Positions 1 through 64,000 of a stretch of DNA of 64,000 bases are shown one piece after another. The position numbers were made by a program, and so were the translations under genes. Below the pieces are notes generated by a model that was given only the letters and a program-made list of their open reading frames with translations, did no database searches and was not told the origin of the DNA. The stretch covers positions 41,256 to 105,255 of the IMG/VR virus record IMGVR_UViG_3300030330_006019; one strand, written 5' to 3'. The first letter of the stretch is position 1. The number at the start of each line of letters is the position of its first letter. Origin of the DNA: a virus. Its lineage: Duplodnaviria; Caudoviricetes.

Positions 1-347
1 CTTAGTGGAGATACGCATGGTAGTTCAACAACCCAATCATATGTTGTATCATAAATTCTTTCACATTCTAATACAGCATGTTTTAACGCATCTCTTGACC
101 AAACAGTATCTCCAGATAATTCTTCTGGCCTTAAAAACGGTATTTGTGCACCTGCTTTCTCAGCAACATCTGCAATTTCTTTTGAATCTGTACTTACGAT
201 ATATGGACTAAATAATTTTGTTTTTAGTGCTGCTTCAATAGTATATGATATAAGTGGTTTCCCATTTACTGGGTATATGTTCTTTTTTGGTATGCCTTTT
301 GAACCACCACGTGCTAATGTTACACCTAATATATTTTTGTTATTCAT
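1..347 (-). CDS. neuA: CMP-nonulosonate (acylneuraminate) cytidylyltransferase, truncated by the window edge
   Basis: Not in the ORF track. Manual translation gives [40 protein letters not shown]...VSTDS...[11 protein letters not shown]...LPCVSPL, with the ARGGSKG/KN motifs. The start overlaps the neuB stop. Confidence 0.92.
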
Positions 348-1143
348 TGTTAAATCTTCCGTGATAAATATTTCTTACTTCTTCTTCAACAGGTAAATAA
401 TCTCTTGCAACATACTGTTGAGCAATTGCTTTATTGTCAATCCACGCCTTAAGACTTTTTAATTCAGGTGGTGTAATTGCAAATTGATTATCTCTTCCAG
501 GTAAAGATGTATCTGTTGTAAAATGTTTTTCAATAACATTTATTCCATACTCCATTGCAAATTTTGCAACATCAGTACCTAAACAATGGTCGCTATAACC
601 AACAGTTGGACATATCCCTTTCAATCCAAAAATTTTATTTAAGTTTGCATCTTCAATACTACAAGGATAAGATGATACACAATGCATTAAAAATAGTGGT
701 TTATCAATTAAATCAACACTATTACAAACTTCTTTTAATGTTGTTGCACCTGTTGACATGTAAATAGATTCGAAGTGTTCATTGCAAAATTTAACAAGTT
801 CAATATTTCTACACTCCATACTTGGAATCTTAACTGTCTTAATACCTAAATCAACTAAAAGTTGTGCATCTGCAATACTAAATACTGATGACATAAATTC
901 AATTTCAACTTCTTTACAATAAGATATTAACTCTTCATGATTTTCACGAGTTAACTCTGCTTTTTTATATATTTCAATTCTTCCGTCCTCATTCCAAGGT
1001 CCTGGTTTTAATCTATCAACCGACCATGTTTGAAACTTTGCAAAATCTGCACCTGATTCTTTTGCTGCTTTAATCATTTCTTTAGCAAGATTCATATCTC
1101 CCATATGATTCCAACCTATTTCAGCGATTATCTTTGTCATCAA
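340..1143 (-). CDS. neuB: N-acetylneuraminate/nonulosonate synthase (short, no C-terminal SAF domain)
   Basis: [34 protein letters not shown] and IEKHFT motifs. Confidence 0.92.
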
Positions 1144-1291
1144 TTTTCTCCTGTATTTCTTTAAGTTCTGCTATTAACTTTTTTAGTTCACGCTTATGTC
1201 CTTCTAGTGTCCAACCATCTAATCTGTTTGCATGAACAATTTCAAGTTTAAGAAATTCTATTCTTTCTTGTATTTTATTAATTCTTGACAT
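1121..1291 (-). CDS. small coiled-coil hypothetical protein (56 aa)
   Basis: Manual [59 protein letters not shown]; it fills the gap and overlaps both neighbours. Confidence 0.6.
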   Translation of the reverse strand: MSRINKIQERIEFLKLEIVHANRLDGWTLEGHKRELKKLIAELKEIQEKIDDKDNR

Positions 1292-2462
1292 TTATTAACT
1301 CTCTTTCATATGTATCTAAAGATTTTATTTCAATATCAAATATGTCGTATTTCATATGACCAACCTGTCCACTGTCTGATAATATATTTGATAGCATTGT
1401 TAAAAAGTTAAATCTTTCTTGTGTACTTAAAGTTAATGCTGAAAATTTTACAATGATATCTTCAGACGGTTTGGATGATATATCACTTAATTTTGAATTT
1501 AAGTCATATGATGTATTTTTGTCTTCAAGACTAATATATTTACTTATAATTTTACTATCACAATATAATTTACTACACCAAGGTTCAATATGATACAATA
1601 ATTGCACAGATGCATCATTACAATCATCAACCACAAATGCAATGTTATATTTTTTTGACACTATAGGTTTCATCATTTTATCATGTTGAACACCTGTTCC
1701 CCACTTTCTAATAAACTCCCTAGTTGAATTTGCCATCATTCTTTTCCAATCATTATGTCTATCCTCATCTCCGTCAAAACTACCTGCACCTCTACCTGTT
1801 AAATGATAAACAAAACTATTCCAACTCTGAATAAACTTATAACCTGCTAGATGCATTCTATTAAATACATCACTGTCTTCTCTACATGAATGTAATATTT
1901 TATCGTGGCCACCTATTTTTAGAAAATCTGATTTATACATCATCCAAGGAGCAAATATTCCTTCTGTAGTTTTGTCACCATATTTTTCTTTTGCCAACTT
2001 TACATAATTATCAAATTCTTTTGACTTAAAATCTTCAGGCCACATACCAAAATCAACTAATATTTTTTCACCAGCATTTGGATGAATAGGCGGTTCTATT
2101 CGTGTAGAACAAACAACATGATTTTCTTTAAGTTTTTTCCAAGCAATTAAATCAGCATCTTTAGCTAACATCATATCTGCATGAAATATCATAAATACAT
2201 CGGTTGTTGATTGCTTAATGCAATAATCATATGCCATTCCAATACCGTACAAACTATTTCCTAAATCAGGATTTACATAGTATGATATATTGTAATCATC
2301 TTTAATATCCTTTAACCATTCTACTGTTCCATCTTCATCACTATCAACAAACACAATAATATCATGGTCTTTTCTATAAGCATTCTTTCTAATTGATGGA
2401 ATACATTCTTTAAGATATCTTAAGTTACTTTTACTTGGTATGCAAAATGTTATCCTATCCAT
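1278..2462 (-). CDS. GT-A (GT2-like) glycosyltransferase
   Basis: ITFCIPS...YLKECIPSI, FHADM, IGGHD, EDSD, FVYH motifs; start placed at MDRITF. Confidence 0.85.
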   Translation of the reverse strand: MDRITFCIPSKSNLRYLKECIPSIRKNAYRKDHDIIVFVDSDEDGTVEWLKDIKDDYNISYYVNPDLGNSLYGIGMAYDYCIKQSTTDVFMIFHADMMLAKDADLIAWKKLKENHVVCSTRIEPPIHPNAGEKILVDFGMWPEDFKSKEFDNYVKLAKEKYGDKTTEGIFAPWMMYKSDFLKIGGHDKILHSCREDSDVFNRMHLAGYKFIQSWNSFVYHLTGRGAGSFDGDEDRHNDWKRMMANSTREFIRKWGTGVQHDKMMKPIVSKKYNIAFVVDDCNDASVQLLYHIEPWCSKLYCDSKIISKYISLEDKNTSYDLNSKLSDISSKPSEDIIVKFSALTLSTQERFNFLTMLSNILSDSGQVGHMKYDIFDIEIKSLDTYERELINVKN

Positions 2463-3655
2463 TTCCAATCTCCTAACCATTCACAATCTTTTACAATTTG
2501 TGAAATTCTTTTTACATCATTTTTTGTTATTCCTAAATGTATTGGCAATGTAATTAATCTTTTTGAATATGAATGTGCATTTGGACATTTTCCATGACTA
2601 TCACTATACATTGGATAATTTGTGTTATCAATATAATGTACACCTGGATATATTTCATTGTTATATAATAATTCAATTAGATTGTCACGACACTCAGCTG
2701 GTACTAATATCTGAAATAAATGTTTTGATGATGTTGCAACATACAAATCATCTTTTACAATTTCTATACATCTAGGGTCGTGTCTTCCCCAATCATCAGT
2801 TAAATATTCAGTGTACCAATCTGCAATCTGATTTCTATATTTATTGTCTTCATCTAATCTATCCAACTGAACTAAACCTATTGATGCCATTATAGAATTT
2901 CCATGATATTTGAATCCAATGTTTGGTACATCATATTTCCATTTATACGAACCTTCAGTACTTCGTGAATATGTATCTTTGTCAATTCCTAACCATGAAA
3001 GTTGTCGTACTAACTTATCATCTTCTTCATCCCTAAAGCATATCATTCCACTATCTGCCGTTGGTAAATTCTTTACAGCTTGGAAACTAAAAATAGTAAC
3101 GTCTGCCTCTTTTCCAACATGTTCAGTTGTATAACCAACACCCATAAATACATTTTTAATTTTAGTTCCTGACATATGAGCTGCATCTAAAATTAATCTT
3201 ATATTATGCTTTTCACATATTCTCTTTACTTCTAATAATTCGCCTGTGTTTCCACCAATACCAACATATAAAACAGCTCGTGTTTTATCAGTAATATTTT
3301 CTTCAATTGACTTTGGGTCTAAACACATTGAGCTATCAACATCTGCAAATACTGGCTTTAATCTTTCGTACATTATTGCATGATTTGTTGATACAAATGT
3401 AAGAGGTGTGGTAATTATTTCATCACCATCTTTCCAACCATCTTTATTTTTGAAAAGGTTTAGAGCCAAATGAAGTCCTACAGTATTTGACGCAATGAAG
3501 TGTGCATGTGGTAAATCAGTATATTCTTTCCACTTATCTTCAAATTCAACAGTTTTGAAACCCATACCTGTCCAACCAGAATCCAAACACTCTCGCATTT
3601 GTTCTAATATTTTTTTAGTTTCAAATTTTGGCTTAAGTACATTTATTTTTTTCAT
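2450..3655 (-). CDS. DegT/DnrJ/EryC1/StrS PLP-dependent nucleotide-sugar aminotransferase
   Basis: TTPLTFVST, DAAH, FSFQAVKNL (PLP lysine), ITLPIH. Confidence 0.93.
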   Translation of the reverse strand: MKKINVLKPKFETKKILEQMRECLDSGWTGMGFKTVEFEDKWKEYTDLPHAHFIASNTVGLHLALNLFKNKDGWKDGDEIITTPLTFVSTNHAIMYERLKPVFADVDSSMCLDPKSIEENITDKTRAVLYVGIGGNTGELLEVKRICEKHNIRLILDAAHMSGTKIKNVFMGVGYTTEHVGKEADVTIFSFQAVKNLPTADSGMICFRDEEDDKLVRQLSWLGIDKDTYSRSTEGSYKWKYDVPNIGFKYHGNSIMASIGLVQLDRLDEDNKYRNQIADWYTEYLTDDWGRHDPRCIEIVKDDLYVATSSKHLFQILVPAECRDNLIELLYNNEIYPGVHYIDNTNYPMYSDSHGKCPNAHSYSKRLITLPIHLGITKNDVKRISQIVKDCEWLGDWKWIG

Positions 3656-3690
3656 AATATAATATAACTAATTTTATTGACAATAAAAAA

Positions 3691-4611
3691 TTATTTTGCT
3701 ATAAAACTTTCATTAATTGGAATTCTAATTGTTCTTCCACCTTCTTGGGGTAATTCAACCATTCCATTTCCACACTCTGTCATATATGGAGATTTTCTAT
3801 ATGTATCTGACAAATACTTAAATTTATGTGCACCTAAAACTTTTGTAAACTTATATGCATTAAGATACATTGTAGTATTTCCAAAGCCATTTGTGAGTTG
3901 TAACTTCTCTATCACATTAATGTCAGTTGGTACTTTAGTTTTATCATATACCATTAAATTGTGTTTATGGGCATCTGGTGAACCTTTTGAAACTGTTCTT
4001 AATGCATGGTTTGGAAGTGGAGTATCTACATAGTCAAATCCACCTATAGCTGTCATTGATTCATGTGTTAAACAAACAAAACTTCCTCTAACAGATATTG
4101 ACTGTAAAGGTCCTTGAATTAAATCATGGTTATCTTCCCTAATATAGTCAATCCATCTCTTATTTGGGTCAATCCAGTTTTTACTTATTGGAGGAATATC
4201 AAGAGGGTTAAAATATAAAGGATAATTTGCACCATTACCAATAACTTTTGCACCTGACTCAATTAAATCAATACATTTTTTTACAAATGACCAATCATGT
4301 ATTAATATATCGTCTTGCATAAAAAATATAATATCATTATCATTAAAACTTTCCAATTCATTAGATTTTTGAATATGTCTCCACCCTTGGTCATATCCAC
4401 CCCACTCTAACCCTAAGTTAGGAAATTCTTTCCAATTAAAATTATCCTTGACTATACTGGGTGGTGTTTTATGACATGTCCAAAATACATCAACAAAATC
4501 ATTCTTGTCACTAAATTCTTTTAATTCTTCAATAAAACTAGTTTGACCTTTTTTATTATCAAATTCATCAAACCACCAACCACAAACTATAAATCTTAAT
4601 TTTCTTTCCAT
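3691..4611 (-). CDS. hypothetical protein, probably glycosyltransferase-like
   Basis: NLGLEWGGY and FFMQDD (DxD-like) motifs; lies within the glycan cluster. Confidence 0.5.
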   Translation of the reverse strand: MERKLRFIVCGWWFDEFDNKKGQTSFIEELKEFSDKNDFVDVFWTCHKTPPSIVKDNFNWKEFPNLGLEWGGYDQGWRHIQKSNELESFNDNDIIFFMQDDILIHDWSFVKKCIDLIESGAKVIGNGANYPLYFNPLDIPPISKNWIDPNKRWIDYIREDNHDLIQGPLQSISVRGSFVCLTHESMTAIGGFDYVDTPLPNHALRTVSKGSPDAHKHNLMVYDKTKVPTDINVIEKLQLTNGFGNTTMYLNAYKFTKVLGAHKFKYLSDTYRKSPYMTECGNGMVELPQEGGRTIRIPINESFIAK

Positions 4612-4621
4612 AATATTTCCT

Positions 4622-5590
4622 CTAAATTGTACGATGTAACTCTATATCATTATCAACCATTTTTACAACCAATTCTGTAAAATTAGTTTTTGGAGTCCAG
4701 CCTAAATCATCTTTTGCTTTTTTATAATCACCTCTTAATACATCAACTTCAGCCGGCCTCATAAATCTAGGGTCTTGCTTAATATAATTTGACCAATCTG
4801 ATATTCCAATATGATTAAATGCTGCATCTAAAAAGTCACGAATTGAATGTTTTTTACCTGTTGCAATTACATAATCATTAGGCTGTTCTTGTTGTAACAT
4901 TAGCCACATTGCTTCAACATAATCAGGTGCATATCCCCAATCTCTTTCAGCATCTAGGTTACCTAAAGTAATATAATCAGAAAGTCCTAAATGTATCTTT
5001 GCAACTCCATCTGAAATTTTTCTTGTTACAAATTCAATGCCTCTTCTTTCACTTTCATGATTAAAAAGAATACCACTACAAGCAAACATGTTATATGATT
5101 CTCTATAATTTTTTGTTATCCAATGTCCATATAGTTTTGAAACACCATAAGGACTTCTTGGATAAAACGGAGTATTTTCATTTGCTGGATTTTCAACCAT
5201 TCTACCAAACATTTCAGAGCTGCTTGCTTGGTAAAATTTAATCTTTGGATTGAATTCTCTTATTGCTTCAAGTATTCTTAATACTCCTAAACCTGTTACA
5301 TTACTTGTTTGTTCAGGTGTATTCCAACTTTCACCAACAAATGATTGTGCTGCAAGATTATATACTTCATCTGGATTTGATTCTTTAAGACATCTAAAAA
5401 GTGAATTTTGGTCTGTCATATCACCATTAAGTATTGTTATGTTTCCGTCCAAATGTGAAGTGTTAATATTATTAATATGAGATGAACGCCTTTCCATTCC
5501 ATACACTATATAGTTTTTTGACAATAAAAAGTCAGCTAAGTGACTTCCGTCCATTCCACTAATGCCTGTAATTAATGCTATCTTTTTCAT
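4622..5590 (-). CDS. gmd: GDP-mannose 4,6-dehydratase
   Basis: ALITGISGMDGSHLA, YNLAAQSFV, QASSSEMFG, YGVSK, NHESERRG, RDWG. Confidence 0.96.
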   Translation of the reverse strand: MKKIALITGISGMDGSHLADFLLSKNYIVYGMERRSSHINNINTSHLDGNITILNGDMTDQNSLFRCLKESNPDEVYNLAAQSFVGESWNTPEQTSNVTGLGVLRILEAIREFNPKIKFYQASSSEMFGRMVENPANENTPFYPRSPYGVSKLYGHWITKNYRESYNMFACSGILFNHESERRGIEFVTRKISDGVAKIHLGLSDYITLGNLDAERDWGYAPDYVEAMWLMLQQEQPNDYVIATGKKHSIRDFLDAAFNHIGISDWSNYIKQDPRFMRPAEVDVLRGDYKKAKDDLGWTPKTNFTELVVKMVDNDIELHRTI

Positions 5591-6459
5591 TGATTTATCC
5601 TATTCTTTGAACCATCTATTGGTTGCATTGCTATGTAATGTTGATTATTATCTAAGTCTGGTGTTTTTCCGTATTTTTCAACAAACCTTTGTAGACTTCT
5701 TTGTTCTATTTGTGCCAAATTAACTGGCCTTGCCTTTAAGTTATCATCTGGAAATCTTGATGCTCTTGATGCAAAATGATAAACTAAAGATTTTGATGTC
5801 AATACAAACCTATAACCTTCATTCATCATTCTAATAAATAAGTCAGCATCTTCCCAGTATGCAGGGGCAAACCTATCATCATTTCCACCTATATAGTCCC
5901 AGTCACGTTTTCTTATCATTCCACTAACACCTTCAGTTTTAACAATTTCAAAATCATTTATTGAAGTAAAAGACTCTGCCCATGTTAAAAAATGTTCTTC
6001 ATCAAAGTTATGGTGATATTCACCAAATTCATTTAGTGGTACAAAGATTGTTCCTGGCCGTTGACTATCATTAAAAATATCTGGTTGTATTCTTTGGCTA
6101 AATACCATTAATTTATCATCTGGGTATTTTTCAAATTTATTTAATAATTCAATATCCCAGTTTTTTGATACATAAAAATCAGCATGTAAAAAATTAATGA
6201 ATTCAGTTTTTACCTTTGATGCACAAAAGTTCATTCCACCACCAATACCAATTGGATTTTCATTTTGTTCAACATAATATTCAAAATTCCATTTTTTACT
6301 ATTATCGGCTAACCATTCATTAGTACCATCTTGGCAATTTTCAGCATGAATAATTAGTGGTGAATCTTTATAATATGAATTTTCACGAACTGACTTGACT
6401 GCCAATTTCAAATAATTCAAATTGTTAAATGACGATATACAATGTGTTATCTTATGCAT
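5587..6459 (-). CDS. GT-A (GT2-like) glycosyltransferase, paralog of 1278-2462
   Basis: ITHCISS, DGTNEWL, FLHADF, IGGND, EDAD, LVYH. Confidence 0.85.
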   Translation of the reverse strand: MHKITHCISSFNNLNYLKLAVKSVRENSYYKDSPLIIHAENCQDGTNEWLADNSKKWNFEYYVEQNENPIGIGGGMNFCASKVKTEFINFLHADFYVSKNWDIELLNKFEKYPDDKLMVFSQRIQPDIFNDSQRPGTIFVPLNEFGEYHHNFDEEHFLTWAESFTSINDFEIVKTEGVSGMIRKRDWDYIGGNDDRFAPAYWEDADLFIRMMNEGYRFVLTSKSLVYHFASRASRFPDDNLKARPVNLAQIEQRSLQRFVEKYGKTPDLDNNQHYIAMQPIDGSKNRINQ

Positions 6460-7183
6460 TAGCTCTCTCCTTCAAAAGTTTTTCAACTATTTCAATATCA
6501 CCTGGAACATCAACTGCATGTGAGTCTCCAGATACATTTATTATTTTTACTGGTATTCCCATCTCTAAAAATCTCAATATATCAACTTCTTCTACACCTT
6601 CTAAAGGAGTAGTTCCCTGGTCTAAAAACAATTTTAACTCTTCTTTGTTATAAACATAAATACATACTTGTTTTTTACAAATTGGAGCATTTCCTGACTT
6701 TTCAACTGGTATTGGATTTCTTGATGCACATACAAGATTATCGGTTAGTCCCATTGCCATTTTTATGATGTTTCTATTTTCAGGTTTTTCAAAATCTTGT
6801 AAATCTGCTGCACAATTTATTACATACCCTGGGTATTGTTGTTTTGCATTTATTGCCAAAGTTATCTCATTAGGATTTAACATTGGTTCATCTCCTTGTA
6901 AATTTACAATTATATCAGCATCTAAATGATAAGCTGCTTCAGCAACTCTATCTGTACAACATGGATGTTTAGGAGATGTCATAATAACATTATAACCGCC
7001 ATTTTCAACAACATTTTTAATTCTTAAATCATCAGTTGCAACATAAACATTTTGTTTACCAACAGCTTTTTCTGCTATTTCTGCAACTCTTATAACCATT
7101 GGCTTACCTAGAATATTTTCCAATGGTTTTCCAGGAAATCTTCCTGATTTATATCTTGCTGGTATAATAACCGCTACTTTCAT
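6452..7183 (-). CDS. kdsB: CMP-Kdo synthetase (3-deoxy-manno-octulosonate cytidylyltransferase)
   Basis: IIPARYKSGRFPGKPL, VATDD, TDR, VNLQGDEP, VDVPGD; start placed at MKVAV. Confidence 0.9.
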   Translation of the reverse strand: MKVAVIIPARYKSGRFPGKPLENILGKPMVIRVAEIAEKAVGKQNVYVATDDLRIKNVVENGGYNVIMTSPKHPCCTDRVAEAAYHLDADIIVNLQGDEPMLNPNEITLAINAKQQYPGYVINCAADLQDFEKPENRNIIKMAMGLTDNLVCASRNPIPVEKSGNAPICKKQVCIYVYNKEELKLFLDQGTTPLEGVEEVDILRFLEMGIPVKIINVSGDSHAVDVPGDIEIVEKLLKERANA

Positions 7184-7842
7184 AATTGTCCTCCGTTTAT
7201 ATCTATACATGCACCATGAATATATGACGCATCTTCAGAGCATAAAAATAATATAGGCTTCACAACTTCATCAACTTCAGCAACACGTCTTAATGGAATT
7301 TTACTTTCTAAATTTGCCAATTCTTCTAAGGACATTGACCTTTCCAACATTGGTGTTAATGTCTGGCTTGGACATACACAATTAATGTTTATACCTCTTG
7401 GTCCTAGTTCTTGTGAAAGCTGTCTTGTTAAACCAATAATTCCTGCCTTTGATGAAGTGTAATGTACACCACTTACCAGGCTCTTATTTCTTCCAGCTAT
7501 TGATGATACATTTACTATTTTACTTCCTCTTTTCATTAATGGAATACACTTTTTAATTATATAGAAATATGATGTAAGGTTTGTGTCTATTACACTTTTC
7601 CACTCATCTAAATGTATATCTTCAATAGGTTTACAGTAATTGATGGCTGCATTGTTAATAAGTATGTCTACCTCATGTATATCTGAAAAATAGAAATCAA
7701 TATCTTCTTTTTTAGTTATATCACAATTTGACCTACTTATAGATTCAACCCTAGCACCAAGTTTTTTGAAAGAATCAACGATACCCTTTCCAATTCCTGT
7801 ACTTCCACCAACAACAACTACTGTTTTATTTTTCATATACAT
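7180..7842 (-). CDS. short-chain dehydrogenase/reductase
   Basis: GGSTGIG, NNAA, VSS, YTSSK, IDINGG. Confidence 0.92.
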   Translation of the reverse strand: MYMKNKTVVVVGGSTGIGKGIVDSFKKLGARVESISRSNCDITKKEDIDFYFSDIHEVDILINNAAINYCKPIEDIHLDEWKSVIDTNLTSYFYIIKKCIPLMKRGSKIVNVSSIAGRNKSLVSGVHYTSSKAGIIGLTRQLSQELGPRGININCVCPSQTLTPMLERSMSLEELANLESKIPLRRVAEVDEVVKPILFLCSEDASYIHGACIDINGGQL

Positions 7843-8248
7843 GCTCTACATCTGGTTGTGTTATTGCATACCTTATACCTGGACCTTTTATACATTTAAT
7901 ATGATGCCAAGTATTTACGGGTACAACAATAATATCATTTTTCTTTACTGTCTTTGTTCCTTGCCCATCAATCCACCATTCCCATTCTCCATCTATTATC
8001 ACCCAGTTTTCATCTGCATGTGGATGATAATGTTTTCTATTTCCTTCCCCACTTTGTTGCTGTATTACAACTCCACCAAACCTATCATTGTATGCAATTC
8101 TTACAGCCCAGCTACCCATTCCTAATTCTTTTCTTAAATCATCAATATTTACAGTGGTATTATTTTCATATGAATGAAATGTTTTTAATGATTCCTCTGG
8201 AAGTCCATCATCTGTTAATACATTTTTTACATCACTGTCTGATTTCAT
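7826..8248 (-). CDS. cupin-domain protein (possible sugar isomerase/epimerase)
   Basis: HYHPHADE...G and P..TWH cupin motifs. Confidence 0.85.
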   Translation of the reverse strand: MKSDSDVKNVLTDDGLPEESLKTFHSYENNTTVNIDDLRKELGMGSWAVRIAYNDRFGGVVIQQQSGEGNRKHYHPHADENWVIIDGEWEWWIDGQGTKTVKKNDIIVVPVNTWHHIKCIKGPGIRYAITQPDVEHVYEK

Positions 8249-9045
8249 AACTTCACTCTTTTTATTGATTTGTGGGCAGAACTCTTATCAGAAACTATTT
8301 CTAACTCAATTCCTTTAGAGTTTAACCATTCCTTTAAGAATTTTGTTGAATCTATAACAACTTGCATTTCACGGTATGTCATTCCACATTTTGCTTCAGT
8401 TATTTCACCATATTTATTTTCTTCAGTTGAATAACAATGGTCATGAAATATAACTTCATTTGGGTCATCACCAGAGTATGGGCTTAAATCCCCAATATCC
8501 CAACCAACTACAACAATTTTTTTAACACCTAAGTATACGGCTAAATGAAAAATTATTTCATACATCATTCCTGGACCAAATTGTCTATATATTGTTTTAT
8601 CCAATGTCCAATCATCAAAACTCAATTTTCCAGCTTGTGATTCATCCATTCTTTCTGGGTTAGGTATGTGATTACCAACAACAGGTAACATTAAATGACA
8701 TGGCCATTTATTTTCCAATATTAAATTTGGATGGAATTGTTCAAATACTTCCCATATATTTATAGTTTCATCACTTTCATAAGTATATGGCTGATAGTTT
8801 ATAATATTAAGAATATGAAAATCTGCAACCTTTCCTAAACTATTATATGCTTGTTTATTAGCAATTACTAACTTATCACTTAATTTTTCCTTTAGTTCAT
8901 CTACAGGAATATCATTTAATGATGGACCACATGTTACTATATATGCAGTTTCATCTTTATAATAATCTCGCATTTCACGAAGTCTAAGTGGTATAAGTTC
9001 GTGTTTACCAATATTCTTTTTTAATTGTTTAGTTTTAGAGTGCAT
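8245..9045 (-). CDS. DUF115/MAF-like protein (putative CMP-ulosonate transferase)
   Basis: AYIVTCGPSLN...VIANK...LAVYLGVKKIVVVGWD. Confidence 0.7.
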   Translation of the reverse strand: MHSKTKQLKKNIGKHELIPLRLREMRDYYKDETAYIVTCGPSLNDIPVDELKEKLSDKLVIANKQAYNSLGKVADFHILNIINYQPYTYESDETINIWEVFEQFHPNLILENKWPCHLMLPVVGNHIPNPERMDESQAGKLSFDDWTLDKTIYRQFGPGMMYEIIFHLAVYLGVKKIVVVGWDIGDLSPYSGDDPNEVIFHDHCYSTEENKYGEITEAKCGMTYREMQVVIDSTKFLKEWLNSKGIELEIVSDKSSAHKSIKRVKL

Positions 9046-10003
9046 CTACTTCTCCAAGAGTTTGTTCCCAATTCTTAAATGTTATACCTTTGTCATCAAT
9101 GTATGCAACTGCTCTAGGTTTTTCTGATGTTACCTTTGTGACAAATTTTGCCATATCATTATCTCTTAACCAATCCCATACTAACTGAATACCAGTTTTT
9201 CCGTTTATTAAACCTCTATCTGGTTTTGCCTTTGCAGTATAAATTATTACATCATACTTTTTTGACAATTTTTCAAGAGCTTCATATGAACCTTCAATTG
9301 GTTCGTCATAAACAGTTCCATCATAAAATCCTTTACTGTTTTTATGAATTACTCCATCAAAGTCTACACCTATATTTCTTGTTTCATCTGGAAAACTATG
9401 CTTTCTAATTTTATCACCTTGCCAATTTAATTTATCAAGTTCTTGTGGTGTATTTTTACCAATAGGCGGGCATTCTTTTCCAGAACCATGTGTAAGTTGA
9501 TATTGTAATAATAGGCTTAAACATTCTGCCGTATGGTAATACTCTACGCCTAATACTACTTGCGTAAGTCCTTTAATTTGTCCAGCTATAGGATTAGCTG
9601 TTACTAAGCATGTTTGCATTCCATTATCTGATGCCCACTGCAATGCTTTTAATACATCAATAGATTTACCAGAAGAAGAGATTCCATAAACTAATGATTT
9701 TTTCATTTGTGATTTTGTTCTTGTTGAAGTTCTTTGCTTTAACCAAGCAACCATCCATAAATCAAAACTTGTATCATTTATTAATGATGTTGCAACTACA
9801 CAACTCCCAGGGCACATTGCATTTTTTGTACCATTAGAAAGTCTTGTCATATCAACTGCCGTATGGTCTGCTATTCCCATATTGCCACCATGTCCTAATA
9901 CATAAATGTCATCACATTCATTATACTTTACTTGTAAATCATTCCATTCAGGTGTACTTATAACCTCTGTAAATCTATGTCCTATGTTTTCGATATTCAT
10001 CAT
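9035..10003 (-). CDS. SIS (GmhA-like sugar-phosphate isomerase)-HAD phosphatase fusion
   Basis: N-terminal LGHGGN...ADH, ND, GISSSGKS; C-terminal DFDG, YTAK, KP...YIDDK. Confidence 0.8.
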   Translation of the reverse strand: MMNIENIGHRFTEVISTPEWNDLQVKYNECDDIYVLGHGGNMGIADHTAVDMTRLSNGTKNAMCPGSCVVATSLINDTSFDLWMVAWLKQRTSTRTKSQMKKSLVYGISSSGKSIDVLKALQWASDNGMQTCLVTANPIAGQIKGLTQVVLGVEYYHTAECLSLLLQYQLTHGSGKECPPIGKNTPQELDKLNWQGDKIRKHSFPDETRNIGVDFDGVIHKNSKGFYDGTVYDEPIEGSYEALEKLSKKYDVIIYTAKAKPDRGLINGKTGIQLVWDWLRDNDMAKFVTKVTSEKPRAVAYIDDKGITFKNWEQTLGEVDAL

Positions 10004-10063
10004 AACTCTATTTCCTTTAATTTTATTTAATATAACAATTTTTCTTGAATAATAAAAATTTTA

Positions 10064-10948
10064 TCATATCCTTTTTAGAAATTTTTCCATTTCCAAAGAA
10101 TAATTTTTATGTGATTGTTGTCTCCAAAAATCTTTCATATCACTTTTTGTTTTTACATAATTATCATAAGGGTAATCTCTAAACATTCTATCTTCAATGA
10201 CAATCATATCTGATAAAACATATTGTCGTATGTCATAACCCTTTCTTAACATGTGCATTGATGCTTCTGCAACAAATGTATCATCTAATCCATAAGGTCC
10301 TAGTGAATCTGGAATTGTAATAAATTTTAACAATTCAATATTAAACAGATTAAACCATCCACCACCAAACTTAACCGTTGGTATCTGTTTTAATTTAGGT
10401 ATGCATGGTTCTCTTCTATCAAAAACTCTATATGGATTTGTATGCCATAGCTTTTTACTTCTATCAGTATTTCGTGTTCTTTCATTTGAAATAACATCCC
10501 AACTAGAATCCCATAGCTGCAAAATTTCTGATGATATAATATGATACTTATTTTTTATTTGGCTTATTGCATCAAACATCATTGTAAGATTGTAATCAGA
10601 AAAGTATACATCAGTGTCTAAATATAAAATATGTGTTGCATCTGTATCTGAATTAATTGCATTTCTTCTTTTATCATTACAACCTAAACATGTATCACTA
10701 ACATCAAATCTATTTACAAATGGTGAAAGTGACTTAATGTAAGTAAATTTATCTATAAAATATTCTTTTGGTATTTTTGAGTTTTCCCAATCTGTTAACT
10801 TATCAGATACATTTAGAGTAAAGTCAAGTATTACATTATTAACATCACTAATATAAAACTGTGACCTAGCTAATTGGTCAACTATTCTCTTTACTTCATC
10901 TATTTCTCTAGGAAGAGAATGTAAAACTATCTGTATTTTGTTTGTCAT
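10064..10948 (-). CDS. putative GT-A glycosyltransferase
   Basis: YLDTD DxD motif, KFGGGWF, YGLDDTF. Confidence 0.65.
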   Translation of the reverse strand: MTNKIQIVLHSLPREIDEVKRIVDQLARSQFYISDVNNVILDFTLNVSDKLTDWENSKIPKEYFIDKFTYIKSLSPFVNRFDVSDTCLGCNDKRRNAINSDTDATHILYLDTDVYFSDYNLTMMFDAISQIKNKYHIISSEILQLWDSSWDVISNERTRNTDRSKKLWHTNPYRVFDRREPCIPKLKQIPTVKFGGGWFNLFNIELLKFITIPDSLGPYGLDDTFVAEASMHMLRKGYDIRQYVLSDMIVIEDRMFRDYPYDNYVKTKSDMKDFWRQQSHKNYSLEMEKFLKRI

Positions 10949-10950
10949 TT

Positions 10951-11592
10951 CTAAAACTCATAACCGAATGCATCAATATCTTCAAGGTATACTTCTGCAA
11001 TTCTTTGTCTACTTTCATCTGAATAATATTCTCTATAACCAGAATGATTTGTTTTATTAATCATTGGTAAGGGCTTGTTTATTATTCCAATTTGATCACA
11101 TACAATTTGCATGTCTTCAGCAAGGTTTTCATATTTTCCAATAAAGTCAAAAATTTGTTCACCATTACGATACATTTTATTATAGTGTGATATAAAATGT
11201 CCCTTTTCTTTTTCATGGTGCATATGCCTATATATTGAATTACAAACAAATCCTTCAATTAAATCAAAACTTTCTATTCCATGATATGCTTTGTAAATAT
11301 ATTCACAATACTTTTCAAAGGGCAGTGCACCTGACTTCATAGCAGGTTCATTCTTTACTTGTTCTTCCCATTTATACATACTAACAATTCTATCCCAAGG
11401 ATTTCTAACAAATCCAAATGAAAAGAAATTATTTTCTTTCATATATTTTATTTCATCATCTGAAAGTATTGTATGTCTATGCCCTAATGGACTATACCCT
11501 AGTTCATCACTTAAAAATTTTTCAATTGACGTTGTTGCTGTTTTTTGAGGTGCTAAATATACAACTTTATTTTTTACAAACCAAAGTGCCAT
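10951..11592 (-). CDS. sulfotransferase family 2 protein
   Basis: QKTATTS (5'-PSB loop), FVRNPWDRIVSMY (3'-PB), DFIGKYENL, D..AFGY. Confidence 0.88.
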   Translation of the reverse strand: MALWFVKNKVVYLAPQKTATTSIEKFLSDELGYSPLGHRHTILSDDEIKYMKENNFFSFGFVRNPWDRIVSMYKWEEQVKNEPAMKSGALPFEKYCEYIYKAYHGIESFDLIEGFVCNSIYRHMHHEKEKGHFISHYNKMYRNGEQIFDFIGKYENLAEDMQIVCDQIGIINKPLPMINKTNHSGYREYYSDESRQRIAEVYLEDIDAFGYEF

Positions 11593-11603
11593 AAAAACTT
11601 TCC

Positions 11604-12230
11604 TTATATTGTTTCATAAAAGGCATTTTGTTTTTCTTGTCTTCCAATATTTTTTGGATGATATAGTGCAAACTTTTCTTCTGCTGGTAAATTAGCAAAT
11701 TTTGTATAACCTTTTAATTGTTCATGAACTGGTTTTATCCAGTATATTTCTTCTTTATTTTGATATATTCTCATTTGCCAATCAGGAAAGTTTACCCAAC
11801 CATCTTCATTCATTTTCCATCCCCACTTGGCAATGTGTTCATCCGTAATTCCAGCAACTGTATTTACTCTTGGAACCCAGAATGCTTCTGTTTCTTCATT
11901 TGCTTCCAATATAAAAGGAAGTGCTTCTAACAAATATTCATTTGGCATTTCATCTGCATCTATTTGAAATATCCAATTTCCATTACAAGCTTTATTCAAA
12001 TTATTTTTATATTGTGCAAAGTTTTTATTTAATGCAAATTGATTTAATGTATACTCATCATGTGGTTTTGATTCCCATTTTTCACATGCATTAATAACTT
12101 CTGGAGTTGCATTCATATCCATCTGAACTACAACTTGGTCTTCTCGTCTTTTATGTTCAAATAGAAAAGCTAATAATCTTTCTATTTCTTTGTGTTCATT
12201 ACATACTGTAATTGCATAACTAATTTTCAT
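11604..12230 (-). CDS. GT2 glycosyltransferase
   Basis: ISYAITVCNE, IFQIDADE, PDWQMR, VHE. Confidence 0.88.
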   Translation of the reverse strand: MKISYAITVCNEHKEIERLLAFLFEHKRREDQVVVQMDMNATPEVINACEKWESKPHDEYTLNQFALNKNFAQYKNNLNKACNGNWIFQIDADEMPNEYLLEALPFILEANEETEAFWVPRVNTVAGITDEHIAKWGWKMNEDGWVNFPDWQMRIYQNKEEIYWIKPVHEQLKGYTKFANLPAEEKFALYHPKNIGRQEKQNAFYETI

Positions 12231-12233
12231 AAC

Positions 12234-12764
12234 CTATTCTCCTTGTAAATTAATCTCATCTAAATTTTTTCCTGGTGGTTGTGTACCAATTGATGTATCA
12301 GTTTCTCCTGGCAAATATGCATCTAAAACATTTTTACTAAACTCATAATTGACAACTCTAAGTGAATTAAAGTTGCCTATATTTAGTGTCCTATAACTAT
12401 CACCTAATCTTGTTTTTGCAATTTTTCTAATTGCTGCTGCATAAAACTGTTTAGGATTTTGTCCCACAATTAATTTTCTAAGCTTTACCTTTTTTGACTT
12501 ATATGCTTCAGAATATTCTATTCCTTGTCCACCAGCAAATAAATTAAATGCATTTAATGGAATTAAGTCAAGTGACAATGCATGCATAACTCTTCTAAAA
12601 TTTGGATTTAACACCAATAGTATATACTTTTTTGCACCACCCTTTTCCTTGCCTCTTGGTTGTTTTTTATAAACGGCTGAAATTATCATTCCAGGCTCCA
12701 ACTGTGCAATTGATATTTGTTGTCCAGCTCCACATTTACTTAGATGTTGTGAAAAGTATGACAT
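12234..12764 (-). CDS. hypothetical protein (basic)
   Basis: 176 aa ORF, translationally coupled to the upstream gene. Confidence 0.7.
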   Translation of the reverse strand: MSYFSQHLSKCGAGQQISIAQLEPGMIISAVYKKQPRGKEKGGAKKYILLVLNPNFRRVMHALSLDLIPLNAFNLFAGGQGIEYSEAYKSKKVKLRKLIVGQNPKQFYAAAIRKIAKTRLGDSYRTLNIGNFNSLRVVNYEFSKNVLDAYLPGETDTSIGTQPPGKNLDEINLQGE

Positions 12765-13219
12765 TACTTGGCTACACCCATTCTTTTACATGCGTCCATA
12801 AATTTATCACGTGGAAATCTTTCGGATAATTCTATTCCAAGTCTTGTTTTATAATACTCACCATCTCTTCCAGGAATTGGGTATTTTATTTGCTCACCTT
12901 TTTCAATCTGAACAACTGGTGAATATACCCATTCATAAGAATCTTTGGTTCCTTCTGGATATAGCATTGCATGCTCCATAACAATTGTTGTTAAATACCA
13001 GTATTGTCCTAAAAGCTTGTCTTCAAATCGTGTTGACGTAATTATTTTAGGTGAACGAGATTCAAACTCTTCTACTTGTTTATTTCCAATTGTTAAATTA
13101 CTATTTGTATTATACCCAGTGTCCATACACATTTTAGATATACCAGCTTTTTCATCTTTTTCAACTATAACTGATACTCTATTTGTAAAAGGACTTTTTT
13201 CTTTTAAGTCTGTACTCAT
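12764..13219 (-). CDS. hypothetical phage protein
   Basis: 151 aa ORF with overlapping stop/start codons. Confidence 0.75.
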   Translation of the reverse strand: MSTDLKEKSPFTNRVSVIVEKDEKAGISKMCMDTGYNTNSNLTIGNKQVEEFESRSPKIITSTRFEDKLLGQYWYLTTIVMEHAMLYPEGTKDSYEWVYSPVVQIEKGEQIKYPIPGRDGEYYKTRLGIELSERFPRDKFMDACKRMGVAK

Positions 13220-14490
13220 GATATTTTCTCCAATTTTGGTAATGTTATTTTAGGCATATTTAGTTGTACTTGCTGTGGTACATTAACATGCTTTTCCATT
13301 ATTTCTGTAAATCTTTCTGTCATTTTATCTAGATTTAATTCTTCACGAACAAGTCTTGCTTGTTTTCTTGCATCTGGAATATATTTTTTATATTTTTTAT
13401 GTATATCCTTTAACACTTTTGATGCATATAGATGGTTTACATAGAACCATTTAGAACCTTGAACAACTACATTTTCCCATTGTGCAGATTCATGTACTTC
13501 TTGCAATTCACCAGGTAAAAGAACTGAATGTTTTAGAAAATCTATATGTCCTGACCAGTTTGATGCTATTACTGGTTTTTGAGTTACACAAAATTCTGCA
13601 AGAGGTCTTCCATAACCTTCTCCATGTGTAAATGATAGCATGGCCTTTACCTTTGGATGATTGTATAAACTATTCATTTCTTCAGGTTCTAAATCTCCAT
13701 GAAGTAAATATACATTAGGTAAACCTTCACCACACTGGTCTGCAATAAGCTTAATTTTTCTAAGAATATTTTCTCTGTCTATTACACTAAATGTTGCTTG
13801 ACTAGTTTTAAGTATCAATGCAGGTTTATTTGCTTTTCTCTTAAATGTCTCAAAAAATGTTTTTAACATTCCAGCAACATCTTTTCTATCATGTCCAAAA
13901 TTTCCATTTAGCCAATGTCCAACAAAAAGAAAACAAAAGTTTTCCTTAATATTTGATAATTCATCTGCAACTGTTTTTGAAATTTCAGATGTCTTATTCC
14001 ATACTTTTGTATCAACACCTTCAAACAATACCTCCATTGGTACAGTTACTTTATGTTCACCTTCTTTTTTCTGAGTTTGATTGTTTATCTTGTCATAAAC
14101 TGTTCTCAAAAATGATTCTTTTGAATGTTCAGATGTCACAATTACTAAATTCATCCTATTCATTCCATCAACCCAAGGATGAGAAACATGTGTTGTTTCA
14201 ATACCTGCAGTTATACCTATATTGTATTTACCAACTGGCTGAAATTCATTAGGTACTGTAACCTGAATCCATATATCTGGTTGTTTTGGTAAATTTCCAA
14301 AGTGTAAAACATCTATAATATCCTGGTCATCTTTGCCAAGAGCATTCATAGGGCATGAACCCCATCTTTGACTAAGTACTTTTATATCATACTTATCCAT
14401 TGCTATCAAACTTCTCAATAAATCTCTAGCGTGGTCTCCATATCCTGAACGTGTCGCAACTGGTGCACTCATAACTAATAATGGTTTCAT
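13216..14490 (-). CDS. GT-B (GT4-like) glycosyltransferase
   Basis: TRSGYG, FLFVGHW, RKD, HGEGYGRPLAE. Confidence 0.88.
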   Translation of the reverse strand: MKPLLVMSAPVATRSGYGDHARDLLRSLIAMDKYDIKVLSQRWGSCPMNALGKDDQDIIDVLHFGNLPKQPDIWIQVTVPNEFQPVGKYNIGITAGIETTHVSHPWVDGMNRMNLVIVTSEHSKESFLRTVYDKINNQTQKKEGEHKVTVPMEVLFEGVDTKVWNKTSEISKTVADELSNIKENFCFLFVGHWLNGNFGHDRKDVAGMLKTFFETFKRKANKPALILKTSQATFSVIDRENILRKIKLIADQCGEGLPNVYLLHGDLEPEEMNSLYNHPKVKAMLSFTHGEGYGRPLAEFCVTQKPVIASNWSGHIDFLKHSVLLPGELQEVHESAQWENVVVQGSKWFYVNHLYASKVLKDIHKKYKKYIPDARKQARLVREELNLDKMTERFTEIMEKHVNVPQQVQLNMPKITLPKLEKIS

Positions 14491-14499
14491 TTTTTTCTC

Positions 14500-15957
14500 C
14501 TAAAAATTATGTCCTACTGGGTATTTTGGTTTTGGTTTTTGTGAGTCAATTAAAGTAAATCTTTTTCTAGGTTTCCAATGTTTCCAACAACTTTCAATTG
14601 AACGTTCAAATGCATTACACATTTCCTTTGCTGTAAATCCATTTTCAATTGCCCAGTCTCTTCCTTTCATACCTCTGGTTTTTAATTCATCTACTCCTAA
14701 TCTATATGCTTTTTCAATTTGGTCTGTAACATCAGGTATATTACATCTTGAATCATAAATGTATGGTGTAAGAGGTGAACCTTGTAAATTTATTTGTGGC
14801 CAAACAACAAATGACCATTCACCATGATTCTTATACCTACCATTACTATTACTTGGCCAATCAGAATTATAATCTTCCAACTCTACATATTTTCCATCAT
14901 CTTTAATAATACCTACTTGGTCTTGTAAACCTCCAATACAATTTACTAAAACTGGTGTACCTGTCATAATTGATTCCATGCAACTTAAACCAAATCCTTC
15001 AGCAGAACTAATATTTGCACCTAAATCTGACATATTATACAAGTAGTTTAATTGTTTTGTTGTTAACTTAGCTTCACTAAATATCACATTATAATCTGGT
15101 AATAGTGCATCTTTTACAGCACCTAAATCAGTACCTGCATCATCTACTTTATTTGTGTGTAATAACAAGTAACATTCATTTGCTTGTTCTTTTGTTAATC
15201 TATCACAAAATAGTTTATACGCTAACATTAAGTCAGATGTAGATTTTCTTCTAATATTTCTACTGTTATACATTACAACAAATCCTGGCGTAACACCTCC
15301 AAATATCTGATGTTCAAATTTAATCAATTCATTAAACTCTGGGTGATCCTTTCCAATTGGATAGTATTCATCTGTTGGTATTCCGTGTTGTACATATGTT
15401 AAGTCTATACCTTTTCTTCTAGGATTCTTTTGGCAAACATTAAAATTAATATTGTATGTTTGCTTTGATATTGCCATAAGTAAATCACATGAATCATAAA
15501 AAGGCTCATTCCAATGCGGATAAGGCAAATCATCCCAGATATTCAAATATCCTAATGGTATAGTTTGTCTTATTTCATGTTCCATTTGATAAAGCCACTG
15601 CCAGAACCTAGGGTCTGTAAAGTGAATAATTGCATCTGGTTTTTCTTGTGAAATTATATGTCTAACAATTTCTTGAGTACCATAACCTGAACATGGATAT
15701 ATTTTTACATCTGCATCATCTACTCCAGTTTCAGTTTTTACTTGGTCACTTATATCTAAAAGTTTTCCATTGTCTGGATGTTTTACTGCTCCTCCTAGTT
15801 GTACCCAGTCATATCTATCAACTGTTCCAAAAACTAAATTCTTTGATACAGTTCCTACACCTGAATGCAATCTCATATCATCTGAAAGCAATAATATTTT
15901 TTTCTTTTTTGGCTTATTTGGGTCTACACTTCTTAATTTTGGTAATTTGATTTCCAT
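14500..15957 (-). CDS. GT-B (GT4-like) glycosyltransferase
   Basis: SGVG, HGI, NSRNIRRK, SAEGFGLSCMES. Confidence 0.88.
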   Translation of the reverse strand: MEIKLPKLRSVDPNKPKKKKILLLSDDMRLHSGVGTVSKNLVFGTVDRYDWVQLGGAVKHPDNGKLLDISDQVKTETGVDDADVKIYPCSGYGTQEIVRHIISQEKPDAIIHFTDPRFWQWLYQMEHEIRQTIPLGYLNIWDDLPYPHWNEPFYDSCDLLMAISKQTYNINFNVCQKNPRRKGIDLTYVQHGIPTDEYYPIGKDHPEFNELIKFEHQIFGGVTPGFVVMYNSRNIRRKSTSDLMLAYKLFCDRLTKEQANECYLLLHTNKVDDAGTDLGAVKDALLPDYNVIFSEAKLTTKQLNYLYNMSDLGANISSAEGFGLSCMESIMTGTPVLVNCIGGLQDQVGIIKDDGKYVELEDYNSDWPSNSNGRYKNHGEWSFVVWPQINLQGSPLTPYIYDSRCNIPDVTDQIEKAYRLGVDELKTRGMKGRDWAIENGFTAKEMCNAFERSIESCWKHWKPRKRFTLIDSQKPKPKYPVGHNF

Positions 15958-15975
15958 AACCTCTTCCTTAATAAT

Positions 15976-16167
15976 CTATAAATTTTTGCCTAATAGTGTT
16001 GTTTCTAAAATCTTCTGTCTAAAATTTTTGTCTGTTAAATATAAATGAATTGCCCTATTTGTGATTTTTTGAAAATTAAGGTTATCTTGTATTCCTTTAA
16101 TCTTAAAATCCCTGTGCAACTCTTTAGAAATTTTGACAGATGTTAATTTAAGTTTGTCCTGTGTCAT
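15976..16167 (-). CDS. small ribbon-helix-helix-like DNA-binding protein
   Basis: KLTSVKISKELHRDFK...FQKITNRAIHLY pattern; AGGAG Shine-Dalgarno upstream. Confidence 0.6.
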   Translation of the reverse strand: MTQDKLKLTSVKISKELHRDFKIKGIQDNLNFQKITNRAIHLYLTDKNFRQKILETTLLGKNL

Positions 16168-16225
16168 CTTATTATCTCCTTTATATATGAATATACATAT
16201 ATAAATATAATCATAAAATTAAAAA

Positions 16226-16627
16226 CTAATGAATAATGACAACTTTTTTGCGAAATTTTCTTGCTTCAAAAATTGTATATTCAGTTCCTTTACTTTCTTC
16301 ACCCTTTGGAATAAATGCTATTAAGTAATCAACATATCTTGCCAAAATAGTATTTCTTGTAAAATAATTTTTTGTTTTATATGGTTTATTGTACCAATTT
16401 TCTGACATAATTGAATACAATGTTTTTTGTGTATGAGCTGGGTTTACTTCCCTATATTCACAACCTAACTCTAATGCATATTTTTTAACATACTTGTCGG
16501 CACCATGCTGTCCTCCTCCACTAACAACAATTAACCTATCACCAAATCTTTTTGTTAAGTCAAATACTGTTTGCTTAATCTTTCTTTTATTTTCATATGT
16601 ATTACTACCGACAATTCCTATTTTCAT
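16226..16627 (-). CDS. SLOG/YspA (DprA-like Rossmann) family protein
   Basis: IGIVGS, VSGG..GAD, RN, IAF, SKGT motifs. Confidence 0.75.
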   Translation of the reverse strand: MKIGIVGSNTYENKRKIKQTVFDLTKRFGDRLIVVSGGGQHGADKYVKKYALELGCEYREVNPAHTQKTLYSIMSENWYNKPYKTKNYFTRNTILARYVDYLIAFIPKGEESKGTEYTIFEARKFRKKVVIIH

Positions 16628-16848
16628 TACTTTCTATTCCTATTTGGTCTATAACTATACCAAGCTCTTTCATGAAAATAATACAATACCATTTTTGTAA
16701 TTAATTCTAGTGCACCTACCTTTAACCCAATCATAGGGTCTCCACTAACAAGCCAACCTAATGCCATTGTATCTAATGTACCAACAACTCTCCATGTTAT
16801 GGTTTTAATAATATGTCTACGCCTTGCAGCCCATTTATTTCTTGTCAC
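16627..16848 (-). CDS. DUF2061 small membrane protein
   Basis: KTITWRVVGTLDT...KMVLYYFHERAW. Confidence 0.85.
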   Translation of the reverse strand: MTRNKWAARRRHIIKTITWRVVGTLDTMALGWLVSGDPMIGLKVGALELITKMVLYYFHERAWYSYRPNRNRK

Positions 16849-17198
16849 TTTAGCAACCCCTCTTTTCTCATTTGTTTTCTAATTTTAGTTGCTGATATCT
16901 TTTCAACTTGTGTTGGAGGTACATGTTCGATAATTTCATATCCAACACCTCTGCCATAATTAACAGATTCTATGTCTGGTATAATTACTACCTTTATACT
17001 TCCATTTGCAATTTCTTTTGAAAATCTTTTATTTAAGTTTTGCTCAACTTCTTGTGGTGTCCAAGGTTGATTTTCATTTGGTTCAACATCCCTAATTGCT
17101 ATACATATATTTTTGCCTTCTTTAATTCTTTGGTCTATTAACCATTGATGGCCATCATGCCAAGGTTGCCACCTTCCTATAAACATTGAGTATTTCAT
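16845..17198 (-). CDS. HxGH nucleotidyltransferase (cytidyltransferase-like)
   Basis: FIGRWQPWHDGH and ISATKIR motifs. Confidence 0.85.
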   Translation of the reverse strand: MKYSMFIGRWQPWHDGHQWLIDQRIKEGKNICIAIRDVEPNENQPWTPQEVEQNLNKRFSKEIANGSIKVVIIPDIESVNYGRGVGYEIIEHVPPTQVEKISATKIRKQMRKEGLLK

Positions 17199-17953
17199 AT
17201 TCCTTTATCTCTTTGTAAATTTAATGCTATTGCCCTTTCACCAGGCTTATCAGGATCCATATCATTAATAAGATATCTTGGACCTCGCTCAATCCCCATT
17301 ATTAATCTATCAAATGGTATGTAATTATTTACCAATTCATTGATAGTATGTTCTCTCATATCTTCAGGTCTTGCTGTTGTTAAAATTATCATATGACCAT
17401 CATCATACCACTCATTTAATTTATCAACAGTTGAAATTATAGGTTCTGCATCTGAAGTTGTATATGTTTCAAATTTTCTATACTTAAAAATTGTTCCATC
17501 AATGTCACAAAAATATGTATGCTTCTTTTTTACATTAAATGATATTTTGTCTAAACACTTTTCAATAGAAATATTTGTTGTGTCCATGTCAATAAAATTT
17601 TCTGTAGGCTTTTCATAATCTTTTGCAAAATAGTCTTCCCTACCTCTAGTTTCAGTTGTATGAACATATATTTCAGTTACATCATTTGTTGCCTTTAGTG
17701 AATCTCTCATTTCCTTATATGGAGCAACAACTGAAACAACAACTGTCAATCCTTTATTATCTAAGAATCTACATAAATCCAATACTGACTGTATATTCTT
17801 TGTTCTCCCAGCTGGGCTATAGTCGAAATTTTGAAATAAATCTCGCAAACCATCACCATCAATATGAATGCAATTATCACTACATTTTTCTATCATTGCT
17901 TTAGCTAATGTTGTCTTACCAGCACCTGGCTGGCCTGTAAACCAATATATCAT
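17195..17953 (-). CDS. cysC: adenylylsulfate kinase fused to a HAD phosphatase domain
   Basis: WFTGQPGAGKTT, DGDGLR, DYS..GR, VAPY, YEKP; C-terminal FCDIDGT...TTAR...LIND. Confidence 0.88.
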   Translation of the reverse strand: MIYWFTGQPGAGKTTLAKAMIEKCSDNCIHIDGDGLRDLFQNFDYSPAGRTKNIQSVLDLCRFLDNKGLTVVVSVVAPYKEMRDSLKATNDVTEIYVHTTETRGREDYFAKDYEKPTENFIDMDTTNISIEKCLDKISFNVKKKHTYFCDIDGTIFKYRKFETYTTSDAEPIISTVDKLNEWYDDGHMIILTTARPEDMREHTINELVNNYIPFDRLIMGIERGPRYLINDMDPDKPGERAIALNLQRDKGI

Positions 17954-18879
17954 AAAGTAATCCTTTTATCTTTTGGGCATAATTCATAATTTGTCTTAAA
18001 TGGGCACCACTTACAATTTTTATTTTTTTCACCCTTTGTTGCTGGGTATATACCTTGTAAGTTATGTTTACCATCGGCAGTAAATGCTTCTGATATGAAT
18101 TTTGCCAAATTTTTGTTTGTTTTATTAATACTAGGTTTTCCTGATGCTGGAGAATATGTTTGTATTCTTCTTTGTGGAAAATCTAAATTTTCATAAAGCT
18201 TTCTTTTAACAATAAAATATTCTATTTCAATATCACTAATATCTGTTTCATATTGTCTTGAAAAATATTCTTTATAAATTCTAAGTTGGTCACCATTCTC
18301 TTTCTTTTGAGAAGGTCTCCATCCCATTGTACTGGTTTTAATGTCTATGATTTTGATTTTATTGTGTTCACGTATAACTAAATCAATAAATCCTGTCATC
18401 ATAATATTTGGGTTTACTTCAGTTTCATAAAAAATTGGCATTTCTATTCCAACCAATTCACAATTCTTTTTACTAAAATATGCACCTCTTTTTCTTTTTA
18501 GATAATCTATAATTTCTACACCATCCCAATAAAACTCCATCATTTGATTTTGATTAGAAAAATGTTTTCCATCAAACTCAGCAAGTGTTTCTTTATAGTT
18601 GTGTTGCATTCTTTCTTTAAGCATTTTGTGAAGGTCTAAACTATCAGCTGACTTTATTGAATCGCTATACATTACTTCAAGATAATGCTGAATTACTTCG
18701 TGCATAGATGTACCAAATGTTAAATAGATAGATGGCTCAAAGTCTCTGTGCTTATCTATATAATTTAATTTCCATTGATGTGGGCAAGTTTTATACATAT
18801 TGAACTGACTGTAAGAAATTGTTTTCTTACCCATCATTCTTGCTTTTATTGCCAAATCTCTAGGTGATTTTATTTTCAT
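17950..18879 (-). CDS. PD-(D/E)XK (RecB/Cas4-like) exonuclease
   Basis: ISYSQ...CP, FGTSMH, GFIDL...IDIKT, QL.IY, CKWCPF...C. Confidence 0.88.
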   Translation of the reverse strand: MKIKSPRDLAIKARMMGKKTISYSQFNMYKTCPHQWKLNYIDKHRDFEPSIYLTFGTSMHEVIQHYLEVMYSDSIKSADSLDLHKMLKERMQHNYKETLAEFDGKHFSNQNQMMEFYWDGVEIIDYLKRKRGAYFSKKNCELVGIEMPIFYETEVNPNIMMTGFIDLVIREHNKIKIIDIKTSTMGWRPSQKKENGDQLRIYKEYFSRQYETDISDIEIEYFIVKRKLYENLDFPQRRIQTYSPASGKPSINKTNKNLAKFISEAFTADGKHNLQGIYPATKGEKNKNCKWCPFKTNYELCPKDKRITL

Positions 18880-18916
18880 CTATATAATATAACCAATTTT
18901 TATGAATTATTAAAAT

Positions 18917-19114
18917 TTATTTAGAGTTATTTTCAATAAGTTTATCTAAATATTGTTTTGCTTTTAACAAATCTTCCATTCCATTTTTGTGTCGCCATCT
19001 TGTAATATACTTTACAATATTACCTTCAAAAAAGTCAAGGTTTTGAGAGTGAGCATATTCCCACATCTCTATTCCTTTAGTGTAATGCTTTGGATGTTTA
19101 ACATTATCAGCCAA
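18917..19114 (-). CDS. DUF3310 family protein
   Basis: VKHPKHY...GNIVKYITRWRHKNG.EDLLKA..YL; probable TTG start at 19114 after AAGGA. Confidence 0.8.
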   Translation of the reverse strand: MADNVKHPKHYTKGIEMWEYAHSQNLDFFEGNIVKYITRWRHKNGMEDLLKAKQYLDKLIENNSK

Positions 19115-19361
19115 GTTTAATTGTTCCTTTGCTATCTTTCTTATCTGCTTGTTGAGGAATAAGCTCGTCATTAACATGGCCACAGCTACTACACTCAAAT
19201 ACAGGCATTGGTAAAAAACTTTTCTTTCCACTTGGCGACATTACAGCTGAAACACGTTTTAATAATACTACTTGAATAAATGTAGGATTTCCACATTCTT
19301 CACAAACAACATCATCCATGTCGTTTAGATTTATATTTATCTTTTGTTTATTATCTTTCAT
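19107..19361 (-). CDS. zinc-ribbon hypothetical protein
   Basis: CEECG...CSSCGH. Confidence 0.75.
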   Translation of the reverse strand: MKDNKQKININLNDMDDVVCEECGNPTFIQVVLLKRVSAVMSPSGKKSFLPMPVFECSSCGHVNDELIPQQADKKDSKGTIKLG

Positions 19362-21010
19362 TATCCTATTCCAAATCCTCCTCCCATCATTGGTGGCTCT
19401 TTGCCTTCTTCCTCTGGGAGTTTATTAATTACACATTCAGTTGTTAAAATTGTACCTGAAACTGATACTGCTTTTTCAAGAGCAACACGTGTTACTTTAT
19501 TAGGGTCAACAATTCCTTCTTCATACATATCTACAACTTTTTCATTTCTTGCATCAAATCCTGGTACTTTCAAACCATCTGATGTATTAACTTTATTCCA
19601 TATTACATCAGAATTTAGACCTGCATTTTCCATTATTGCATTAAATGGTGCCTTGCATGCATCTAAAACAATTTCATATCCAATTAGTTGGTCAGGATTT
19701 GAAACAAATGGACCTTCTTCTTCAGCCTCTGTGCTTGCAATTCTTAGTGCTATTCCACCACCAGGTACAATACCTTCATCAATTGCTGCTCGTGTTGCTG
19801 CAAGTGCATCTTCAACTCTATATTTTTTTTCCTTAAGCTCTATTTCAGATTGTGCACCTATATTTAATATTGCAACACCGCCTGTCATTTTACCAAGCCT
19901 TTCTTGAAGACTTTCTATTTCATAACTAGAGTCTGAACTATCAATTAAGTCTTTTATATCATTTGCCCTGGCTAAAACATCATCAGAATTTCCACCACCA
20001 TCAACAATTGTTGTATTTTTACCAGTTATACTAATTAACTTTGCTGTACCAAACATATCAGGTGTAACTTTGTCAAGTTTCATTCCCTTTGTTGTTGAAA
20101 TTACAGTACCTCCAGTCAAAACAGCAATGTCTTGTAACATATCATTTCTTTTATCACCAAATCCTGGTGCCTTTACAGCTGCTACTTTACACGTACCTCT
20201 TGCTTTATTAACAATAAGTCCTGCCAATGCTTCACCATCAACATCTTCGGCAATAATAACTAAAGGCTTATCTGCTTGGATTGCCATTTCAAGTGGCTTA
20301 ACTATTGATTTTAGACTAGATATTCGTTTATCATATAGTAGAATCCATGCATTTTCCAATTGGCACATCATCTTTTCATTTGAATTTACAAAGTATGGAG
20401 ATAAGTAACCTCTATCAAACTGTAAACCTTCAACAACTTCTAAATTTGTTTCTGATGACTTTCCTTCCTCAACTGTTATTACACCTTCACGACCTACTTT
20501 GTCCATAGCTTCAGAAATAAGGTTTCCAATTTCAGTATCATTATTTGCAGATATTCTTGCAACTTGTTGAATTTCAGTTTCAGATTCTATTTGTTTACTC
20601 ATAGAACTTAATTTTTCTCTAATAACACCAACAGCCTTTTCCATACCTCTTTTTATTTCAACAGGGTTTGCTGAACTTCTTGAAATTGTATTCAACCCAT
20701 TCTCAATAATACTGTGAGCCAATACTGTAGCCGTTGTTGTTCCATCACCAGCTTCATCATTTACTTGCTTGGCAACTTCTTTAACCATTTGTGCACCAGC
20801 ATTTTGAACTGAATCTGTTAGTTCTACTTCTTCAGCAACTGTTACACCATCCTTTGTTGAAACATATTCACCAAAATCTTTTTCAATGACAACATTTCTA
20901 CCTTTAGGACCTAATGTAGTTTTTACTGCATCACATAATGTATTTATTCCAGCATACAATCCATCTTTTGCTTTTTTGTCAAATGATATTTTTTTTGGAC
21001 CTGATTTCAT
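19361..21010 (-). CDS. groEL: chaperonin GroEL
   Basis: [40 protein letters not shown]-like tail. Confidence 0.98.
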
Positions 21011-21011
21011 T

Positions 21012-21308
21012 TTATTTCTCCTTAATAATAACTAATAATTCTTTTTCACGAATGACCAAATAGTCTTCTCCGTCAACTTCAATCTTTTTTGCACCATACT
21101 TTGGGTACATAACTTTATCACCTACTTTGCACTGCATATAACCAACTTGGCCAGAAGATAATACTTCGCCTGGACCAACTGAACATACTGTACCTAACAT
21201 AGTTTCTTCTTGTGCAATATCTGGAAGGATAACTCCTCCTGATGTCATTTCATCTGGGTCAATTGCTTTTAATACGACTCTATCGCCTATTGGATTTAAT
21301 TTTTCCAT
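21012..21308 (-). CDS. groES: co-chaperonin GroES
   Basis: PIGDRVV...TSGGVILPD...VGPG...KVGDKV; start MEKLNP follows GGAGG. Confidence 0.96.
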   Translation of the reverse strand: MEKLNPIGDRVVLKAIDPDEMTSGGVILPDIAQEETMLGTVCSVGPGEVLSSGQVGYMQCKVGDKVMYPKYGAKKIEVDGEDYLVIREKELLVIIKEK

Positions 21309-21367
21309 TATAACCTCCATTTATTATGTATATATTAATAACCTTTTTGTATATATAAATATACTTC

Positions 21368-23806
21368 TTAACTAACTAAACTCTCATATTGCTGCAATAA
21401 ATTATCAACATTTCCAATTAATTTGAACTCTTCTAATTGTTCTAAAACTTGCTTTGAAAAATATGTTTCGTAATCTATTTCAAATATTTCTTTTCTATCA
21501 TCTATTAAGTGTAAATCTTCTTCATTCAAACATATTGCAGTTTGTCGTTCTCTAATCTTAATATCATCTTCACATTTACTCTTTATATAAAATAAATAAG
21601 GTGCATCTAGGTTTGTAATTGTTGTACCTAGTTTTTCATTTGCCCATAATGCAGCCTTTAAGTGTTGTGGTTTATTTTTTAAGTATTGGTTAAATCGTTT
21701 AGTAAACTTTTTAGATATTCCAATATCTTTATAATTGATTGTCTCTATCTTTTTTCTTAACTGGGTTAAATGCTCTATTTTCAAATTGTCACGTATTGCC
21801 ATTTCAGTAACAACATTTAATGCCTTCTTAAGAAACTCTGGTGCATCTTTTCTAATAATATTCATACCTCTAATATATTTTTTACCAGTATCTCTTATTA
21901 TTGCATAGTACCTTTTCTTTGATTCACCAAAATAAATGTATTCTAAATCATATTCAAATTTAAGGTCCATCATCATATACTCATCTGAAACCTTAGGATT
22001 GTATTTTGCAACATATTCGTTTCTTAAGTCATCATTAAATTTAACCAATTTGTCTTTCATTTGTGTTTCTGTACAACCATTTGACTTTACAAATATACTA
22101 TCAGTATCACCATATAAAACTTTATGTTCTTGATTAAATTTTAATGTTGCAAACTTTAATGCTTGTCTTGCAAAAAATGTAATTGCATCTGCACACTCTG
22201 GTTTATATAATCTAAAAAAGTTGAATCCCATAGCACCATAGGCTGAATTAAGAACTAACTTATATGCCCATTGTCTTTTGTCCATTGCAACTTTTTCATC
22301 ACCTTTGTATTTTCCTTGACCAAGACCTTTATTTATTTCTACTCTTTGTAAAAATAACTTCTTTAGAATTTTAGGTAATAGTCCTACCTTATATGAATGG
22401 CCATAAAATAAATATCTTCCACCAAATAGAGTTTCATCTTCACCTGTATCAATAAAATCAGTATCTTCTTCCTTTAGCTTGTCAACTATTTCTTGTATAT
22501 TCATACCCATATTGTCACATTGTTCCTTTGAACAAATAAATGTTTCTGGGCTAATATTGAATGACATAATACTTGTAGGATATAGTGATGTATAGTCCAT
22601 AACAGTAACATCTTTATGTCTACCAGGTTCAGTAGGGTTAAATACGATTGCACCTGCATAGTTTTTTCTAGGACGTGTTATCCTATTAGGAAATATAATT
22701 TTATTGTGATTATCTTTTAAGATATAACTATCAACAACAACGGATTTGAAAAAACACATTGGCATTTGTTCTACACCACTAATTGATTGTAGAGTACAAT
22801 ATAAATCAAACAATTGTATCTTTTCATCTATTTCTTTTAGTATTTGTACATCACGTATACCATATTTTATAAATCCGTCAAAGTTATTTAACCAATCCTT
22901 CCAAGTAACCTCAGTGAGCTTTTCCATTTCACCTTCACCAAGTATTTCTTTTGATGCAGTTGCAAGTTTCCAATTAGGAAGGTTGTAGTTCATATCTTGT
23001 AATGCTTCCATCATATCAACATGGTCTAATCCTCGTATATTGATTCTCCAATAATCTCCCTTTTTTCTCATGTAAATATCTTTAACTGGAGATATATCTT
23101 CATAAGGCAATCCTAATTTTTTACACCTATTGATAATGTATGGCATATCAAATCCAGAACAGAACCAACCTGTTAGTACATCACAGTGACTGACATTTAT
23201 AAGGTTTATGAAACCCATAATTACATCTTCTTCTGTTTTACACATAACATATGTTGTACCATTTTCAGTATACATTTTTGGCTGTTCATATTGCTCAGTT
23301 AATTCTGGATGCCATGCAAATACAAAATACGATTTCTTTTCTGTTGAGTAACACTGAATTGATGTAATTGGTTGTTCAGCCCGTTCTGGCTTATTACTAT
23401 CTGGGTTTTCCAAATCAACATGACACTCAATATCATAATACATTTTATGTCTTTTGTCTGACCATTCTAGGTTTTTATCTAACATAAACTTAAACTCTGG
23501 AGAAACATCTGCTTCATATGTTTTCATACCAAACTTTCTAGATATTTCATTACGATTTTTTATTGAATTGTAATAAACTCTATTAACCTTTTCTCCATAA
23601 AAGCTATCATAAAATTGAGTGTCACTAAAGTCTAATCCATTGACTCCCATAATGTCTTCAATGTTATCGGCTGAATAATAGAAGTAGTCTCTTACCTTGT
23701 CAACCTTTGTGACAAACTTTCCATCTTCATCATAACCAAATTGATAAATGTTCCACATTCCTTTGTCGAACCTTGATGTAATACGTGATATTTTGAATTT
23801 ATTCAT
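21368..23806 (-). CDS. family B DNA polymerase
   Basis: ExoI DIE, ExoII GWFCSGFD, ExoIII YGIRD, pol motifs DYTSLYP, KLVLNSAYG, YGDTDS. Start moved to ATG 23806 because the longer ORF overlaps the tRNA. Confidence 0.95.
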   Translation of the reverse strand: MNKFKISRITSRFDKGMWNIYQFGYDEDGKFVTKVDKVRDYFYYSADNIEDIMGVNGLDFSDTQFYDSFYGEKVNRVYYNSIKNRNEISRKFGMKTYEADVSPEFKFMLDKNLEWSDKRHKMYYDIECHVDLENPDSNKPERAEQPITSIQCYSTEKKSYFVFAWHPELTEQYEQPKMYTENGTTYVMCKTEEDVIMGFINLINVSHCDVLTGWFCSGFDMPYIINRCKKLGLPYEDISPVKDIYMRKKGDYWRINIRGLDHVDMMEALQDMNYNLPNWKLATASKEILGEGEMEKLTEVTWKDWLNNFDGFIKYGIRDVQILKEIDEKIQLFDLYCTLQSISGVEQMPMCFFKSVVVDSYILKDNHNKIIFPNRITRPRKNYAGAIVFNPTEPGRHKDVTVMDYTSLYPTSIMSFNISPETFICSKEQCDNMGMNIQEIVDKLKEEDTDFIDTGEDETLFGGRYLFYGHSYKVGLLPKILKKLFLQRVEINKGLGQGKYKGDEKVAMDKRQWAYKLVLNSAYGAMGFNFFRLYKPECADAITFFARQALKFATLKFNQEHKVLYGDTDSIFVKSNGCTETQMKDKLVKFNDDLRNEYVAKYNPKVSDEYMMMDLKFEYDLEYIYFGESKKRYYAIIRDTGKKYIRGMNIIRKDAPEFLKKALNVVTEMAIRDNLKIEHLTQLRKKIETINYKDIGISKKFTKRFNQYLKNKPQHLKAALWANEKLGTTITNLDAPYLFYIKSKCEDDIKIRERQTAICLNEEDLHLIDDRKEIFEIDYETYFSKQVLEQLEEFKLIGNVDNLLQQYESLVS

Positions 23807-23850
23807 ATAGTATAATATAACTAATTTTTTTGATATATAAAAATTATTTG

Positions 23851-23925
23851 GGTGGTAAATGAGAATCGAACTCACAACCTTTGGAACCACAATCCAGTGC
23901 TCTAACCTATTGAGCTATTACCACC
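23851..23925 (-). tRNA. tRNA-His (GUG)
   Basis: G-1 plus acceptor stem GTGGTAA/TTACCAC with C73, D arm GCTC/GAGC, anticodon loop TTGTGGT, T arm GTGAG-TTCGATT-CTCAT; full CCA not encoded. Confidence 0.93.
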
Positions 23926-23927
23926 AT

Positions 23928-24116
23928 TTATTTTGCAAATCCACAATAAACTAAACCACCACCCATTGATGTAAGACACATAAAGAATCCTATTTCGTTT
24001 AGTGGGTCTGCAAAGTTTATGTAATTTAATATTTCACCTGTACCTGTAATGTATGCAAGGTATAGACAAAATATTCCACTTAAAACTAATAATGCATTGT
24101 TGATAAAATTTTTCAT
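23928..24116 (-). CDS. small membrane protein
   Basis: two hydrophobic segments; preceded by a promoter motif. Confidence 0.65.
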   Translation of the reverse strand: MKNFINNALLVLSGIFCLYLAYITGTGEILNYINFADPLNEIGFFMCLTSMGGGLVYCGFAK

Positions 24117-24204
24117 ATTGTAACCATTTTGATTTATATAATAAATATAACTATTTTTTCCTAATTAATGCTATGTTTTTTATAAAGTTATTAACAACTT
24201 AATG

Positions 24205-24570
24205 TTAAATACTTATTTCATTATCCAATTTAATTCCTGGAAATACAACCGACCAAATCTTTCTAATAATTGGTCTTCCACCATAATCATCTCCATCATC
24301 ATCTTCATAAAGGTCCAATTCTGCAACGATGTCTTCACCACTAAACAGTTCAACCATAGCTTCACCATGAGCTTGCATTGCAACTCTTATGTAAGGTTCA
24401 TATGTTCTATTTCCTTCAATATCAGTGCAAGATGTAAATCTCATATCATATTGAAATCCAGGTATTAATGTATTGGCTACACTCTTTACATGTTGAAGCC
24501 ATTCAACTACATCTACATAATGTCCCATTTCTTTGGAATAAACCATTCCATCTGTCATTTCATTTTTCAT
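24205..24570 (-). CDS. hypothetical protein (acidic)
   Basis: 121 aa ORF preceded by a promoter motif. Confidence 0.7.
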   Translation of the reverse strand: MKNEMTDGMVYSKEMGHYVDVVEWLQHVKSVANTLIPGFQYDMRFTSCTDIEGNRTYEPYIRVAMQAHGEAMVELFSGEDIVAELDLYEDDDGDDYGGRPIIRKIWSVVFPGIKLDNEISI

Positions 24571-24664
24571 AGTATTATCAATTATTTATATATAAATATA
24601 ACTAGAATTGTTGGGAAAAAAAAATATTTTCACAGTTATTTTTACTAAAATATGAAAAAAGTTA

Positions 24665-24892
24665 TTAACAAGGATTGTTTACATAGTATTCTATGAGATT
24701 TATTATCTTTTCTGCATCAGAATCATCACATTGTTTATAACTTTTTCCCATTTTACTTTTAATTCTTTCAAAAATATGTGCATATGAATTTCTTCCTTTT
24801 GGGTGGAAGCGGTGAGGAGGTAATTTACCTTTTAGTTCATCACCTGCCTTTATAGCTGCTTCATATATTATCTTTTGAACCTCTGGTGACAT
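24665..24892 (-). CDS. hypothetical protein
   Basis: 75 aa ORF at the end of the modification operon. Confidence 0.7.
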   Translation of the reverse strand: MSPEVQKIIYEAAIKAGDELKGKLPPHRFHPKGRNSYAHIFERIKSKMGKSYKQCDDSDAEKIINLIEYYVNNPC

Positions 24893-24893
24893 A

Positions 24894-26117
24894 TTAAAAT
24901 AACGATGTCTGTAATGATTCTTGAATAATCTTTTGATTTGTATTGTCTTGTTTTACAAAGAAACCATCAGCAGTTGGTAATTCACCATTTATATATTTTA
25001 CAACTTGTTCAGTCATATCTCTTGCAGTACATGTAGGTACATTTTGTGCAATATGATTTACTTGCTTTACGTCTTCAATTACAAAGTCATGTGGTAGTCC
25101 CATTAGGTGTAAAAATTCTCTAACATTCAAATACCTATTTTCTGTTGGATGTACACCATTAAACATGTTCCTACCAATTAGTGCATTAAACGATTTACTA
25201 AAAATATGAGGTGAACTATCCCAATATCCTAGTCCCATTGACCTCTTTTTTAATACATGTTCTAACATACTAATAAATGTATTTGTTCCATTCTTTTTAC
25301 TAAACCCTTCAGTTGGATAATATTTTTTTAACCAATCAATACATTCATGTACAAGGTCATATTTTTCAAGGTATTGATATAATGTTCCATGATTCCACCA
25401 TTCAACAAATTCTTTATGAGTTTTACCTTCTCGTTCAAGAATAAATTGGTATGGCTTAAAGTGTTCAGTTACAGAACCTGGTACCATAAACATATCTTGA
25501 CAACTTGCATTTTTTGGTACCTCTAATAAATAATCTGCTAGTGATTTACAATCTCTCTTATACCAATCAAATATAGGAGGCTTAGTACCTTTCCAAAAAA
25601 AGTAAAATGTTCTCATTCTTCTTTGTGGTATACCATGTAACTCTGTATTTGTCTTAATCATTGAAAAACTATAATCATATTCTTTTCCAATTGTCTTTAG
25701 TTTTTCTACAACACCTTCACCAAGTTTAGTAAATAGTCCAGGTGCATTTTCTCCCCATAAAACTTTTGGCTTATAGTTTTCTAAAATTACCCTTGTAGAT
25801 TTATACATCCATTCATTTTGTGCTGCATCACTACCTCTCTTATTTATACTTCCTTCAATAGCAGATGAATTCAACATTGACAATCCTGCACAAGGACATA
25901 CACTATTTACAAAATCAAGCTTACCTAAATCAGGAGTATTTCCTTCATCCAAAACATGATAAGGTACATCTGGCCAATGTCTTCTAATGTGACTTTCATT
26001 GGATGCAAATGGACTATATGTTAAATGTCCTACTGGTTGATTTTTTGTTGTCATACTGCAACCTACTGCACTACCACCAATAAGTGGTATTATTGTTGCC
26101 CATTTTATTTCGCTCAT
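24894..26117 (-). CDS. atypical C5-cytosine DNA methyltransferase
   Basis: motif IV CPCAGLS, VI ENAP, VIII PQRRMRTF, IX RYLNVRE...MGLP; motif I is IPLIGG and motif X is IAQNVP. Confidence 0.85.
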   Translation of the reverse strand: MSEIKWATIIPLIGGSAVGCSMTTKNQPVGHLTYSPFASNESHIRRHWPDVPYHVLDEGNTPDLGKLDFVNSVCPCAGLSMLNSSAIEGSINKRGSDAAQNEWMYKSTRVILENYKPKVLWGENAPGLFTKLGEGVVEKLKTIGKEYDYSFSMIKTNTELHGIPQRRMRTFYFFWKGTKPPIFDWYKRDCKSLADYLLEVPKNASCQDMFMVPGSVTEHFKPYQFILEREGKTHKEFVEWWNHGTLYQYLEKYDLVHECIDWLKKYYPTEGFSKKNGTNTFISMLEHVLKKRSMGLGYWDSSPHIFSKSFNALIGRNMFNGVHPTENRYLNVREFLHLMGLPHDFVIEDVKQVNHIAQNVPTCTARDMTEQVVKYINGELPTADGFFVKQDNTNQKIIQESLQTSLF

Positions 26118-27385
26118 ATTCTAACTCCTATATTTGTGTTTGCTAACGATGTATTTACAATGTCATATACAAATGAACCATCTGTAACATTTTTAATTAA
26201 ATTTTGTTGTAATAGATTAACCAATTGTATTCTCTTTTCAGGAACTTCATCTAAAAATTTCATTTTGTCATAAAAATCTTGAGGACTTGAAACCCTACAG
26301 AAATGATTAAGAGGTAAAACATTTCCTTGAGTGTCGTATGTTGGATGGAAAAAAGGTACAACACCCATCATAAGTACTTCAGCATATTTACTTGTTACCC
26401 AGTCAGGTCCTATTGGAATTACAAGAGTATATCGTGTATCCTTAAACTTTTCATCTATTTCAGCTGGTGTAACATATCCCTTAAATTGTGGGTAACCATC
26501 TGTAAAGTGTTCTTTCCATTTACCATATATTTCAACTTCTTGGTCTGTATCACGGTCAAGAATCCATTCTTTTATTGCATCAAATCTTTTATCCTTTGTT
26601 GCTTGACCTGTTACACTCTGCATTGCTACAATTGTAAACTTTGTATTTCTAGTTATACTAGGTTTTATAATTTTTTCATCTACAAGATTAAGCTTTTCAA
26701 TTCCACTATATCTTACATTAATTGTTTTGTCCTCAAATTCAGCATCATTTCTGTATTCCTTTAAGCTATGCCAAATACTTGTTGTATTATACTGTGCAAT
26801 TATTTCTTTTGGATAATTTACAGTATCTTTTGCCTTAAATATTGGTTTAGTATATCTAGGGTCTGTACATATCATATACCAAGGAAGGTCTGATTTATTT
26901 AGATAGTGAACAATTGGTGAAGAATAATTATATGTCATACCTAGAAGTTTTACCTTTGAACTAGGGTCTCTTACACCATCTAAGAAATTAGGTATAACAT
27001 TGTTTGTCATATATCCTGGTCCAATAAATCCTAAACCAAAATCTGGTTTTGTTTCATCATGATTTAGATATTCATCAAGTCTTTGGTAATTTAGAGTCAA
27101 TTGCATATCCTGGCCCTTATCTGGTCTTATATCTTTTGGGTCAAGTTCATCATAGATATATCTTAAAACTCCACGTGGGTCATATTCTTGCTTTTCAAAC
27201 ATATCAAGTTTTCCCCAATCACTCTTTTGTATAATAAGTACCTCCCCAATTTTTGGATTAGAACATAGTGATTTTATAAGTTTATAATACTCATTAGTAC
27301 CATCGGCACGTTTAAGATTCTTTTTTACAAATTTAATTGCACCACCTAATACAAAGATAGCGACTTTAATGTTGTCAGTTTTCAT
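26114..27385 (-). CDS. T4 beta-glucosyltransferase-like DNA glycosyltransferase
   Basis: Colinear similarity to T4 BGT as recalled from memory: KVAIFVLG, ICTDPR, YSGIEK, EIYGKW, PQFKG, WVTSKYAE, YDTQ. Confidence 0.75.
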   Translation of the reverse strand: MKTDNIKVAIFVLGGAIKFVKKNLKRADGTNEYYKLIKSLCSNPKIGEVLIIQKSDWGKLDMFEKQEYDPRGVLRYIYDELDPKDIRPDKGQDMQLTLNYQRLDEYLNHDETKPDFGLGFIGPGYMTNNVIPNFLDGVRDPSSKVKLLGMTYNYSSPIVHYLNKSDLPWYMICTDPRYTKPIFKAKDTVNYPKEIIAQYNTTSIWHSLKEYRNDAEFEDKTINVRYSGIEKLNLVDEKIIKPSITRNTKFTIVAMQSVTGQATKDKRFDAIKEWILDRDTDQEVEIYGKWKEHFTDGYPQFKGYVTPAEIDEKFKDTRYTLVIPIGPDWVTSKYAEVLMMGVVPFFHPTYDTQGNVLPLNHFCRVSSPQDFYDKMKFLDEVPEKRIQLVNLLQQNLIKNVTDGSFVYDIVNTSLANTNIGVRI

Positions 27386-28958
27386 ATGTAAATTCCTCAT
27401 ATATTAAATTCATGGCTCTTAACCAAAATGCTTTACATCTTTCTGGGTTATCTTGGTGAAAAGGTATACAAGTTAAAAATAACATTATTGCAAGTCTCTT
27501 AACATTTCCTATATCATAACCATACTCGTTCATTTTAATTAACATATTAACCAATATCTTGTTTTGCTTTTCCTCATCCCAATGAAGTATTACCTTTGAA
27601 CCTTCAATGTGATATCTTCCAGAAACTATCATCATGTATCCACAATACCAATCATGTAAAAGTTTACCCATATCATACTGTGCGTCACCAGAAAACTTTG
27701 ACATTCCAAAATATCCCCTAGGGTCTAGTAACTTAATTCTACCATTGTGACTATTAAATAACATATTTCCTAAATGTAAATCACCATGAATTCTTTCACT
27801 CCACTTTGATGTCTGTAATAACTTTAGGCCTGATTGTTTTATAAATTTCTTTGCAGTGTCTATACCTATAAAGTCATTATACATTTCACTATCCAGCCTG
27901 TCCATGTTTTTTTGAATATACATTTCATAGCAGTCTGAAAGTTTTTCCTTTCCTAGTTTATAAAACACTTTGTGATATATATCAAGTATTGAATTTGTAA
28001 CACCTATCCATGTATCAGCATTCATTCTTTCATATAGCCAAACTTCATTTAGTGGAGTACCGGCTTCCCATGACATTTTCATTTCGCCATGTTGTGAATC
28101 CAAAATTTGTGGTACAAATAATCGCTGAGTATCATTTAATGTATTAAACCAATTCTTTTCTTTCTCTATCTTAAGTGCTTTATCACCAGTTGCCTTTTTG
28201 GTAATTGTACCTAAAAATGTATCTATCTCAAGTGTATTAAACTCTCTAGATGAACCTTGCATTAGACGGGCTGTTGATTCATAATATGTTTTTAATTCAC
28301 CACAATCATACCATTCCGTAGTATCTAATAATTCAAAATTAGGTATGTAATTAAGATATTCTGATAGTAATGCTGCTATTTGGTGTTCACCTTTATGTTG
28401 AGGTTGATTCATTCCTTTCTTAATAGAATCATTAAACCATTTTCTATTGTTAAAATAATATAGACCTATAAGTGCAGAATCTGTAGGTACATCATTATCA
28501 GGTTTGTCATAAAATGTTTTACCATTACTATCAACTAAGCACCATCTAGATTTTTGTTCAACCTTTGATACTCCTAAAAATCCTGGACTATTAAAGTTTA
28601 ATTCGTCACGGCAAATTGTATCACCTAACCAAATCAATACAGAATTGTCTTTTTTTGTTGATTTTTTCCATCCAACCTCAATTGCATGTAGTGGCCCTTT
28701 TGGATTTTTTTGTTCAACAAACTTAAATGTATTTTCAATAAATGAATATGTAGATTTAACAAATTCACTAATATCATGTAATTTATTTTCAACAATGATT
28801 ATTTCATTTACATTATGATATTGTAATAATTCATCTAAGATATATGAAATAATAGGTTTACCACAAACAGGTATCATTGCCTTTGACATGTTACTTGAAA
28901 GTGGCCTCATTCTTGTTGCCAAACCGGCTGCTGGTATTATTACTGATATATTAGTCAT
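27375..28958 (-). CDS. sugar-1-phosphate nucleotidyltransferase fused to an APH/choline-kinase-like sugar kinase
   Basis: IIPAAGLATRMRP...SKAM, WLGD, DKP, WYDCG; C-terminal IHGDLHLGN, LLDPRG, YDMGKL. Confidence 0.88.
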   Translation of the reverse strand: MTNISVIIPAAGLATRMRPLSSNMSKAMIPVCGKPIISYILDELLQYHNVNEIIIVENKLHDISEFVKSTYSFIENTFKFVEQKNPKGPLHAIEVGWKKSTKKDNSVLIWLGDTICRDELNFNSPGFLGVSKVEQKSRWCLVDSNGKTFYDKPDNDVPTDSALIGLYYFNNRKWFNDSIKKGMNQPQHKGEHQIAALLSEYLNYIPNFELLDTTEWYDCGELKTYYESTARLMQGSSREFNTLEIDTFLGTITKKATGDKALKIEKEKNWFNTLNDTQRLFVPQILDSQHGEMKMSWEAGTPLNEVWLYERMNADTWIGVTNSILDIYHKVFYKLGKEKLSDCYEMYIQKNMDRLDSEMYNDFIGIDTAKKFIKQSGLKLLQTSKWSERIHGDLHLGNMLFNSHNGRIKLLDPRGYFGMSKFSGDAQYDMGKLLHDWYCGYMMIVSGRYHIEGSKVILHWDEEKQNKILVNMLIKMNEYGYDIGNVKRLAIMLFLTCIPFHQDNPERCKAFWLRAMNLIYEEFTYEN

Positions 28959-29175
28959 CTGTTGTCATCCATACTTCTCTACTATCAGGGTCACTACCTA
29001 TAACAACTTCTTCGCAATCTGACTTACAGACTGCAACAACTGTTCCAAAATCACTACCTGATATAAACTTTGCTGTATAATATTCTCCAAAGTCATTTAT
29101 TACTTCAAATACATCACCAACTTTATATTTGGAATACTGATATTTATCGTTTGTACTATTTGTTCTTATTATCAT
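28951..29175 (-). CDS. hypothetical protein
   Basis: 74 aa ORF in the operon; beta-rich (YKVGDVFEV). Confidence 0.65.
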   Translation of the reverse strand: MIIRTNSTNDKYQYSKYKVGDVFEVINDFGEYYTAKFISGSDFGTVVAVCKSDCEEVVIGSDPDSREVWMTTDD

Positions 29176-29188
29176 AACTATTATTCAA

Positions 29189-29566
29189 TTAGTATGGAAG
29201 GTCTAAATTTATGTTACCTATTCCTTCAGTATCTCGTTTAAGATTTATTGCAAAGGCAGTTGCCTCCCTTCCATTTTTTTTCATATCATTTATTAAGTAT
29301 CTTGGGCCACCACCAAATCCCATTATCAATTGGTCATAAACTATTCCAGCCTCAGCAAGTTGACGCTCTGTTTGGTTTTTCATACACAATCTTCTACCAG
29401 TTGTTAAAATTATATTGTAGCCTTTTCTTTCCCACTCCAATAATTTTTCAATCGTTCCTGGCAATACCTCCATTTTATTATATGGAGATGTTGCTTCTGA
29501 TGGTGACATGTGCTTTACTAGCGTACCATCTATATCACAAAATATTGTTTTAGGTCTATTATCCAT
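29189..29566 (-). CDS. capless HAD-family phosphatase
   Basis: FCDIDGT, TTGR, LIND. Confidence 0.85.
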   Translation of the reverse strand: MDNRPKTIFCDIDGTLVKHMSPSEATSPYNKMEVLPGTIEKLLEWERKGYNIILTTGRRLCMKNQTERQLAEAGIVYDQLIMGFGGGPRYLINDMKKNGREATAFAINLKRDTEGIGNINLDLPY

Positions 29567-30003
29567 TATTGTATCCCAGTACTACCAAATCCACCTGTTC
29601 CTCTGGTTGAATCAGAGTTATACAAGTTAGATTCGTCTACTTCTTCTAAATTAGGTGGTCCTAATGGCAATAAAACAAACTGAACTATTTTATCACCTGG
29701 ATTGATATACACAGTATTCTTTCCATAATTAAATAAGTGTATATGTACCTCTCCTTGATAACCACAATCAACAACACAAGCTCCAACTTGCAATTCACGA
29801 ATAGTTGCAATTCCAGATTTATTAAATGCTATTAAAGCATAACCCTCAGGTACATCAACTTTAATACCAGATGGAATTAGACACTTTTCATTTGACCTTA
29901 ATTCGGTTACAACCATATCATTTGGTACAAAAAAGTCAATACCAGCATCTGTTGGATTTGCCCGTGTTGGTGTTTTTACATCTCTTACTTTTGAAAACTT
30001 CAT
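29566..30003 (-). CDS. dut: trimeric dUTPase
   Basis: DAGIDF, NKSG, VVDCGYQGE, GDKIVQ, RGTGGFGSTG. Confidence 0.93.
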   Translation of the reverse strand: MKFSKVRDVKTPTRANPTDAGIDFFVPNDMVVTELRSNEKCLIPSGIKVDVPEGYALIAFNKSGIATIRELQVGACVVDCGYQGEVHIHLFNYGKNTVYINPGDKIVQFVLLPLGPPNLEEVDESNLYNSDSTRGTGGFGSTGIQ

Positions 30004-30185
30004 TTTACAATCTCCTCTTTTTCTCTTGCCTTTATATCGCATTCAGCCAACACATCACCAATCACTTTTTTACTTGATGGAGAAAGTTCGCCATACTCCA
30101 ATTTACTCAATGCGTTTTGTAAAGCAACCTTAACCCAAGCTTTTTTATAAGTTGGATTCCATTTACGTACTAATTTTTTAGCCAT
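30000..30185 (-). CDS. hypothetical protein
   Basis: 61 aa coupled ORF. Confidence 0.65.
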   Translation of the reverse strand: MAKKLVRKWNPTYKKAWVKVALQNALSKLEYGELSPSSKKVIGDVLAECDIKAREKEEIVK

Positions 30186-30462
30186 TATCTTTTTCCTTTA
30201 TATAGTTATCTAATCCTCCTAAATATGCAACTGCATCTAATAAATTATCTTCTCTATAATTATATGAGTGTCTAGATAATTTTAGTGCAATTAATGCAGC
30301 ATACATATCTTCTGCTACAAAATCCTTTCCAGTCATGCCACTTGCGATTTTAGCCGCACGTTCCATTCCTTCACTAAAAGGTCCATACTGTCTTTCCTTT
30401 TCTTCAGAGCGATTGTTTATTATACCATCTGCCCTTTTAAGTATTGATTCTTTCTTTTTCAT
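30178..30462 (-). CDS. DUF6378-like all-helical putative nucleotide pyrophosphohydrolase
   Basis: SIL..A..IIN.R...RQYG...LKLSR...DNLLDAVAY. Confidence 0.7.
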   Translation of the reverse strand: MKKKESILKRADGIINNRSEEKERQYGPFSEGMERAAKIASGMTGKDFVAEDMYAALIALKLSRHSYNYREDNLLDAVAYLGGLDNYIKEKDNG

Positions 30463-31328
30463 ATAAATAATTTTTTACTAATATCATTTGCATATTCACC
30501 AATCTGTTCTTTTGTCATATCTTTTTCTGGTAAATACATCTTGTTTTGTTGTATATAATCTAATGTTACATGGTCATTTAACTTATAATACTTTCCATAG
30601 TATTCTGTGTCTTCACTATCAATTGATAAAATATTATGTGCCATTTCATTATGCATTTCATATAGGTGTAAACTTCCTGCATGGTGATAATATGAACCAA
30701 GTTCTAAATCTGGGTATACAGTTTTTAATTCATTATACATTAATTGTTGAAATAAACAAAATATGAAAATATCATTTGACATTCCAAAAATAATATCATT
30801 ACTTCTCATACTTACACCCATATGAAGTTTATTATTTCTTATAAAAAACTGCAAGTATTGTGTACATGGTATATCGTTTGGATTTTTTGTTTTATGATAT
30901 GGTTGTCCTATAACAAATGTTGCACGTCGACTATCTTTATCTTTTGTCAATTCATTTACAGACCAGTTCCATTGATTTCCAAAAACATAACAGCCATAAT
31001 TTGATTCTACATTATCTTCACCATCCTTTATGTTTAACCAAATTCTTGCAAATTTACCAATATTTGTTGCATTAGGATTTCTTGACAAATACCAAAGAAA
31101 TTCTGCTAACGTATATGTTTCATTAAATTTTCTACTTGGCCACCAAATACCTAAATCTGTCGGGTTGTCTATAACAAAACTTCTAAATAAAACTTCTTTT
31201 TGGTTTGTTCCACGACTTTGTACAGTGTTTGTTTGATTTACAATATTTTGTAATTCCCAGTAAAATGCTTCATGTAAATTTGTATATCTACCTGTTTCTA
31301 TTTTTGGTACTGACCAGTATTTTCTCAT
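30459..31328 (-). CDS. thymidylate-synthase-family enzyme, dCMP hydroxymethylase (T4 gp42)-like
   Basis: AEFLWY, SNYG, DSRRA, catalytic PCT, MRSNDIIFGMSND (Asp at the specificity position), GSLHLY. Confidence 0.8.
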   Translation of the reverse strand: MRKYWSVPKIETGRYTNLHEAFYWELQNIVNQTNTVQSRGTNQKEVLFRSFVIDNPTDLGIWWPSRKFNETYTLAEFLWYLSRNPNATNIGKFARIWLNIKDGEDNVESNYGCYVFGNQWNWSVNELTKDKDSRRATFVIGQPYHKTKNPNDIPCTQYLQFFIRNNKLHMGVSMRSNDIIFGMSNDIFIFCLFQQLMYNELKTVYPDLELGSYYHHAGSLHLYEMHNEMAHNILSIDSEDTEYYGKYYKLNDHVTLDYIQQNKMYLPEKDMTKEQIGEYANDISKKLFI

Positions 31329-31358
31329 AATGTGTAACCTGTTTTAATTTATTTAATC

Positions 31359-31392
31359 TAATATAACAAAAATTATTGGGATAAAAAAATAT
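31359..31392 (-). promoter_or_regulatory. class A promoter motif (TTTTT-W..TC/CCAA..GTTATATTA) heading the DNA-modification operon
   Basis: The same motif recurs at about 3661, 10029, 18886, 23814, 24144, 24595, 38053, 40536, 40948 and 44837, always just upstream of a gene. Confidence 0.75.
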
Positions 31393-32227
31393 TTTTAGAG
31401 ATTTTTTTGTCATCAATGTAATATTCTCTAAGTTCATTACAACGAATCAAAACCTTGCCTAAACTCATACCTAGATTCCATTGTGAATGTATACCTAATA
31501 AATCAAACTTTCTAAATGAATTTAATCTTAAATTATCCAATATTTGTATTGTATTATTTGAATCTATGACTTTATTTTCATCTATTGATTTTTCATGTAT
31601 TTTTCTCATTGCATAATATATAACATTTTCACCAGAATATATCTTTTTGTAATATGGTTTTCCAATACTATATACAACATCAAAAATTTGGTTCATTCCA
31701 CCAACTTCTGAATTTTTACAAATGTATTGATAGCCTTCAACAAATTCACTAACATCTGGTTTAATGTCTCTTAAATTGTGACACCACAATACCCTATCAT
31801 AATTTTCTAAATCATCTAAATTTTCTAATGTTGATTTTATATTTACATGTTTCAATAAAACATCTTTTAGAAATTGTAAACTCTCAAATGCTGACAAATC
31901 ATTTATAGATATATAATTTACCTCATGTGACAAATTATCAATATAGCTTTTTTCTACTACTGACTTTCCTCTTGTATGTATACACCATATATTTACAAAT
32001 GTATCATCAAATTTTGCTGAAAGCTTTCCACGATTATCAAAACAACACTTAAATGATTTAATTGAAAAATCTAACTTTAATTCTTTAAGAATATCAATAA
32101 CCGATACTGTTGTTGGTATATGCGTATAGTCTTCAATGATTTTTGAGTTATAATTATATAAATCTAAATCCTTAAATATATACGATGCAAAAAGTGCTGT
32201 TAAATTATTTCCAACTATACACTTCAT
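31373..32227 (-). CDS. degenerate FAD-dependent oxidoreductase / UDP-galactopyranose-mutase-like protein
   Basis: N-terminal CIVGNNLTAL (eroded GxGxxG), YDRVL, LLGIHSQW near the C-terminus. Confidence 0.5.
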   Translation of the reverse strand: MKCIVGNNLTALFASYIFKDLDLYNYNSKIIEDYTHIPTTVSVIDILKELKLDFSIKSFKCCFDNRGKLSAKFDDTFVNIWCIHTRGKSVVEKSYIDNLSHEVNYISINDLSAFESLQFLKDVLLKHVNIKSTLENLDDLENYDRVLWCHNLRDIKPDVSEFVEGYQYICKNSEVGGMNQIFDVVYSIGKPYYKKIYSGENVIYYAMRKIHEKSIDENKVIDSNNTIQILDNLRLNSFRKFDLLGIHSQWNLGMSLGKVLIRCNELREYYIDDKKISKNIFLSQ

Positions 32228-32229
32228 AA

Positions 32230-32424
32230 CTAATCTATGATTTTAACTGTAAAGGATTTTAGGCCTTTATATTTCATATCACTCATTGCATTACATAATA
32301 CGTACTGTACATTTCTTTCAATTGTATTATGTCCATCATTGTCCACTATGACCTCTTTCATAGCAGGGCCTGAATTTAATTTAACAGGTTGAGAAAATTT
32401 TATCTTTACACTTTTCATAAGCAA
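32230..32424 (-). CDS. hypothetical protein
   Basis: 64 aa coupled ORF. Confidence 0.6.
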   Translation of the reverse strand: MLMKSVKIKFSQPVKLNSGPAMKEVIVDNDGHNTIERNVQYVLCNAMSDMKYKGLKSFTVKIID

Positions 32425-33311
32425 CTAAAATACCTTTCACCTCTATCACAAAGGATTGTTATTGCATGTTTACAATCATTGTCTCTTAACCATTCAAATG
32501 CTGCCTTAACATTTGCACCTGCACTTATTCCTACAAACAGTCCAAACCTATGTGCTAAATGGCGTGCTACTTTTCTTGCACAATTTGTATGTACTGTTTT
32601 TATTTCAGTAATTTTTTGCAAATCAACTAGAAATTTACTACCATCTCCAATACCTTGTATTCCATGAAGTCCTGCTTCACCACCTGACATTACTGCTGAC
32701 TCTTCTGGTTCAACTGCTACTAAATTCATTCCTGGATAATGTTCTCTAAGATATTTTCCACAACCCATTATTGTTCCGCCTGTACCTGTTCCTGCTACAA
32801 ATGCTTGTGGCCAACCTATATTTTGATCAAGTTGTTGTCTAATTTGTTTTTCTATTTCTGGTCCAGTATTTTTATAGTGTGCTTCAATGTTCAAGGGGTT
32901 ATGAAATTGATTACAATTGAACCAACCCATCTTTTCACACATTTCATCTCTTACCCGTATTGCATTGTCAAAGTCACCTTCCTTAACTTCTATCAAATGA
33001 GCACCATAAAACTTCATCATTCGTTTTCTTTCTTCAGACATATTTGAAGGCATAATGATTGTCATTTGATAACCTCTCTCTGCTGCTAACATAGCAAAAG
33101 CAATTCCTGTATTTCCAGAAGTTGCTTCACAAAGTACATCACCTTTTCTTATTAGATTATTATTTTCTGCATGGTTCAGTATATGAGTTGCCATTCTGTC
33201 TTTAACAGAACCGCCAGGATTCATAAATTCACATTTACCCCAAACTGTATAACCACCCATTGTAATTGGTATCAATGGTGTATTTCCTACATAACTACTT
33301 AACATTTTCAT
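32415..33311 (-). CDS. cysK: cysteine synthase (PLP-dependent O-acetylserine sulfhydrylase)
   Basis: VGNTPL, NPGGSVKDR, EATSGNTG, GTGTGGT, IQGIG, GISAGAN, DRGERY. Confidence 0.93.
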   Translation of the reverse strand: MKMLSSYVGNTPLIPITMGGYTVWGKCEFMNPGGSVKDRMATHILNHAENNNLIRKGDVLCEATSGNTGIAFAMLAAERGYQMTIIMPSNMSEERKRMMKFYGAHLIEVKEGDFDNAIRVRDEMCEKMGWFNCNQFHNPLNIEAHYKNTGPEIEKQIRQQLDQNIGWPQAFVAGTGTGGTIMGCGKYLREHYPGMNLVAVEPEESAVMSGGEAGLHGIQGIGDGSKFLVDLQKITEIKTVHTNCARKVARHLAHRFGLFVGISAGANVKAAFEWLRDNDCKHAITILCDRGERYFSCL

Positions 33312-33520
33312 TAACTATCAATCCATATATCCATCTCTGCTGGTGTAGGATATCTTAATCTCAATCCACATTCATTGCATTCCCACATAGCTGAATTTTT
33401 TTGGTCCATTTTTATTTGTTTATTTTTGTGTTTACACTCATTCTGTAATTCAGATAATTCTAATTTTTTTGCTTTAATTTCATCTTGTAAAATTTTAGCT
33501 TTATGAGTTATTGTTTTCAT
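33311..33520 (-). CDS. small zinc-ribbon/coiled-coil protein
   Basis: CKH...CNECG. Confidence 0.65.
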   Translation of the reverse strand: MKTITHKAKILQDEIKAKKLELSELQNECKHKNKQIKMDQKNSAMWECNECGLRLRYPTPAEMDIWIDS

Positions 33521-33698
33521 ATGGGCAATGTCTACATCCGCTTTTACAACAGTAACCTCGGTTTAGATGGTAATCTTCTGTCATTACCATTTTTCCATTT
33601 TCCCAATAATAATCTTTGGTTGATGATTTATTAATTGTTTCCCTAATATATAACTCTTCTATCCAACCCCTAAGTAATTTCACAGCTGCCTCCTGCAC
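33501..33698 (-). CDS. DUF5522-like Cys-rich protein (start uncertain)
   Basis: YYWENGKMVMTEDYHLNRGYCCKSGCRHCPY. Confidence 0.75.
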   Translation of the reverse strand: MQEAAVKLLRGWIEELYIRETINKSSTKDYYWENGKMVMTEDYHLNRGYCCKSGCRHCPYENNNS

Positions 33699-35529
33699 AA
33701 GCTAGCTCGCCAGATAAATTAGTATTGTCCTCTAACTCTACAACATTAGATAAATCAACTTCAGTTAGTGATTTCATCATTTCATTGTATGTGTCTTCAT
33801 CTATATCTTCAAATGGAGCTTGTGTATATGTTCCACCATCATACGGTAAAACTGATAGCCCATTGTAATGTTTTCTATTTTCCCACATCCATTCGCCTGC
33901 CAAAGTCCAATCATCTTCTTTCAAACTAACAGTTGCAGAAACATTATGAGAATTTGAACCTTTTCTATGTCCTGATTTTACCCATTCAGTTGCAACTCTC
34001 TTAACTCTATCTAAAAGTTGAAAAGGTGATTCCGTTCTAAGTATAGAGCCTTCTGGAGCTTTTTGTGGTACCTGAATAACAGCTGTATCATGTGGTCTAA
34101 AATATTCATCTTCAACAAGTGCTGGGTGGTTTTCTTTTAGGTAATTATATATTGATTCATTTTTACCTACACGTATTCTTCTAATATAATAATTGTTATG
34201 CCATGCATGAATACCACTGCTTGTGCCAAGAACAAGGGATGTTGTTCCAGCCGGTTTTACAGTTGTTGTTCTAGCCGATTGATTTATTTCTATAAGTTTT
34301 GCAATTCTTGTGTTTTCCCTTTTTACAACACTTGCAGCTTTTTTCATATCATATCCAAGAACAGTGCCACTACCAATACCTGTCATAGATACTCCAATTA
34401 AAGCTTCCTTTTCTGTTGTTTCTTGCCAAACTGGTCTAAGATAATGAAAATCAGTATACCCTGCTTGGAGTGTACCTATAAATGCTGCTGCTTTAACTCT
34501 TTCATTTAAGTCATCTTGTGATTCTATATTACTTACATTTACTTCACATAAGTTACAAAATTGAAATGGCCTTAAAGCAATTTCACAACAAGGATTAGTT
34601 CCCCAATCTTTGTCATTGTTAAAGTAAATTCCAGGTTCACCTGCCCCGGATAATTCTACACGTTTCCAAAGATCCAAGAAAAATTCTTTTGTAATTTTAT
34701 GTCTCATTAAGCAAGCTGAGTTATTTGCTCTACCACGTTGTGGATTTAATTCCCACCATTGGCCTGATTTGCAAGCAATCATTTGGTCATCATCTGCACT
34801 AAACAAACTAATTAAAGCAGCTCTTCTAATACCACCAGCCAATACCGCATCTGCAATATGGCATACAATATCATGTGCTTCTAATGTTGTAAGCTTATCA
34901 CCAGATTCTTTCTGTTCTAAAATACCTTTTACCTTTAGTATACACTCTTTTAGTGGTTGAGGTCCAGGTGCCTTTCCACCAGATGTAACAAGCATTGCAC
35001 CTTTAGGTCTAATGTCAGAAAAGTCAAATTCTATTTTACTACCACCACCATTCATATAAGACTTCATTAATACCTTTATTGCATCGGCCCAGCCTTCAAT
35101 ACTATCACCGATTAAAAATCTTTTCTTTCTTTTTGGATATGGTCTTTGAATCATTGGCAATTTTTCTACATGGTGTTTTTGTACTGAATAACCTACACCA
35201 GTTCCACCTAACAACAAAAACATAGTTTCACTAAAAGCATCAATAGAATCTATAGGAAGATATGCACAATTATATATTCTATTAGGTGATATTTCAATTG
35301 GCTTACCACCAAATTGTAAACTACGCATAGATGGAAGTACTTTTTTATCATATACTAAATTATATTTTTCCTCTATTTCATCCTTCAGTTGTGGATATTT
35401 TTTAATATGCATGTTCTTATTACGTGTAACCAATTCTTTCCACGTTTCTCTTCTTCCAAGTTCTGGAATAAATTTTGCGTACTTCATATGTACGGTTATA
35501 TTCGATAAAATCTGATTAGATACTTCCAT
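33670..35529 (-). CDS. nrdJ: class II (adenosylcobalamin-dependent) ribonucleotide reductase
   Basis: YNCAY, GTGVG, RRAA, TNPCCEI, CNL, TTVKPAGT, C-terminal CAGGSC. Confidence 0.93.
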   Translation of the reverse strand: MEVSNQILSNITVHMKYAKFIPELGRRETWKELVTRNKNMHIKKYPQLKDEIEEKYNLVYDKKVLPSMRSLQFGGKPIEISPNRIYNCAYLPIDSIDAFSETMFLLLGGTGVGYSVQKHHVEKLPMIQRPYPKRKKRFLIGDSIEGWADAIKVLMKSYMNGGGSKIEFDFSDIRPKGAMLVTSGGKAPGPQPLKECILKVKGILEQKESGDKLTTLEAHDIVCHIADAVLAGGIRRAALISLFSADDDQMIACKSGQWWELNPQRGRANNSACLMRHKITKEFFLDLWKRVELSGAGEPGIYFNNDKDWGTNPCCEIALRPFQFCNLCEVNVSNIESQDDLNERVKAAAFIGTLQAGYTDFHYLRPVWQETTEKEALIGVSMTGIGSGTVLGYDMKKAASVVKRENTRIAKLIEINQSARTTTVKPAGTTSLVLGTSSGIHAWHNNYYIRRIRVGKNESIYNYLKENHPALVEDEYFRPHDTAVIQVPQKAPEGSILRTESPFQLLDRVKRVATEWVKSGHRKGSNSHNVSATVSLKEDDWTLAGEWMWENRKHYNGLSVLPYDGGTYTQAPFEDIDEDTYNEMMKSLTEVDLSNVVELEDNTNLSGELACAGGSCEIT

Positions 35530-35627
35530 TTCTTCTTTCCTCTTTAATTTATAAAACTAACATTACTGAAAAAAATAACCGGCTAATTGCCAGTCTGTAA
35601 TAAATATCAAAATATATTTATATAAAG

Positions 35628-36989
35628 TCAACTTTTGTTATCTTTATCAAGTTCTTTGTACTTATTTTTTAACATTTTTCTCAAGTATTCATTATGATTA
35701 TTCATGTCCTTTTGAGTCTCTTGTCCTTGCACAGAATTAGACTCATATATTTGCATTTGGCCGTTTGACATATTTGCTTTACTTGGAAAAGTAATTCCAT
35801 CTGGTCCAAACCTATTTTTTATAACATGCCATCTTCCTGTGCCTGCCAACTTATCCTCTATTTTTCTACTTAATGAAACAACAAAATCTGCTGTCATTAT
35901 TTTTGCATATGATTCTGCAATCTTTTCTGCTCCAATAACATCTTCTTCTAAAGCAGAACGATTTGCTTGAGATGCGGTCCAAACCGGAATTTCATGTTCA
36001 CCAGCCAATCCTCTAAGGTCTTCATAAATGTTGCCTAGCATATGTCGTACTTCACGGCCTCCACTTATGTCTCTTAATAAATCAGCATAGTCAACTATTA
36101 CTAAATCCGGCTTAAACCCTTGCACCCTACACTTTTCAATATGTGCACCAATTGTTGATACTGAAGCAGACTTTGTTGGGTATTGTTTTATTATCAAATC
36201 ACCTTTCATATTTCCAACTGTCTTTTTAACTTCTTCAATATTGTACTTCAAATCTTGTGCTGATATTCCAGTAAATACACTATCATATCTTAAACCTACA
36301 TATGCCTCATTTAATTCCAATGTATAGTGTATAACATTTAACCCAGCCTTTGCAGCATTTGCACCAACATTAACCAATGCCCATGACTTACCAATACCTG
36401 CAGGTGCAACAAATACTCCTAATTCACCTTTCCCTAAACCACCATCAGCTATATCATCTATAACATCCCAGCCAGTTGTTATTGTGTTTCTTACAGATTC
36501 TGAATATCTTTCATCAATTTCATCTTTATATTCATGACCTACATCCTTCTCTACACCAGCTTTCATAGCTGCATCAACGGTTGATTTTATTCCATCAAAA
36601 TCATTTAGTTTCAACAATTCAACGGATTCCATAATTGCAGACTTAATACATTGGTTTTTACAAAAATCAAGTGTTTGTTGTTTTACAAAATCCAAATCTG
36701 AAGATTCTAAATTTCTATATGCATCCTTTAATGTATCAACTACAGTTTGAGTTAGTAGTTCACTTTCTATTTCTGCAACCTTGACCTTCATTACTTCTAA
36801 TGTTGGTGGAGATTTATACTCATTAAAATAGTTTTGTATTTCCTTTATGATAAAAAAGTTTGCTTCATTTTCAAACATTTTAGGGTCAAGAATGTCATTG
36901 ATTTGTTGAAGGAAAGCCTTATCTGTAAACAGTGCGGCTATCAATTTTATTTGAAATAAATTTCCGTAATCTGCTAGTCTACTTGTCAT
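35628..36989 (-). CDS. replicative DNA helicase (T4 gp41/DnaB-like)
   Basis: APAGIGKS, TLEL, IVDYAD, TASQANR, KNRFG. Confidence 0.93.
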   Translation of the reverse strand: MTSRLADYGNLFQIKLIAALFTDKAFLQQINDILDPKMFENEANFFIIKEIQNYFNEYKSPPTLEVMKVKVAEIESELLTQTVVDTLKDAYRNLESSDLDFVKQQTLDFCKNQCIKSAIMESVELLKLNDFDGIKSTVDAAMKAGVEKDVGHEYKDEIDERYSESVRNTITTGWDVIDDIADGGLGKGELGVFVAPAGIGKSWALVNVGANAAKAGLNVIHYTLELNEAYVGLRYDSVFTGISAQDLKYNIEEVKKTVGNMKGDLIIKQYPTKSASVSTIGAHIEKCRVQGFKPDLVIVDYADLLRDISGGREVRHMLGNIYEDLRGLAGEHEIPVWTASQANRSALEEDVIGAEKIAESYAKIMTADFVVSLSRKIEDKLAGTGRWHVIKNRFGPDGITFPSKANMSNGQMQIYESNSVQGQETQKDMNNHNEYLRKMLKNKYKELDKDNKS

Positions 36990-38028
36990 ATGTCATTCCT
37001 GCATAAGAGTCTAATGGTAAAAATACTTGTTTTAACCATAAGTCTGGGTTTTTAATTGAGCCATTTATTTTATCTTCTAATACCATTTTTTGGAATTCAT
37101 ATTTAACCAATCTCTGTATTGGTGACCTAACTGTGTCCATTATTTTTGTCTTTGCTGAACCAGATATATCAACTTCATTTAGCTGCATTAATTTATAATT
37201 CATATCTAACAATTCCTTAGACTCGGATATTGTTTTTAGTATTTTATACTTTGAGTTTTTTTCTGTAAAGTCAATTATTTCATCAATAGTTATTGTTCTA
37301 TCTTCAGTTATTATAGGTATTCTATTTGCAATTGTTTTTCTGCCTGCACCTCGTATTCCAGGTATATTATCTGATGCATCTCCTTCAATTGTCCTATATA
37401 GTAAAAAGTTATGTGATGGTATACCATACTCTTCCATTATAGTTTCCTTAAAATAAAATTTCTTTTTTGTTGGCGACCATATATGAACCTTATCAGATAC
37501 AAGTTGAAGAAAATCCCTATCTGTTGACATAATAAATTTTTGACTATTCGGATATACTTGTTGAGAAATATACGCCATACTATCATCTGCTTCAATATTT
37601 TCTACACTTAAAACTGTAAGTGGTAATTGTTGCATGTATTGTGCACAACGCATTAATTGTTGTTTCATAGACAATGATTCATCTTCCAATGTATTGTGAT
37701 TACCATGTCTTGTTAGTCTTGACCTAACTCTACGATTTGCTTTATAATCTGGAAATATTTTTCTTCTTCTTTGGCTGCCACCTTTTCCATCAAAGCAAAC
37801 AATAACTCGAGTTGGTTTAATATTTTTAATTGCATAGCCAATAGACATTAATGTACCAGTTATTCCACCAACATGTATACCATCATCATTTGTTACTGGG
37901 TTTGCTGCAAAGGCTCTGATAAATGTGTTTAGTCCATCAACTATTAGTATCCTATCATTAGGATTTGAAGGGTTGTCTTTGTTTTCCTCCAATGTTTCTA
38001 GTATTGAAAAGTATCTGTTTTTTGACAT
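36979..38028 (-). CDS. 5'-3' exonuclease / RNase H (flap endonuclease)
   Basis: IVDGLN, FDG, YKANR, EADD, STDRDFLQ, GDASDNIPG. Confidence 0.93.
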   Translation of the reverse strand: MSKNRYFSILETLEENKDNPSNPNDRILIVDGLNTFIRAFAANPVTNDDGIHVGGITGTLMSIGYAIKNIKPTRVIVCFDGKGGSQRRRKIFPDYKANRRVRSRLTRHGNHNTLEDESLSMKQQLMRCAQYMQQLPLTVLSVENIEADDSMAYISQQVYPNSQKFIMSTDRDFLQLVSDKVHIWSPTKKKFYFKETIMEEYGIPSHNFLLYRTIEGDASDNIPGIRGAGRKTIANRIPIITEDRTITIDEIIDFTEKNSKYKILKTISESKELLDMNYKLMQLNEVDISGSAKTKIMDTVRSPIQRLVKYEFQKMVLEDKINGSIKNPDLWLKQVFLPLDSYAGMTYDK

Positions 38029-38092
38029 ATGCTATTATCTTTTATTTATTATAATATAACTAAAATATTTGGGATAAAAAAATATTTTTGGT

Positions 38093-38385
38093 AAAAAAAG
38101 CCCCTTCATTGTGAAACAAATCCAGGGCTTCCAAGCTGATATAGTATATGTTTATAGTATCTCCAACAGTGACGATTAGAGAACAATTGGTATCAGCCAC
38201 ATATACCTTAATCATTAATTTTCTTTGGGGTCACTTGGCCAAAGATAAATCACTTGTTAACAACATTGGTCGGTTAAATAAATCATTCTATAAGTGCGGA
38301 TTTTTAACCTTAACATCCTACGCCACGAGAAGGCTGTTGTTGTGTAGGACGAAGTAAAAGGTGGGGTTAACCACCAATTACTTAT
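38093..38385 (-). ncRNA. candidate structured non-coding RNA
   Basis: Largest intergenic gap in a densely packed genome; contains many stems, pseudoknots and a terminal hairpin with a U-tract (see findings). Confidence 0.6.
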
Positions 38386-38395
38386 TCATAACCTA

Positions 38396-39523
38396 TTATC
38401 CTTCTGGTACTGGTTCACTGCTGATTTCAACATCATCAATTCCAAAATTATCAATCTTGTAATTCATAATAATTGTATCTGCAATTTTATCATAAATCTC
38501 TGTTCTTAGTTCTTCATTGTTTTCCAATAATGAATTCCAATCTTTTGACATAAATTTATGGTCCTTTCCAGTTGCGTCTGTATATGTGTACCAACTACCA
38601 CCTTGTTTTACAAGTTTGTAATCTTTTAGAACATGTAACCATCCACCAAAATCATCAATGCCACTTTCAAAATAAATTTCAAATTGTGACTTTCTTAATG
38701 GTGGTCCCATTCTATTTTTTACAACTTGTGCAACAGTTTTAATACCCATAACTTGTTCTTGACCATCAACTCTTGCTTTGATTTGTCCCATTGGTTTAAG
38801 CCTTAGTCTACAACTGGAATGGAAAGCTACTGCCTTACCTCCAGATGTAGTCCAAGGATCACCAAACATAACCCCCATCTTTTGTCTAAGTTGGTTTGTA
38901 AATACAAGACAAATTCTCTGTCTTCCTATCATTTGAGTAATCTTACGCATAGCCTTTGATAAAATAATTGCTTTACTGGTTGCCCAGCCATCCTTTCCAT
39001 AATCAGCTTCACTTTCAACTTTGGTTGTTGAACCAGCCAATGAATCTACAACTATAGTAACAAGCCTATCCTTATCACTTTCTCTAACTTTAGTTATGAT
39101 GTTTTCCATAACCTCAAAAATTTCCTCAACAGTTTCCAATTGAATATATAACATGTTTCCAACGTCGATTCCAATTGCCGTAGCAAATTCCTCATTCATT
39201 GCATTTTCTGTATCAATGTAAACTGCAAGTCCACCTTGTTTTTGTGTATTTGCAAGTAGGTGAGCAGCCATAAGACTTTTTCCACTACCTTCAAGACCAG
39301 TTATTTCAGTAATTCTACCAACTGGTATTCCACCATTTTTTCTGTTAGAGATTGCAAGGTCTAGCATAGATGACCCAGTACTAATCCACTCTGTCAAGTC
39401 AGTTGGTGTTTCTTCAGTACCGTCAAGAAAGTAAGCAACTTTATAGTCCTTAAATTTCTTATTAAGACTATCTGCTAACAAATTTGCTAAATCATCTCTC
39501 TTTGTAGTTACTTTCTTTGCCAT
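38396..39523 (-). CDS. recA: RecA/UvsX recombinase
   Basis: ISTGS..LD, GRITEI.GLEGSGKS, IDTE, VVDS, NQLR, TTSGG.A..F, KNRMGPP. Confidence 0.95.
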   Translation of the reverse strand: MAKKVTTKRDDLANLLADSLNKKFKDYKVAYFLDGTEETPTDLTEWISTGSSMLDLAISNRKNGGIPVGRITEITGLEGSGKSLMAAHLLANTQKQGGLAVYIDTENAMNEEFATAIGIDVGNMLYIQLETVEEIFEVMENIITKVRESDKDRLVTIVVDSLAGSTTKVESEADYGKDGWATSKAIILSKAMRKITQMIGRQRICLVFTNQLRQKMGVMFGDPWTTSGGKAVAFHSSCRLRLKPMGQIKARVDGQEQVMGIKTVAQVVKNRMGPPLRKSQFEIYFESGIDDFGGWLHVLKDYKLVKQGGSWYTYTDATGKDHKFMSKDWNSLLENNEELRTEIYDKIADTIIMNYKIDNFGIDDVEISSEPVPEG

Positions 39524-39533
39524 ATACTATCTC

Positions 39534-40310
39534 CTAGCTAAATAAATCGTCAAACGCTTTGTTAATATCATCAGATGATTTTACACCTTGACCTTCAACC
39601 TTTTGTGCAGTTGATTGTGCTGGTGTATCAACTTGTGGAGCACCACCTGTATCACCATCTGGGTTTAACCATTCTTCTAAAGCTTGCTTTAAGTCACCAT
39701 AAGAAACCTTTCTAAATATTTCAAAAATATCCTTTTGACCATTTAGAATTTTTTCAGCAACATTTTTATCCTCTGTTGCAGCAGTTTGGTTTGGCTTAAC
39801 TCTGATAGTAGTTTTACCAAAGCTATTACCTGCTTCTTCAGGTGTATGGTATTCAACAACAACGTCTCTACCTGAACCTAAGTCTGTAATATCACCATAG
39901 TCTGGGTCAGCTATAAAACTTAACAATTCTTGGTAAACTGTTTTTCCAAATCCCCAATATTTAACACCTTCTGATTCCTTACCTCTTACAAGAATAGGAA
40001 CATAAGTTCTCATTTTTGGTTCTAACTTTCTTGACATTTGCCAATCGTCTTTATTACCTGTAGCTTTTAACTTTTCAGCAAATTCAACTGCTGGGTCAGC
40101 TTCACCAAATGTTACAGGTGATAAATAATTTTTCTTACCTAAATCATAATGAAAGTACATTTCCAAAAATGGATTGTCTTTATTGTGCTGATAAGGTACA
40201 ATTCTAATTTGATTTTTTCCTGGTTCAGGCTTCCATAAATTGTCCTGTTTTCCAGTTTGTGTTTGAAGTTTATTTAACTTCTGTCTGATTGCTTCTAAAT
40301 CTAGTGCCAT
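39534..40310 (-). CDS. gp32-like single-stranded DNA-binding protein
   Basis: LWKP...IRIVP...PF...HY...WGFGK...DITD...GRD, acidic tail FDDLFS; adjacent to recA. Confidence 0.8.
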   Translation of the reverse strand: MALDLEAIRQKLNKLQTQTGKQDNLWKPEPGKNQIRIVPYQHNKDNPFLEMYFHYDLGKKNYLSPVTFGEADPAVEFAEKLKATGNKDDWQMSRKLEPKMRTYVPILVRGKESEGVKYWGFGKTVYQELLSFIADPDYGDITDLGSGRDVVVEYHTPEEAGNSFGKTTIRVKPNQTAATEDKNVAEKILNGQKDIFEIFRKVSYGDLKQALEEWLNPDGDTGGAPQVDTPAQSTAQKVEGQGVKSSDDINKAFDDLFS

Positions 40311-40329
40311 CTTTTTCTCCTTTTAATTA

Positions 40330-40503
40330 TTATTTGTCATTTTTAATGTTTTGCACTTCTATTCTAACATCTTGTGCAATGTTTTTTACTTCTTGCATTG
40401 CCTTTCTAACTCGTGTACCTGCAGATTTATTTCCACTATTGAATTTATCAATATCTGCTTGTGTTGAGTTAACTAGGTCTTGTAATTTTTCAAAAAGTTC
40501 CAT
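40330..40503 (-). CDS. histone H1-like (Hc1 family) protein, 57 aa
   Basis: Manual ORF MELFEKLQDLVNSTQADIDKFNSGNKSAGTRVRKAMQEVKNIAQDVRIEVQNIKNDK, with AAGGAG SD and a promoter motif upstream. Confidence 0.8.
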   Translation of the reverse strand: MELFEKLQDLVNSTQADIDKFNSGNKSAGTRVRKAMQEVKNIAQDVRIEVQNIKNDK

Positions 40504-40565
40504 GTTTTTCTCCTTGTTATTTTTTAGTTAATACTAATATAACAAATTTTTTTGATATAAAAAAA

Positions 40566-40910
40566 TTATTTCCAAAAAATTTGTACTGCTATAATCATTA
40601 CTGCCAATATGAGAGATATGAATGTTTTTATTGTAATACCTTCTCCCATAAACCACCACGTTAATAACGCATATGAGCTAATACCTAAAGCAAATCCTAA
40701 AAATCTACCAGGCCATAGCAATCCATCAAAATACTCAAAAGAATATTTAGTTGCTAAAATAAAGACATAGGATATAATACTTCCCATACCTATCGATAAA
40801 ATTATTGGATTTTTGTCAAACCATTTCCAAATAAATTGGCCATTGGTTTGAAACCAGATGATTGATTGTCCTATTAGAAATAATAGAACCGCTAAGGTTA
40901 ATTTACCCAT
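40566..40910 (-). CDS. four-helix small membrane protein (DMT/SMR-like)
   Basis: four hydrophobic segments in 114 aa. Confidence 0.65.
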   Translation of the reverse strand: MGKLTLAVLLFLIGQSIIWFQTNGQFIWKWFDKNPIILSIGMGSIISYVFILATKYSFEYFDGLLWPGRFLGFALGISSYALLTWWFMGEGITIKTFISLILAVMIIAVQIFWK

Positions 40911-40993
40911 AACACTTTAATTTTGTAGTTTTTAATTATTAATCTGTAATATACTAAATTTATTTGACAATAAAAAATTATTTACTATAAATA

Positions 40994-41395
40994 TCAATTT
41001 TTAATCTTTATATGCACAATATCAAGAACTTTTGTATCTATTCTTTTAAGTTCATTATCAGCTGTAGTTAATAATGAGTTTCTATAGTTATCCCATTCTA
41101 CTTGATATGATGTATCTAATACACCATTATTTACTGATTGAATTAATTTGTTTAATGCATTAATTGTGTATAAAGTATTTGTTTGTTTTTTTCTATGTAA
41201 TGATATTGTGTTTTCCAATATTTGTGAATCTTCACCTTGTTCAACATTATATGTACACATTACTTCCCTGTCATCACCAACATTTTCTAAAACAAATATT
41301 TTGTTATATAGTACATCATATGTATCAACGATTACATCAATTGTTTTGTGGTATCCTTTTCTTACTGAAAATGTACATAGTAGTTGTGTTTTCAT
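40994..41395 (-). CDS. hypothetical phage protein
   Basis: KTQLLCTF...TYNV...SLHRKKQTNTLYTINALN. Confidence 0.75.
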   Translation of the reverse strand: MKTQLLCTFSVRKGYHKTIDVIVDTYDVLYNKIFVLENVGDDREVMCTYNVEQGEDSQILENTISLHRKKQTNTLYTINALNKLIQSVNNGVLDTSYQVEWDNYRNSLLTTADNELKRIDTKVLDIVHIKIKN

Positions 41396-43449
41396 TATAT
41401 CTTCCCTAATACCAATCTTCCTGGCTTTATACTTCCACCTGATACTGAAAATGATAATGTGTCTTCGCTTCCAGAGCGTAAATCAACTTGAGTATATTGT
41501 GTACCACTTTCATTTATTGAATGTAGTATCCACATTTTAACTGAAGTATGTCCTTTTCCTTTTTGTACTTTTGAATCAACTACAACGCCTGGTATATATT
41601 GTCCGTCCTTTACAGCATCTTTCATATCCATAGCCTTTAGCCTATCTTCCCTAAATTCCTTACCACTCTTTAGATATTCATATGCCTTTCCACTAGGTGG
41701 AACACCATATACCTTAAATAGTGGAAGTTCAGTTCTACCAAAATACATTTCTTTTTCTAATTCAACAAATTCCTCCAATACAGTAGAAACTTGTTTGACA
41801 CTTCCAGCTTTACTCTTTAGCATTGCCGATAAATGTTCGTATGCCATAAAATTTATCATTAGCTTAAGTGCATATTTTGCACCATCACTTTCAGATTTAG
41901 GTACAGTTAATACTGGACCTGAAGATTGTTTTGTACCATCTATTCCATCATTTGGAACATCTAATAATTTTTTTAATGTTTGCCATTCACCATTTGCTTT
42001 AGAATGTAGGCTTTTTAATTCTGTCATATTTCCTTGCATTGCCAATTGGCCACACAGGCTTGCATATCCAGAATAACTATATTTTTTTGGTGAAGACTTT
42101 GCTTCTTTAAGTTGTCTTGCAGCCGTCTTAAATCTTGACTTCATAAACTTATCTAGACTTGACGATGGTTTTGTTTTCTTTACAGATAAACTTTTAACCA
42201 TAGTTTTACTAAACGATGACACCTTACTTTTTATCTTAGAAAATGCTGAAATAAATTTATCCTTAATAAATGTTAGTCCTTGTTTGAAATAATCTTTTAG
42301 ACCTTCATTTAGTAAAAACTTGCTATTTCCATATTCTATCCAGTCTTTTGTTAACTGAAGTCTCCATGTATCATTTGGAGATTTAGTACCATACATATCC
42401 CTAAAGCTTTTTACTATTCTACCTAATTGTGCACCGCCATCTGACTTTTTATTACTTATTTGATAGAACTCATCACCTGATTCTGTTTTACATTTACCTG
42501 AACTATCAAATGTAACTTTGTCTTTTGCAATGTTAGCAATTAACGTAGATGCTGGTGACTTTGTTATAATAGTATCTGCCGTGTTATCCTTAAACCCTTT
42601 CTTATCTAAATTATCATTCTTTTCACCAGCAGCATAATATTTACCTATACTCTTGTGAATAAAATTCCAACCTTTACAACCATGAACTGCTGCAAATTTT
42701 TGTACACCTATTGCCAATTCTAAAGCAGCAAGTAAATCTGGGAGTGCAACAAGTTTTCCTTTTAGTCCAGAAGCTCCACCTGATTCTGACCTAAGTGCAC
42801 CTTCAAAGTCAGATATTGCAGCTTGTTGGTCAGCGTCAGTTGCTTTTCCTGATGTTAACCTATTGTAGTGTTTTATAGCATCAAAGTATAAACCTGTACA
42901 TGCAGCAGATTCTAAAGTGTTTTCATTCCAAGTTACATCTCCACCACTTTTTCCTTTTCCAACATTACCAAACATTTTTTTAAGTTTATTCTTTGAACCT
43001 GTTATGGCATATGTTATTCCTGTATCACTTGCCTTAATGTAAACAGTATGGTCAGCTGACCCCCCAATATTTAATTGTTTTGCATCTTTACTTTCTGGTT
43101 GTACAAAGAATGGACCTTTTGGTGGGGATTCGCCTGCAGCTGTAAATAGTGCATCTGTATTTGTTACTGATATTAATTCTGTACCAACAGCTTTGTCCCA
43201 AACTGATGCTTCAGTTAGTAATTTTTCTTCTGAAATAATTTTTCCAATATTTACACAAAGTGTTTGAAATTCCTTTATAGGTTTATTTGGGTCTATAACA
43301 TTTGACAAATAACTGGAAATAAATTCTTTAGGATAGTTATATGACTTTAGTACATCTTCTAATATTTGAAAATGAGTCCTATTTTTAGGGTCTGGGCAAC
43401 CATCATTTACTTTATATGCCCAATCTCTAACAATGCTATCTATGTTCAT
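41395..43449 (-). CDS. large hypothetical protein, possible virion-packaged PD-(D/E)XK-like nuclease
   Basis: 684 aa; late-type motif upstream; LTEA/LNEG/LKEA sites; E...TAD...QISNK pattern. Confidence 0.55.
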   Translation of the reverse strand: MNIDSIVRDWAYKVNDGCPDPKNRTHFQILEDVLKSYNYPKEFISSYLSNVIDPNKPIKEFQTLCVNIGKIISEEKLLTEASVWDKAVGTELISVTNTDALFTAAGESPPKGPFFVQPESKDAKQLNIGGSADHTVYIKASDTGITYAITGSKNKLKKMFGNVGKGKSGGDVTWNENTLESAACTGLYFDAIKHYNRLTSGKATDADQQAAISDFEGALRSESGGASGLKGKLVALPDLLAALELAIGVQKFAAVHGCKGWNFIHKSIGKYYAAGEKNDNLDKKGFKDNTADTIITKSPASTLIANIAKDKVTFDSSGKCKTESGDEFYQISNKKSDGGAQLGRIVKSFRDMYGTKSPNDTWRLQLTKDWIEYGNSKFLLNEGLKDYFKQGLTFIKDKFISAFSKIKSKVSSFSKTMVKSLSVKKTKPSSSLDKFMKSRFKTAARQLKEAKSSPKKYSYSGYASLCGQLAMQGNMTELKSLHSKANGEWQTLKKLLDVPNDGIDGTKQSSGPVLTVPKSESDGAKYALKLMINFMAYEHLSAMLKSKAGSVKQVSTVLEEFVELEKEMYFGRTELPLFKVYGVPPSGKAYEYLKSGKEFREDRLKAMDMKDAVKDGQYIPGVVVDSKVQKGKGHTSVKMWILHSINESGTQYTQVDLRSGSEDTLSFSVSGGSIKPGRLVLGKI

Positions 43450-43474
43450 AAGCTATTCCTTTACAATATAAATA

Positions 43475-44827
43475 TCAACTTACAACCTTAGATAGGGTGT
43501 TTTTCATATCTTGGTATGTTTTACCATAATTTACACTAACTGGGTGGTTAAAGCATGACGTTATACTGTTAAGTATATCCTCATCTATATTTTCACAATC
43601 AAATAAAAAAGAGTCATATGTTGACAGTACAAGATTTATATTTTTAGTTTGTTGTATGTTTAACAATTTTGCAATTACTTTTGAATTATTTTCAGTTTCT
43701 GCTGCCTGTATATAGTAATTAAATAACTTGTTCTTATTTAAGTCTTCATAATTGCTTGCATACATTTTTCTACGAAATATTGGAGTTTCAACATATCCAT
43801 TTTTTTGATAATCATTCCAAAGAATATTAATAAATTTTCTTATCATATTAAAATATTCTATTCCACCTAAATTGTCAGGTACACCACCATATAATACTCT
43901 AAATGACATTTCCTTTGATTTTTTGTATTCATCTTCTGATATGTTTTCTTTGTTAAAATACTGTTTTGCTAGATATGTATGAACTGATGTTTTTGGAAAA
44001 TCATATCCAATTATATCAGAAATTAACCGTAAGTGATATGCATCAAAGTCAAATTCCACCAAACTACCATTGTCATACCTACTTGTAAAAATACTTCTAG
44101 TGTTGTCGTCTTTATTTAATGCTGCAAAGTTTATACCTCCATGTCTGTTACTTGGCCTTCCTGTTGTTGTGTAAATATTATATTCTGTAAATATTTTGTC
44201 AACATTTACATTATATAATTGTCCACCCTTAAATGTTTCTTCAAAAAGAGATGAATTAATATGTAAACCATTTTTTTCTATTTTTGAAAAGTTATTTATT
44301 AAATTTGTATATTCAATATATTGTGGACTATTTGAAATATCTTCATCTATTATTGGTATCATTAAGTTTTTTATGTTTCTACACATTTCATAATGCTTAA
44401 GTATAGGAATAAATTCATTTATGTTTCTATATTTCCAATACTTACTTTCATAGTAAATATGAGCACTAGTGGCACATTTAGACACATCTAATGAAGAGTT
44501 ATTAACAAAGTAATTAATCAAGTTAACATCCTTTATGTTTTTGCACTGAAATAAATTATAGATGATTTTGCTATCAAAAACATAGGTTTTTGCATTTCCA
44601 TTTAGTGTAAATAAATTTATATCAAAATTCATAAGAGAATCTTCACCTGTAAACGGTATAACATAATCCTTTCCATCAAAAAGTGTATAGACATATATTA
44701 AATGTACTCTATTATTTAATGAATGCTTATTTATATCAGAAAGTACAGGTATAATAATACTATCACGGGATTGTATAGTATTACAAATGTAAGAGAAGTC
44801 TTTTTGTGTTTCTATAATCATAACCAA
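43475..44827 (-). CDS. divergent, short family A DNA polymerase
   Basis: TTTGRPS, DFDAYHLR (motif A), K.MSF.VLYG (motif B), NYYIQ, TYDS (motif C). Confidence 0.82.
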   Translation of the reverse strand: MVMIIETQKDFSYICNTIQSRDSIIIPVLSDINKHSLNNRVHLIYVYTLFDGKDYVIPFTGEDSLMNFDINLFTLNGNAKTYVFDSKIIYNLFQCKNIKDVNLINYFVNNSSLDVSKCATSAHIYYESKYWKYRNINEFIPILKHYEMCRNIKNLMIPIIDEDISNSPQYIEYTNLINNFSKIEKNGLHINSSLFEETFKGGQLYNVNVDKIFTEYNIYTTTGRPSNRHGGINFAALNKDDNTRSIFTSRYDNGSLVEFDFDAYHLRLISDIIGYDFPKTSVHTYLAKQYFNKENISEDEYKKSKEMSFRVLYGGVPDNLGGIEYFNMIRKFINILWNDYQKNGYVETPIFRRKMYASNYEDLNKNKLFNYYIQAAETENNSKVIAKLLNIQQTKNINLVLSTYDSFLFDCENIDEDILNSITSCFNHPVSVNYGKTYQDMKNTLSKVVS

Positions 44828-44868
44828 ATTTGTTTTAATATAACCAAAAATATTGACAAATAAAAATA

Positions 44869-45444
44869 TTATCGGCTAAACTGTGTCAAGTCACTTAAGT
44901 AATTTTTTAACGTTGGTATTATTTTACTAGCATCATCAACAACCTTTTTATTTTTAGACTCTGTAGTCATCATAAAAGCAATTGAAGATTCTTGTTCTAG
45001 ATTTTTAGTTATATGCCAATCTAATTCCATCTCTGCATATAGTCCTTCAGGAAGTCCTGCAATTTTTCTAGGATATTCTTTTTCTGATGTTTCATACAGT
45101 TTATTATAATCATTTCTTTTTGCTATAAAATATCTTGTTATAAATCCATTTTCAAAATCCTCATCACTAGGGTTAGGTATAAACGTAAATGGCAAAGCTG
45201 TATTTTGAGAAACTTGAATTATGTCACTTTCAGTGTATGCATTTTTATAACCAACAATTAATGGATTTTCTTCAATTGAAACCAGTCTTTTGTGTGGTTC
45301 AGGGACATGAACTTTTCCAACCATAGGACCTTTGTCTGGGTGTACATGATAAAATCCAACATAGTCTTCACCATCTAATAAGAATTCACCACCTTTAGTA
45401 AAAAGTGCCTTTTGTATTCCGTCTGAAGAAGCATATATACTCAT
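44869..45444 (-). CDS. hypothetical protein (baseplate module)
   Basis: 191 aa ORF at the end of the tail operon. Confidence 0.7.
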   Translation of the reverse strand: MSIYASSDGIQKALFTKGGEFLLDGEDYVGFYHVHPDKGPMVGKVHVPEPHKRLVSIEENPLIVGYKNAYTESDIIQVSQNTALPFTFIPNPSDEDFENGFITRYFIAKRNDYNKLYETSEKEYPRKIAGLPEGLYAEMELDWHITKNLEQESSIAFMMTTESKNKKVVDDASKIIPTLKNYLSDLTQFSR

Positions 45445-45446
45445 AG

Positions 45447-48341
45447 TTATTTTCCAGCCTGTTTAGATAATCTCATCATTCCATCAACGGTGGTTTCCCA
45501 ATCACCACCTTGTATTGTATGTCCAACCTTTGTAACCATAAATAATGCAGCTCGTGAATGTCTTCTTGGTAAAGCTGCTCTCATTGAAAATGCATTACCC
45601 ATATATATTCCAGATATACCGTCTGTAGTAAATCCAACATTAAATGGAAGAAGTGGCGAGTATTCATCCTCTTCAGTAGCAGCTTCTGAGTCTTCACCTT
45701 CAGCTTGTATATTCATTTGCTGAGATGCTTGTAAGTAACCTCCACCAACAAATAACTGTGCTGACTTTTCCACTAAGTTATCTAGACCATCCTTTGCAAT
45801 TTCAAATGCATCTGTTGTATACTCACCATACGCATTCCACATTGAAATCATAAATGTTTCATCAGCTGTTAATGTTGGGTTATCTGTGTCTGTTGACTTT
45901 ACAGTTTCAGATGCATATAATCTATCTTGAATTCTAGCAGATTGTACAGAAAATGCTCCACCTGAAGTTGCACCGGCTTTGTCATCATCATCTTTAAGTG
46001 CAGATGTTGCACCAATAAACATCATTGCTTGTAAACCAGTTGGTATTTTTGATGTCATAGTAACATTTCTAACTAAAGAAAATTTAGTAAGTGCTCCGAA
46101 GTCATATGCAAATTGTAAGTCTGAACCTGACATATCGATATGTGCATTTGTGTATTCATTTGAGTACATTTGCTTTTCGGCCTCTTCATCATATGTTGAA
46201 GGAGAATCTGCATCTGCACTAACAGTTTCCCACTTACCTTCTCCTCCACGACCAAATGCACTTAAGTTTGAATTCATTACATTCATGTCTTTCATTTCTA
46301 TACCTGGAGTATTGGGGTTATCAACAATAACTGGGTCCCATTGATTTCCAAAACAACTATTTACATTTTCACAAAGTGTCATTAAAAAATCTTTAATACT
46401 ATTTCTACTAGGTTCAGTTGCAAGGGTTCTTAATACATCTTCAATTAAATCAAAGTTTACATATACACCTCTTAATGGCATTGCAGTTGCTTTTACATCG
46501 TAGATACTACCTGTACCTTTTATTTTTTTATTACCTTTTTTTAGTACTTCCACATTTATCTTACCAGCTTTAGTCCATACCTTTCTTCCATTTGTAACTT
46601 GTCCTGGGCAAACAACCCACCTTCTTCTATATTCATCGTCAAAACTTAAAGCTTTATCTGAGTTTTCCTCACTAGCCTCTTGCTTTGATTTATGGTAGTC
46701 TTTTAACAAGTCTTTATATTTTTGCCATGTTTTGTATTGTCCTGGCCAGATACATAGTGTTGGGTCTGAACTAATTGGTTCTAATAACTCGTTTACTTCT
46801 TTTTCTTCTTCTGAATTATTTTCTTTTGCTTCTTTTACACATCTCCAATTAAACATATTCGGAATAAACCCACCATACTTAGCATCACGTGATCCACCTT
46901 TTTTTAATTTAACAGCACGCTTATATCTTTGAACTGCACTAAGTACAAAAAAGTTATCTGCAAGTTCTCCACTTGCTAAGTCATTCATTTCCCAAGATAA
47001 TACTCTACATAGTACGTCTTCAATAAATCTCCAACTTACATATGTAACTTTTGTATCTTGGTCCTTTCCTATAAGTGTTTGAAATGAATATATGTGATTT
47101 TGACCTTTATATGTTGCAAAGTATTCACCAACTTGGCCACCAAACTTATTTGGCTGACCTGACCTTAATTTTATTTGAGGTATTGAATATTTTCCTTTTT
47201 CACCATCATCATGTGAAAAACATACTCTACAATTTATAACATCTTCCTTTTTTCCTTTAGTATTATATTTTAACCAAAGTTCTCTTTCACCTAAGTTTAG
47301 ATTTTTTTTCATCCATGCCCTAGTTGAACTATCACTTAGTCCTTTTTTTAATGCATTACCTTGTATTGCTGGATTTGATATATCACCATCTTCTGTTAAA
47401 CTTTCACCTTCAATAAATGCACGTATTGCTTTAATATCTGATAATGGTTCAGCACTATCTTCATCTCCATTTTTTGGTGTAATTGTAAATCCTAAATTGT
47501 TTTTCTTTAATGGAGCATCAACAACAAATGAATTAGGACTCATTAAATCCACTTGGCAATCATAACCAGAATCTTGTCTAACTGTGTATTGAAAATTACT
47601 AATTACACCAAGCATTCCATCATATAGTCCTGCCTGGTTTGGTTCATTACTCTCACCTGTTCCTAAACTTCTGTCACGAATTGCAGTAACATACTCATCT
47701 TGACTTCCTGCTTCTGGTAAAAAAGAACCTTTATAATGTGACCAACCCCATTCCAATACTACACTAATACCAGGTGTCATATATAACATTTGGTAAATAT
47801 GTAAATCAGTTTCTGTAAAAACTGTAAAATCTATTTTTGCTTTTCTAATGGAACCCATCATACCTGACTGGTCAATTGAAACCCTAGTTATACCAGGTGC
47901 TGGTGTATTTCTAAAATTACTTCCAGGTCTATACCAAAGATTCTTTGGAGAGTTTTGTGTAAACTTTTGAGGAGTATTTCCTGGTGCATCTGCATTTATT
48001 TGTCCACCAAAAAGTTGAAAGTTAAGTCTTAAGTTTTTAACAAAGTCACTATCAGAAGTATGTTTTTTACCATTATATATAATATCATCAGAAATTACTG
48101 CATTTGATAACATTTTTACCCATGCAGTTTTTCCTGCAGGTTCTTCCAATCCAGCATAAAATTGATTACCTGCTTTATTAGGAAGACCTATTGCAGTGAA
48201 GCCTTCTGCATTAGTAGAACGAATTCCACGTAGTTTACCAAACTCAGTATGTGTACCCTTTGACAATTGATACTGTCTTGCGTTTAACCTTTGTTGAATA
48301 TTGGGGTCAATAGGGTCTAAAAATATTCCTCTCCATGACAT
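45447..48341 (-). CDS. putative baseplate hub / tail-associated protein
   Basis: PGITRVSI, PGISVVLEWGW, YDGMLG.ISNF, DGISGI..GNAF...V.H.I...WETT; follows the LysM gene. Confidence 0.65.
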   Translation of the reverse strand: MSWRGIFLDPIDPNIQQRLNARQYQLSKGTHTEFGKLRGIRSTNAEGFTAIGLPNKAGNQFYAGLEEPAGKTAWVKMLSNAVISDDIIYNGKKHTSDSDFVKNLRLNFQLFGGQINADAPGNTPQKFTQNSPKNLWYRPGSNFRNTPAPGITRVSIDQSGMMGSIRKAKIDFTVFTETDLHIYQMLYMTPGISVVLEWGWSHYKGSFLPEAGSQDEYVTAIRDRSLGTGESNEPNQAGLYDGMLGVISNFQYTVRQDSGYDCQVDLMSPNSFVVDAPLKKNNLGFTITPKNGDEDSAEPLSDIKAIRAFIEGESLTEDGDISNPAIQGNALKKGLSDSSTRAWMKKNLNLGERELWLKYNTKGKKEDVINCRVCFSHDDGEKGKYSIPQIKLRSGQPNKFGGQVGEYFATYKGQNHIYSFQTLIGKDQDTKVTYVSWRFIEDVLCRVLSWEMNDLASGELADNFFVLSAVQRYKRAVKLKKGGSRDAKYGGFIPNMFNWRCVKEAKENNSEEEKEVNELLEPISSDPTLCIWPGQYKTWQKYKDLLKDYHKSKQEASEENSDKALSFDDEYRRRWVVCPGQVTNGRKVWTKAGKINVEVLKKGNKKIKGTGSIYDVKATAMPLRGVYVNFDLIEDVLRTLATEPSRNSIKDFLMTLCENVNSCFGNQWDPVIVDNPNTPGIEMKDMNVMNSNLSAFGRGGEGKWETVSADADSPSTYDEEAEKQMYSNEYTNAHIDMSGSDLQFAYDFGALTKFSLVRNVTMTSKIPTGLQAMMFIGATSALKDDDDKAGATSGGAFSVQSARIQDRLYASETVKSTDTDNPTLTADETFMISMWNAYGEYTTDAFEIAKDGLDNLVEKSAQLFVGGGYLQASQQMNIQAEGEDSEAATEEDEYSPLLPFNVGFTTDGISGIYMGNAFSMRAALPRRHSRAALFMVTKVGHTIQGGDWETTVDGMMRLSKQAGK

Positions 48342-48347
48342 AACTTA

Positions 48348-48647
48348 TTATCCTCTATTTTGTATTTGTTCATATAGTATTTCAACATCTTGTACATCAC
48401 CAGGTATTCTAAGTTGAATTCCACTTTCCAAAGCTGTTGTTCCTAGTCCTACACTATTTGCAGATGCTATTATCCACCAAAATTCTGGTGAGCCATAGTA
48501 CTGATTTGCTATTAAGTCTAGTCTATCACCAGTTACCGTTATGACATAAATATCATTTGGAGACTTTGGTATAGTTGGCATAATGGTTGTTTGATACCTA
48601 TCCTTATTATCTATATTTTTTTGAAATGTAAATTGTCCTCTATTCAT
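48348..48647 (-). CDS. LysM-domain baseplate wedge protein (gp53-like)
   Basis: GDRLDLIANQYYGSPEFWWIIASAN...GIQLRIP. Confidence 0.85.
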   Translation of the reverse strand: MNRGQFTFQKNIDNKDRYQTTIMPTIPKSPNDIYVITVTGDRLDLIANQYYGSPEFWWIIASANSVGLGTTALESGIQLRIPGDVQDVEILYEQIQNRG

Positions 48648-48658
48648 TACCTATCTCC

Positions 48659-51274
48659 TTATGGTCCAGCCAATCCACCAATTACACTATCATCATCTTG
48701 ACCTGGATCTTCTGGTGCATCAAGTGGTGGTATTGTGTCTGGTACTAGGTTCATATTAGGAACCGCAGGTTCTTTATGATATTCTGGTTTACCACCTTCT
48801 ATATAATTGTTGTTAAGATATGGCAATCCTGTTTCTAAGTCAACAGAACCATCTTCTTGTACAGTTCTTGCAGGTCCAAATAGATTCATTCTACCTGCTT
48901 GTTCAAATTCATGATTTATAACTGCAAATGTAACATTAATATCAACGTGTCTTGGCAACTGCCAGTAATCTGCATTTTGTAGTGGTTGGAGTTTTACACC
49001 TTTTCTGTTTTCATATTCTGGAATTACACCACCACCATATATGTCCCACATTGTGTTATCTGGGAACGTCATATTAAATGTTGTTAGTACTCCAGGTAAA
49101 TCTACATATAAGTCACCAACTGTTAATGTCATAATTGGTGCACCCATAAAACCAGCACCTAGTTGATGCGGATATGTATATGATGCTAATGTGTTTAATT
49201 TATTCCACATTGGTGCCATTTCATTTTTACTGTTTGCATATACAGAAAAATTAAAACCAATATTTCTAATAGTGTTTTGATATATCATTCCAGTACTTGA
49301 CCGTCCTATATAATTTATAGGAACATATGTTGGTACAAATGAATCAGTTAAACCTGTAACAGTTTCACGAAAGTACATTGCATCTATTTGTTTTGACGCT
49401 GGTGCCGCTGTTCCATCATCTTTTTCAGTAGCAGCTACACCATGAAAATTAAATTTAATCAATTGACTGTTTAGACCATCTGCTGGTTGTTCACCTGTCA
49501 TTAACATATTTATTTTATCATGTATACCTCCAACGTAGGTTTCACTATGTAATGCAAAAGGTTTAGTCTTATCAAGATTAAATTGACCTGAGTTTGGATA
49601 TCCAAGTCTTGCTTCTAAACTATTTTGCTGATAAAAGTTTTTACCTAAACCTGGGTCACGACCTCTAGCCTTTCCAAACAATCCTCTTATAGCTCTAAAG
49701 TCAATTGGATGTATAGACCTTCCACCTTTTCTCTTAATTCTTGCTTTAAGTATTTGAAAATATGTAAGTGTTTGGAAATTTGGAGTTCTATCTGCTGTTT
49801 GATTTGCCTTTTGTTTTGCAACAATATCATCAATCATATTAGGGTTTCCTGTAGCTATTGCTGTGTCAACATCAGCATTGAGTTCAGAATTAGATAGTTG
49901 ATTATTTTCTTTTCTATCTATTCTGGAACCTAAAGACCTTGATAGTAACAAACTTTGTATTCCAAATAATTTATCTAACCAAAATATACCATTAGGACTT
50001 ATTGCAAATTTACCAACTCTTATAACATCAAATACAAATCTTTCAACAAGTGCAGCTACATCACCAAGGCCTGCAGGAACTTTGTCTGCATCAGCCAAAC
50101 CAAATCCCCAAGTTTGTGGTTCAGGTTCACCATCTGGAAATTTTCCTCCACTTCTTTGTATACCTCTAAGAATAAACGGTTGGTCTGTTATTGCTCCCCA
50201 AGAAAACTTATTTGGTGAATCTTTTCTTAAATTAAACTTTAAGTATTGTGATTTTAATATTGAACCATTTGCCTCTTCTGACATTGCATATCTTGCAAGA
50301 GGGCTATTATCTGGGTCATTGCTACCAAGTAAAACTTTTTGGTCATATCTATTTCCACCAGATGCACCAAACAATTCATTACTATATGTTGCTATTGGAT
50401 TTGTACCTTGATAGTAATTTACATGGTCCATTTGTGATAGAGCATTATCAGTGCCTGGATTTGTCAAGAATAGTGTTCCACCTTCTGTTGATGATTGTTG
50501 TGACTTCACTGCTAATGGTGATGAATCGTTTCCAGCACGAATTGGTACTGTCTGAGTATACTGTGAAGTTTGAATAAATGGTGGTGTAAAGTTAAAAAAT
50601 TGAGATAGATTTTCTGAAACAATATTTGTTAATGTTAAATTACCAGTTATAGGGTCATTGGGTCCACTAGAAAGAATACTATCACCTGGAGCCGGTGCAT
50701 CACCAAATGTTCCATTGACTGAGCTATATGTTGTTACGTTATCCCATATTGTATTTGGCTGCTGGGCTGCTGGGATTCCAGAAACATTTGTTCCAGTACT
50801 ACCTATTCCAGCATTTGCACCAAGTAGTGCACTTTCTTGTATACCTTCATCAGGACTAATATCTATGTATTGTCCATGTAAGTCTCTATATGCATCACCA
50901 CCTATTTGGTAAATTTGGGTAAACCCGTAATCAGTACCATCCTGGTTTGTTGTTGTTACACCTTGGCCATGAGCCTCAATACCAGACCCTGGGTCAATAT
51001 CCATAAATTCACCATTAACTATTGAATATTTTAATTGCTGAGTAAAAATTGGTAAAAATTCACTAGTTATTACATTGGTTGCTGTATTGTCAACATTTGT
51101 TATTTCAACACCAACACCTACAGCATTATCACCTTTTTCACCATGAATATCGCTATATGTTACACCATCTAACTGATATACATTTGGTGCAGTTGGTGTA
51201 CCTGAAACATTATGTAATGCTGTTCCATTAGTTTCATACCAATCTTTAAGATTTGTGTTAGTAGGTACTGGCAT
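48659..51274 (-). CDS. putative baseplate / tail-tube initiator protein
   Basis: C-terminal FR...LTDSF...YIGR...R.IGFNF...LNTLAS..YP...LTVGD; follows the tape measure gene. Confidence 0.6.
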   Translation of the reverse strand: MPVPTNTNLKDWYETNGTALHNVSGTPTAPNVYQLDGVTYSDIHGEKGDNAVGVGVEITNVDNTATNVITSEFLPIFTQQLKYSIVNGEFMDIDPGSGIEAHGQGVTTTNQDGTDYGFTQIYQIGGDAYRDLHGQYIDISPDEGIQESALLGANAGIGSTGTNVSGIPAAQQPNTIWDNVTTYSSVNGTFGDAPAPGDSILSSGPNDPITGNLTLTNIVSENLSQFFNFTPPFIQTSQYTQTVPIRAGNDSSPLAVKSQQSSTEGGTLFLTNPGTDNALSQMDHVNYYQGTNPIATYSNELFGASGGNRYDQKVLLGSNDPDNSPLARYAMSEEANGSILKSQYLKFNLRKDSPNKFSWGAITDQPFILRGIQRSGGKFPDGEPEPQTWGFGLADADKVPAGLGDVAALVERFVFDVIRVGKFAISPNGIFWLDKLFGIQSLLLSRSLGSRIDRKENNQLSNSELNADVDTAIATGNPNMIDDIVAKQKANQTADRTPNFQTLTYFQILKARIKRKGGRSIHPIDFRAIRGLFGKARGRDPGLGKNFYQQNSLEARLGYPNSGQFNLDKTKPFALHSETYVGGIHDKINMLMTGEQPADGLNSQLIKFNFHGVAATEKDDGTAAPASKQIDAMYFRETVTGLTDSFVPTYVPINYIGRSSTGMIYQNTIRNIGFNFSVYANSKNEMAPMWNKLNTLASYTYPHQLGAGFMGAPIMTLTVGDLYVDLPGVLTTFNMTFPDNTMWDIYGGGVIPEYENRKGVKLQPLQNADYWQLPRHVDINVTFAVINHEFEQAGRMNLFGPARTVQEDGSVDLETGLPYLNNNYIEGGKPEYHKEPAVPNMNLVPDTIPPLDAPEDPGQDDDSVIGGLAGP

Positions 51275-54200
51275 TACATTACTCCTCTAGGTGCCATTGA
51301 TGCATGAACAGTTTCACCAACCTTTTTACCGTCCATATTTAATGTTATTGTTCCTTCTTTAGTTACTCGTATAAGATGATGTAATGCATCCATTAGTTCT
51401 TTATGTTGTCTATTTCTGTCTTTTTCTCTTTCATCTTCTTTATCTGACTCATCACTAAATAAACTACCGACTGTATCAAATACCTTTCCAGCTCCACCAG
51501 CAACACCTTGTGCAAAACTCTTAAATGGATTTTTAGTTGCCAAGATATAATCAGCAGGGTCTGTTTGTATCATAGTACCATCACTTGTGATAATACCATC
51601 ATCCCAGAATGTTACAGCATCCCATATTTGACCACCAACATCTTTTGCACCTTCCCATGCACTACTAACTAAACTCTTAGCTTTATCAAATGCACCTGAT
51701 GCAAATCCTTTTATACTATCCCAAACACCACTTGCTCTTTCCTTTATACTATCCCAATATGCAAGTCCTTTTTCTTTAAGTGATGACATTGTACTCTTCC
51801 AAGATTCAGGTAACTTGTCATACATTCCTTTTGCATAACCCTTTGCACTTTCCCAAACTTCACTAGCCTTTCCTTTTACACCATCCCAAACTTCAGTTGC
51901 CTTTCCAGTTATTCCGTCCCATACTTCAGTTGCCTTTCCTTTTACGCCGTCCCATACTTCAGTTGCTTTACCTGTTATACTATTCCATGCACTTGAAGCA
52001 AGACCAGTTATACCACTCCATACATTACTTGCAAACCCTTTTATACCTTCCCATGCTTTTGATGCAAATTGTTTTGTAGCTTCCCACTTTTCTTTTGCAA
52101 AGTCACCCATTCTACTCCACCATGTTTTACCATAATCTTCTTCCATTTCAAGTTTTGTTGCATTTAACTTTGCCTCTTCATCCAGTCTAAATTGTTTCAT
52201 TTCCTCTTCAACTTTTGCCTGGATGTCTTTCTTTTGTTGTGCAGTTGCATTTTCATATCCACCTATTTCATCATATAGGTCAGCCTGTAATTCAATTGCT
52301 TTATTTTTTATACGTTCATCAGATGCCATTACCTCCATTATCCATGCTTGTGAAAAACTACCAACGTCTGAACTTATATCTTGAAGACGATTACCAAACT
52401 GTCTCATACTAGAAAAATCTTCTTGCATTTGGTCATCCAACTTGTTGATTATGCTTTGTTTCATTTCAGCATCTTCAACACCTGAAGTATACAAGTCGTA
52501 CATTTGTTTTTTGTAGTGAGGGAACTCATCAAAGAATTCTGCCATTGTTCCACCACCATCATCAATAAAGTTTTGTGCTTGCCTTTCTACACGTTCAGCT
52601 ATTTCCGGTGGAAACATTGCTCCAATAATTTCGGATTCATTATCGTTAAAAAATCCAGAGGCTTCTTCAATAGCAGCTTGTTGTTGTGATAGTGCATTGT
52701 CTTGGGCATAAACTGCTTCCAAATTTGCATTGGATTGCTCATCCAAACTATTCATTAATTCCTGTACGTGTGCAGGTATTTCTCCATATTTTCCAACTAG
52801 TCTATCTTCTATATCGGTTCTTGCTTTATATGCATCATTTAATCTTTCTGATGCTTTATCAAAACTGTTTGCAAATGCATCACTACTACCTATAACTTTT
52901 CCAGTAAAGTATCCTATACCAGCACCAATACCAGCACCAAGTAATGTACCAACACCTGGAATTACACTACCAATAGCAGCTCCTAGTGCAGCACCTGTTG
53001 CGGCTCCGGCAGCACCTGTATTTGCAGCACCTCTTTCACGACCACTTCTTGATGTTGATGCGTCACTTAAATCTTTTGCAACCATTACACCAGTTGTTAT
53101 AAGACCTGCTGCTCCACTTAATGCCTTTATTGCACTACCACCACCTAACTTAGCTAATGTTTTGAATCCACTTTTACCAAACCCTTTTATAATACCACGA
53201 TTAAGAGTTCTTGTAATATTTTTTGGACTAAATCCTTTTTTAAGATATTTGAATATGTCACCTTTCTTTGCACCTCTTATCATATCAGTGAAGCCATCTC
53301 CACCACCGCCACCGCCAATTGGTGAAGTAACCATTGGATTCATCATAGTACCTTTTTCAAAGAAGTTACTCTTTCCTCCAAATAATGTCTTTAATGCATT
53401 AAATGCTTTCTTTAATATGTATGCACCAGTAATAACACCTGCTATCTTAAGAAGTGTTCCACCATTTTTCTCTAAAAAATCAATAACTGTTGGTAAATGT
53501 TTAAGAACAAAATTTTGAATGTTCTTTTTAATATTTTCAATCTTTTCTGCTATACCTGAGAATTGACTTGCAATTGCATCTTCTCTCATTTCTTTAGCTT
53601 CAGCTGCACTTACATTTCCTGCACCTTGTGCTAATGTACCAGTATCTCCAGCCATTTGGTCGCCAGCTGCTATTTTTTCTCGTGTCTCTAGTGATTTTTC
53701 AAGTTCACCAACTTCTAATCCTGCAGCTTTAGCAATTGCTTCTTTCTGTAGAATATTCATTTTGTTGAATTCTGCTACACCACCTACTTGGTCAAGTATT
53801 GCTTTACTTGCACCGGCAGTATCACCTTCTAATGCCAACTGTCTTGCTTTATCAAAATTAAGTTGTTTACCAGTCAACATTTGAGCTTCCATTTGAGCCT
53901 CAAGTGAAGATTCAATATCAAGTAAACCTCTAGCCATTTTAGCTTGCTGAGATAAGTTAAGACCAATCTTTTTACCAAGCATTACTTGTTTTTCAAGTTC
54001 ACCGTTTTCTTTTTGATACATTGCAAGTACATCATCACCAGCTTTAGCAATCTCTTCTTGTATCTCTGCAATTGTAAAGTTAGTGCCCATTTGTTCATTG
54101 AGCATTTTGGTTGTTCTATCAACATGGTCAGCATACTTGTCAAATGACATATTCATTCTGCTGGCATTTTTATACATAGATGCTATTGTGTCAGCACCAA

Positions 54201-54969
54201 GACCCATGTTTTTATTTAACCTAGCCATTAGGTTGGCTTCTTTAGCTGTAAGTTGTGGAAGGAATCCCATTGACTCTTGTACAGCCGTCATTGATGAAGC
54301 AAATGCATCACCATAATATTTTACACCACTTAAACCTCTTGTTAAATTAGCAACACCTTTTCCACTTAACTTTAGACTTCGCTGAACACCAGTTGCTGCT
54401 GAGTCTATTTCATACATTAAGTCACGTGCACGTTGAATTTGTTGAAAGATAAATGAAAAGATTCCACCTATAGCGGCCATTATTAAACCACCAAATACCA
54501 TCTTAACAACACTACCCATTCCCTTAAAACCTTTTTTCATTCTCTCCTGTTGTGTCATTGATTTATCAAAGAATGCTCCCATTGCTTTTTTAGCATCTTC
54601 GGCACCATCCTCAATACTCTGTGCAAGGTTATCACCAATGAACGGAACATTTCTTGCCATATCTGCAAATTTTCCAGATACTTTGTCAATATTCATATTC
54701 ATTTTATTTTGTGCACGCTCAACCTTTTTTAAGGTCTTTTCATATTTGTCTACAAAATTATTTAATTTTTCCTGATGTTTTAACTCTTTGGCTTTATTCA
54801 TAACAAGAACCTTAGACAAATTTTTTGCCTCAGTTGTTCTCTTATCCATGTCATCGTAAGCTTGCTTTTGCTGTTGATATAATTGTGAAAGTCGTTCCTG
54901 CTTAGAAACTAACTCATCCATTATATCAGTTTGCTGTCTTAGATTGTCTACGTTTTTTTGGTTAGCCAT
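51274..54969 (-). CDS. tape measure protein
   Basis: 1231 aa helical protein with a glycine-zipper segment, 11-aa Trp repeats and an LNMDGKKVG C-terminus; follows the tail chaperone. Confidence 0.88.
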   Translation of the reverse strand: MANQKNVDNLRQQTDIMDELVSKQERLSQLYQQQKQAYDDMDKRTTEAKNLSKVLVMNKAKELKHQEKLNNFVDKYEKTLKKVERAQNKMNMNIDKVSGKFADMARNVPFIGDNLAQSIEDGAEDAKKAMGAFFDKSMTQQERMKKGFKGMGSVVKMVFGGLIMAAIGGIFSFIFQQIQRARDLMYEIDSAATGVQRSLKLSGKGVANLTRGLSGVKYYGDAFASSMTAVQESMGFLPQLTAKEANLMARLNKNMGLGADTIASMYKNASRMNMSFDKYADHVDRTTKMLNEQMGTNFTIAEIQEEIAKAGDDVLAMYQKENGELEKQVMLGKKIGLNLSQQAKMARGLLDIESSLEAQMEAQMLTGKQLNFDKARQLALEGDTAGASKAILDQVGGVAEFNKMNILQKEAIAKAAGLEVGELEKSLETREKIAAGDQMAGDTGTLAQGAGNVSAAEAKEMREDAIASQFSGIAEKIENIKKNIQNFVLKHLPTVIDFLEKNGGTLLKIAGVITGAYILKKAFNALKTLFGGKSNFFEKGTMMNPMVTSPIGGGGGGDGFTDMIRGAKKGDIFKYLKKGFSPKNITRTLNRGIIKGFGKSGFKTLAKLGGGSAIKALSGAAGLITTGVMVAKDLSDASTSRSGRERGAANTGAAGAATGAALGAAIGSVIPGVGTLLGAGIGAGIGYFTGKVIGSSDAFANSFDKASERLNDAYKARTDIEDRLVGKYGEIPAHVQELMNSLDEQSNANLEAVYAQDNALSQQQAAIEEASGFFNDNESEIIGAMFPPEIAERVERQAQNFIDDGGGTMAEFFDEFPHYKKQMYDLYTSGVEDAEMKQSIINKLDDQMQEDFSSMRQFGNRLQDISSDVGSFSQAWIMEVMASDERIKNKAIELQADLYDEIGGYENATAQQKKDIQAKVEEEMKQFRLDEEAKLNATKLEMEEDYGKTWWSRMGDFAKEKWEATKQFASKAWEGIKGFASNVWSGITGLASSAWNSITGKATEVWDGVKGKATEVWDGITGKATEVWDGVKGKASEVWESAKGYAKGMYDKLPESWKSTMSSLKEKGLAYWDSIKERASGVWDSIKGFASGAFDKAKSLVSSAWEGAKDVGGQIWDAVTFWDDGIITSDGTMIQTDPADYILATKNPFKSFAQGVAGGAGKVFDTVGSLFSDESDKEDEREKDRNRQHKELMDALHHLIRVTKEGTITLNMDGKKVGETVHASMAPRGVM
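51850..51990 (-). repeat. 33-bp tandem coding repeat (KATEVWDGVKG-type) within the tape measure gene
   Basis: repeated CCGTCCCATACTTCAGTTGC-type units on the + strand. Confidence 0.85.
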
Positions 54970-54983
54970 CGATTAAACCTATA

Positions 54984-55193
54984 TTACTTAAGTGATTTAA
55001 CTTTTTTTCCAGTCTTTCTATTTATCTTTTTCAATAAAGCCTCTGCCTCTGCAATATCTCTATCTAGGTCAGATTTTATATCACGATATTCTTGTGCAAA
55101 TTCTGGATTGTCTTTTATGATTTGTTTTAACTCTTTATATGGACCTGCCCCAGCAATGAATGCTATGAATCGTCCTAGTGCTCTTCCAATCAT
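54984..55193 (-). CDS. hypothetical protein
   Basis: 69 aa ORF with GAGGA SD and a late-type motif upstream. Confidence 0.65.
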   Translation of the reverse strand: MIGRALGRFIAFIAGAGPYKELKQIIKDNPEFAQEYRDIKSDLDRDIAEAEALLKKINRKTGKKVKSLK

Positions 55194-55254
55194 GTGAATC
55201 TCCTCTATTAGTGGTATTTATACTCAATTATAAATATCAAGAAGCCGCTAAAAA

Positions 55255-55525
55255 TTAGCGGCCTCCAGTACCAAATGATGGGGGATTGACAACTCCAGTT
55301 GACTTATCCTGCTTGGTTTTCTTTTCAAAATTTCTATCTGTTGATTGATTGTTTTTTCTCTTAAACCAATCCTCAACTTCTTGTGAATAAAAATTTCTCA
55401 ACCATATAGGTAAATTATAAACAACATCCCATGAAAAACCTGCACCTGTTTCACCCCCAAAAAATACAAGTTGGAATATTGCTTTATGTATAAGAGGCTT
55501 GTCTTTAGGCGTCAGGCCAAAAAAA
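55255..55525 (-). CDS. frameshift extension of the tail assembly chaperone (GT-like)
   Basis: Overlapping frame FFGLTPKDKPLIHKAIFQLV...VYNLPIWLRNFY entered at the T7 run; no credible start of its own. Confidence 0.7.
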
Positions 55526-56431
55526 CGTGATACCAATCGGTATCTCAAGCTCCTTCTCTTCGCCAGTTTCATCGCTGACAAAGTTAAATGACATATCCAC
55601 GTCTGGCATAATATCACTTACATATGTTCTTATTGCTCGGGCGTCTTGAGCAAGTAGCATTTCATCGACAAACTTGTTAATATATGGTACATTTCTTTCG
55701 CCATCTACTTCTACAATTAGTGTTTTCAATCTAGTACTCAACATTCTATTTGTTGCATCTTGGCCTTTCATTCTTTTCTTAATACCTGCAACTTTACGCT
55801 CAAGCTTCTTTTCTTCACCGTGAGTAATTAGCTGTACTTTAATTAGCTTTTGTGATTTAGGAAGTATAAACGGATATTCACCTACGTGAGGATTTTTATG
55901 AATCACTTCATGTATTTCTTTATCTGGAAGATTAGATATATCAAATGTTGATTCTTGTTTTACAGAACCATCAGCGACTGTAGGGTCTATTACATCAACT
56001 GTATAATCTTTTCCATATCCTAATACTCTAGCTGCAACCATGATTGCATTTTTATCACCTACAACTAAATCATTATAATTAATTGCTAGTCCTTCTCCGT
56101 TACTAACAATTAACTCTTGAAATAATTTATCAAGTACAATTCCTTGTTTAATATATGATTGAGTTGTTAAAATATCTTCTTCTCTTGCTGTCATATATTT
56201 CATTTCAACTAAACCTGATGATAGTGGGTTGCTTTTTGGATATACTAAACCTTTACTTGGAAGTTCAATTATCTCCGTTGGAAAATTAACTGGGTCAACC
56301 TTTGTTGCTACCTTACTAACTACTTGTTGTTCTTGATATTGTTCTTTGAGTTGTTGCTTCAAATCTTTATTTGAAACTTCAGTTTTTTTGGAATCTTTTG
56401 CTCCAGGATAATCTGGGTCCATACTACTCAT
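55505..56431 (-). CDS. tail assembly chaperone / baseplate hub assembly protein
   Basis: ELPSKG..Y, MTAREEDIL, GDKNAI..AAR..GYG, C-terminal FFWP; lies between tube and TMP; start MSSMD follows AAAGGAG. Confidence 0.8.
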   Translation of the reverse strand: MSSMDPDYPGAKDSKKTEVSNKDLKQQLKEQYQEQQVVSKVATKVDPVNFPTEIIELPSKGLVYPKSNPLSSGLVEMKYMTAREEDILTTQSYIKQGIVLDKLFQELIVSNGEGLAINYNDLVVGDKNAIMVAARVLGYGKDYTVDVIDPTVADGSVKQESTFDISNLPDKEIHEVIHKNPHVGEYPFILPKSQKLIKVQLITHGEEKKLERKVAGIKKRMKGQDATNRMLSTRLKTLIVEVDGERNVPYINKFVDEMLLAQDARAIRTYVSDIMPDVDMSFNFVSDETGEEKELEIPIGITFFWPDA

Positions 56432-56494
56432 AACTTTTTCTCCTTTAATAAAACTATTGTTGTTCATTGGTATATATAAATATATTTATAAAAC

Positions 56495-56520
56495 AAAAAA
56501 AGTCCCAAAACTGGGACCTT
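56495..56520 (-). terminator. rho-independent terminator after the tail tube gene
   Basis: GTCCCA-GTTT-TGGGAC hairpin followed by T7. Confidence 0.85.
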
Positions 56521-56544
56521 TTCTGAATATTTATTACACAATGA

Positions 56545-57033
56545 TTAGAATTGTAATATTGCGTAGTCGTAAGATAGAGTCATCTCGATTTCTAGTGGTT
56601 CGTCAGCCGTCCAATCTAAATCACCAAATGTAGCAGCAGTAATAAATGCACCTTTAAGTGTCCATTCTTCTACTTTATCACCAACAGGTCCTAATACATG
56701 GAATGTAACATCCTTCTTATAGAAGTCGCTATATCCTGCTCTACCTGTTACTGATTCATAGTGTAGTCTTACCCACTCCATTACAGCTTGTGCACCTGAT
56801 GGTACAATAGGATCATATAGTCCTACAGTAACATCTTGCCACTCAGATTTACCTGCAATCTTTCTGTAAGTGTTGATGTGGTCTAACTTTTTTGCTTCAG
56901 TATTAATACTAGGTCTACTAACTCTTTTACATATAAAGCTAGGTATACCATCTATTATCAATACAAATCGGTTTTGAACTTTCGGCTGAAAAGCTCTAAA
57001 CATTATTTCATTTGGGTCGATTAACTCTGCCAT
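56545..57033 (-). CDS. tail tube protein (T4 gp19-like)
   Basis: NRF...RP...GK..W..VT..LYDPI...YKKD...EEWTLKGAF...L.YD; follows the sheath gene. Confidence 0.92.
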   Translation of the reverse strand: MAELIDPNEIMFRAFQPKVQNRFVLIIDGIPSFICKRVSRPSINTEAKKLDHINTYRKIAGKSEWQDVTVGLYDPIVPSGAQAVMEWVRLHYESVTGRAGYSDFYKKDVTFHVLGPVGDKVEEWTLKGAFITAATFGDLDWTADEPLEIEMTLSYDYAILQF

Positions 57034-57076
57034 TTTATTTTCTCCATTTATTATAAATATATACCTTCACAGGTTT

Positions 57077-59821
57077 TTAGTCAGTAAACGATGCTCCAGT
57101 TGGTAAAATGTTGAAGTCAACTACTATAAATTCTGCTGCTTTTGCAGGTTGAATAAATATTTCACCTTTCATGATATTTCTATCAATCATATCTGGAGTA
57201 TTGTTTGTTTCGTCCATTACAACTCTAAATGCAAATAGTCCTTGATTTTGTTGTACACTTTCTAAATATGGATTCACAGTACTTAGGAATCTATTTCTAG
57301 TTGCTGTTGTGTTATTTTCAAATACTAAGAACCTAGCAGTTGACGCAATGAATTTCTTCAAATTAATTAATAATCTTCTTACATTTACTCTGTCAAGAGC
57401 AGATGCTTTAACCTGTAATGTTTTTTGTCCAAACACAGTTACACCTTGTCCTGGGAATGATGCAATTGGGTTAACTCTTCCATCATATAGTTCATCTCTA
57501 TCTGCATGTGTTAATCTGTTGTATACATCTGTTACAGTTGATAAACCACCTCTGTTAAGTCCTGCAGGAGCAAACCATTCGTGAGCAACTTTGTCGTTGA
57601 ATGAATATACACCAGGTAATACTACTGATGGTGGTACAAACTTAAATTGGTTTGTAGATGCATCTCGTATCTTAACCCATGGATAATATGTTGCAGCATA
57701 ACTAGTATCATAGTTTTCAACTTCACCAGTTATTGTAGAAATAGTATCAGTAACTGCACCTGCATCCATGATATAGAAACAATCACTTCTTTGTTCTGCA
57801 ATATCAATTGCTTGTTGAGCAGTTGAAGCGTGTAATCTAGAAATAACACCAGGAGTTACAAGCATATTAATATCAAATTCATCTTGGTTACTAATTGCTT
57901 TTAATGCTTTCTTGTATGATTTAGCACCTGTGTCTGTAGCAGATGTTAAATTAAATCCAAAAGTATTTCCAGCAGTTATATCTTCACCTGCATTTTTCTT
58001 AATACCTGGATTCATACCATTAAATCCTTCTTGGAATGGTAGTGTGAACTTTCTTGCATTAAGTGGTGAAGTAGAACCTGATAATGATAAGCTTGCAGCA
58101 GTTGAATGACTAATGTGAGAGAAATTAGCAGCAAGGTTAAATATTACATTGTTACCATTTCCTGCATTTTTATCAATTGCATGTAAGTAATTGATATTGT
58201 CATTTGCTGTTAAAATATTATCATAATTAAATCCATAGTGAACATATGTTTGATAATTTCCATTTTCATCAGTTTGTTCAGTTTTTAGTGATGCAGTTGG
58301 ACATGTTCCAAATGCTGATGGTGTTGGTTCTTTTACTTTAGCAAATCCAAATGGTACTAATGACTTAGCAAGACCACCTTCATTCAATCCAGTAGCTGGT
58401 GCAATATAGCAGTATTGGCTTCTATTTGGATAATCACCAGAAACTGTAATTTTACCTTGACCATCTACAGTTATGTTTTGGTCACCAATTACTCTACTAA
58501 TAAAGTTTGGAGACATTCTATTTAGTGTTAAACCTGCAAAAGATTCAAGGACAACTGGATTTTTATCAGTGTCATTAAAGTCTCTAACTGAAAGTGTAAA
58601 TGTACCATAATCACTATTAGGTACTTCACTTGCAAATTTAACATCTGTAATAGATATTTTGTATGTACGGTTTGTTGAATCACCATGAGCTCTAGTTTTT
58701 ACTTGGAATAAATCAGTAGTATTTGTACCATCGATAAACTGAGAAGTAATCATTGGAGTAGCTGCTTGCTTATATGCCGGGCTAGCATCTGTTCCGCCAT
58801 TACCATAATCAATAGAGCTTGTTACAAATGATACTGATGTTGCAGTTGCAAATGAGCTAGATTGAAATTCTCTAAAGTTAACTAGTAAGTACCCAGACTT
58901 TGCAGACTTAGGTGTTTCATCAAATATATTTTCAATGTATGTATTGTCAGTTGTATTAAATGATGCAGTAATATCTGTTCCACTTGTATCAGCAGAACCA
59001 GATAATCTAAACAGTGTACTTGTTGATGTAGACGTGCCGAATGTTGAAGCATCAAAATTACCTGTCGCATCGTTTGCATTGTTTCCTGGATGGATAACTG
59101 ATACTAATCTTGCACCAGCACCCGCAGCTGTACCACCTTCTAATGTATCAACTTGAGAAGCTGTTGCTGACATTTTAATTCCTAACGTGTTACCACCAGT
59201 ACCTGCAGTTGATGCAGTCATATGAACTGTAAATTGTCCAGCAGCTGATGACGTTTGGAAATTAATACCCATTGTTGTTGAGTTTTCATTTAATTCATTA
59301 ATGAAGTTTTCAAAAGATGCTGATAAAGCCGCATGACTTACGTCTGCACCAGAGATAAAGAATAGTTTTGTTGTATCAGAATCTTCATCAATTGCACCTA
59401 CATCTGTTGTTCCAACAAACTTAAATATTGTACCACCTGAACCAGTAATAAAGAAGTCTGAACCTGAAATACTTCTAAGTGTTAATGACCCGGAAGCAGC
59501 TGCTGCCGCATTTCCTGAATCTGATAATTGTATTCCAAGTGGTGTTAGTGTATAACCACCAACATCTAAAACTCTAACAATTGTTACAGTTCCTGCACTT
59601 TGTAAATATTCTTTAACTGTATAGGGTACATATGACACATCAGTGTCTGTTCCAAACATTCTCTCAAATTCACCGTAATTTGAAATTAGCGTTGGTACGA
59701 AAGCTGGTCCTCGCTCGGTAGGTCCAATTATCGCCGCTCCTATTTCAGATACCCCTTGTGGGACAAATGAGAGGTCCTTTTCTAATGTAAATACACCAGG
59801 ACTAACTATTTTTTCGGCCAT
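57077..59821 (-). CDS. tail sheath protein (T4 gp18-like)
   Basis: SPGVFTLEKD, GPTERGP, YYPW, EWFAPAGLNRG, FGQKT, VNVRRL, FIVVDF. Confidence 0.95.
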   Translation of the reverse strand: MAEKIVSPGVFTLEKDLSFVPQGVSEIGAAIIGPTERGPAFVPTLISNYGEFERMFGTDTDVSYVPYTVKEYLQSAGTVTIVRVLDVGGYTLTPLGIQLSDSGNAAAAASGSLTLRSISGSDFFITGSGGTIFKFVGTTDVGAIDEDSDTTKLFFISGADVSHAALSASFENFINELNENSTTMGINFQTSSAAGQFTVHMTASTAGTGGNTLGIKMSATASQVDTLEGGTAAGAGARLVSVIHPGNNANDATGNFDASTFGTSTSTSTLFRLSGSADTSGTDITASFNTTDNTYIENIFDETPKSAKSGYLLVNFREFQSSSFATATSVSFVTSSIDYGNGGTDASPAYKQAATPMITSQFIDGTNTTDLFQVKTRAHGDSTNRTYKISITDVKFASEVPNSDYGTFTLSVRDFNDTDKNPVVLESFAGLTLNRMSPNFISRVIGDQNITVDGQGKITVSGDYPNRSQYCYIAPATGLNEGGLAKSLVPFGFAKVKEPTPSAFGTCPTASLKTEQTDENGNYQTYVHYGFNYDNILTANDNINYLHAIDKNAGNGNNVIFNLAANFSHISHSTAASLSLSGSTSPLNARKFTLPFQEGFNGMNPGIKKNAGEDITAGNTFGFNLTSATDTGAKSYKKALKAISNQDEFDINMLVTPGVISRLHASTAQQAIDIAEQRSDCFYIMDAGAVTDTISTITGEVENYDTSYAATYYPWVKIRDASTNQFKFVPPSVVLPGVYSFNDKVAHEWFAPAGLNRGGLSTVTDVYNRLTHADRDELYDGRVNPIASFPGQGVTVFGQKTLQVKASALDRVNVRRLLINLKKFIASTARFLVFENNTTATRNRFLSTVNPYLESVQQNQGLFAFRVVMDETNNTPDMIDRNIMKGEIFIQPAKAAEFIVVDFNILPTGASFTD

Positions 59822-59915
59822 CTATTTTCTCCATAAATTAATTTAACTCAACACATTGTTTTTGTGCTAATAATTACATATATAAATATAAACTCAGAAA
59901 CCGAAAGACCTAGTT

Positions 59916-60194
59916 TTACTGCTTTTTTAATGGGTTAAATTCACCAGTCTGTATATCTAGTGAACCTGGACCATACTTTGTATTTAATTCAGCAGCAACT
60001 GTTTGTTCTTCTTTCTTTAGTTCTTTAACATCATTAGTAATAGCAGATTCTCTAATTTGTAAATCAATCTGTTGAGCTCTTACTTTTCCAAGGTTATAAA
60101 CTAATTCTTGGTATCTATTTTGTATATCTTTTAATTTGCTTAACTCATCGTCTGTAAACTTGATATTTGTGACATTTTCAGCGTCTTTTGACAT
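59916..60194 (-). CDS. coiled-coil hypothetical protein
   Basis: 92 aa, KYG.GSLDI.TGEF; strong SD. Confidence 0.75.
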   Translation of the reverse strand: MSKDAENVTNIKFTDDELSKLKDIQNRYQELVYNLGKVRAQQIDLQIRESAITNDVKELKKEEQTVAAELNTKYGPGSLDIQTGEFNPLKKQ

Positions 60195-60261
60195 AACATT
60201 TCTCCTTTTAATATAAATAAGTTAACAATAATAAATATCTAAAACTTTTTCTAAAATATGA

Positions 60262-61182
60262 TTATTTTTTTCCTCTAAGCTTTCTAGAAGAAATTCCTCT
60301 AAGTTCATCTGAAGGTGATGCATTTTCTTCTGGAATTATTGGTCTTCCAACACTATCAGGATTCTCTAATGGGTCACCTCCCATCAATTCAGAAATATTG
60401 CCTGACACTGTTTCGTTTCCAAATGAAACCTTTGCAGTTGTAAATACTTTTTGACTTGATTCTTTAAGTTTTTTCTGTAATGCATCTGGTATAATATATC
60501 CAAACATATTTATTGCAAATGTACTTCTTACAGTTCTATCACCACCTTGAACCAAATCAGTTACTCCATCAAATGAATCTATCCTTGATGAAAACTTAAA
60601 TCTTTCCGGGTCACCCCAATATGAATCACTTGCATATTCAACTGCTTCAATAACTTTATTTATCTGTTCAATAAATTCACACCAAATAATACATTCATAT
60701 GACAAGTTTACATAAGAAGGAACTACAACTTTATGTAATTCTTTTTTAGGCTGTTGGCCAATTAACGCTGAAAAGTTATCATACTTATTTACTTGAGTGT
60801 TTCTATTTTCAAATGTATAATATAAATTATTATTTGCATGGTCAAAATGCCTAGAATAATTTCTATTCTTTTCAATACCTGTTCGTTTATACATAATTAG
60901 TGGAAGTTGAATTCTTCCTTTTTTATCACGATAAAATCCAGATTTTTGTGCAGCCTTCCATCTTTGTGGTGACCCATAAACAACTGGTACAGGTACAACA
61001 TTATCATTACTATCTGTGACTTGTGGCATAATTACATTATCAAAGTAATACTTTATTGTCTCATCTATTTGATACAATCCCATATCAAAATTTTGGACAT
61101 TGTCATCTCTCTTTACTTGACTTGCCCTATCAACAGTTTTTGAAACTGCTTGCTTTGGTATTGGTTTACTTCGCTGTTTCAT
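60262..61182 (-). CDS. tail completion / sheath stabiliser (gp15-like)
   Basis: VPVVYGSPQRW...LPLI, P.YV.L.Y; follows the neck genes. Confidence 0.7.
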   Translation of the reverse strand: MKQRSKPIPKQAVSKTVDRASQVKRDDNVQNFDMGLYQIDETIKYYFDNVIMPQVTDSNDNVVPVPVVYGSPQRWKAAQKSGFYRDKKGRIQLPLIMYKRTGIEKNRNYSRHFDHANNNLYYTFENRNTQVNKYDNFSALIGQQPKKELHKVVVPSYVNLSYECIIWCEFIEQINKVIEAVEYASDSYWGDPERFKFSSRIDSFDGVTDLVQGGDRTVRSTFAINMFGYIIPDALQKKLKESSQKVFTTAKVSFGNETVSGNISELMGGDPLENPDSVGRPIIPEENASPSDELRGISSRKLRGKK

Positions 61183-61184
61183 AT

Positions 61185-61730
61185 TTATATGTTACTAGGT
61201 AAATTAAATTTTTCTGAATACCCAGTGTTTGTTTGTTCTATAGATAATGCTGTTCTTCTTGTTAAATGTGTTTGGCAAATTATTGAAATACTCGAGCCAA
61301 ACCTACTCTCTATGGCTTTACCAACAACATCTTTATTTGTGTCAGGATTTTTTCCAAAAAAGTAATCACTCTCATTTACAGTATCTACTTCCCAGTATGT
61401 TTCATCCCAATTAAATACATCCCCAACCTCTATAACAAGGTCTGCATCACTTTTTAGTATATCTTTTAAGAAATAGTATGTAACTGTTTGGTTTACATCA
61501 AACCCTGCCAATTCATCATCTGTAAATTCAGGGTCTTCTAAATCTATTAAGCATGCTACACGAACTGCTGATAAGTATACTCTCTTTCTTGCTTCACCAT
61601 ATAGGTTAATCTTAGAGTCTGACAATGATGGTTTATAAACATCTATTTTCAAATCTGAAATATCATTTATTATTTCACGATTCAAACTGTTAAATAGTTT
61701 TATGTCTCTTTGTCTTCCAAACAATGCCAT
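61185..61730 (-). CDS. neck/head-closure protein (gp14-like)
   Basis: NLYGEA, VGDV.NW...YWEV; follows gp13. Confidence 0.7.
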   Translation of the reverse strand: MALFGRQRDIKLFNSLNREIINDISDLKIDVYKPSLSDSKINLYGEARKRVYLSAVRVACLIDLEDPEFTDDELAGFDVNQTVTYYFLKDILKSDADLVIEVGDVFNWDETYWEVDTVNESDYFFGKNPDTNKDVVGKAIESRFGSSISIICQTHLTRRTALSIEQTNTGYSEKFNLPSNI

Positions 61731-61735
61731 AATAT

Positions 61736-62878
61736 TTATCCAATATAAATTCCATAAGGGAACTTTTGTAATGCTTCATTTTGGAATTGTGAAATTTCAT
61801 TTTCACGTTCCATCATATTTCTTCTACTAACAGCCTCTAAGTCTTCTCTTAACTGTGTAATTAATATTTCTTTTTCTGCCGATGCTTCACTTCTTAATGT
61901 ATCACCATCTAAACTTACTTCACCTTTAACACTAGGAAGTGAACTATATTTACTACGTATACTTCCTAACAATTCTTTGACCAATGCAAGTGTATACTTT
62001 CTAATCCATTGTTTTCCAGAATCATTTATTTGAGAATATATTAAATTATTGTATGGTATATTAGAAAAATCACTAATTTCAGATAAACCTAAAGAACCTG
62101 AAACTGGATTTCTATCCTCCTTCAATATATAGTGAAAGTGTAGTTTGAATGTTGAACCAGGTACTGGAAATATTCTTAACTTATTATTTATTAATTCAAA
62201 TGAATATGCCGACTTTCTAATACGGTCATTAAACTCAATGGCTTGTACTCTAAGAAGGTCATCATACATAGGTAAAAGTAAATAGTTAACTGCTGGTGAC
62301 ATATCACCCCAACTAAATGAATCCAATAATTGTTGGCTTCCCATTCCTGTACCAATATACGGGTCAAAGTATTTTGCAATTGCCGGTGAGCCTTGATAAA
62401 ATACTCTCTTAATTTCCATTGCTTTGCCACTATGTGAAACTTCTGAATATGCATCTAAGTCATAAACTTGTTGGCTTTGCGTAACATCTATCGAACCTGA
62501 CCTCCAATCTATTGTTCCACCTACACCAACTTCTGAACCATACTGCTCAGAAATTCTAACAATATTATCTGCTGTTGGTTTTATATTTCTTTGTGATAGA
62601 TTTGAACCAGTGTCTTGACCTTGCATAACAAATAAATTATTTTTAATGTTCATATAATTTACTTGTGCACCATACTCGGTTACAGCTTCTTCAAAGCATG
62701 CATAAAAATTTTCCGCCTGTAATTCAACATCAACAATAGGGTAACCTAATCTCTTAGCGCACCATGCGGCTGTGTTATCTGCCGAGGCTGTAAATTCAAG
62801 GTCTGTATCGTACAATCCAAATGGAGTATTTCCAGATGAAAATGATGATGAGCCAGGCCATATCTGGGCTGTAGCCAT
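61736..62878 (-). CDS. neck protein (gp13-like)
   Basis: RLGYPIVDVEL, WIRKYTLAL.KELLG.IRSKY, LDG, YIG end. Confidence 0.85.
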   Translation of the reverse strand: MATAQIWPGSSSFSSGNTPFGLYDTDLEFTASADNTAAWCAKRLGYPIVDVELQAENFYACFEEAVTEYGAQVNYMNIKNNLFVMQGQDTGSNLSQRNIKPTADNIVRISEQYGSEVGVGGTIDWRSGSIDVTQSQQVYDLDAYSEVSHSGKAMEIKRVFYQGSPAIAKYFDPYIGTGMGSQQLLDSFSWGDMSPAVNYLLLPMYDDLLRVQAIEFNDRIRKSAYSFELINNKLRIFPVPGSTFKLHFHYILKEDRNPVSGSLGLSEISDFSNIPYNNLIYSQINDSGKQWIRKYTLALVKELLGSIRSKYSSLPSVKGEVSLDGDTLRSEASAEKEILITQLREDLEAVSRRNMMERENEISQFQNEALQKFPYGIYIG

Positions 62879-62925
62879 ACTAATCTCCTTTACCTATATA
62901 AATAAATATCAAATATAAATATCAA

Positions 62926-63597
62926 TCATGCTTGTTTATATGATTTATATACTGATAATATGTCTGTTAGAATTGGATGTCTATGGTTTTCTAGTAGTTC
63001 TATTGTATGTAAACCTTTTACTGTATCTATCTTTTTTAGAAAACTTAGTCCACTATCACCATTTCGTTTTAAGTCAACTTGGTCGGTATCTCCACAAAAC
63101 ATCATTCTACTATTTATACCTATTCTTTGAAGTATCATTAATGTTTGTTCATGGTCAAGGTTTTGGCACTCATCAACAATTACACATGAATCTAAAAATG
63201 TTCTACCTCTCATATAACTAACAGGTACTATTTCTATTTGACCTTTACTTATCATTTGCTCAACTCTTTCTTTACGAAGTAGTTGGTACATGTTTCCATA
63301 TATTGGTGCAACCCAAGGACTCATCTTTTCTTCCATGTTTCCTGGAAGGTGTCCTAAGTCTTCTTTAGAAATGGTGGGTCTAGTAATAATTATTTTTTTC
63401 TTTGATTTACTCAACACTTCGTGTAATGCAATTTGACATGCCAATAGAGTTTTACCTGACCCAGCCTTTCCAAGTATTACGGAAATTGTATTTTCAATTA
63501 TTTCAGACTTAGCTAGTTTTTGTTCATCATTTAATGATAAAAGAAATCTATATCCTTTCTTATTGTTTTTTTGACCATTCGTAAATTTTACGCTCAT
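62926..63597 (-). CDS. phoH: PhoH family ATPase
   Basis: GKAGSGKT, ITRP, LGHLPG, YMRGRTF, VDECQN, GD..Q.D, HRH. Confidence 0.95.
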   Translation of the reverse strand: MSVKFTNGQKNNKKGYRFLLSLNDEQKLAKSEIIENTISVILGKAGSGKTLLACQIALHEVLSKSKKKIIITRPTISKEDLGHLPGNMEEKMSPWVAPIYGNMYQLLRKERVEQMISKGQIEIVPVSYMRGRTFLDSCVIVDECQNLDHEQTLMILQRIGINSRMMFCGDTDQVDLKRNGDSGLSFLKKIDTVKGLHTIELLENHRHPILTDILSVYKSYKQA

Positions 63598-63613
63598 AAC
63601 AATCTCCTTTACA

Positions 63614-63624
63614 ATAAATATCAA
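63614..63624 (-). promoter_or_regulatory. class B (late-type) motif TTGATATTTAT
   Basis: Recurs (full motif or ATATTTAT core) at about 62915, 62902, 60231, 59882, 57053, 56476, 55230, 43468, 40987, 35600, 21355 and 16201, mostly upstream of structural genes. Confidence 0.7.
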
Positions 63625-63630
63625 TTAAAA

Positions 63631-63658
63631 CAAAAAGGCCCTCAAAAAAGAGGGCCCT
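63631..63658 (-). terminator. rho-independent terminator after the major capsid gene
   Basis: GGCCCTC-TTTTTT-GAGGGCC hairpin followed by TTTTTG. Confidence 0.88.
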
Positions 63659-63683
63659 TAAGCAATATTAAAAAATCAAACTA

Positions 63684-64000
63684 TTAAAGTTTATTCAAAT
63701 CTTTAACATGGATTTTTCCGTAGAATTCTGGTCTCACGATTTTCTTAGCGTATCGAGTCATTACACCTTTTCTTGGCGTAAAGTTTTGTGGGTCGTACAC
63801 TAATGGAGTCATGATTAATGGAATATACGGAGCATAAACAGCACCAGTTTCAAGGAATTGAGTTCCTCTAAATCCTAACAAGATTGTATTCTCAGTCATG
63901 TAAGGGTTTTTGTAAACTGTATATCTGTTGTTTAATGCACCTACTTTTTGTACACCCATTGCGAATCCAGTTTTACCAAGTGCAGTACCATCAGTATCAG
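63684..64000 (-). CDS. major capsid protein (T4 gp23-like), C-terminal part
   Basis: G.LNNRYTVYKNPY...G..YAPYIPL...DPQNFTPRKGVMTRY. Confidence 0.93.
   Translation of the reverse strand, partial: DTDGTALGKTGFAMGVQKVGALNNRYTVYKNPYMTENTILLGFRGTQFLETGAVYAPYIPLIMTPLVYDPQNFTPRKGVMTRYAKKIVRPEFYGKIHVKDLNKL

Follow-up and report, generated by a model that had tools for sequence, protein, structure and literature searches.

The ten-gene operon described here, from an uncultured jumbo phage that probably infects Bacteroidota, is likely a pre-replicative cytosine hypermodification module. Its products would most likely replace cytosine with 5-hydroxymethylcytosine (5hmC) and attach a phage-activated sugar to it by means of a glycosyltransferase of the T4 beta-glucosyltransferase (BGT) type. 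The window, meaning the whole 64,000-nucleotide stretch of DNA that was analysed, belongs to an IMG/VR record that is 42% complete, and the fragment searched spans 105 kb. An enzyme signature, homology to the bifunctional enzyme AfhE, a structural match to T4 BGT and conserved gene order all agree with the core of a sequence-only reading of the same DNA, which had proposed 5hmC, a self-activated pentose or heptose and BGT-type transfer.

Operon layout and predicted base synthesis

All ten ORFs lie on the minus strand where the sequence-only reading had placed them, joined by 1-8 nt overlaps or small gaps, and its tightly packed gene run headed by one promoter motif is borne out, with motif copies found on both sides of the run. 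The motif, TCCCAAYAATTnTnGTTATAT, has four copies in the window as compared to 0.24 expected, all of them intergenic and on the minus strand. Judged from its sequence and placement, this repeated 21-nt motif would be a phage-specific promoter-like element that brackets the operon. Genes for DNA polymerase, ribonucleotide reductase and helicase are neighbours of the operon, and the B-family DNA polymerase of the phage is encoded just downstream. The features are as follows.

31361-31381, minus strand: promoter-like motif at the operon head, TCCCAATAATTTTTGTTATAT, one of the four intergenic copies in the window
30459-31328, minus strand: TS-fold dCMP hydroxymethylase-type enzyme, predicted 5hm-dCMP synthase (Thymidylat_synt)
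30178-30462, minus strand: DUF6378 helical protein (PF19905, E 2e-9)
30000-30185, minus strand: 61-aa ORF, no family match
29566-30042, minus strand: trimeric dUTPase (PF00692 5e-22, phrog_135 1e-39, TIGR00576 5e-28)
29189-29566, minus strand: small HAD phosphatase, predicted sugar-bisphosphate phosphatase (HAD families; DxD motif DIDGT)
28951-29175, minus strand: 74-aa ORF, no family match
27375-28958, minus strand: AfhE-like bifunctional enzyme, N-terminal NDP-sugar pyrophosphorylase and C-terminal APH-type sugar kinase
26114-27400, minus strand: BGT-like GT-B glycosyltransferase, predicted DNA 5hmC glycosyltransferase (weak Glyco_trans_1_2; PHROG 'beta-glucosyltransferase')
24894-26117, minus strand: divergent C5-cytosine methyltransferase-like protein (DNA_methylase PF00145, 3e-14)
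24665-24892, minus strand: 75-aa ORF that closes the operon, no family match
24596-24616, minus strand: next copy of the promoter-like motif, where the following transcription unit starts; the operon ends just before it
9035-10003, minus strand: GmhA-like (phosphoheptose isomerase) N-terminal domain fused to a HAD domain, a possible precursor supply

The segment MRSNDIIFGMSND of the TS homolog aligns residue for residue with MRSNDVVFGFRND of T4 gp42. Among PDB entries its best matches are MilA (5e-21) and T4 gp42 (2.5e-18), which outscore ThyA (2e-8) by at least 10 orders of magnitude, and the 238-aa chain 9iqc scores 1e-4; this chain is taken as the HY126 5-hydroxy-dCMP synthase because its length equals that of the HY126 gene product. 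At E. coli ThyA positions the homolog carries 143=D, 146=C, 169=D and 177=D, and thus the T4/MilA hydroxymethylase signature (143=D, 169=D, 177=D), in which T4 is identical. The criteria separating hydroxymethylases from 5-hydroxy-dCMP synthases are those of Lee et al. 2026 (PMC13326640), where Asp177 confers dCMP specificity but alone does not settle whether a methyl or a hydroxymethyl product is made, and Asp143 goes together with water access and formation of a hydroxymethyl product. The D169N signature of the RB69/HY126 5-hydroxy-dCMP synthases is absent from the homolog, whereas HY126 has 169=N. Because Asp169 is kept, the enzyme is assigned to the folate/hydroxymethyl type rather than the flavin/hydroxy type, and the same signature, Asp169 included, is present in all 20 of the TS homologs that neighbour this glycosyltransferase family. 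The sequence-only reading had pointed to a dCMP-type Asp as in gp42 and proposed weighing gp42 against ThyA; motif alignment, signature and match scores all fall on the side of gp42.

In the proposed pathway, the TS-fold enzyme would hydroxymethylate dCMP to 5hm-dCMP using methylene-tetrahydrofolate, kinases would raise the product to the triphosphate, and the phage B-family DNA polymerase would incorporate it, with the dUTPase presumably excluding dUTP from the pool. Searches of the 105-kb fragment of this 42% complete record for a dCTPase, hm-dCMP kinase, Tmk or MazG homolog gave no match, and in G001, a near relative that is 80% complete, neither Tmk nor gp1 has a homolog that the searches could find. 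A complete T4-like member of the group (G012) encodes, besides the module, a dNMP kinase of the T4 gp1 type (E 4e-23). In Enterococcus phage 9183, too, the dUTPase gene has the TS homolog on one side and the HAD gene on the other; in the window, a dUTPase start at 30003 would abolish its overlap with the 61-aa ORF. The DUF6378 gene also lies beside the TS homolog in a close relative (L015). The DUF6378 protein is predicted to fold as a helical bundle (pLDDT 90), and a structure search returned no significant match, with MazG and PRA-PH-like chains at noise level (Z 4.6-5.5); a role as a nucleotide pyrophosphatase is a weak lead.

Proposed sugar activation and transfer

The fusion protein matches NTP_transferase (3e-21) and APH (6.5e-4) and aligns colinearly from end to end with HY126 AfhE (E 8e-18, 22% identity), sharing with it the kinase motifs HGD..N and DPRGYFG; homologs are found in 430 phage records. 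The adjacent HAD protein is, by sequence and position, a positional counterpart of AfhF and not its ortholog, the likeness being at the superfamily level only. Its nearest relatives are polynucleotide kinase 3'-phosphatase domains, it is 17-29% identical to the AfhF-type HADs of L006 (a related locus), phages XG4 and 9183 and HY126, it is without the approximately 12-aa insert found in those proteins, and BLASTP against the presumed HY126 AfhF, a 128-aa ORF after AfhE, gave no match. L006 has no ORF where the 74-aa ORF stands. In the proposed scheme, the kinase domain of the fusion would phosphorylate an aldose omega-phosphate, taken from the host or made by the phage, at C1, the HAD phosphatase would strip the distal phosphate, and the N-terminal nucleotidyltransferase domain would then form the NDP-sugar. 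The scheme rests on the homology of the fusion and HAD proteins with AfhE and AfhF, and on the parallel with the published 'contig 53' considered below; a heptose or a pentose is the most likely sugar.

The operon had been called self-contained, a description that no longer fits: dCTPase, hm-dCMP kinase and sugar-phosphate isomerase were all sought without success among its genes. An arabinose-5-phosphate isomerase was likewise not found by a search that detects one in HY126. Elsewhere in the window, the protein encoded at 9035-10003 has phosphoheptose isomerases as 9 of its 13 PDB matches at E <= 1, the top three among them (best match 3.3e-4, over residues 36-160), together with SIS (0.024) and HAD-type phrog_1238 (6.6e-13, over residues 207-316) matches, and it is possible that this product supplies the sugar precursor to the operon.

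Among solved structures, T4 BGT is the nearest to the predicted structure of the glycosyltransferase, a confident AF2 model (pLDDT 90.8). All six of the best Foldseek matches, from 4e-10, are T4 BGT, the outcome that the sequence-only reading had proposed looking for, and VIA-align superposes 313 residues across the whole chain at Z 21.6 and 16% identity. The next GT4 enzyme reaches Z 19.2, T4 AGT 18.2 and the HY126 glycosyltransferase 16.7, so that T4 BGT leads generic GT4 enzymes by about 2 Z units. Thus the full-length match to T4 BGT claimed earlier stands in predicted structure; it does not stand by sequence, where BLASTP gives E 0.1, hhalign a probability below 1% and phmmer against the PDB no match. 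The glycosyltransferase has 264 homologs. D180 and R182 of ICTDPR are invariant in its family, and since D100 of T4 BGT sits in LFTDIR, an equivalence of TDPR with the catalytic-Asp segment TDIR is plausible. Judging from structure and synteny, the enzyme would flip 5hmC out of DNA and move the sugar onto its hydroxyl.

The methyltransferase-like protein conserves motifs IV (PC), VI (ENA), VIII (PQxRxR) and IX, with motif I reading PLIGG and motif X reading QNVP, and no alignment to a solved C5-MTase or to E. coli Dcm extends into its first 56-65 residues. Its gene follows that of the glycosyltransferase in all 28 IMG/VR loci, the stop codon of one often overlapping the start codon of the other, and this translationally coupled protein belongs to the module. 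If cytosine is fully replaced, a C5-methyltransferase has no obvious substrate, which counts against the 5hmC-replacement reading.

Relatives, known systems and alternative explanations

The order TS, HAD, fusion and glycosyltransferase recurs in many IMG/VR contigs and in two cultured phages whose hosts belong to other phyla. Pseudoalteromonas phage vB_Psh_XG4 (PP712099) adds a methyltransferase-like gene, 35% identical in product to that of the operon, and Enterococcus phage 9183 (MT939241) includes the dUTPase gene and lacks the methyltransferase-like gene; their glycosyltransferases are 26-29% identical to the query, and a literature search on phage 9183 found no report of its DNA chemistry. 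Of the 28 IMG/VR loci, 15 were found to have a hydroxymethylase-type TS homolog near the glycosyltransferase; among the remaining 13 are short or truncated contigs, but also some loci flanked by the full 10 kb on either side.

In outline, the scheme is already published (Pyle et al., 10.1101/2023.12.21.572611; Lee et al., PMC13326640). Pyle, Lund, O'Toole and Saleh 2023 described 'contig 53' and subclass III clusters, with 5-heptosyl- and di-heptosyl-methylcytosine as products; heptosyl-5hmC needed a bifunctional HAD/APH enzyme, a nucleotidyltransferase and a BGT-like glycosyltransferase, and GT53, GT66 and GT94 were reported to install sugars on 5hmC, heptose for GT53 and Kdo for GT94 (10.1101/2023.12.21.572611). 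With these systems the operon shares a HAD phosphatase, an APH-type kinase, a nucleotidyltransferase, a BGT-like GT-B enzyme and a phage C5-methyltransferase; it differs in fusing nucleotidyltransferase to kinase rather than HAD to kinase, and in relying on a TS homolog for 5hmC, as compared to MT14 and TET43 in those reconstitutions. The PDB neighbours of the query enzyme (BGT, then BshA and MshA) follow the order given there for GT53, GT66 and GT94, and its likeness to GT53 and GT94 is drawn from this pattern. The earlier suggestion of an undescribed product is overstated as regards the kind of pathway, which is known: heptosyl-5hmC has been reconstituted with the same three sugar activities and a BGT-like glycosyltransferase. 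The T-even glucosyl-5hmC pathway (T4 gp42, an adjacent beta-glucosyltransferase, gp1 and gp56) has in common with the operon the TS signature at 143, 169 and 177 and closely spaced TS and glycosyltransferase genes in the replication region. Unlike T4, which draws on host UDP-glucose, the query phage is predicted to make its own sugar donor; its glycosyltransferase is longer (428 aa versus 351 aa; 16% identical) and coupled to a C5-MTase-like gene, and searches for homologs of gp1 and gp56 gave no match.

Lee et al. 2026 described AfhE and AfhF (PMC13326640), which with arabinose-5-phosphate isomerase and 5-hydroxy-dCMP synthase make up the arabinosyl-5-hydroxycytosine pathway of RB69, DLP3 and HY126. 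A pathway of this type, in which a flavin-dependent TS makes 5-hydroxy-dCMP and arabinose is ether-linked directly to C5, would account for the full-length AfhE homolog, the small HAD gene beside it and the TS-fold enzyme in first place, a neighbourhood of AfhE-like, HAD and TS genes that RB69, DLP3 and HY126 also show. It is nonetheless very improbable given that Asp169 is retained in the query as in the 20 homologs, that the TS homolog matches gp42 far better than 9iqc, that the isomerase was not found and that the glycosyltransferase belongs to another GT-B lineage, nearer to T4 BGT than to the HY126 enzyme. Even less probable is a TS homolog of the XP12 type, a dCMP methyltransferase making 5-methyl-dCMP, which would leave 5mC in DNA and no hydroxyl for a sugar; Asp177 would suit it equally, yet position 143 is Asp as in gp42 and MilA, the correlate of hydroxymethyl products (PMC13326640), and the conserved BGT-like enzyme requires a hydroxyl acceptor.

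The remaining alternatives are both unlikely. The C5-MTase could write site-specific 5mC that an unrecognised oxygenase converts to 5hmC for glycosylation, the TS enzyme serving otherwise, and the invariable pairing of glycosyltransferase and methyltransferase genes fits this, as do reported clusters of BGT-like GT-B enzymes with C5-MT and 5mYOX (10.1101/2023.12.21.572611). Against it, GT-B clusters were found with ThyS in 28% of cases and with 5mYOX in 10% (10.1101/2023.12.21.572611), phage 9183 has TS, fusion and glycosyltransferase without the methyltransferase, the hydroxymethylase-type TS homolog is near the glycosyltransferase in more than half of the loci, and a Tet_JBP search, run without a positive control, gave no match in this record or 15 related ones, four of them complete or nearly so; this post-replicative route is the less likely of the two. 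A slightly better chance attaches to a non-DNA acceptor, with the HAD, fusion and glycosyltransferase decorating a virion protein, the host envelope or a small molecule while the TS enzyme alone gives plain 5hmC. GT-B enzymes of similar structure (BshA and PimA, Z 18-19) have small molecules and lipids as their substrates, 65% of glycosyltransferase matches do not lie beside base-modification genes (10.1101/2023.12.21.572611), and the phage invests heavily in glycans elsewhere, in a very large separate cluster with NeuB, a CMP-transferase, a sulfotransferase and six more glycosyltransferases. Against a non-DNA acceptor, and consistent with sugar transfer to 5hmC in DNA, the family adjoins the hydroxymethylase-type TS and C5-MTase-like genes in the replication modules that unrelated phages carry, the nearest solved structure is that of a DNA enzyme, T4 BGT, and the separate tandem glycosyltransferase pair at 13216-15957 occurs in phages without this module.

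Operon and genome setting

The source of the window is a 105-kb IMG/VR viral contig, 42% complete by CheckV, with a G+C content of ~31% and all genes on the minus strand. Among the neighbouring genes are those for a DNA polymerase of family B, GroES/GroEL, ribonucleotide reductase, a helicase of the DnaB type, UvsX and SSB, and by this set the DNA belongs to the replication part of a large phage's genome. Within it, ten closely packed genes span 31381 to 24665, in the following order by domain assignment.

30459-31328, minus strand: thymidylate synthase (TS) homolog
30178-30462, minus strand: DUF6378 protein
minus strand: 61-aa ORF
29566-30042, minus strand: dUTPase
29189-29566, minus strand: small HAD phosphatase
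minus strand: 74-aa ORF
27375-28958, minus strand: nucleotidyltransferase-kinase fusion
26114-27400, minus strand: GT-B glycosyltransferase (GT)
24894-26117, minus strand: C5-MTase-like protein (MT)
minus strand: 75-aa ORF

A 21-nt promoter-like motif, TCCCAAYAATTnTnGTTATAT, is present in four copies in the window, against 0.24 expected, and these copies are probably phage promoters of a single temporal class. All four copies are intergenic.

24596-24616, minus strand: motif copy
31361-31381, minus strand: motif copy
38054-38074, minus strand: motif copy
44838-44858, minus strand: motif copy

One copy stands at the head of the ten-gene run and the next follows its end; because the motif thus brackets the genes, the operon limits proposed from sequence are well founded. 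When the operon was compared at the DNA level with 50,697 phage records, the single match was a 198-bp stretch of the dUTPase gene. Other genes of this region deserve mention. Between the operon and ribonucleotide reductase lies a gene for a PALP-family PLP-dependent enzyme of the cysteine synthase or serine dehydratase type (32415-33311, E 6e-67), which is unusual in a phage replication region, and phage GroEL and GroES are encoded directly downstream of the DNA polymerase (19361-21320).

Base, sugar and glycosyltransferase

The TS homolog has the thymidylate synthase fold (PF00303 at 1.3e-14), and an alignment with the ThyA, T4 and HY126 enzymes shows no variation at the catalytic Cys (C155, corresponding to ThyA C146) or at the Arg and Ser residues that bind phosphate (R134/R135 and R175/S176). 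Its best relatives of solved structure are the CMP hydroxymethylase MilA (5e-21) and the T4 dCMP hydroxymethylase gp42 (2.5e-18), whereas true thymidylate synthases match at 2e-8 or worse, so that the comparison between gp42 and ThyA comes out as the sequence-only reading had anticipated. Signature positions, numbered as in E. coli ThyA, are described as tested in Lee et al. 2026 (PMC13326640): dCMP specificity comes from Asp at position 177, a hydroxymethyl product goes with an acidic residue at position 143 through water access, and Asn at position 169 is the mark of newly found flavin-dependent 5-hydroxy-dCMP synthases in RB69 (gp48), DLP3 (gp80) and HY126. In alignments against ThyA of E. 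coli, gp42 of T4 and the enzyme of HY126, the window's protein has Asp at 143, Cys at 146, Asp at 169 and Asp at 177. The Asp of GMSND aligns with T4 D179 at the ThyA N177 position, the Asp of NDIPC lies at the ThyA L143 position, and RSND keeps Asp169 where HY126 has RSQN, the D169N mark being absent. Since this signature is identical to that of T4 and differs from that of HY126 (Asn at 169), the protein is read as a putative folate-dependent 5hm-dCMP synthase, and a 5-hydroxycytosine route is rejected on account of the retained Asp169. The same signature extends to the relatives: each of the 20 TS homologs beside the GT family (15 from IMG/VR loci, four from other loci and the window's own) has Asp at 143, 169 and 177, with D169N in none. 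A search for a TET/JBP 5-methylpyrimidine dioxygenase (PF12851), run without a positive control, gave no match in the record or in 15 relatives, four of them complete or nearly so.

Activation of a sugar would fall to the fusion, a chain of 527 aa with an N-terminal nucleotidyltransferase and a C-terminal APH-like kinase (both by Pfam) that is colinear with HY126 AfhE over residues 6-523 (22% identity, BLASTP E 8e-18). In the arabinosyl pathway, according to the work as summarised in PMC13326640, AfhE first adds a phosphate to C1 of arabinose 5-phosphate, the HAD enzyme AfhF then takes off the 5-phosphate, and AfhE afterwards forms UDP-arabinose. The HAD gene of the window, two genes upstream of the fusion, holds a position corresponding to AfhF; its product has the HAD core alone in common with AfhF-type proteins (17% identity), gave no BLAST match that would mark it as an AfhF ortholog, and has polynucleotide kinase 3'-phosphatase domains as its nearest relatives. 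A functional link between kinase and transferase is supported by a GT homolog of 681 aa (P0006) whose chain also contains a choline/APH-type kinase domain (PF01633) as a fusion.

As to which sugar is activated, a SIS search for arabinose-5-phosphate isomerase, which recovered the isomerase in HY126 as a positive control, found none in the 105-kb fragment (42% complete) and none in the complete genomes of two cultured phages with the module, Pseudoalteromonas phage vB_Psh_XG4 (XG4) and Enterococcus phage 9183 (9183). A two-domain protein of the window bears on a heptose.

9035-10003, minus strand: GmhA-like (phosphoheptose isomerase) N-terminal domain and HAD C-terminal domain, best PDB E 3.3e-4

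Its gene sits inside a separate glycan cluster, and the protein could either provide the operon's kinase with heptose 7-phosphate or serve that cluster. On this indirect evidence a heptose is rated a somewhat likelier candidate than a pentose.

The GT had been proposed, from sequence, to match T4 beta-glucosyltransferase (BGT, of CAZy family GT63) along its length, and this likeness is borne out across the whole chain in the predicted structure but not by sequence comparison. No BGT match was found by phmmer at E<=10, and the similarity was not significant by BLASTP (E 0.1) or hhalign (probability 0.9%, E 0.059), so that the relation to BGT is purely structural; the sole sequence match pointing to BGT was phrog_7922 (5e-4), to the C-terminal domain. 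A confident AlphaFold2 model built from 31 homologs (pLDDT 90.8, pTM 0.89) placed T4 BGT in all of the top six Foldseek positions (4e-10 to 7e-9), before every other GT-B enzyme, and VIA-align put BGT ahead of the other transferases compared.

VIA-align comparison of the GT model
T4 BGT: Z 21.6 (rmsd 4.3, 313 aligned residues, 16% identity, model 11-427 against BGT 1-351)
Best unrelated GT4 enzyme: Z 19.2
T4 alpha-glucosyltransferase: Z 18.2
HY126 arabinosyltransferase: Z 16.7

D180 and R182 of the TDPR segment are invariant in the GT family and follow a beta-strand, as does D100 in TDIR of BGT; invariance and strand position together make plausible the proposal that TDPR matches the catalytic-Asp segment of BGT. 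The UDP-binding residues R195, R269 and E272 of BGT pair with R272, K338 and E341 of the GT in the hhalign alignment, which is itself non-significant. The active 5hmC glycosyltransferases of Pyle et al. (bioRxiv 10.1101/2023.12.21.572611) have BGT, then BshA and MshA, as structural neighbours, and the model of the window's GT gives the same pattern, by which it would belong to the BGT-like lineage (subclass III GT-B of Pyle et al.) that acts on 5hmC. Transfer of a sugar to 5hmC in DNA is the predicted activity, a prediction supported by genomic context, namely the hydroxymethylase signature of the 20/20 neighbouring TS homologs.

The operon had also been described as self-contained. No homolog of dCTPase, hm-dCMP kinase, Tmk, MazG, T4 gp1 or T4 gp56 was found in the 105-kb fragment, and with dCTPase and kinase homologs missing the operon is not self-contained on present evidence; because the record is 42% complete, these empty searches, like those for SIS and Tet_JBP, are not evidence of absence. 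The DUF6378 protein, which has a confident helical-bundle model, may be considered a weak lead for a MazG-like dCTPase: Foldseek returned no structural relative at E<=0.001, the MazG and PRA-PH-like chains scored Z 4.6-5.5 in VIA-align, within helical-bundle noise, and the literature and Atlas offered no further clue.

Conservation of the module and its methyltransferase-like partner

Metagenomes contain 264 homologs of the GT, and 28 IMG/VR loci with the GT were scanned using profiles built in this analysis. At all 28 loci a C5-MTase-like gene lies downstream of the GT on the same strand, and at half of them (14/28) the gap between the two, taken as stop-to-stop frames, is <=7 nt and mostly an overlap. 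A TS homolog is within reach of the GT at 15 of the 28 loci, an AfhE-like fusion at 11, and a match to the HAD profile at 17, some of the latter being longer HAD-domain proteins rather than the small HAD beside the fusion. Other members have an epimerase/dehydratase in place of the fusion, or have added further GTs, a sign that different sugars may be used. The cultured phage XG4 has the order TS, HAD, fusion, GT, one extra gene and MT, and phage 9183 has the order Tmk, TS, dUTPase, HAD, fusion and GT without an MT; the MT is therefore no obligatory companion of the GT. A T4 gp1-type dNMP kinase is also present in one complete T4-like member.

Judged by its profile matches (PF00145 at 3e-14, M.HaeIII 3e-10, M.HhaI 3e-7), the MT genuinely belongs to the family with the C5-MTase fold. 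Catalytic motifs IV, VI and VIII are present as VCPCAGLS, WGENAP and PQRRMR, with motif IX also conserved, and the catalytic motifs are kept across the partner family except in a divergent branch where the motif scan gave no GENxP. In most family members, motif I is PLIGG, not FxGxG, and motif X is QNVP, not GNxVP. Profile alignments to M.HhaI, M.HaeIII and E. coli Dcm cover motifs IV-X and nothing N-terminal of them, and the first 56-65 residues, the region of SAM-pocket motifs I-III, could not be aligned with any solved C5-MTase or with Dcm, the unaligned stretch being residues 1-56 for the solved enzymes and 1-64 for Dcm.

The coupling of such a protein to a transferase predicted to work on hydroxymethylated DNA is puzzling, as an MT in fully hydroxymethylated DNA should have no substrate, C5 being already occupied. 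One answer would be that the protein is not an ordinary SAM methyltransferase, and instead carries out a further step at C5/C6 of cytosine or (glycosyl-)hydroxymethylcytosine, or assists the GT, as its partner, in base flipping or in targeting. The basis of this answer is the retention of the covalent-catalysis motifs (PC, ENx, QxRxR) together with a remodelled cofactor region (PLIGG, QNVP and the unalignable N-terminus) and the translational coupling to the GT at practically all loci; it is nonetheless an improbable one, and were it correct the base or mechanism would be one so far undescribed. The wider family numbers 3191 homologs, long forms included. P0159 and P0198, which share 46-51% identity with the phage protein, stand for forms of 600-700 aa found in a eukaryotic transcriptome and for one that has a zf-CXXC domain. 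These long forms hint at true DNA methyltransferases, and given a family of this size and composition ordinary methyltransferase activity is still to be reckoned with. A Protein Atlas search returned 'viral C5-MTase family' and no more.

A homolog of the MT (30% identity) occurs in cyanophage S-TIM5 (L012; 4781-5617, 8001-9218), a phage without a BGT-like GT. The TS homolog close to it has Asp at 177 but Cys at 143. The S-TIM5 pair may represent a dCMP methylase or another C5 chemistry.

Related systems and separate glycan genes

Restriction enzymes and CRISPR nucleases are stopped by glycosylation of cytosines, and the glycosylated bases are in turn targeted by type IV restriction enzymes and DNA glycosylases, so it is useful to know which sugars phage DNA carries and by what routes. 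More important for the chemistry than the AfhE work is 'contig 53' of Pyle et al., rebuilt in E. coli, in which the placing of one or two heptoses on 5hmC depended on all of three enzymes: a bifunctional HAD/APH protein, a cytidylyltransferase and a T4 BGT-like GT-B (10.1101/2023.12.21.572611). The three sugar activities are common to contig 53 and the operon, whereas the arrangement of the fusion differs. The same study found GT-B clusters to be commoner with thymidylate synthase homologs than with dioxygenases (10.1101/2023.12.21.572611). The base chemistry of the module resembles that of the T4 pathway, and its sugar supply that of contig 53 and the AfhE/AfhF pathway. Particular to the present case is the occurrence together of a hydroxymethylase-type TS, an AfhE-type fusion, a BGT-like GT and an MT-like protein in a jumbo phage, probably one of Bacteroidota, along with the strict coupling of GT and MT, here quantified (28/28 loci), and the presence of this module in cultured phages. 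In this way three known parts, namely an AfhE-type device for self-made NDP-sugar, a hydroxymethylase of the T4 type and a transferase like BGT, come together both in jumbo phages that are uncultured and among phages from three phyla of bacteria, and in XG4 and 9183 the DNA chemistry is directly readable.

The window also contains a very large cluster for glycan synthesis.

1-17953, minus strand: NeuB (340-1143), three GT2, DegT aminotransferase, 4,6-dehydratase and CMP-sugar cytidylyltransferase
1-17953, minus strand, further members: SDR, cupin, MptE/Maf-like protein, sulfotransferase (10951-11592), two GT1 and an APS-kinase/HAD fusion (17195-17953)

This content suggests a sulfated glycan with nonulosonic acid, with the virion, the host surface or DNA as candidate acceptors. 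Counterparts of the tandem GT1-type pair (13216-15957), ~45% identical to it, are carried by Flavobacterium phage vB_FspM_immuto and by Microcystis phage Mel-JY01. Because these phages are without a BGT-like GT, the glycan cluster at 1-16 kb was left out of the DNA module, of which the tandem pair is probably independent.

Follow-up and report, generated by a model that had tools for sequence, protein, structure and literature searches.

A predicted HDV-like ribozyme and a second conserved structured RNA in the gap after recA of an uncultured large marine phage

The gap that follows recA in the phage genome analysed here consists of three separate elements, namely, an HDV-like ribozyme, a second conserved folded RNA, termed AB, and a terminator, rather than of one RNA of 290 bases. 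All coordinates refer to the window, the whole 64,000-nucleotide stretch of DNA that was analysed, in which positions 38093-38385 of the minus strand had been flagged, from the letters alone, as a single multi-pseudoknot RNA. We regard it as probable that the gap comprises a series of independent RNA modules closing the SSB-recA transcription unit, and that its HDV-like ribozyme, as predicted, cuts its own transcript. The ribozyme belongs to a class that is known already, phage members included; what appears to be new is a marine group of it that bears the helix P4. AB is an uncatalogued structured RNA.

The gap between recA and the exonuclease gene

The window comes from an IMG/VR virus record of 105 kb with an estimated completeness of 42%. 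Judged by RecA, the closest isolate is Microcystis phage Mel-JY01 (54% amino-acid identity). Beyond the two flanking genes listed in Table 1, the flagged stretch has a gp32-like SSB gene upstream, and genes for a DnaB-like helicase and a ribonucleotide reductase downstream. A nucleotide search of the recA-exonuclease gap against isolate phages gave matches only within the coding DNA of recA and of the exonuclease gene. A RecA search of viral contigs provided 80 recA loci of 72-98% identity. The order from recA to the exonuclease gene is retained in these relatives, whereas the length of the gap varies between 17 nt and about 410 nt; at some loci it measures merely 17-34 nt, and where extra genes have been inserted it reaches about 2 kb.

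Table 1. Features of the recA-exonuclease gap and its surroundings (window coordinates).
Feature	Position	Strand	Basis or remarks
RecA gene	38396-39523		flanks the flagged stretch (minus strand) on its 5' side
recA 3' hairpin, AAGUAA-GGUGG...CCACC-UUACUU	38352-38383	minus	sequence and folding; terminator-like; its end is 1 nt upstream of the cleavage site
Predicted self-cleavage site, between C38351 and G38350 (G1)	38350-38351	minus	G1 invariance, G1·U, RNA contig ends
HDV-like self-cleaving ribozyme (predicted), 92 nt	38259-38350	minus	covariance model R1, 88.9 bits, E 8e-18; covariation
P1, GUCCUAC with GUAGGAU	38344-38350 with 38315-38321	minus	7 pairs, 100% paired, 4 compensatory
P2 (pseudoknot), AACAACA with UGUUGUU	38335-38341 with 38259-38265	minus	window sequence and relatives
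P3, GCC/GGC, and 7-nt L3, UUCUCGU	38322-38334	minus	pairs 38334-38332 with 38324-38322, 100% paired
P1.1	C38329-G38314	minus	one C-G pair, invariant in 37/37
P4 hairpin	38272-38309	minus	outer 7 bp, 2-nt bulge, inner 4 bp, 14-nt loop L4; 38309-38299 with 38284-38272
J4/2, CCAA	38266-38269	minus	C38269, candidate catalytic cytosine
AB, second structured RNA	38135-38255	minus	about 120 nt in the window; covariance model R2, 109.6 bits
Hairpin A, loop CCAAGUGACC	38222-38245	minus	7/7 stem pairs with compensatory changes
Helix X, GUAUAUGU (38199-38206) with ACAUAUAC (38144-38151)	38144-38206	minus	4/6 pairs compensatory; encloses junction and hairpin B
Invariant junction GGCUGAUACCAA	38187-38198	minus	alignments A2 and A3
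Hairpin B, loop UCGUCACUG	38160-38182	minus	38168-38173 in this loop pair with 38230-38235 of loop A
Intrinsic terminator, AAGCCCU...GGGGCUU then U7	38093-38130	minus	sequence and folding
Promoter-like motif AAAAAUAUUUUUUUAUCCCAAAUAUUUUAGUUAUAUUAUA	38049-38089	minus	precedes the exonuclease gene; outside the RNA
5'-3' exonuclease gene	36979-38028		flanks the flagged stretch (minus strand) on its 3' side

Using nhmmer, just two sub-segments of the window's gap were found to recur among the relatives, one of about 95 nt (38361-38265), which holds most of the ribozyme, and a 44-nt core of AB (38198-38155). This core lies downstream of the 95-nt segment in the window, but upstream of it in loci L046 and L047. 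Covariance models detect the ribozyme in 19 and AB, its divergent members included, in 25 of the 80 recA loci; five loci have both, and the order may be either. Because they are found separately and in either order, the ribozyme and AB are independent modules.

These observations bear directly on the idea that the whole of 38093-38385 is one undescribed multi-pseudoknot RNA, which we now consider very improbable. It is true that the parts are co-transcribed, since an environmental RNA contig covering 38121-38350 spans both ribozyme and AB, and that the region folds somewhat better than chance: the 311-nt stretch on the minus strand has a minimum free energy of -76.5 kcal/mol, with z = -2.5 against 100 shuffles (z = -1.9 for the plus strand), a modest excess. 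In relatives, however, the parts occur alone, in reverse order, or with a tRNA between them, and the 5' part fits a known class. Furthermore, the two pairings that were thought to tie the parts together are not conserved: relatives lack the 3' arm of TGTTAA/TTAACA, and CACTT/AAGTG is present only in the window and in L001, a relative with 96% nucleotide identity.

The suggestion that the region is non-coding holds, as its 51-aa ORF is not conserved. That the stretch encodes a small protein, from this ORF (38060-38215, minus strand) or from one of 69 aa (38148-38357, plus strand), both open in the window, appears to us next to impossible: the 51-aa frame is shortened to 36 aa in L001, there is no equivalent frame in L002, L003, L005 and L046, and substitutions preserve base pairs, not codons. 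A search confirmed that the gap lacks tRNA and tmRNA, as the sequence-only reading had stated; the sole tRNA of the window, a tRNA-His(GUG) gene on the minus strand (23850-23924), has no adjoining ribozyme. At gathering thresholds, Rfam matches nothing anywhere in the recA-exonuclease gap.

At the two ends of the gap, the hairpin AAGTAA-GGTGG/CCACC-TTACTT and the stem AAGCCC/GGGCTT with its U-tract are present in sequence and fold as originally drawn. The latter is an intrinsic terminator, and relatives have different terminator hairpins at the corresponding place. The motif AAAAAUAUUUUUUUAUCCCAAAUAUUUUAGUUAUAUUAUA may represent a phage-specific promoter; it is conserved in L001, L002 and L003, and L033 and L041 have it in a looser form.

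Fold, conservation and context of the HDV-like ribozyme

The 95-nt segment of the relatives was enlarged by a pattern scan of viral contigs, giving an alignment of 37 distinct ribozyme sequences. A nested double pseudoknot accounts for this alignment: its pairs are formed in 97.1% of the pair cells, whereas sliding the partners by 1-3 columns lowers the share to 35-46%, and none of 500 shuffles matched the observed pairing scores. Compensatory changes are found in 13 of the 28 pairs (four in P1, three in P2, one in P3 and five in P4), and all five helices follow the strand order of the delta family, P1-P2-P3-P3'-P1'-(P1.1)-P4-P4'-P2'. Much of this had been drawn correctly before: TCCTAC/GTAGGA is P1, its inner GCC/GGC is P3, and GGTTAAA-AATC/GATT-TTTAACC is P4, all three supported by sequence, fold and covariation in relatives. 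What had been taken for a bulge, ACAACAACA, turned out to be the missing helix, as its ACAACAA pairs with TTGTTGT (38265-38259) to form the pseudoknot P2.

The conserved positions are as follows. First, G1 is invariant, and faces U in 35 sequences and C in the other two, at the start of a 7-bp P1. Second, four bases of L3 (U, C, C and G, the last being G38326) are invariant, together with the C-G pair of P1.1. Third, C38269 and A38266 are invariant, with C38269 followed by Y-A-A; by analogy with the HDV family, C38269 would be the catalytic cytosine, and its placement directly after P4 assumes that this helix has two basal U-A/U·G pairs. As for the helices, the base of P3 covaries from A-U to G-C, and P4 is 99% paired over 11 pairs capped by a 14-nt loop. 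P2 is exchanged as a whole, from AACAACA/UGUUGUU in the window to AAAAGGC/GCCUUUU in most relatives and ACGGC/GCCGU in L003, so that its support comes from three lineages (window/L001, L003 and the remainder), most P2 pairs being otherwise invariant. In L4 (38285-38300), the loop of P4, the 5' half reads UCCUCACU, with UCCGCACU in the window, and is conserved family-wide; the L4 of HDV-like ribozymes is normally variable.

In a permissive Rfam search (E up to 10), the only ribozyme family returned was RF02682 (HDV-F-prausnitzii), which scores 18.2 bits at 38303-38350 in the window, below its threshold of 44 bits. The same threshold is missed in L033 and L046, at 25.1 bits (E 0.006-0.012), and the alignment in relatives spans P1, J1/2, P3 and L3. 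Sub-threshold scores are to be expected, because the model cannot score pseudoknots and because P4 differs. Each defining feature of HDV-like ribozymes that can be looked for in a sequence is present here. Thus, the guess that the element was possibly a ribozyme proved apt for its 5' third, which by its sequence fits the HDV-like self-cleaving class, whereas the statement that no known ribozyme signature was present did not hold, given this topology. Likewise, its description as an undescribed RNA stands for AB only; the 5' third belongs to a known class, and the remainder is made up of a second, independent module and a terminator. The expectation that a structured RNA would be conserved in related phages was borne out by the covariation of both modules.

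With the covariance model built from the ribozyme alignment, a single copy was found in the window and no further one there or across the 105-kb record; each of five related large records also has a single copy. The closest relative, a 170-kb record, contains at L185:1501-1572 (minus strand) a degenerate look-alike of 24.7 bits, with a mismatched P1, without the L3 G and without P4, which is probably either a copy that has decayed or a match by chance. In cellular genomes the core pattern of the ribozyme gave a single match, at L186:4208-4315 on the minus strand of a Bacillota MAG (JAEEHF010000033.1). Its P1, GUCCUUU/AAAGGAU with G1·U, and its L3, UUCACGU, give it the looks of another HDV-like ribozyme (30 bits with R1).

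The ribozyme is invariably intergenic and in the same sense as its neighbouring genes, and the gene that precedes it is either recA or a 65-aa DUF4494 gene. In the latter context (L061:4946-5143, L085:2686-2883 and about 15 further loci) it begins 8-11 nt past the DUF4494 gene, which itself lies inside an insertion of about 2 kb that separates recA from the exonuclease gene. A tRNA-Ala(UGC) or tRNA-Gln(UUG) gene is found about 4 nt past the 3' end of the ribozyme at L029:1919-1993, L046:3250-3323, L092 and L116. Just ahead of G1, 23 of the 37 sequences have a hairpin that ends 0-3 nt before it, these hairpins being mutually unrelated, and in five further sequences the closing helix of AB takes this position.

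The AB module

AB was analysed with two alignments, A2, of 15 sequences in three subtypes, and A3, of 27 sequences fitted to the covariance model. Covariation supports hairpin A, helix X and hairpin B: the share of paired cells is 87% in the MAFFT alignment (40-49% with slid partners), where 15 of the 29 pairs show compensatory changes, and 85.7% in the model-fitted alignment of 27 sequences (38-49% with slid partners). The sequence GCUGAUACCAA is identical across all 15 sequences of A2, and the junction is GCUGAWACCAA in 25 of the 27 sequences of A3 and GCUGACACCAA in the other two. Hairpins A and B had both been recognized beforehand, as TCTTTGG/CCAAAGA (38222-38245) and TCTCTAA/TTGGAGA (38160-38182), as had the helix GTATATGT/ACATATAC, which is also seen in sequence, fold and covariation.

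The kissing loop AGTGAC/GTCACT, put forward as a possibility from the window, is supported as well. The RNAalifold consensus includes the loop-loop helix, which covaries, one of its pairs being A-U in nine sequences and G-C in six. A contiguous loop-loop duplex of 6-8 bp can form in 18 of the 27 AB sequences, through four different sequence pairs (AGUGAC/GUCACU, GGUGAC/GUCACC, GAUGGC/GUCAUC and UAUAGC/GCUAUA). In subtype T3, GGAGC faces GCGCC in the loops, and the complementarity is interrupted. A divergent subtype, found directly after recA (L008, L009, L014, L016-L019, L021, L045 and L049), has AAUGGAGCC as loop A and GAGAGCGCCUUA as loop B, which are not contiguously complementary; in it the kiss may have been altered or replaced. 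The H-type pseudoknot that had been proposed in this region survives in part. Its pairing of GUAUAUGU with ACAUAUAC covaries, but GCTGATA/TATCAGC is not general: although possible in the window, L001, L003 and T1, it competes with the covarying nested helix, and in other subtypes the 3' segment forms such a nested pairing with a 5' segment. The 3' segment of AB in the window can adopt two alternative pairings.

Loop-loop kisses hold two arms parallel in purine riboswitches and in extended hammerheads. AB resembles these in having two hairpins, a loop-loop helix, here of 6-8 bp, and a junction with invariant bases; it differs from them in the order of its helices. A hammerhead reading of AB was rejected, since CUGAUACCAA is without G8-A9 and the core bases G8 and G12 are missing; the CUGAUA...GAAA region is an internal loop, not a three-way junction, because helix X closes both of its sides, and Rfam returns no hammerhead match to AB even at E up to 10. 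A hairpin-ribozyme reading was ruled out by the core bases and the order of helices. At that same permissive level, with the window and two other AB subtypes as queries, only chance matches to snoRNA, miRNA, PyrR and BjrC68 families were obtained for AB, and no Rfam model fits its junction sequences, GCUGAUACCAA and CUAGAAA. The pattern GCTGATACCAA...GTCAC was discarded as an AB detector, its 66 matches in viral contigs being mostly chance ones in coding DNA, and stricter pattern scans, including a two-gap pattern of viral contigs, did not find AB beyond recA contexts.

What AB does may be considered in two ways. It could be a cis-acting leader, that is, a riboswitch or attenuator that governs read-through from recA into the exonuclease and helicase genes, with the ribozyme only an insulator. 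The complex junction with invariant bases would suit such a role, and so would the terminator that follows AB in the window, in L001 and L002 and in the T1 lineage, with the two alternative pairings of the 3' segment in the window serving as a switch. We nevertheless find this improbable, as AB in L046, L047 and their relatives is followed by ribozyme and tRNA, and not by a terminator; the exonuclease gene has a conserved promoter-like motif of its own; and Rfam gives no riboswitch match. AB is 5' of the cut site in some relatives, but on its 3' side in this phage, so that it need not stay attached to recA. It is tempting to speculate, although we hold this only tentatively and with less than even confidence, that AB represents a new class of functional RNA confined to a clade of large marine phages, of about 120-150 nt with a GCUGAUACCAA/CUAGAAA junction, which in this phage the ribozyme releases as a discrete, stable 5'-OH RNA. 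If this is correct, the ribozyme would provide a non-coding RNA, or in relatives a tRNA precursor, with its 5' end, and AB itself would be ligand-binding, protein-binding or catalytic.

RNA ends, proposed processing and relation to known ribozymes

Environmental RNA was available as assembled contigs from four marine metatranscriptome runs, corresponding to three samples of one study. Contigs with 99-100% identity to the window cover 38121-38350 (run X1), 38194-38350 (twice) and 38196-38350, so that all four terminate exactly at 38350, the base predicted independently as G1. Beyond it each contig has 2-3 unmatched letters, which could be non-templated additions at a true RNA end. As these are contigs and not raw reads, strand and end chemistry are not readable from them, and assembly breaks can also create contig ends. 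Same-strain RNA contigs over recA or the exonuclease gene were not seen, an absence that in contigs proves nothing. Overall, the data fit a discrete and relatively abundant RNA that runs from the cleavage site through ribozyme and AB towards the terminator, the kind of RNA that the sequence-only reading had proposed to look for in metatranscriptomes.

The four ends at G1 are compatible with cleavage, although contigs do not distinguish a 5'-OH or a 2',3'-cyclic phosphate. The fold could also be real yet non-catalytic in vivo, acting as a stabilizing 5' structure or a protein-binding element, with the end at 38350 produced by transcription initiation or by a host RNase. That contigs cannot separate 5'-OH from 5'-PPP leaves room for this, and in L099 and L108 a TATAAT-like box does lie just upstream of G1. 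We judge it unlikely all the same, since the conserved bases are those that a catalytic core needs (G1·U, the C and G of L3, P1.1 and the C of J4/2), and since the sequence before G1 is unrelated among relatives and is usually a hairpin, not a promoter; in the window, the minus strand has no sigma-70-like promoter ending near 38350.

With a self-cleaving ribozyme, the processing of the transcript may be pictured as follows. SSB-recA transcription would pass the recA hairpin into the ribozyme, which would fold and cut 5' of G38350, that is, between C38351 and G38350. By analogy with HDV-family ribozymes and with bacterial RNA decay, the recA message would be left with a 2',3'-cyclic phosphate, ending 1 nt past a stable hairpin, and this should slow 3' exonucleases. 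The downstream product would be a 5'-OH RNA of about 258 nt, comprising ribozyme, AB and the intrinsic terminator, whose 5'-OH at a compact pseudoknot should allow it to evade 5'-end-dependent decay. In relatives, this downstream product would carry a tRNA or nothing in place of AB.

HDV-like ribozymes with P4 include RF02682 of F. prausnitzii, CPEB3 and an Ackermannviridae phage ribozyme whose structure has been solved (PMC13635239). The marine sequences share with them the strand order, a 7-bp P1 that starts at G1·U, a 3-bp P3, and a J4/2 that begins with cytosine followed by NAA; their 7-nt L3, UUCNCGU, resembles the RF02682 consensus ACCUCUaCGUGGu. They differ in their P1.1 of a single pair, in their sub-threshold Rfam score, in a long, A/U-rich P4 whose loop has a conserved 5' half (UCCUCAC), and in the status of their activity, which is predicted. 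They also differ in their setting, in uncultured large marine phages, after recA or DUF4494 and often directly before a tRNA or another non-coding RNA.

Theta ribozymes are minimal HDV-like ribozymes of gut Caudoviricetes, without P4, known mainly from gut phages and cleaving immediately next to a tRNA 3' end (Kienbeck et al., 2024, PMC10879173). The study that described them did search marine viromes, with a motif limited to minimal forms (PMC10879173). Like theta ribozymes, the group described here consists of HDV-like ribozymes of tailed phages that are intergenic, in sense and in part linked to tRNAs. In contrast with them, it has a covarying P4 of 11 pairs with a 14-nt loop, and its cleavage site in the window is not within 5 nt of a tRNA 3' end, as the gap has no tRNA. 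In those relatives that do have one, the tRNA is 3' of the ribozyme, and cleavage would therefore trim its 5' leader side and not its 3' trailer, so that the ribozyme-tRNA precursor is the mirror image of the theta arrangement. Hammerhead and twister ribozymes also occur between the genes of phages, where the cutting of polycistronic messages is their presumed task (PMC3088659). The element after recA, as a small RNA with predicted self-cleavage between the genes of an operon, is like these, but its class and fold differ, and Rfam searches gave no hammerhead or twister match in the gap. We found no paper on a marine, P4-bearing, HDV-like group.

This case shows that Rfam thresholds overlook pseudoknotted ribozymes of the HDV class. 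With an environmental RNA end at the predicted cut, the role of the ribozyme in the processing of a phage operon becomes directly testable, and AB may prove to be a new RNA of regulatory or catalytic function. Among phages, HDV-like ribozymes have so far been known mainly in the minimal theta form, which trails tRNAs in gut viruses. A P4-bearing marine subfamily would widen both the range and the role of the class, because its members are sited where the recA message ends and before tRNAs or a structured RNA.
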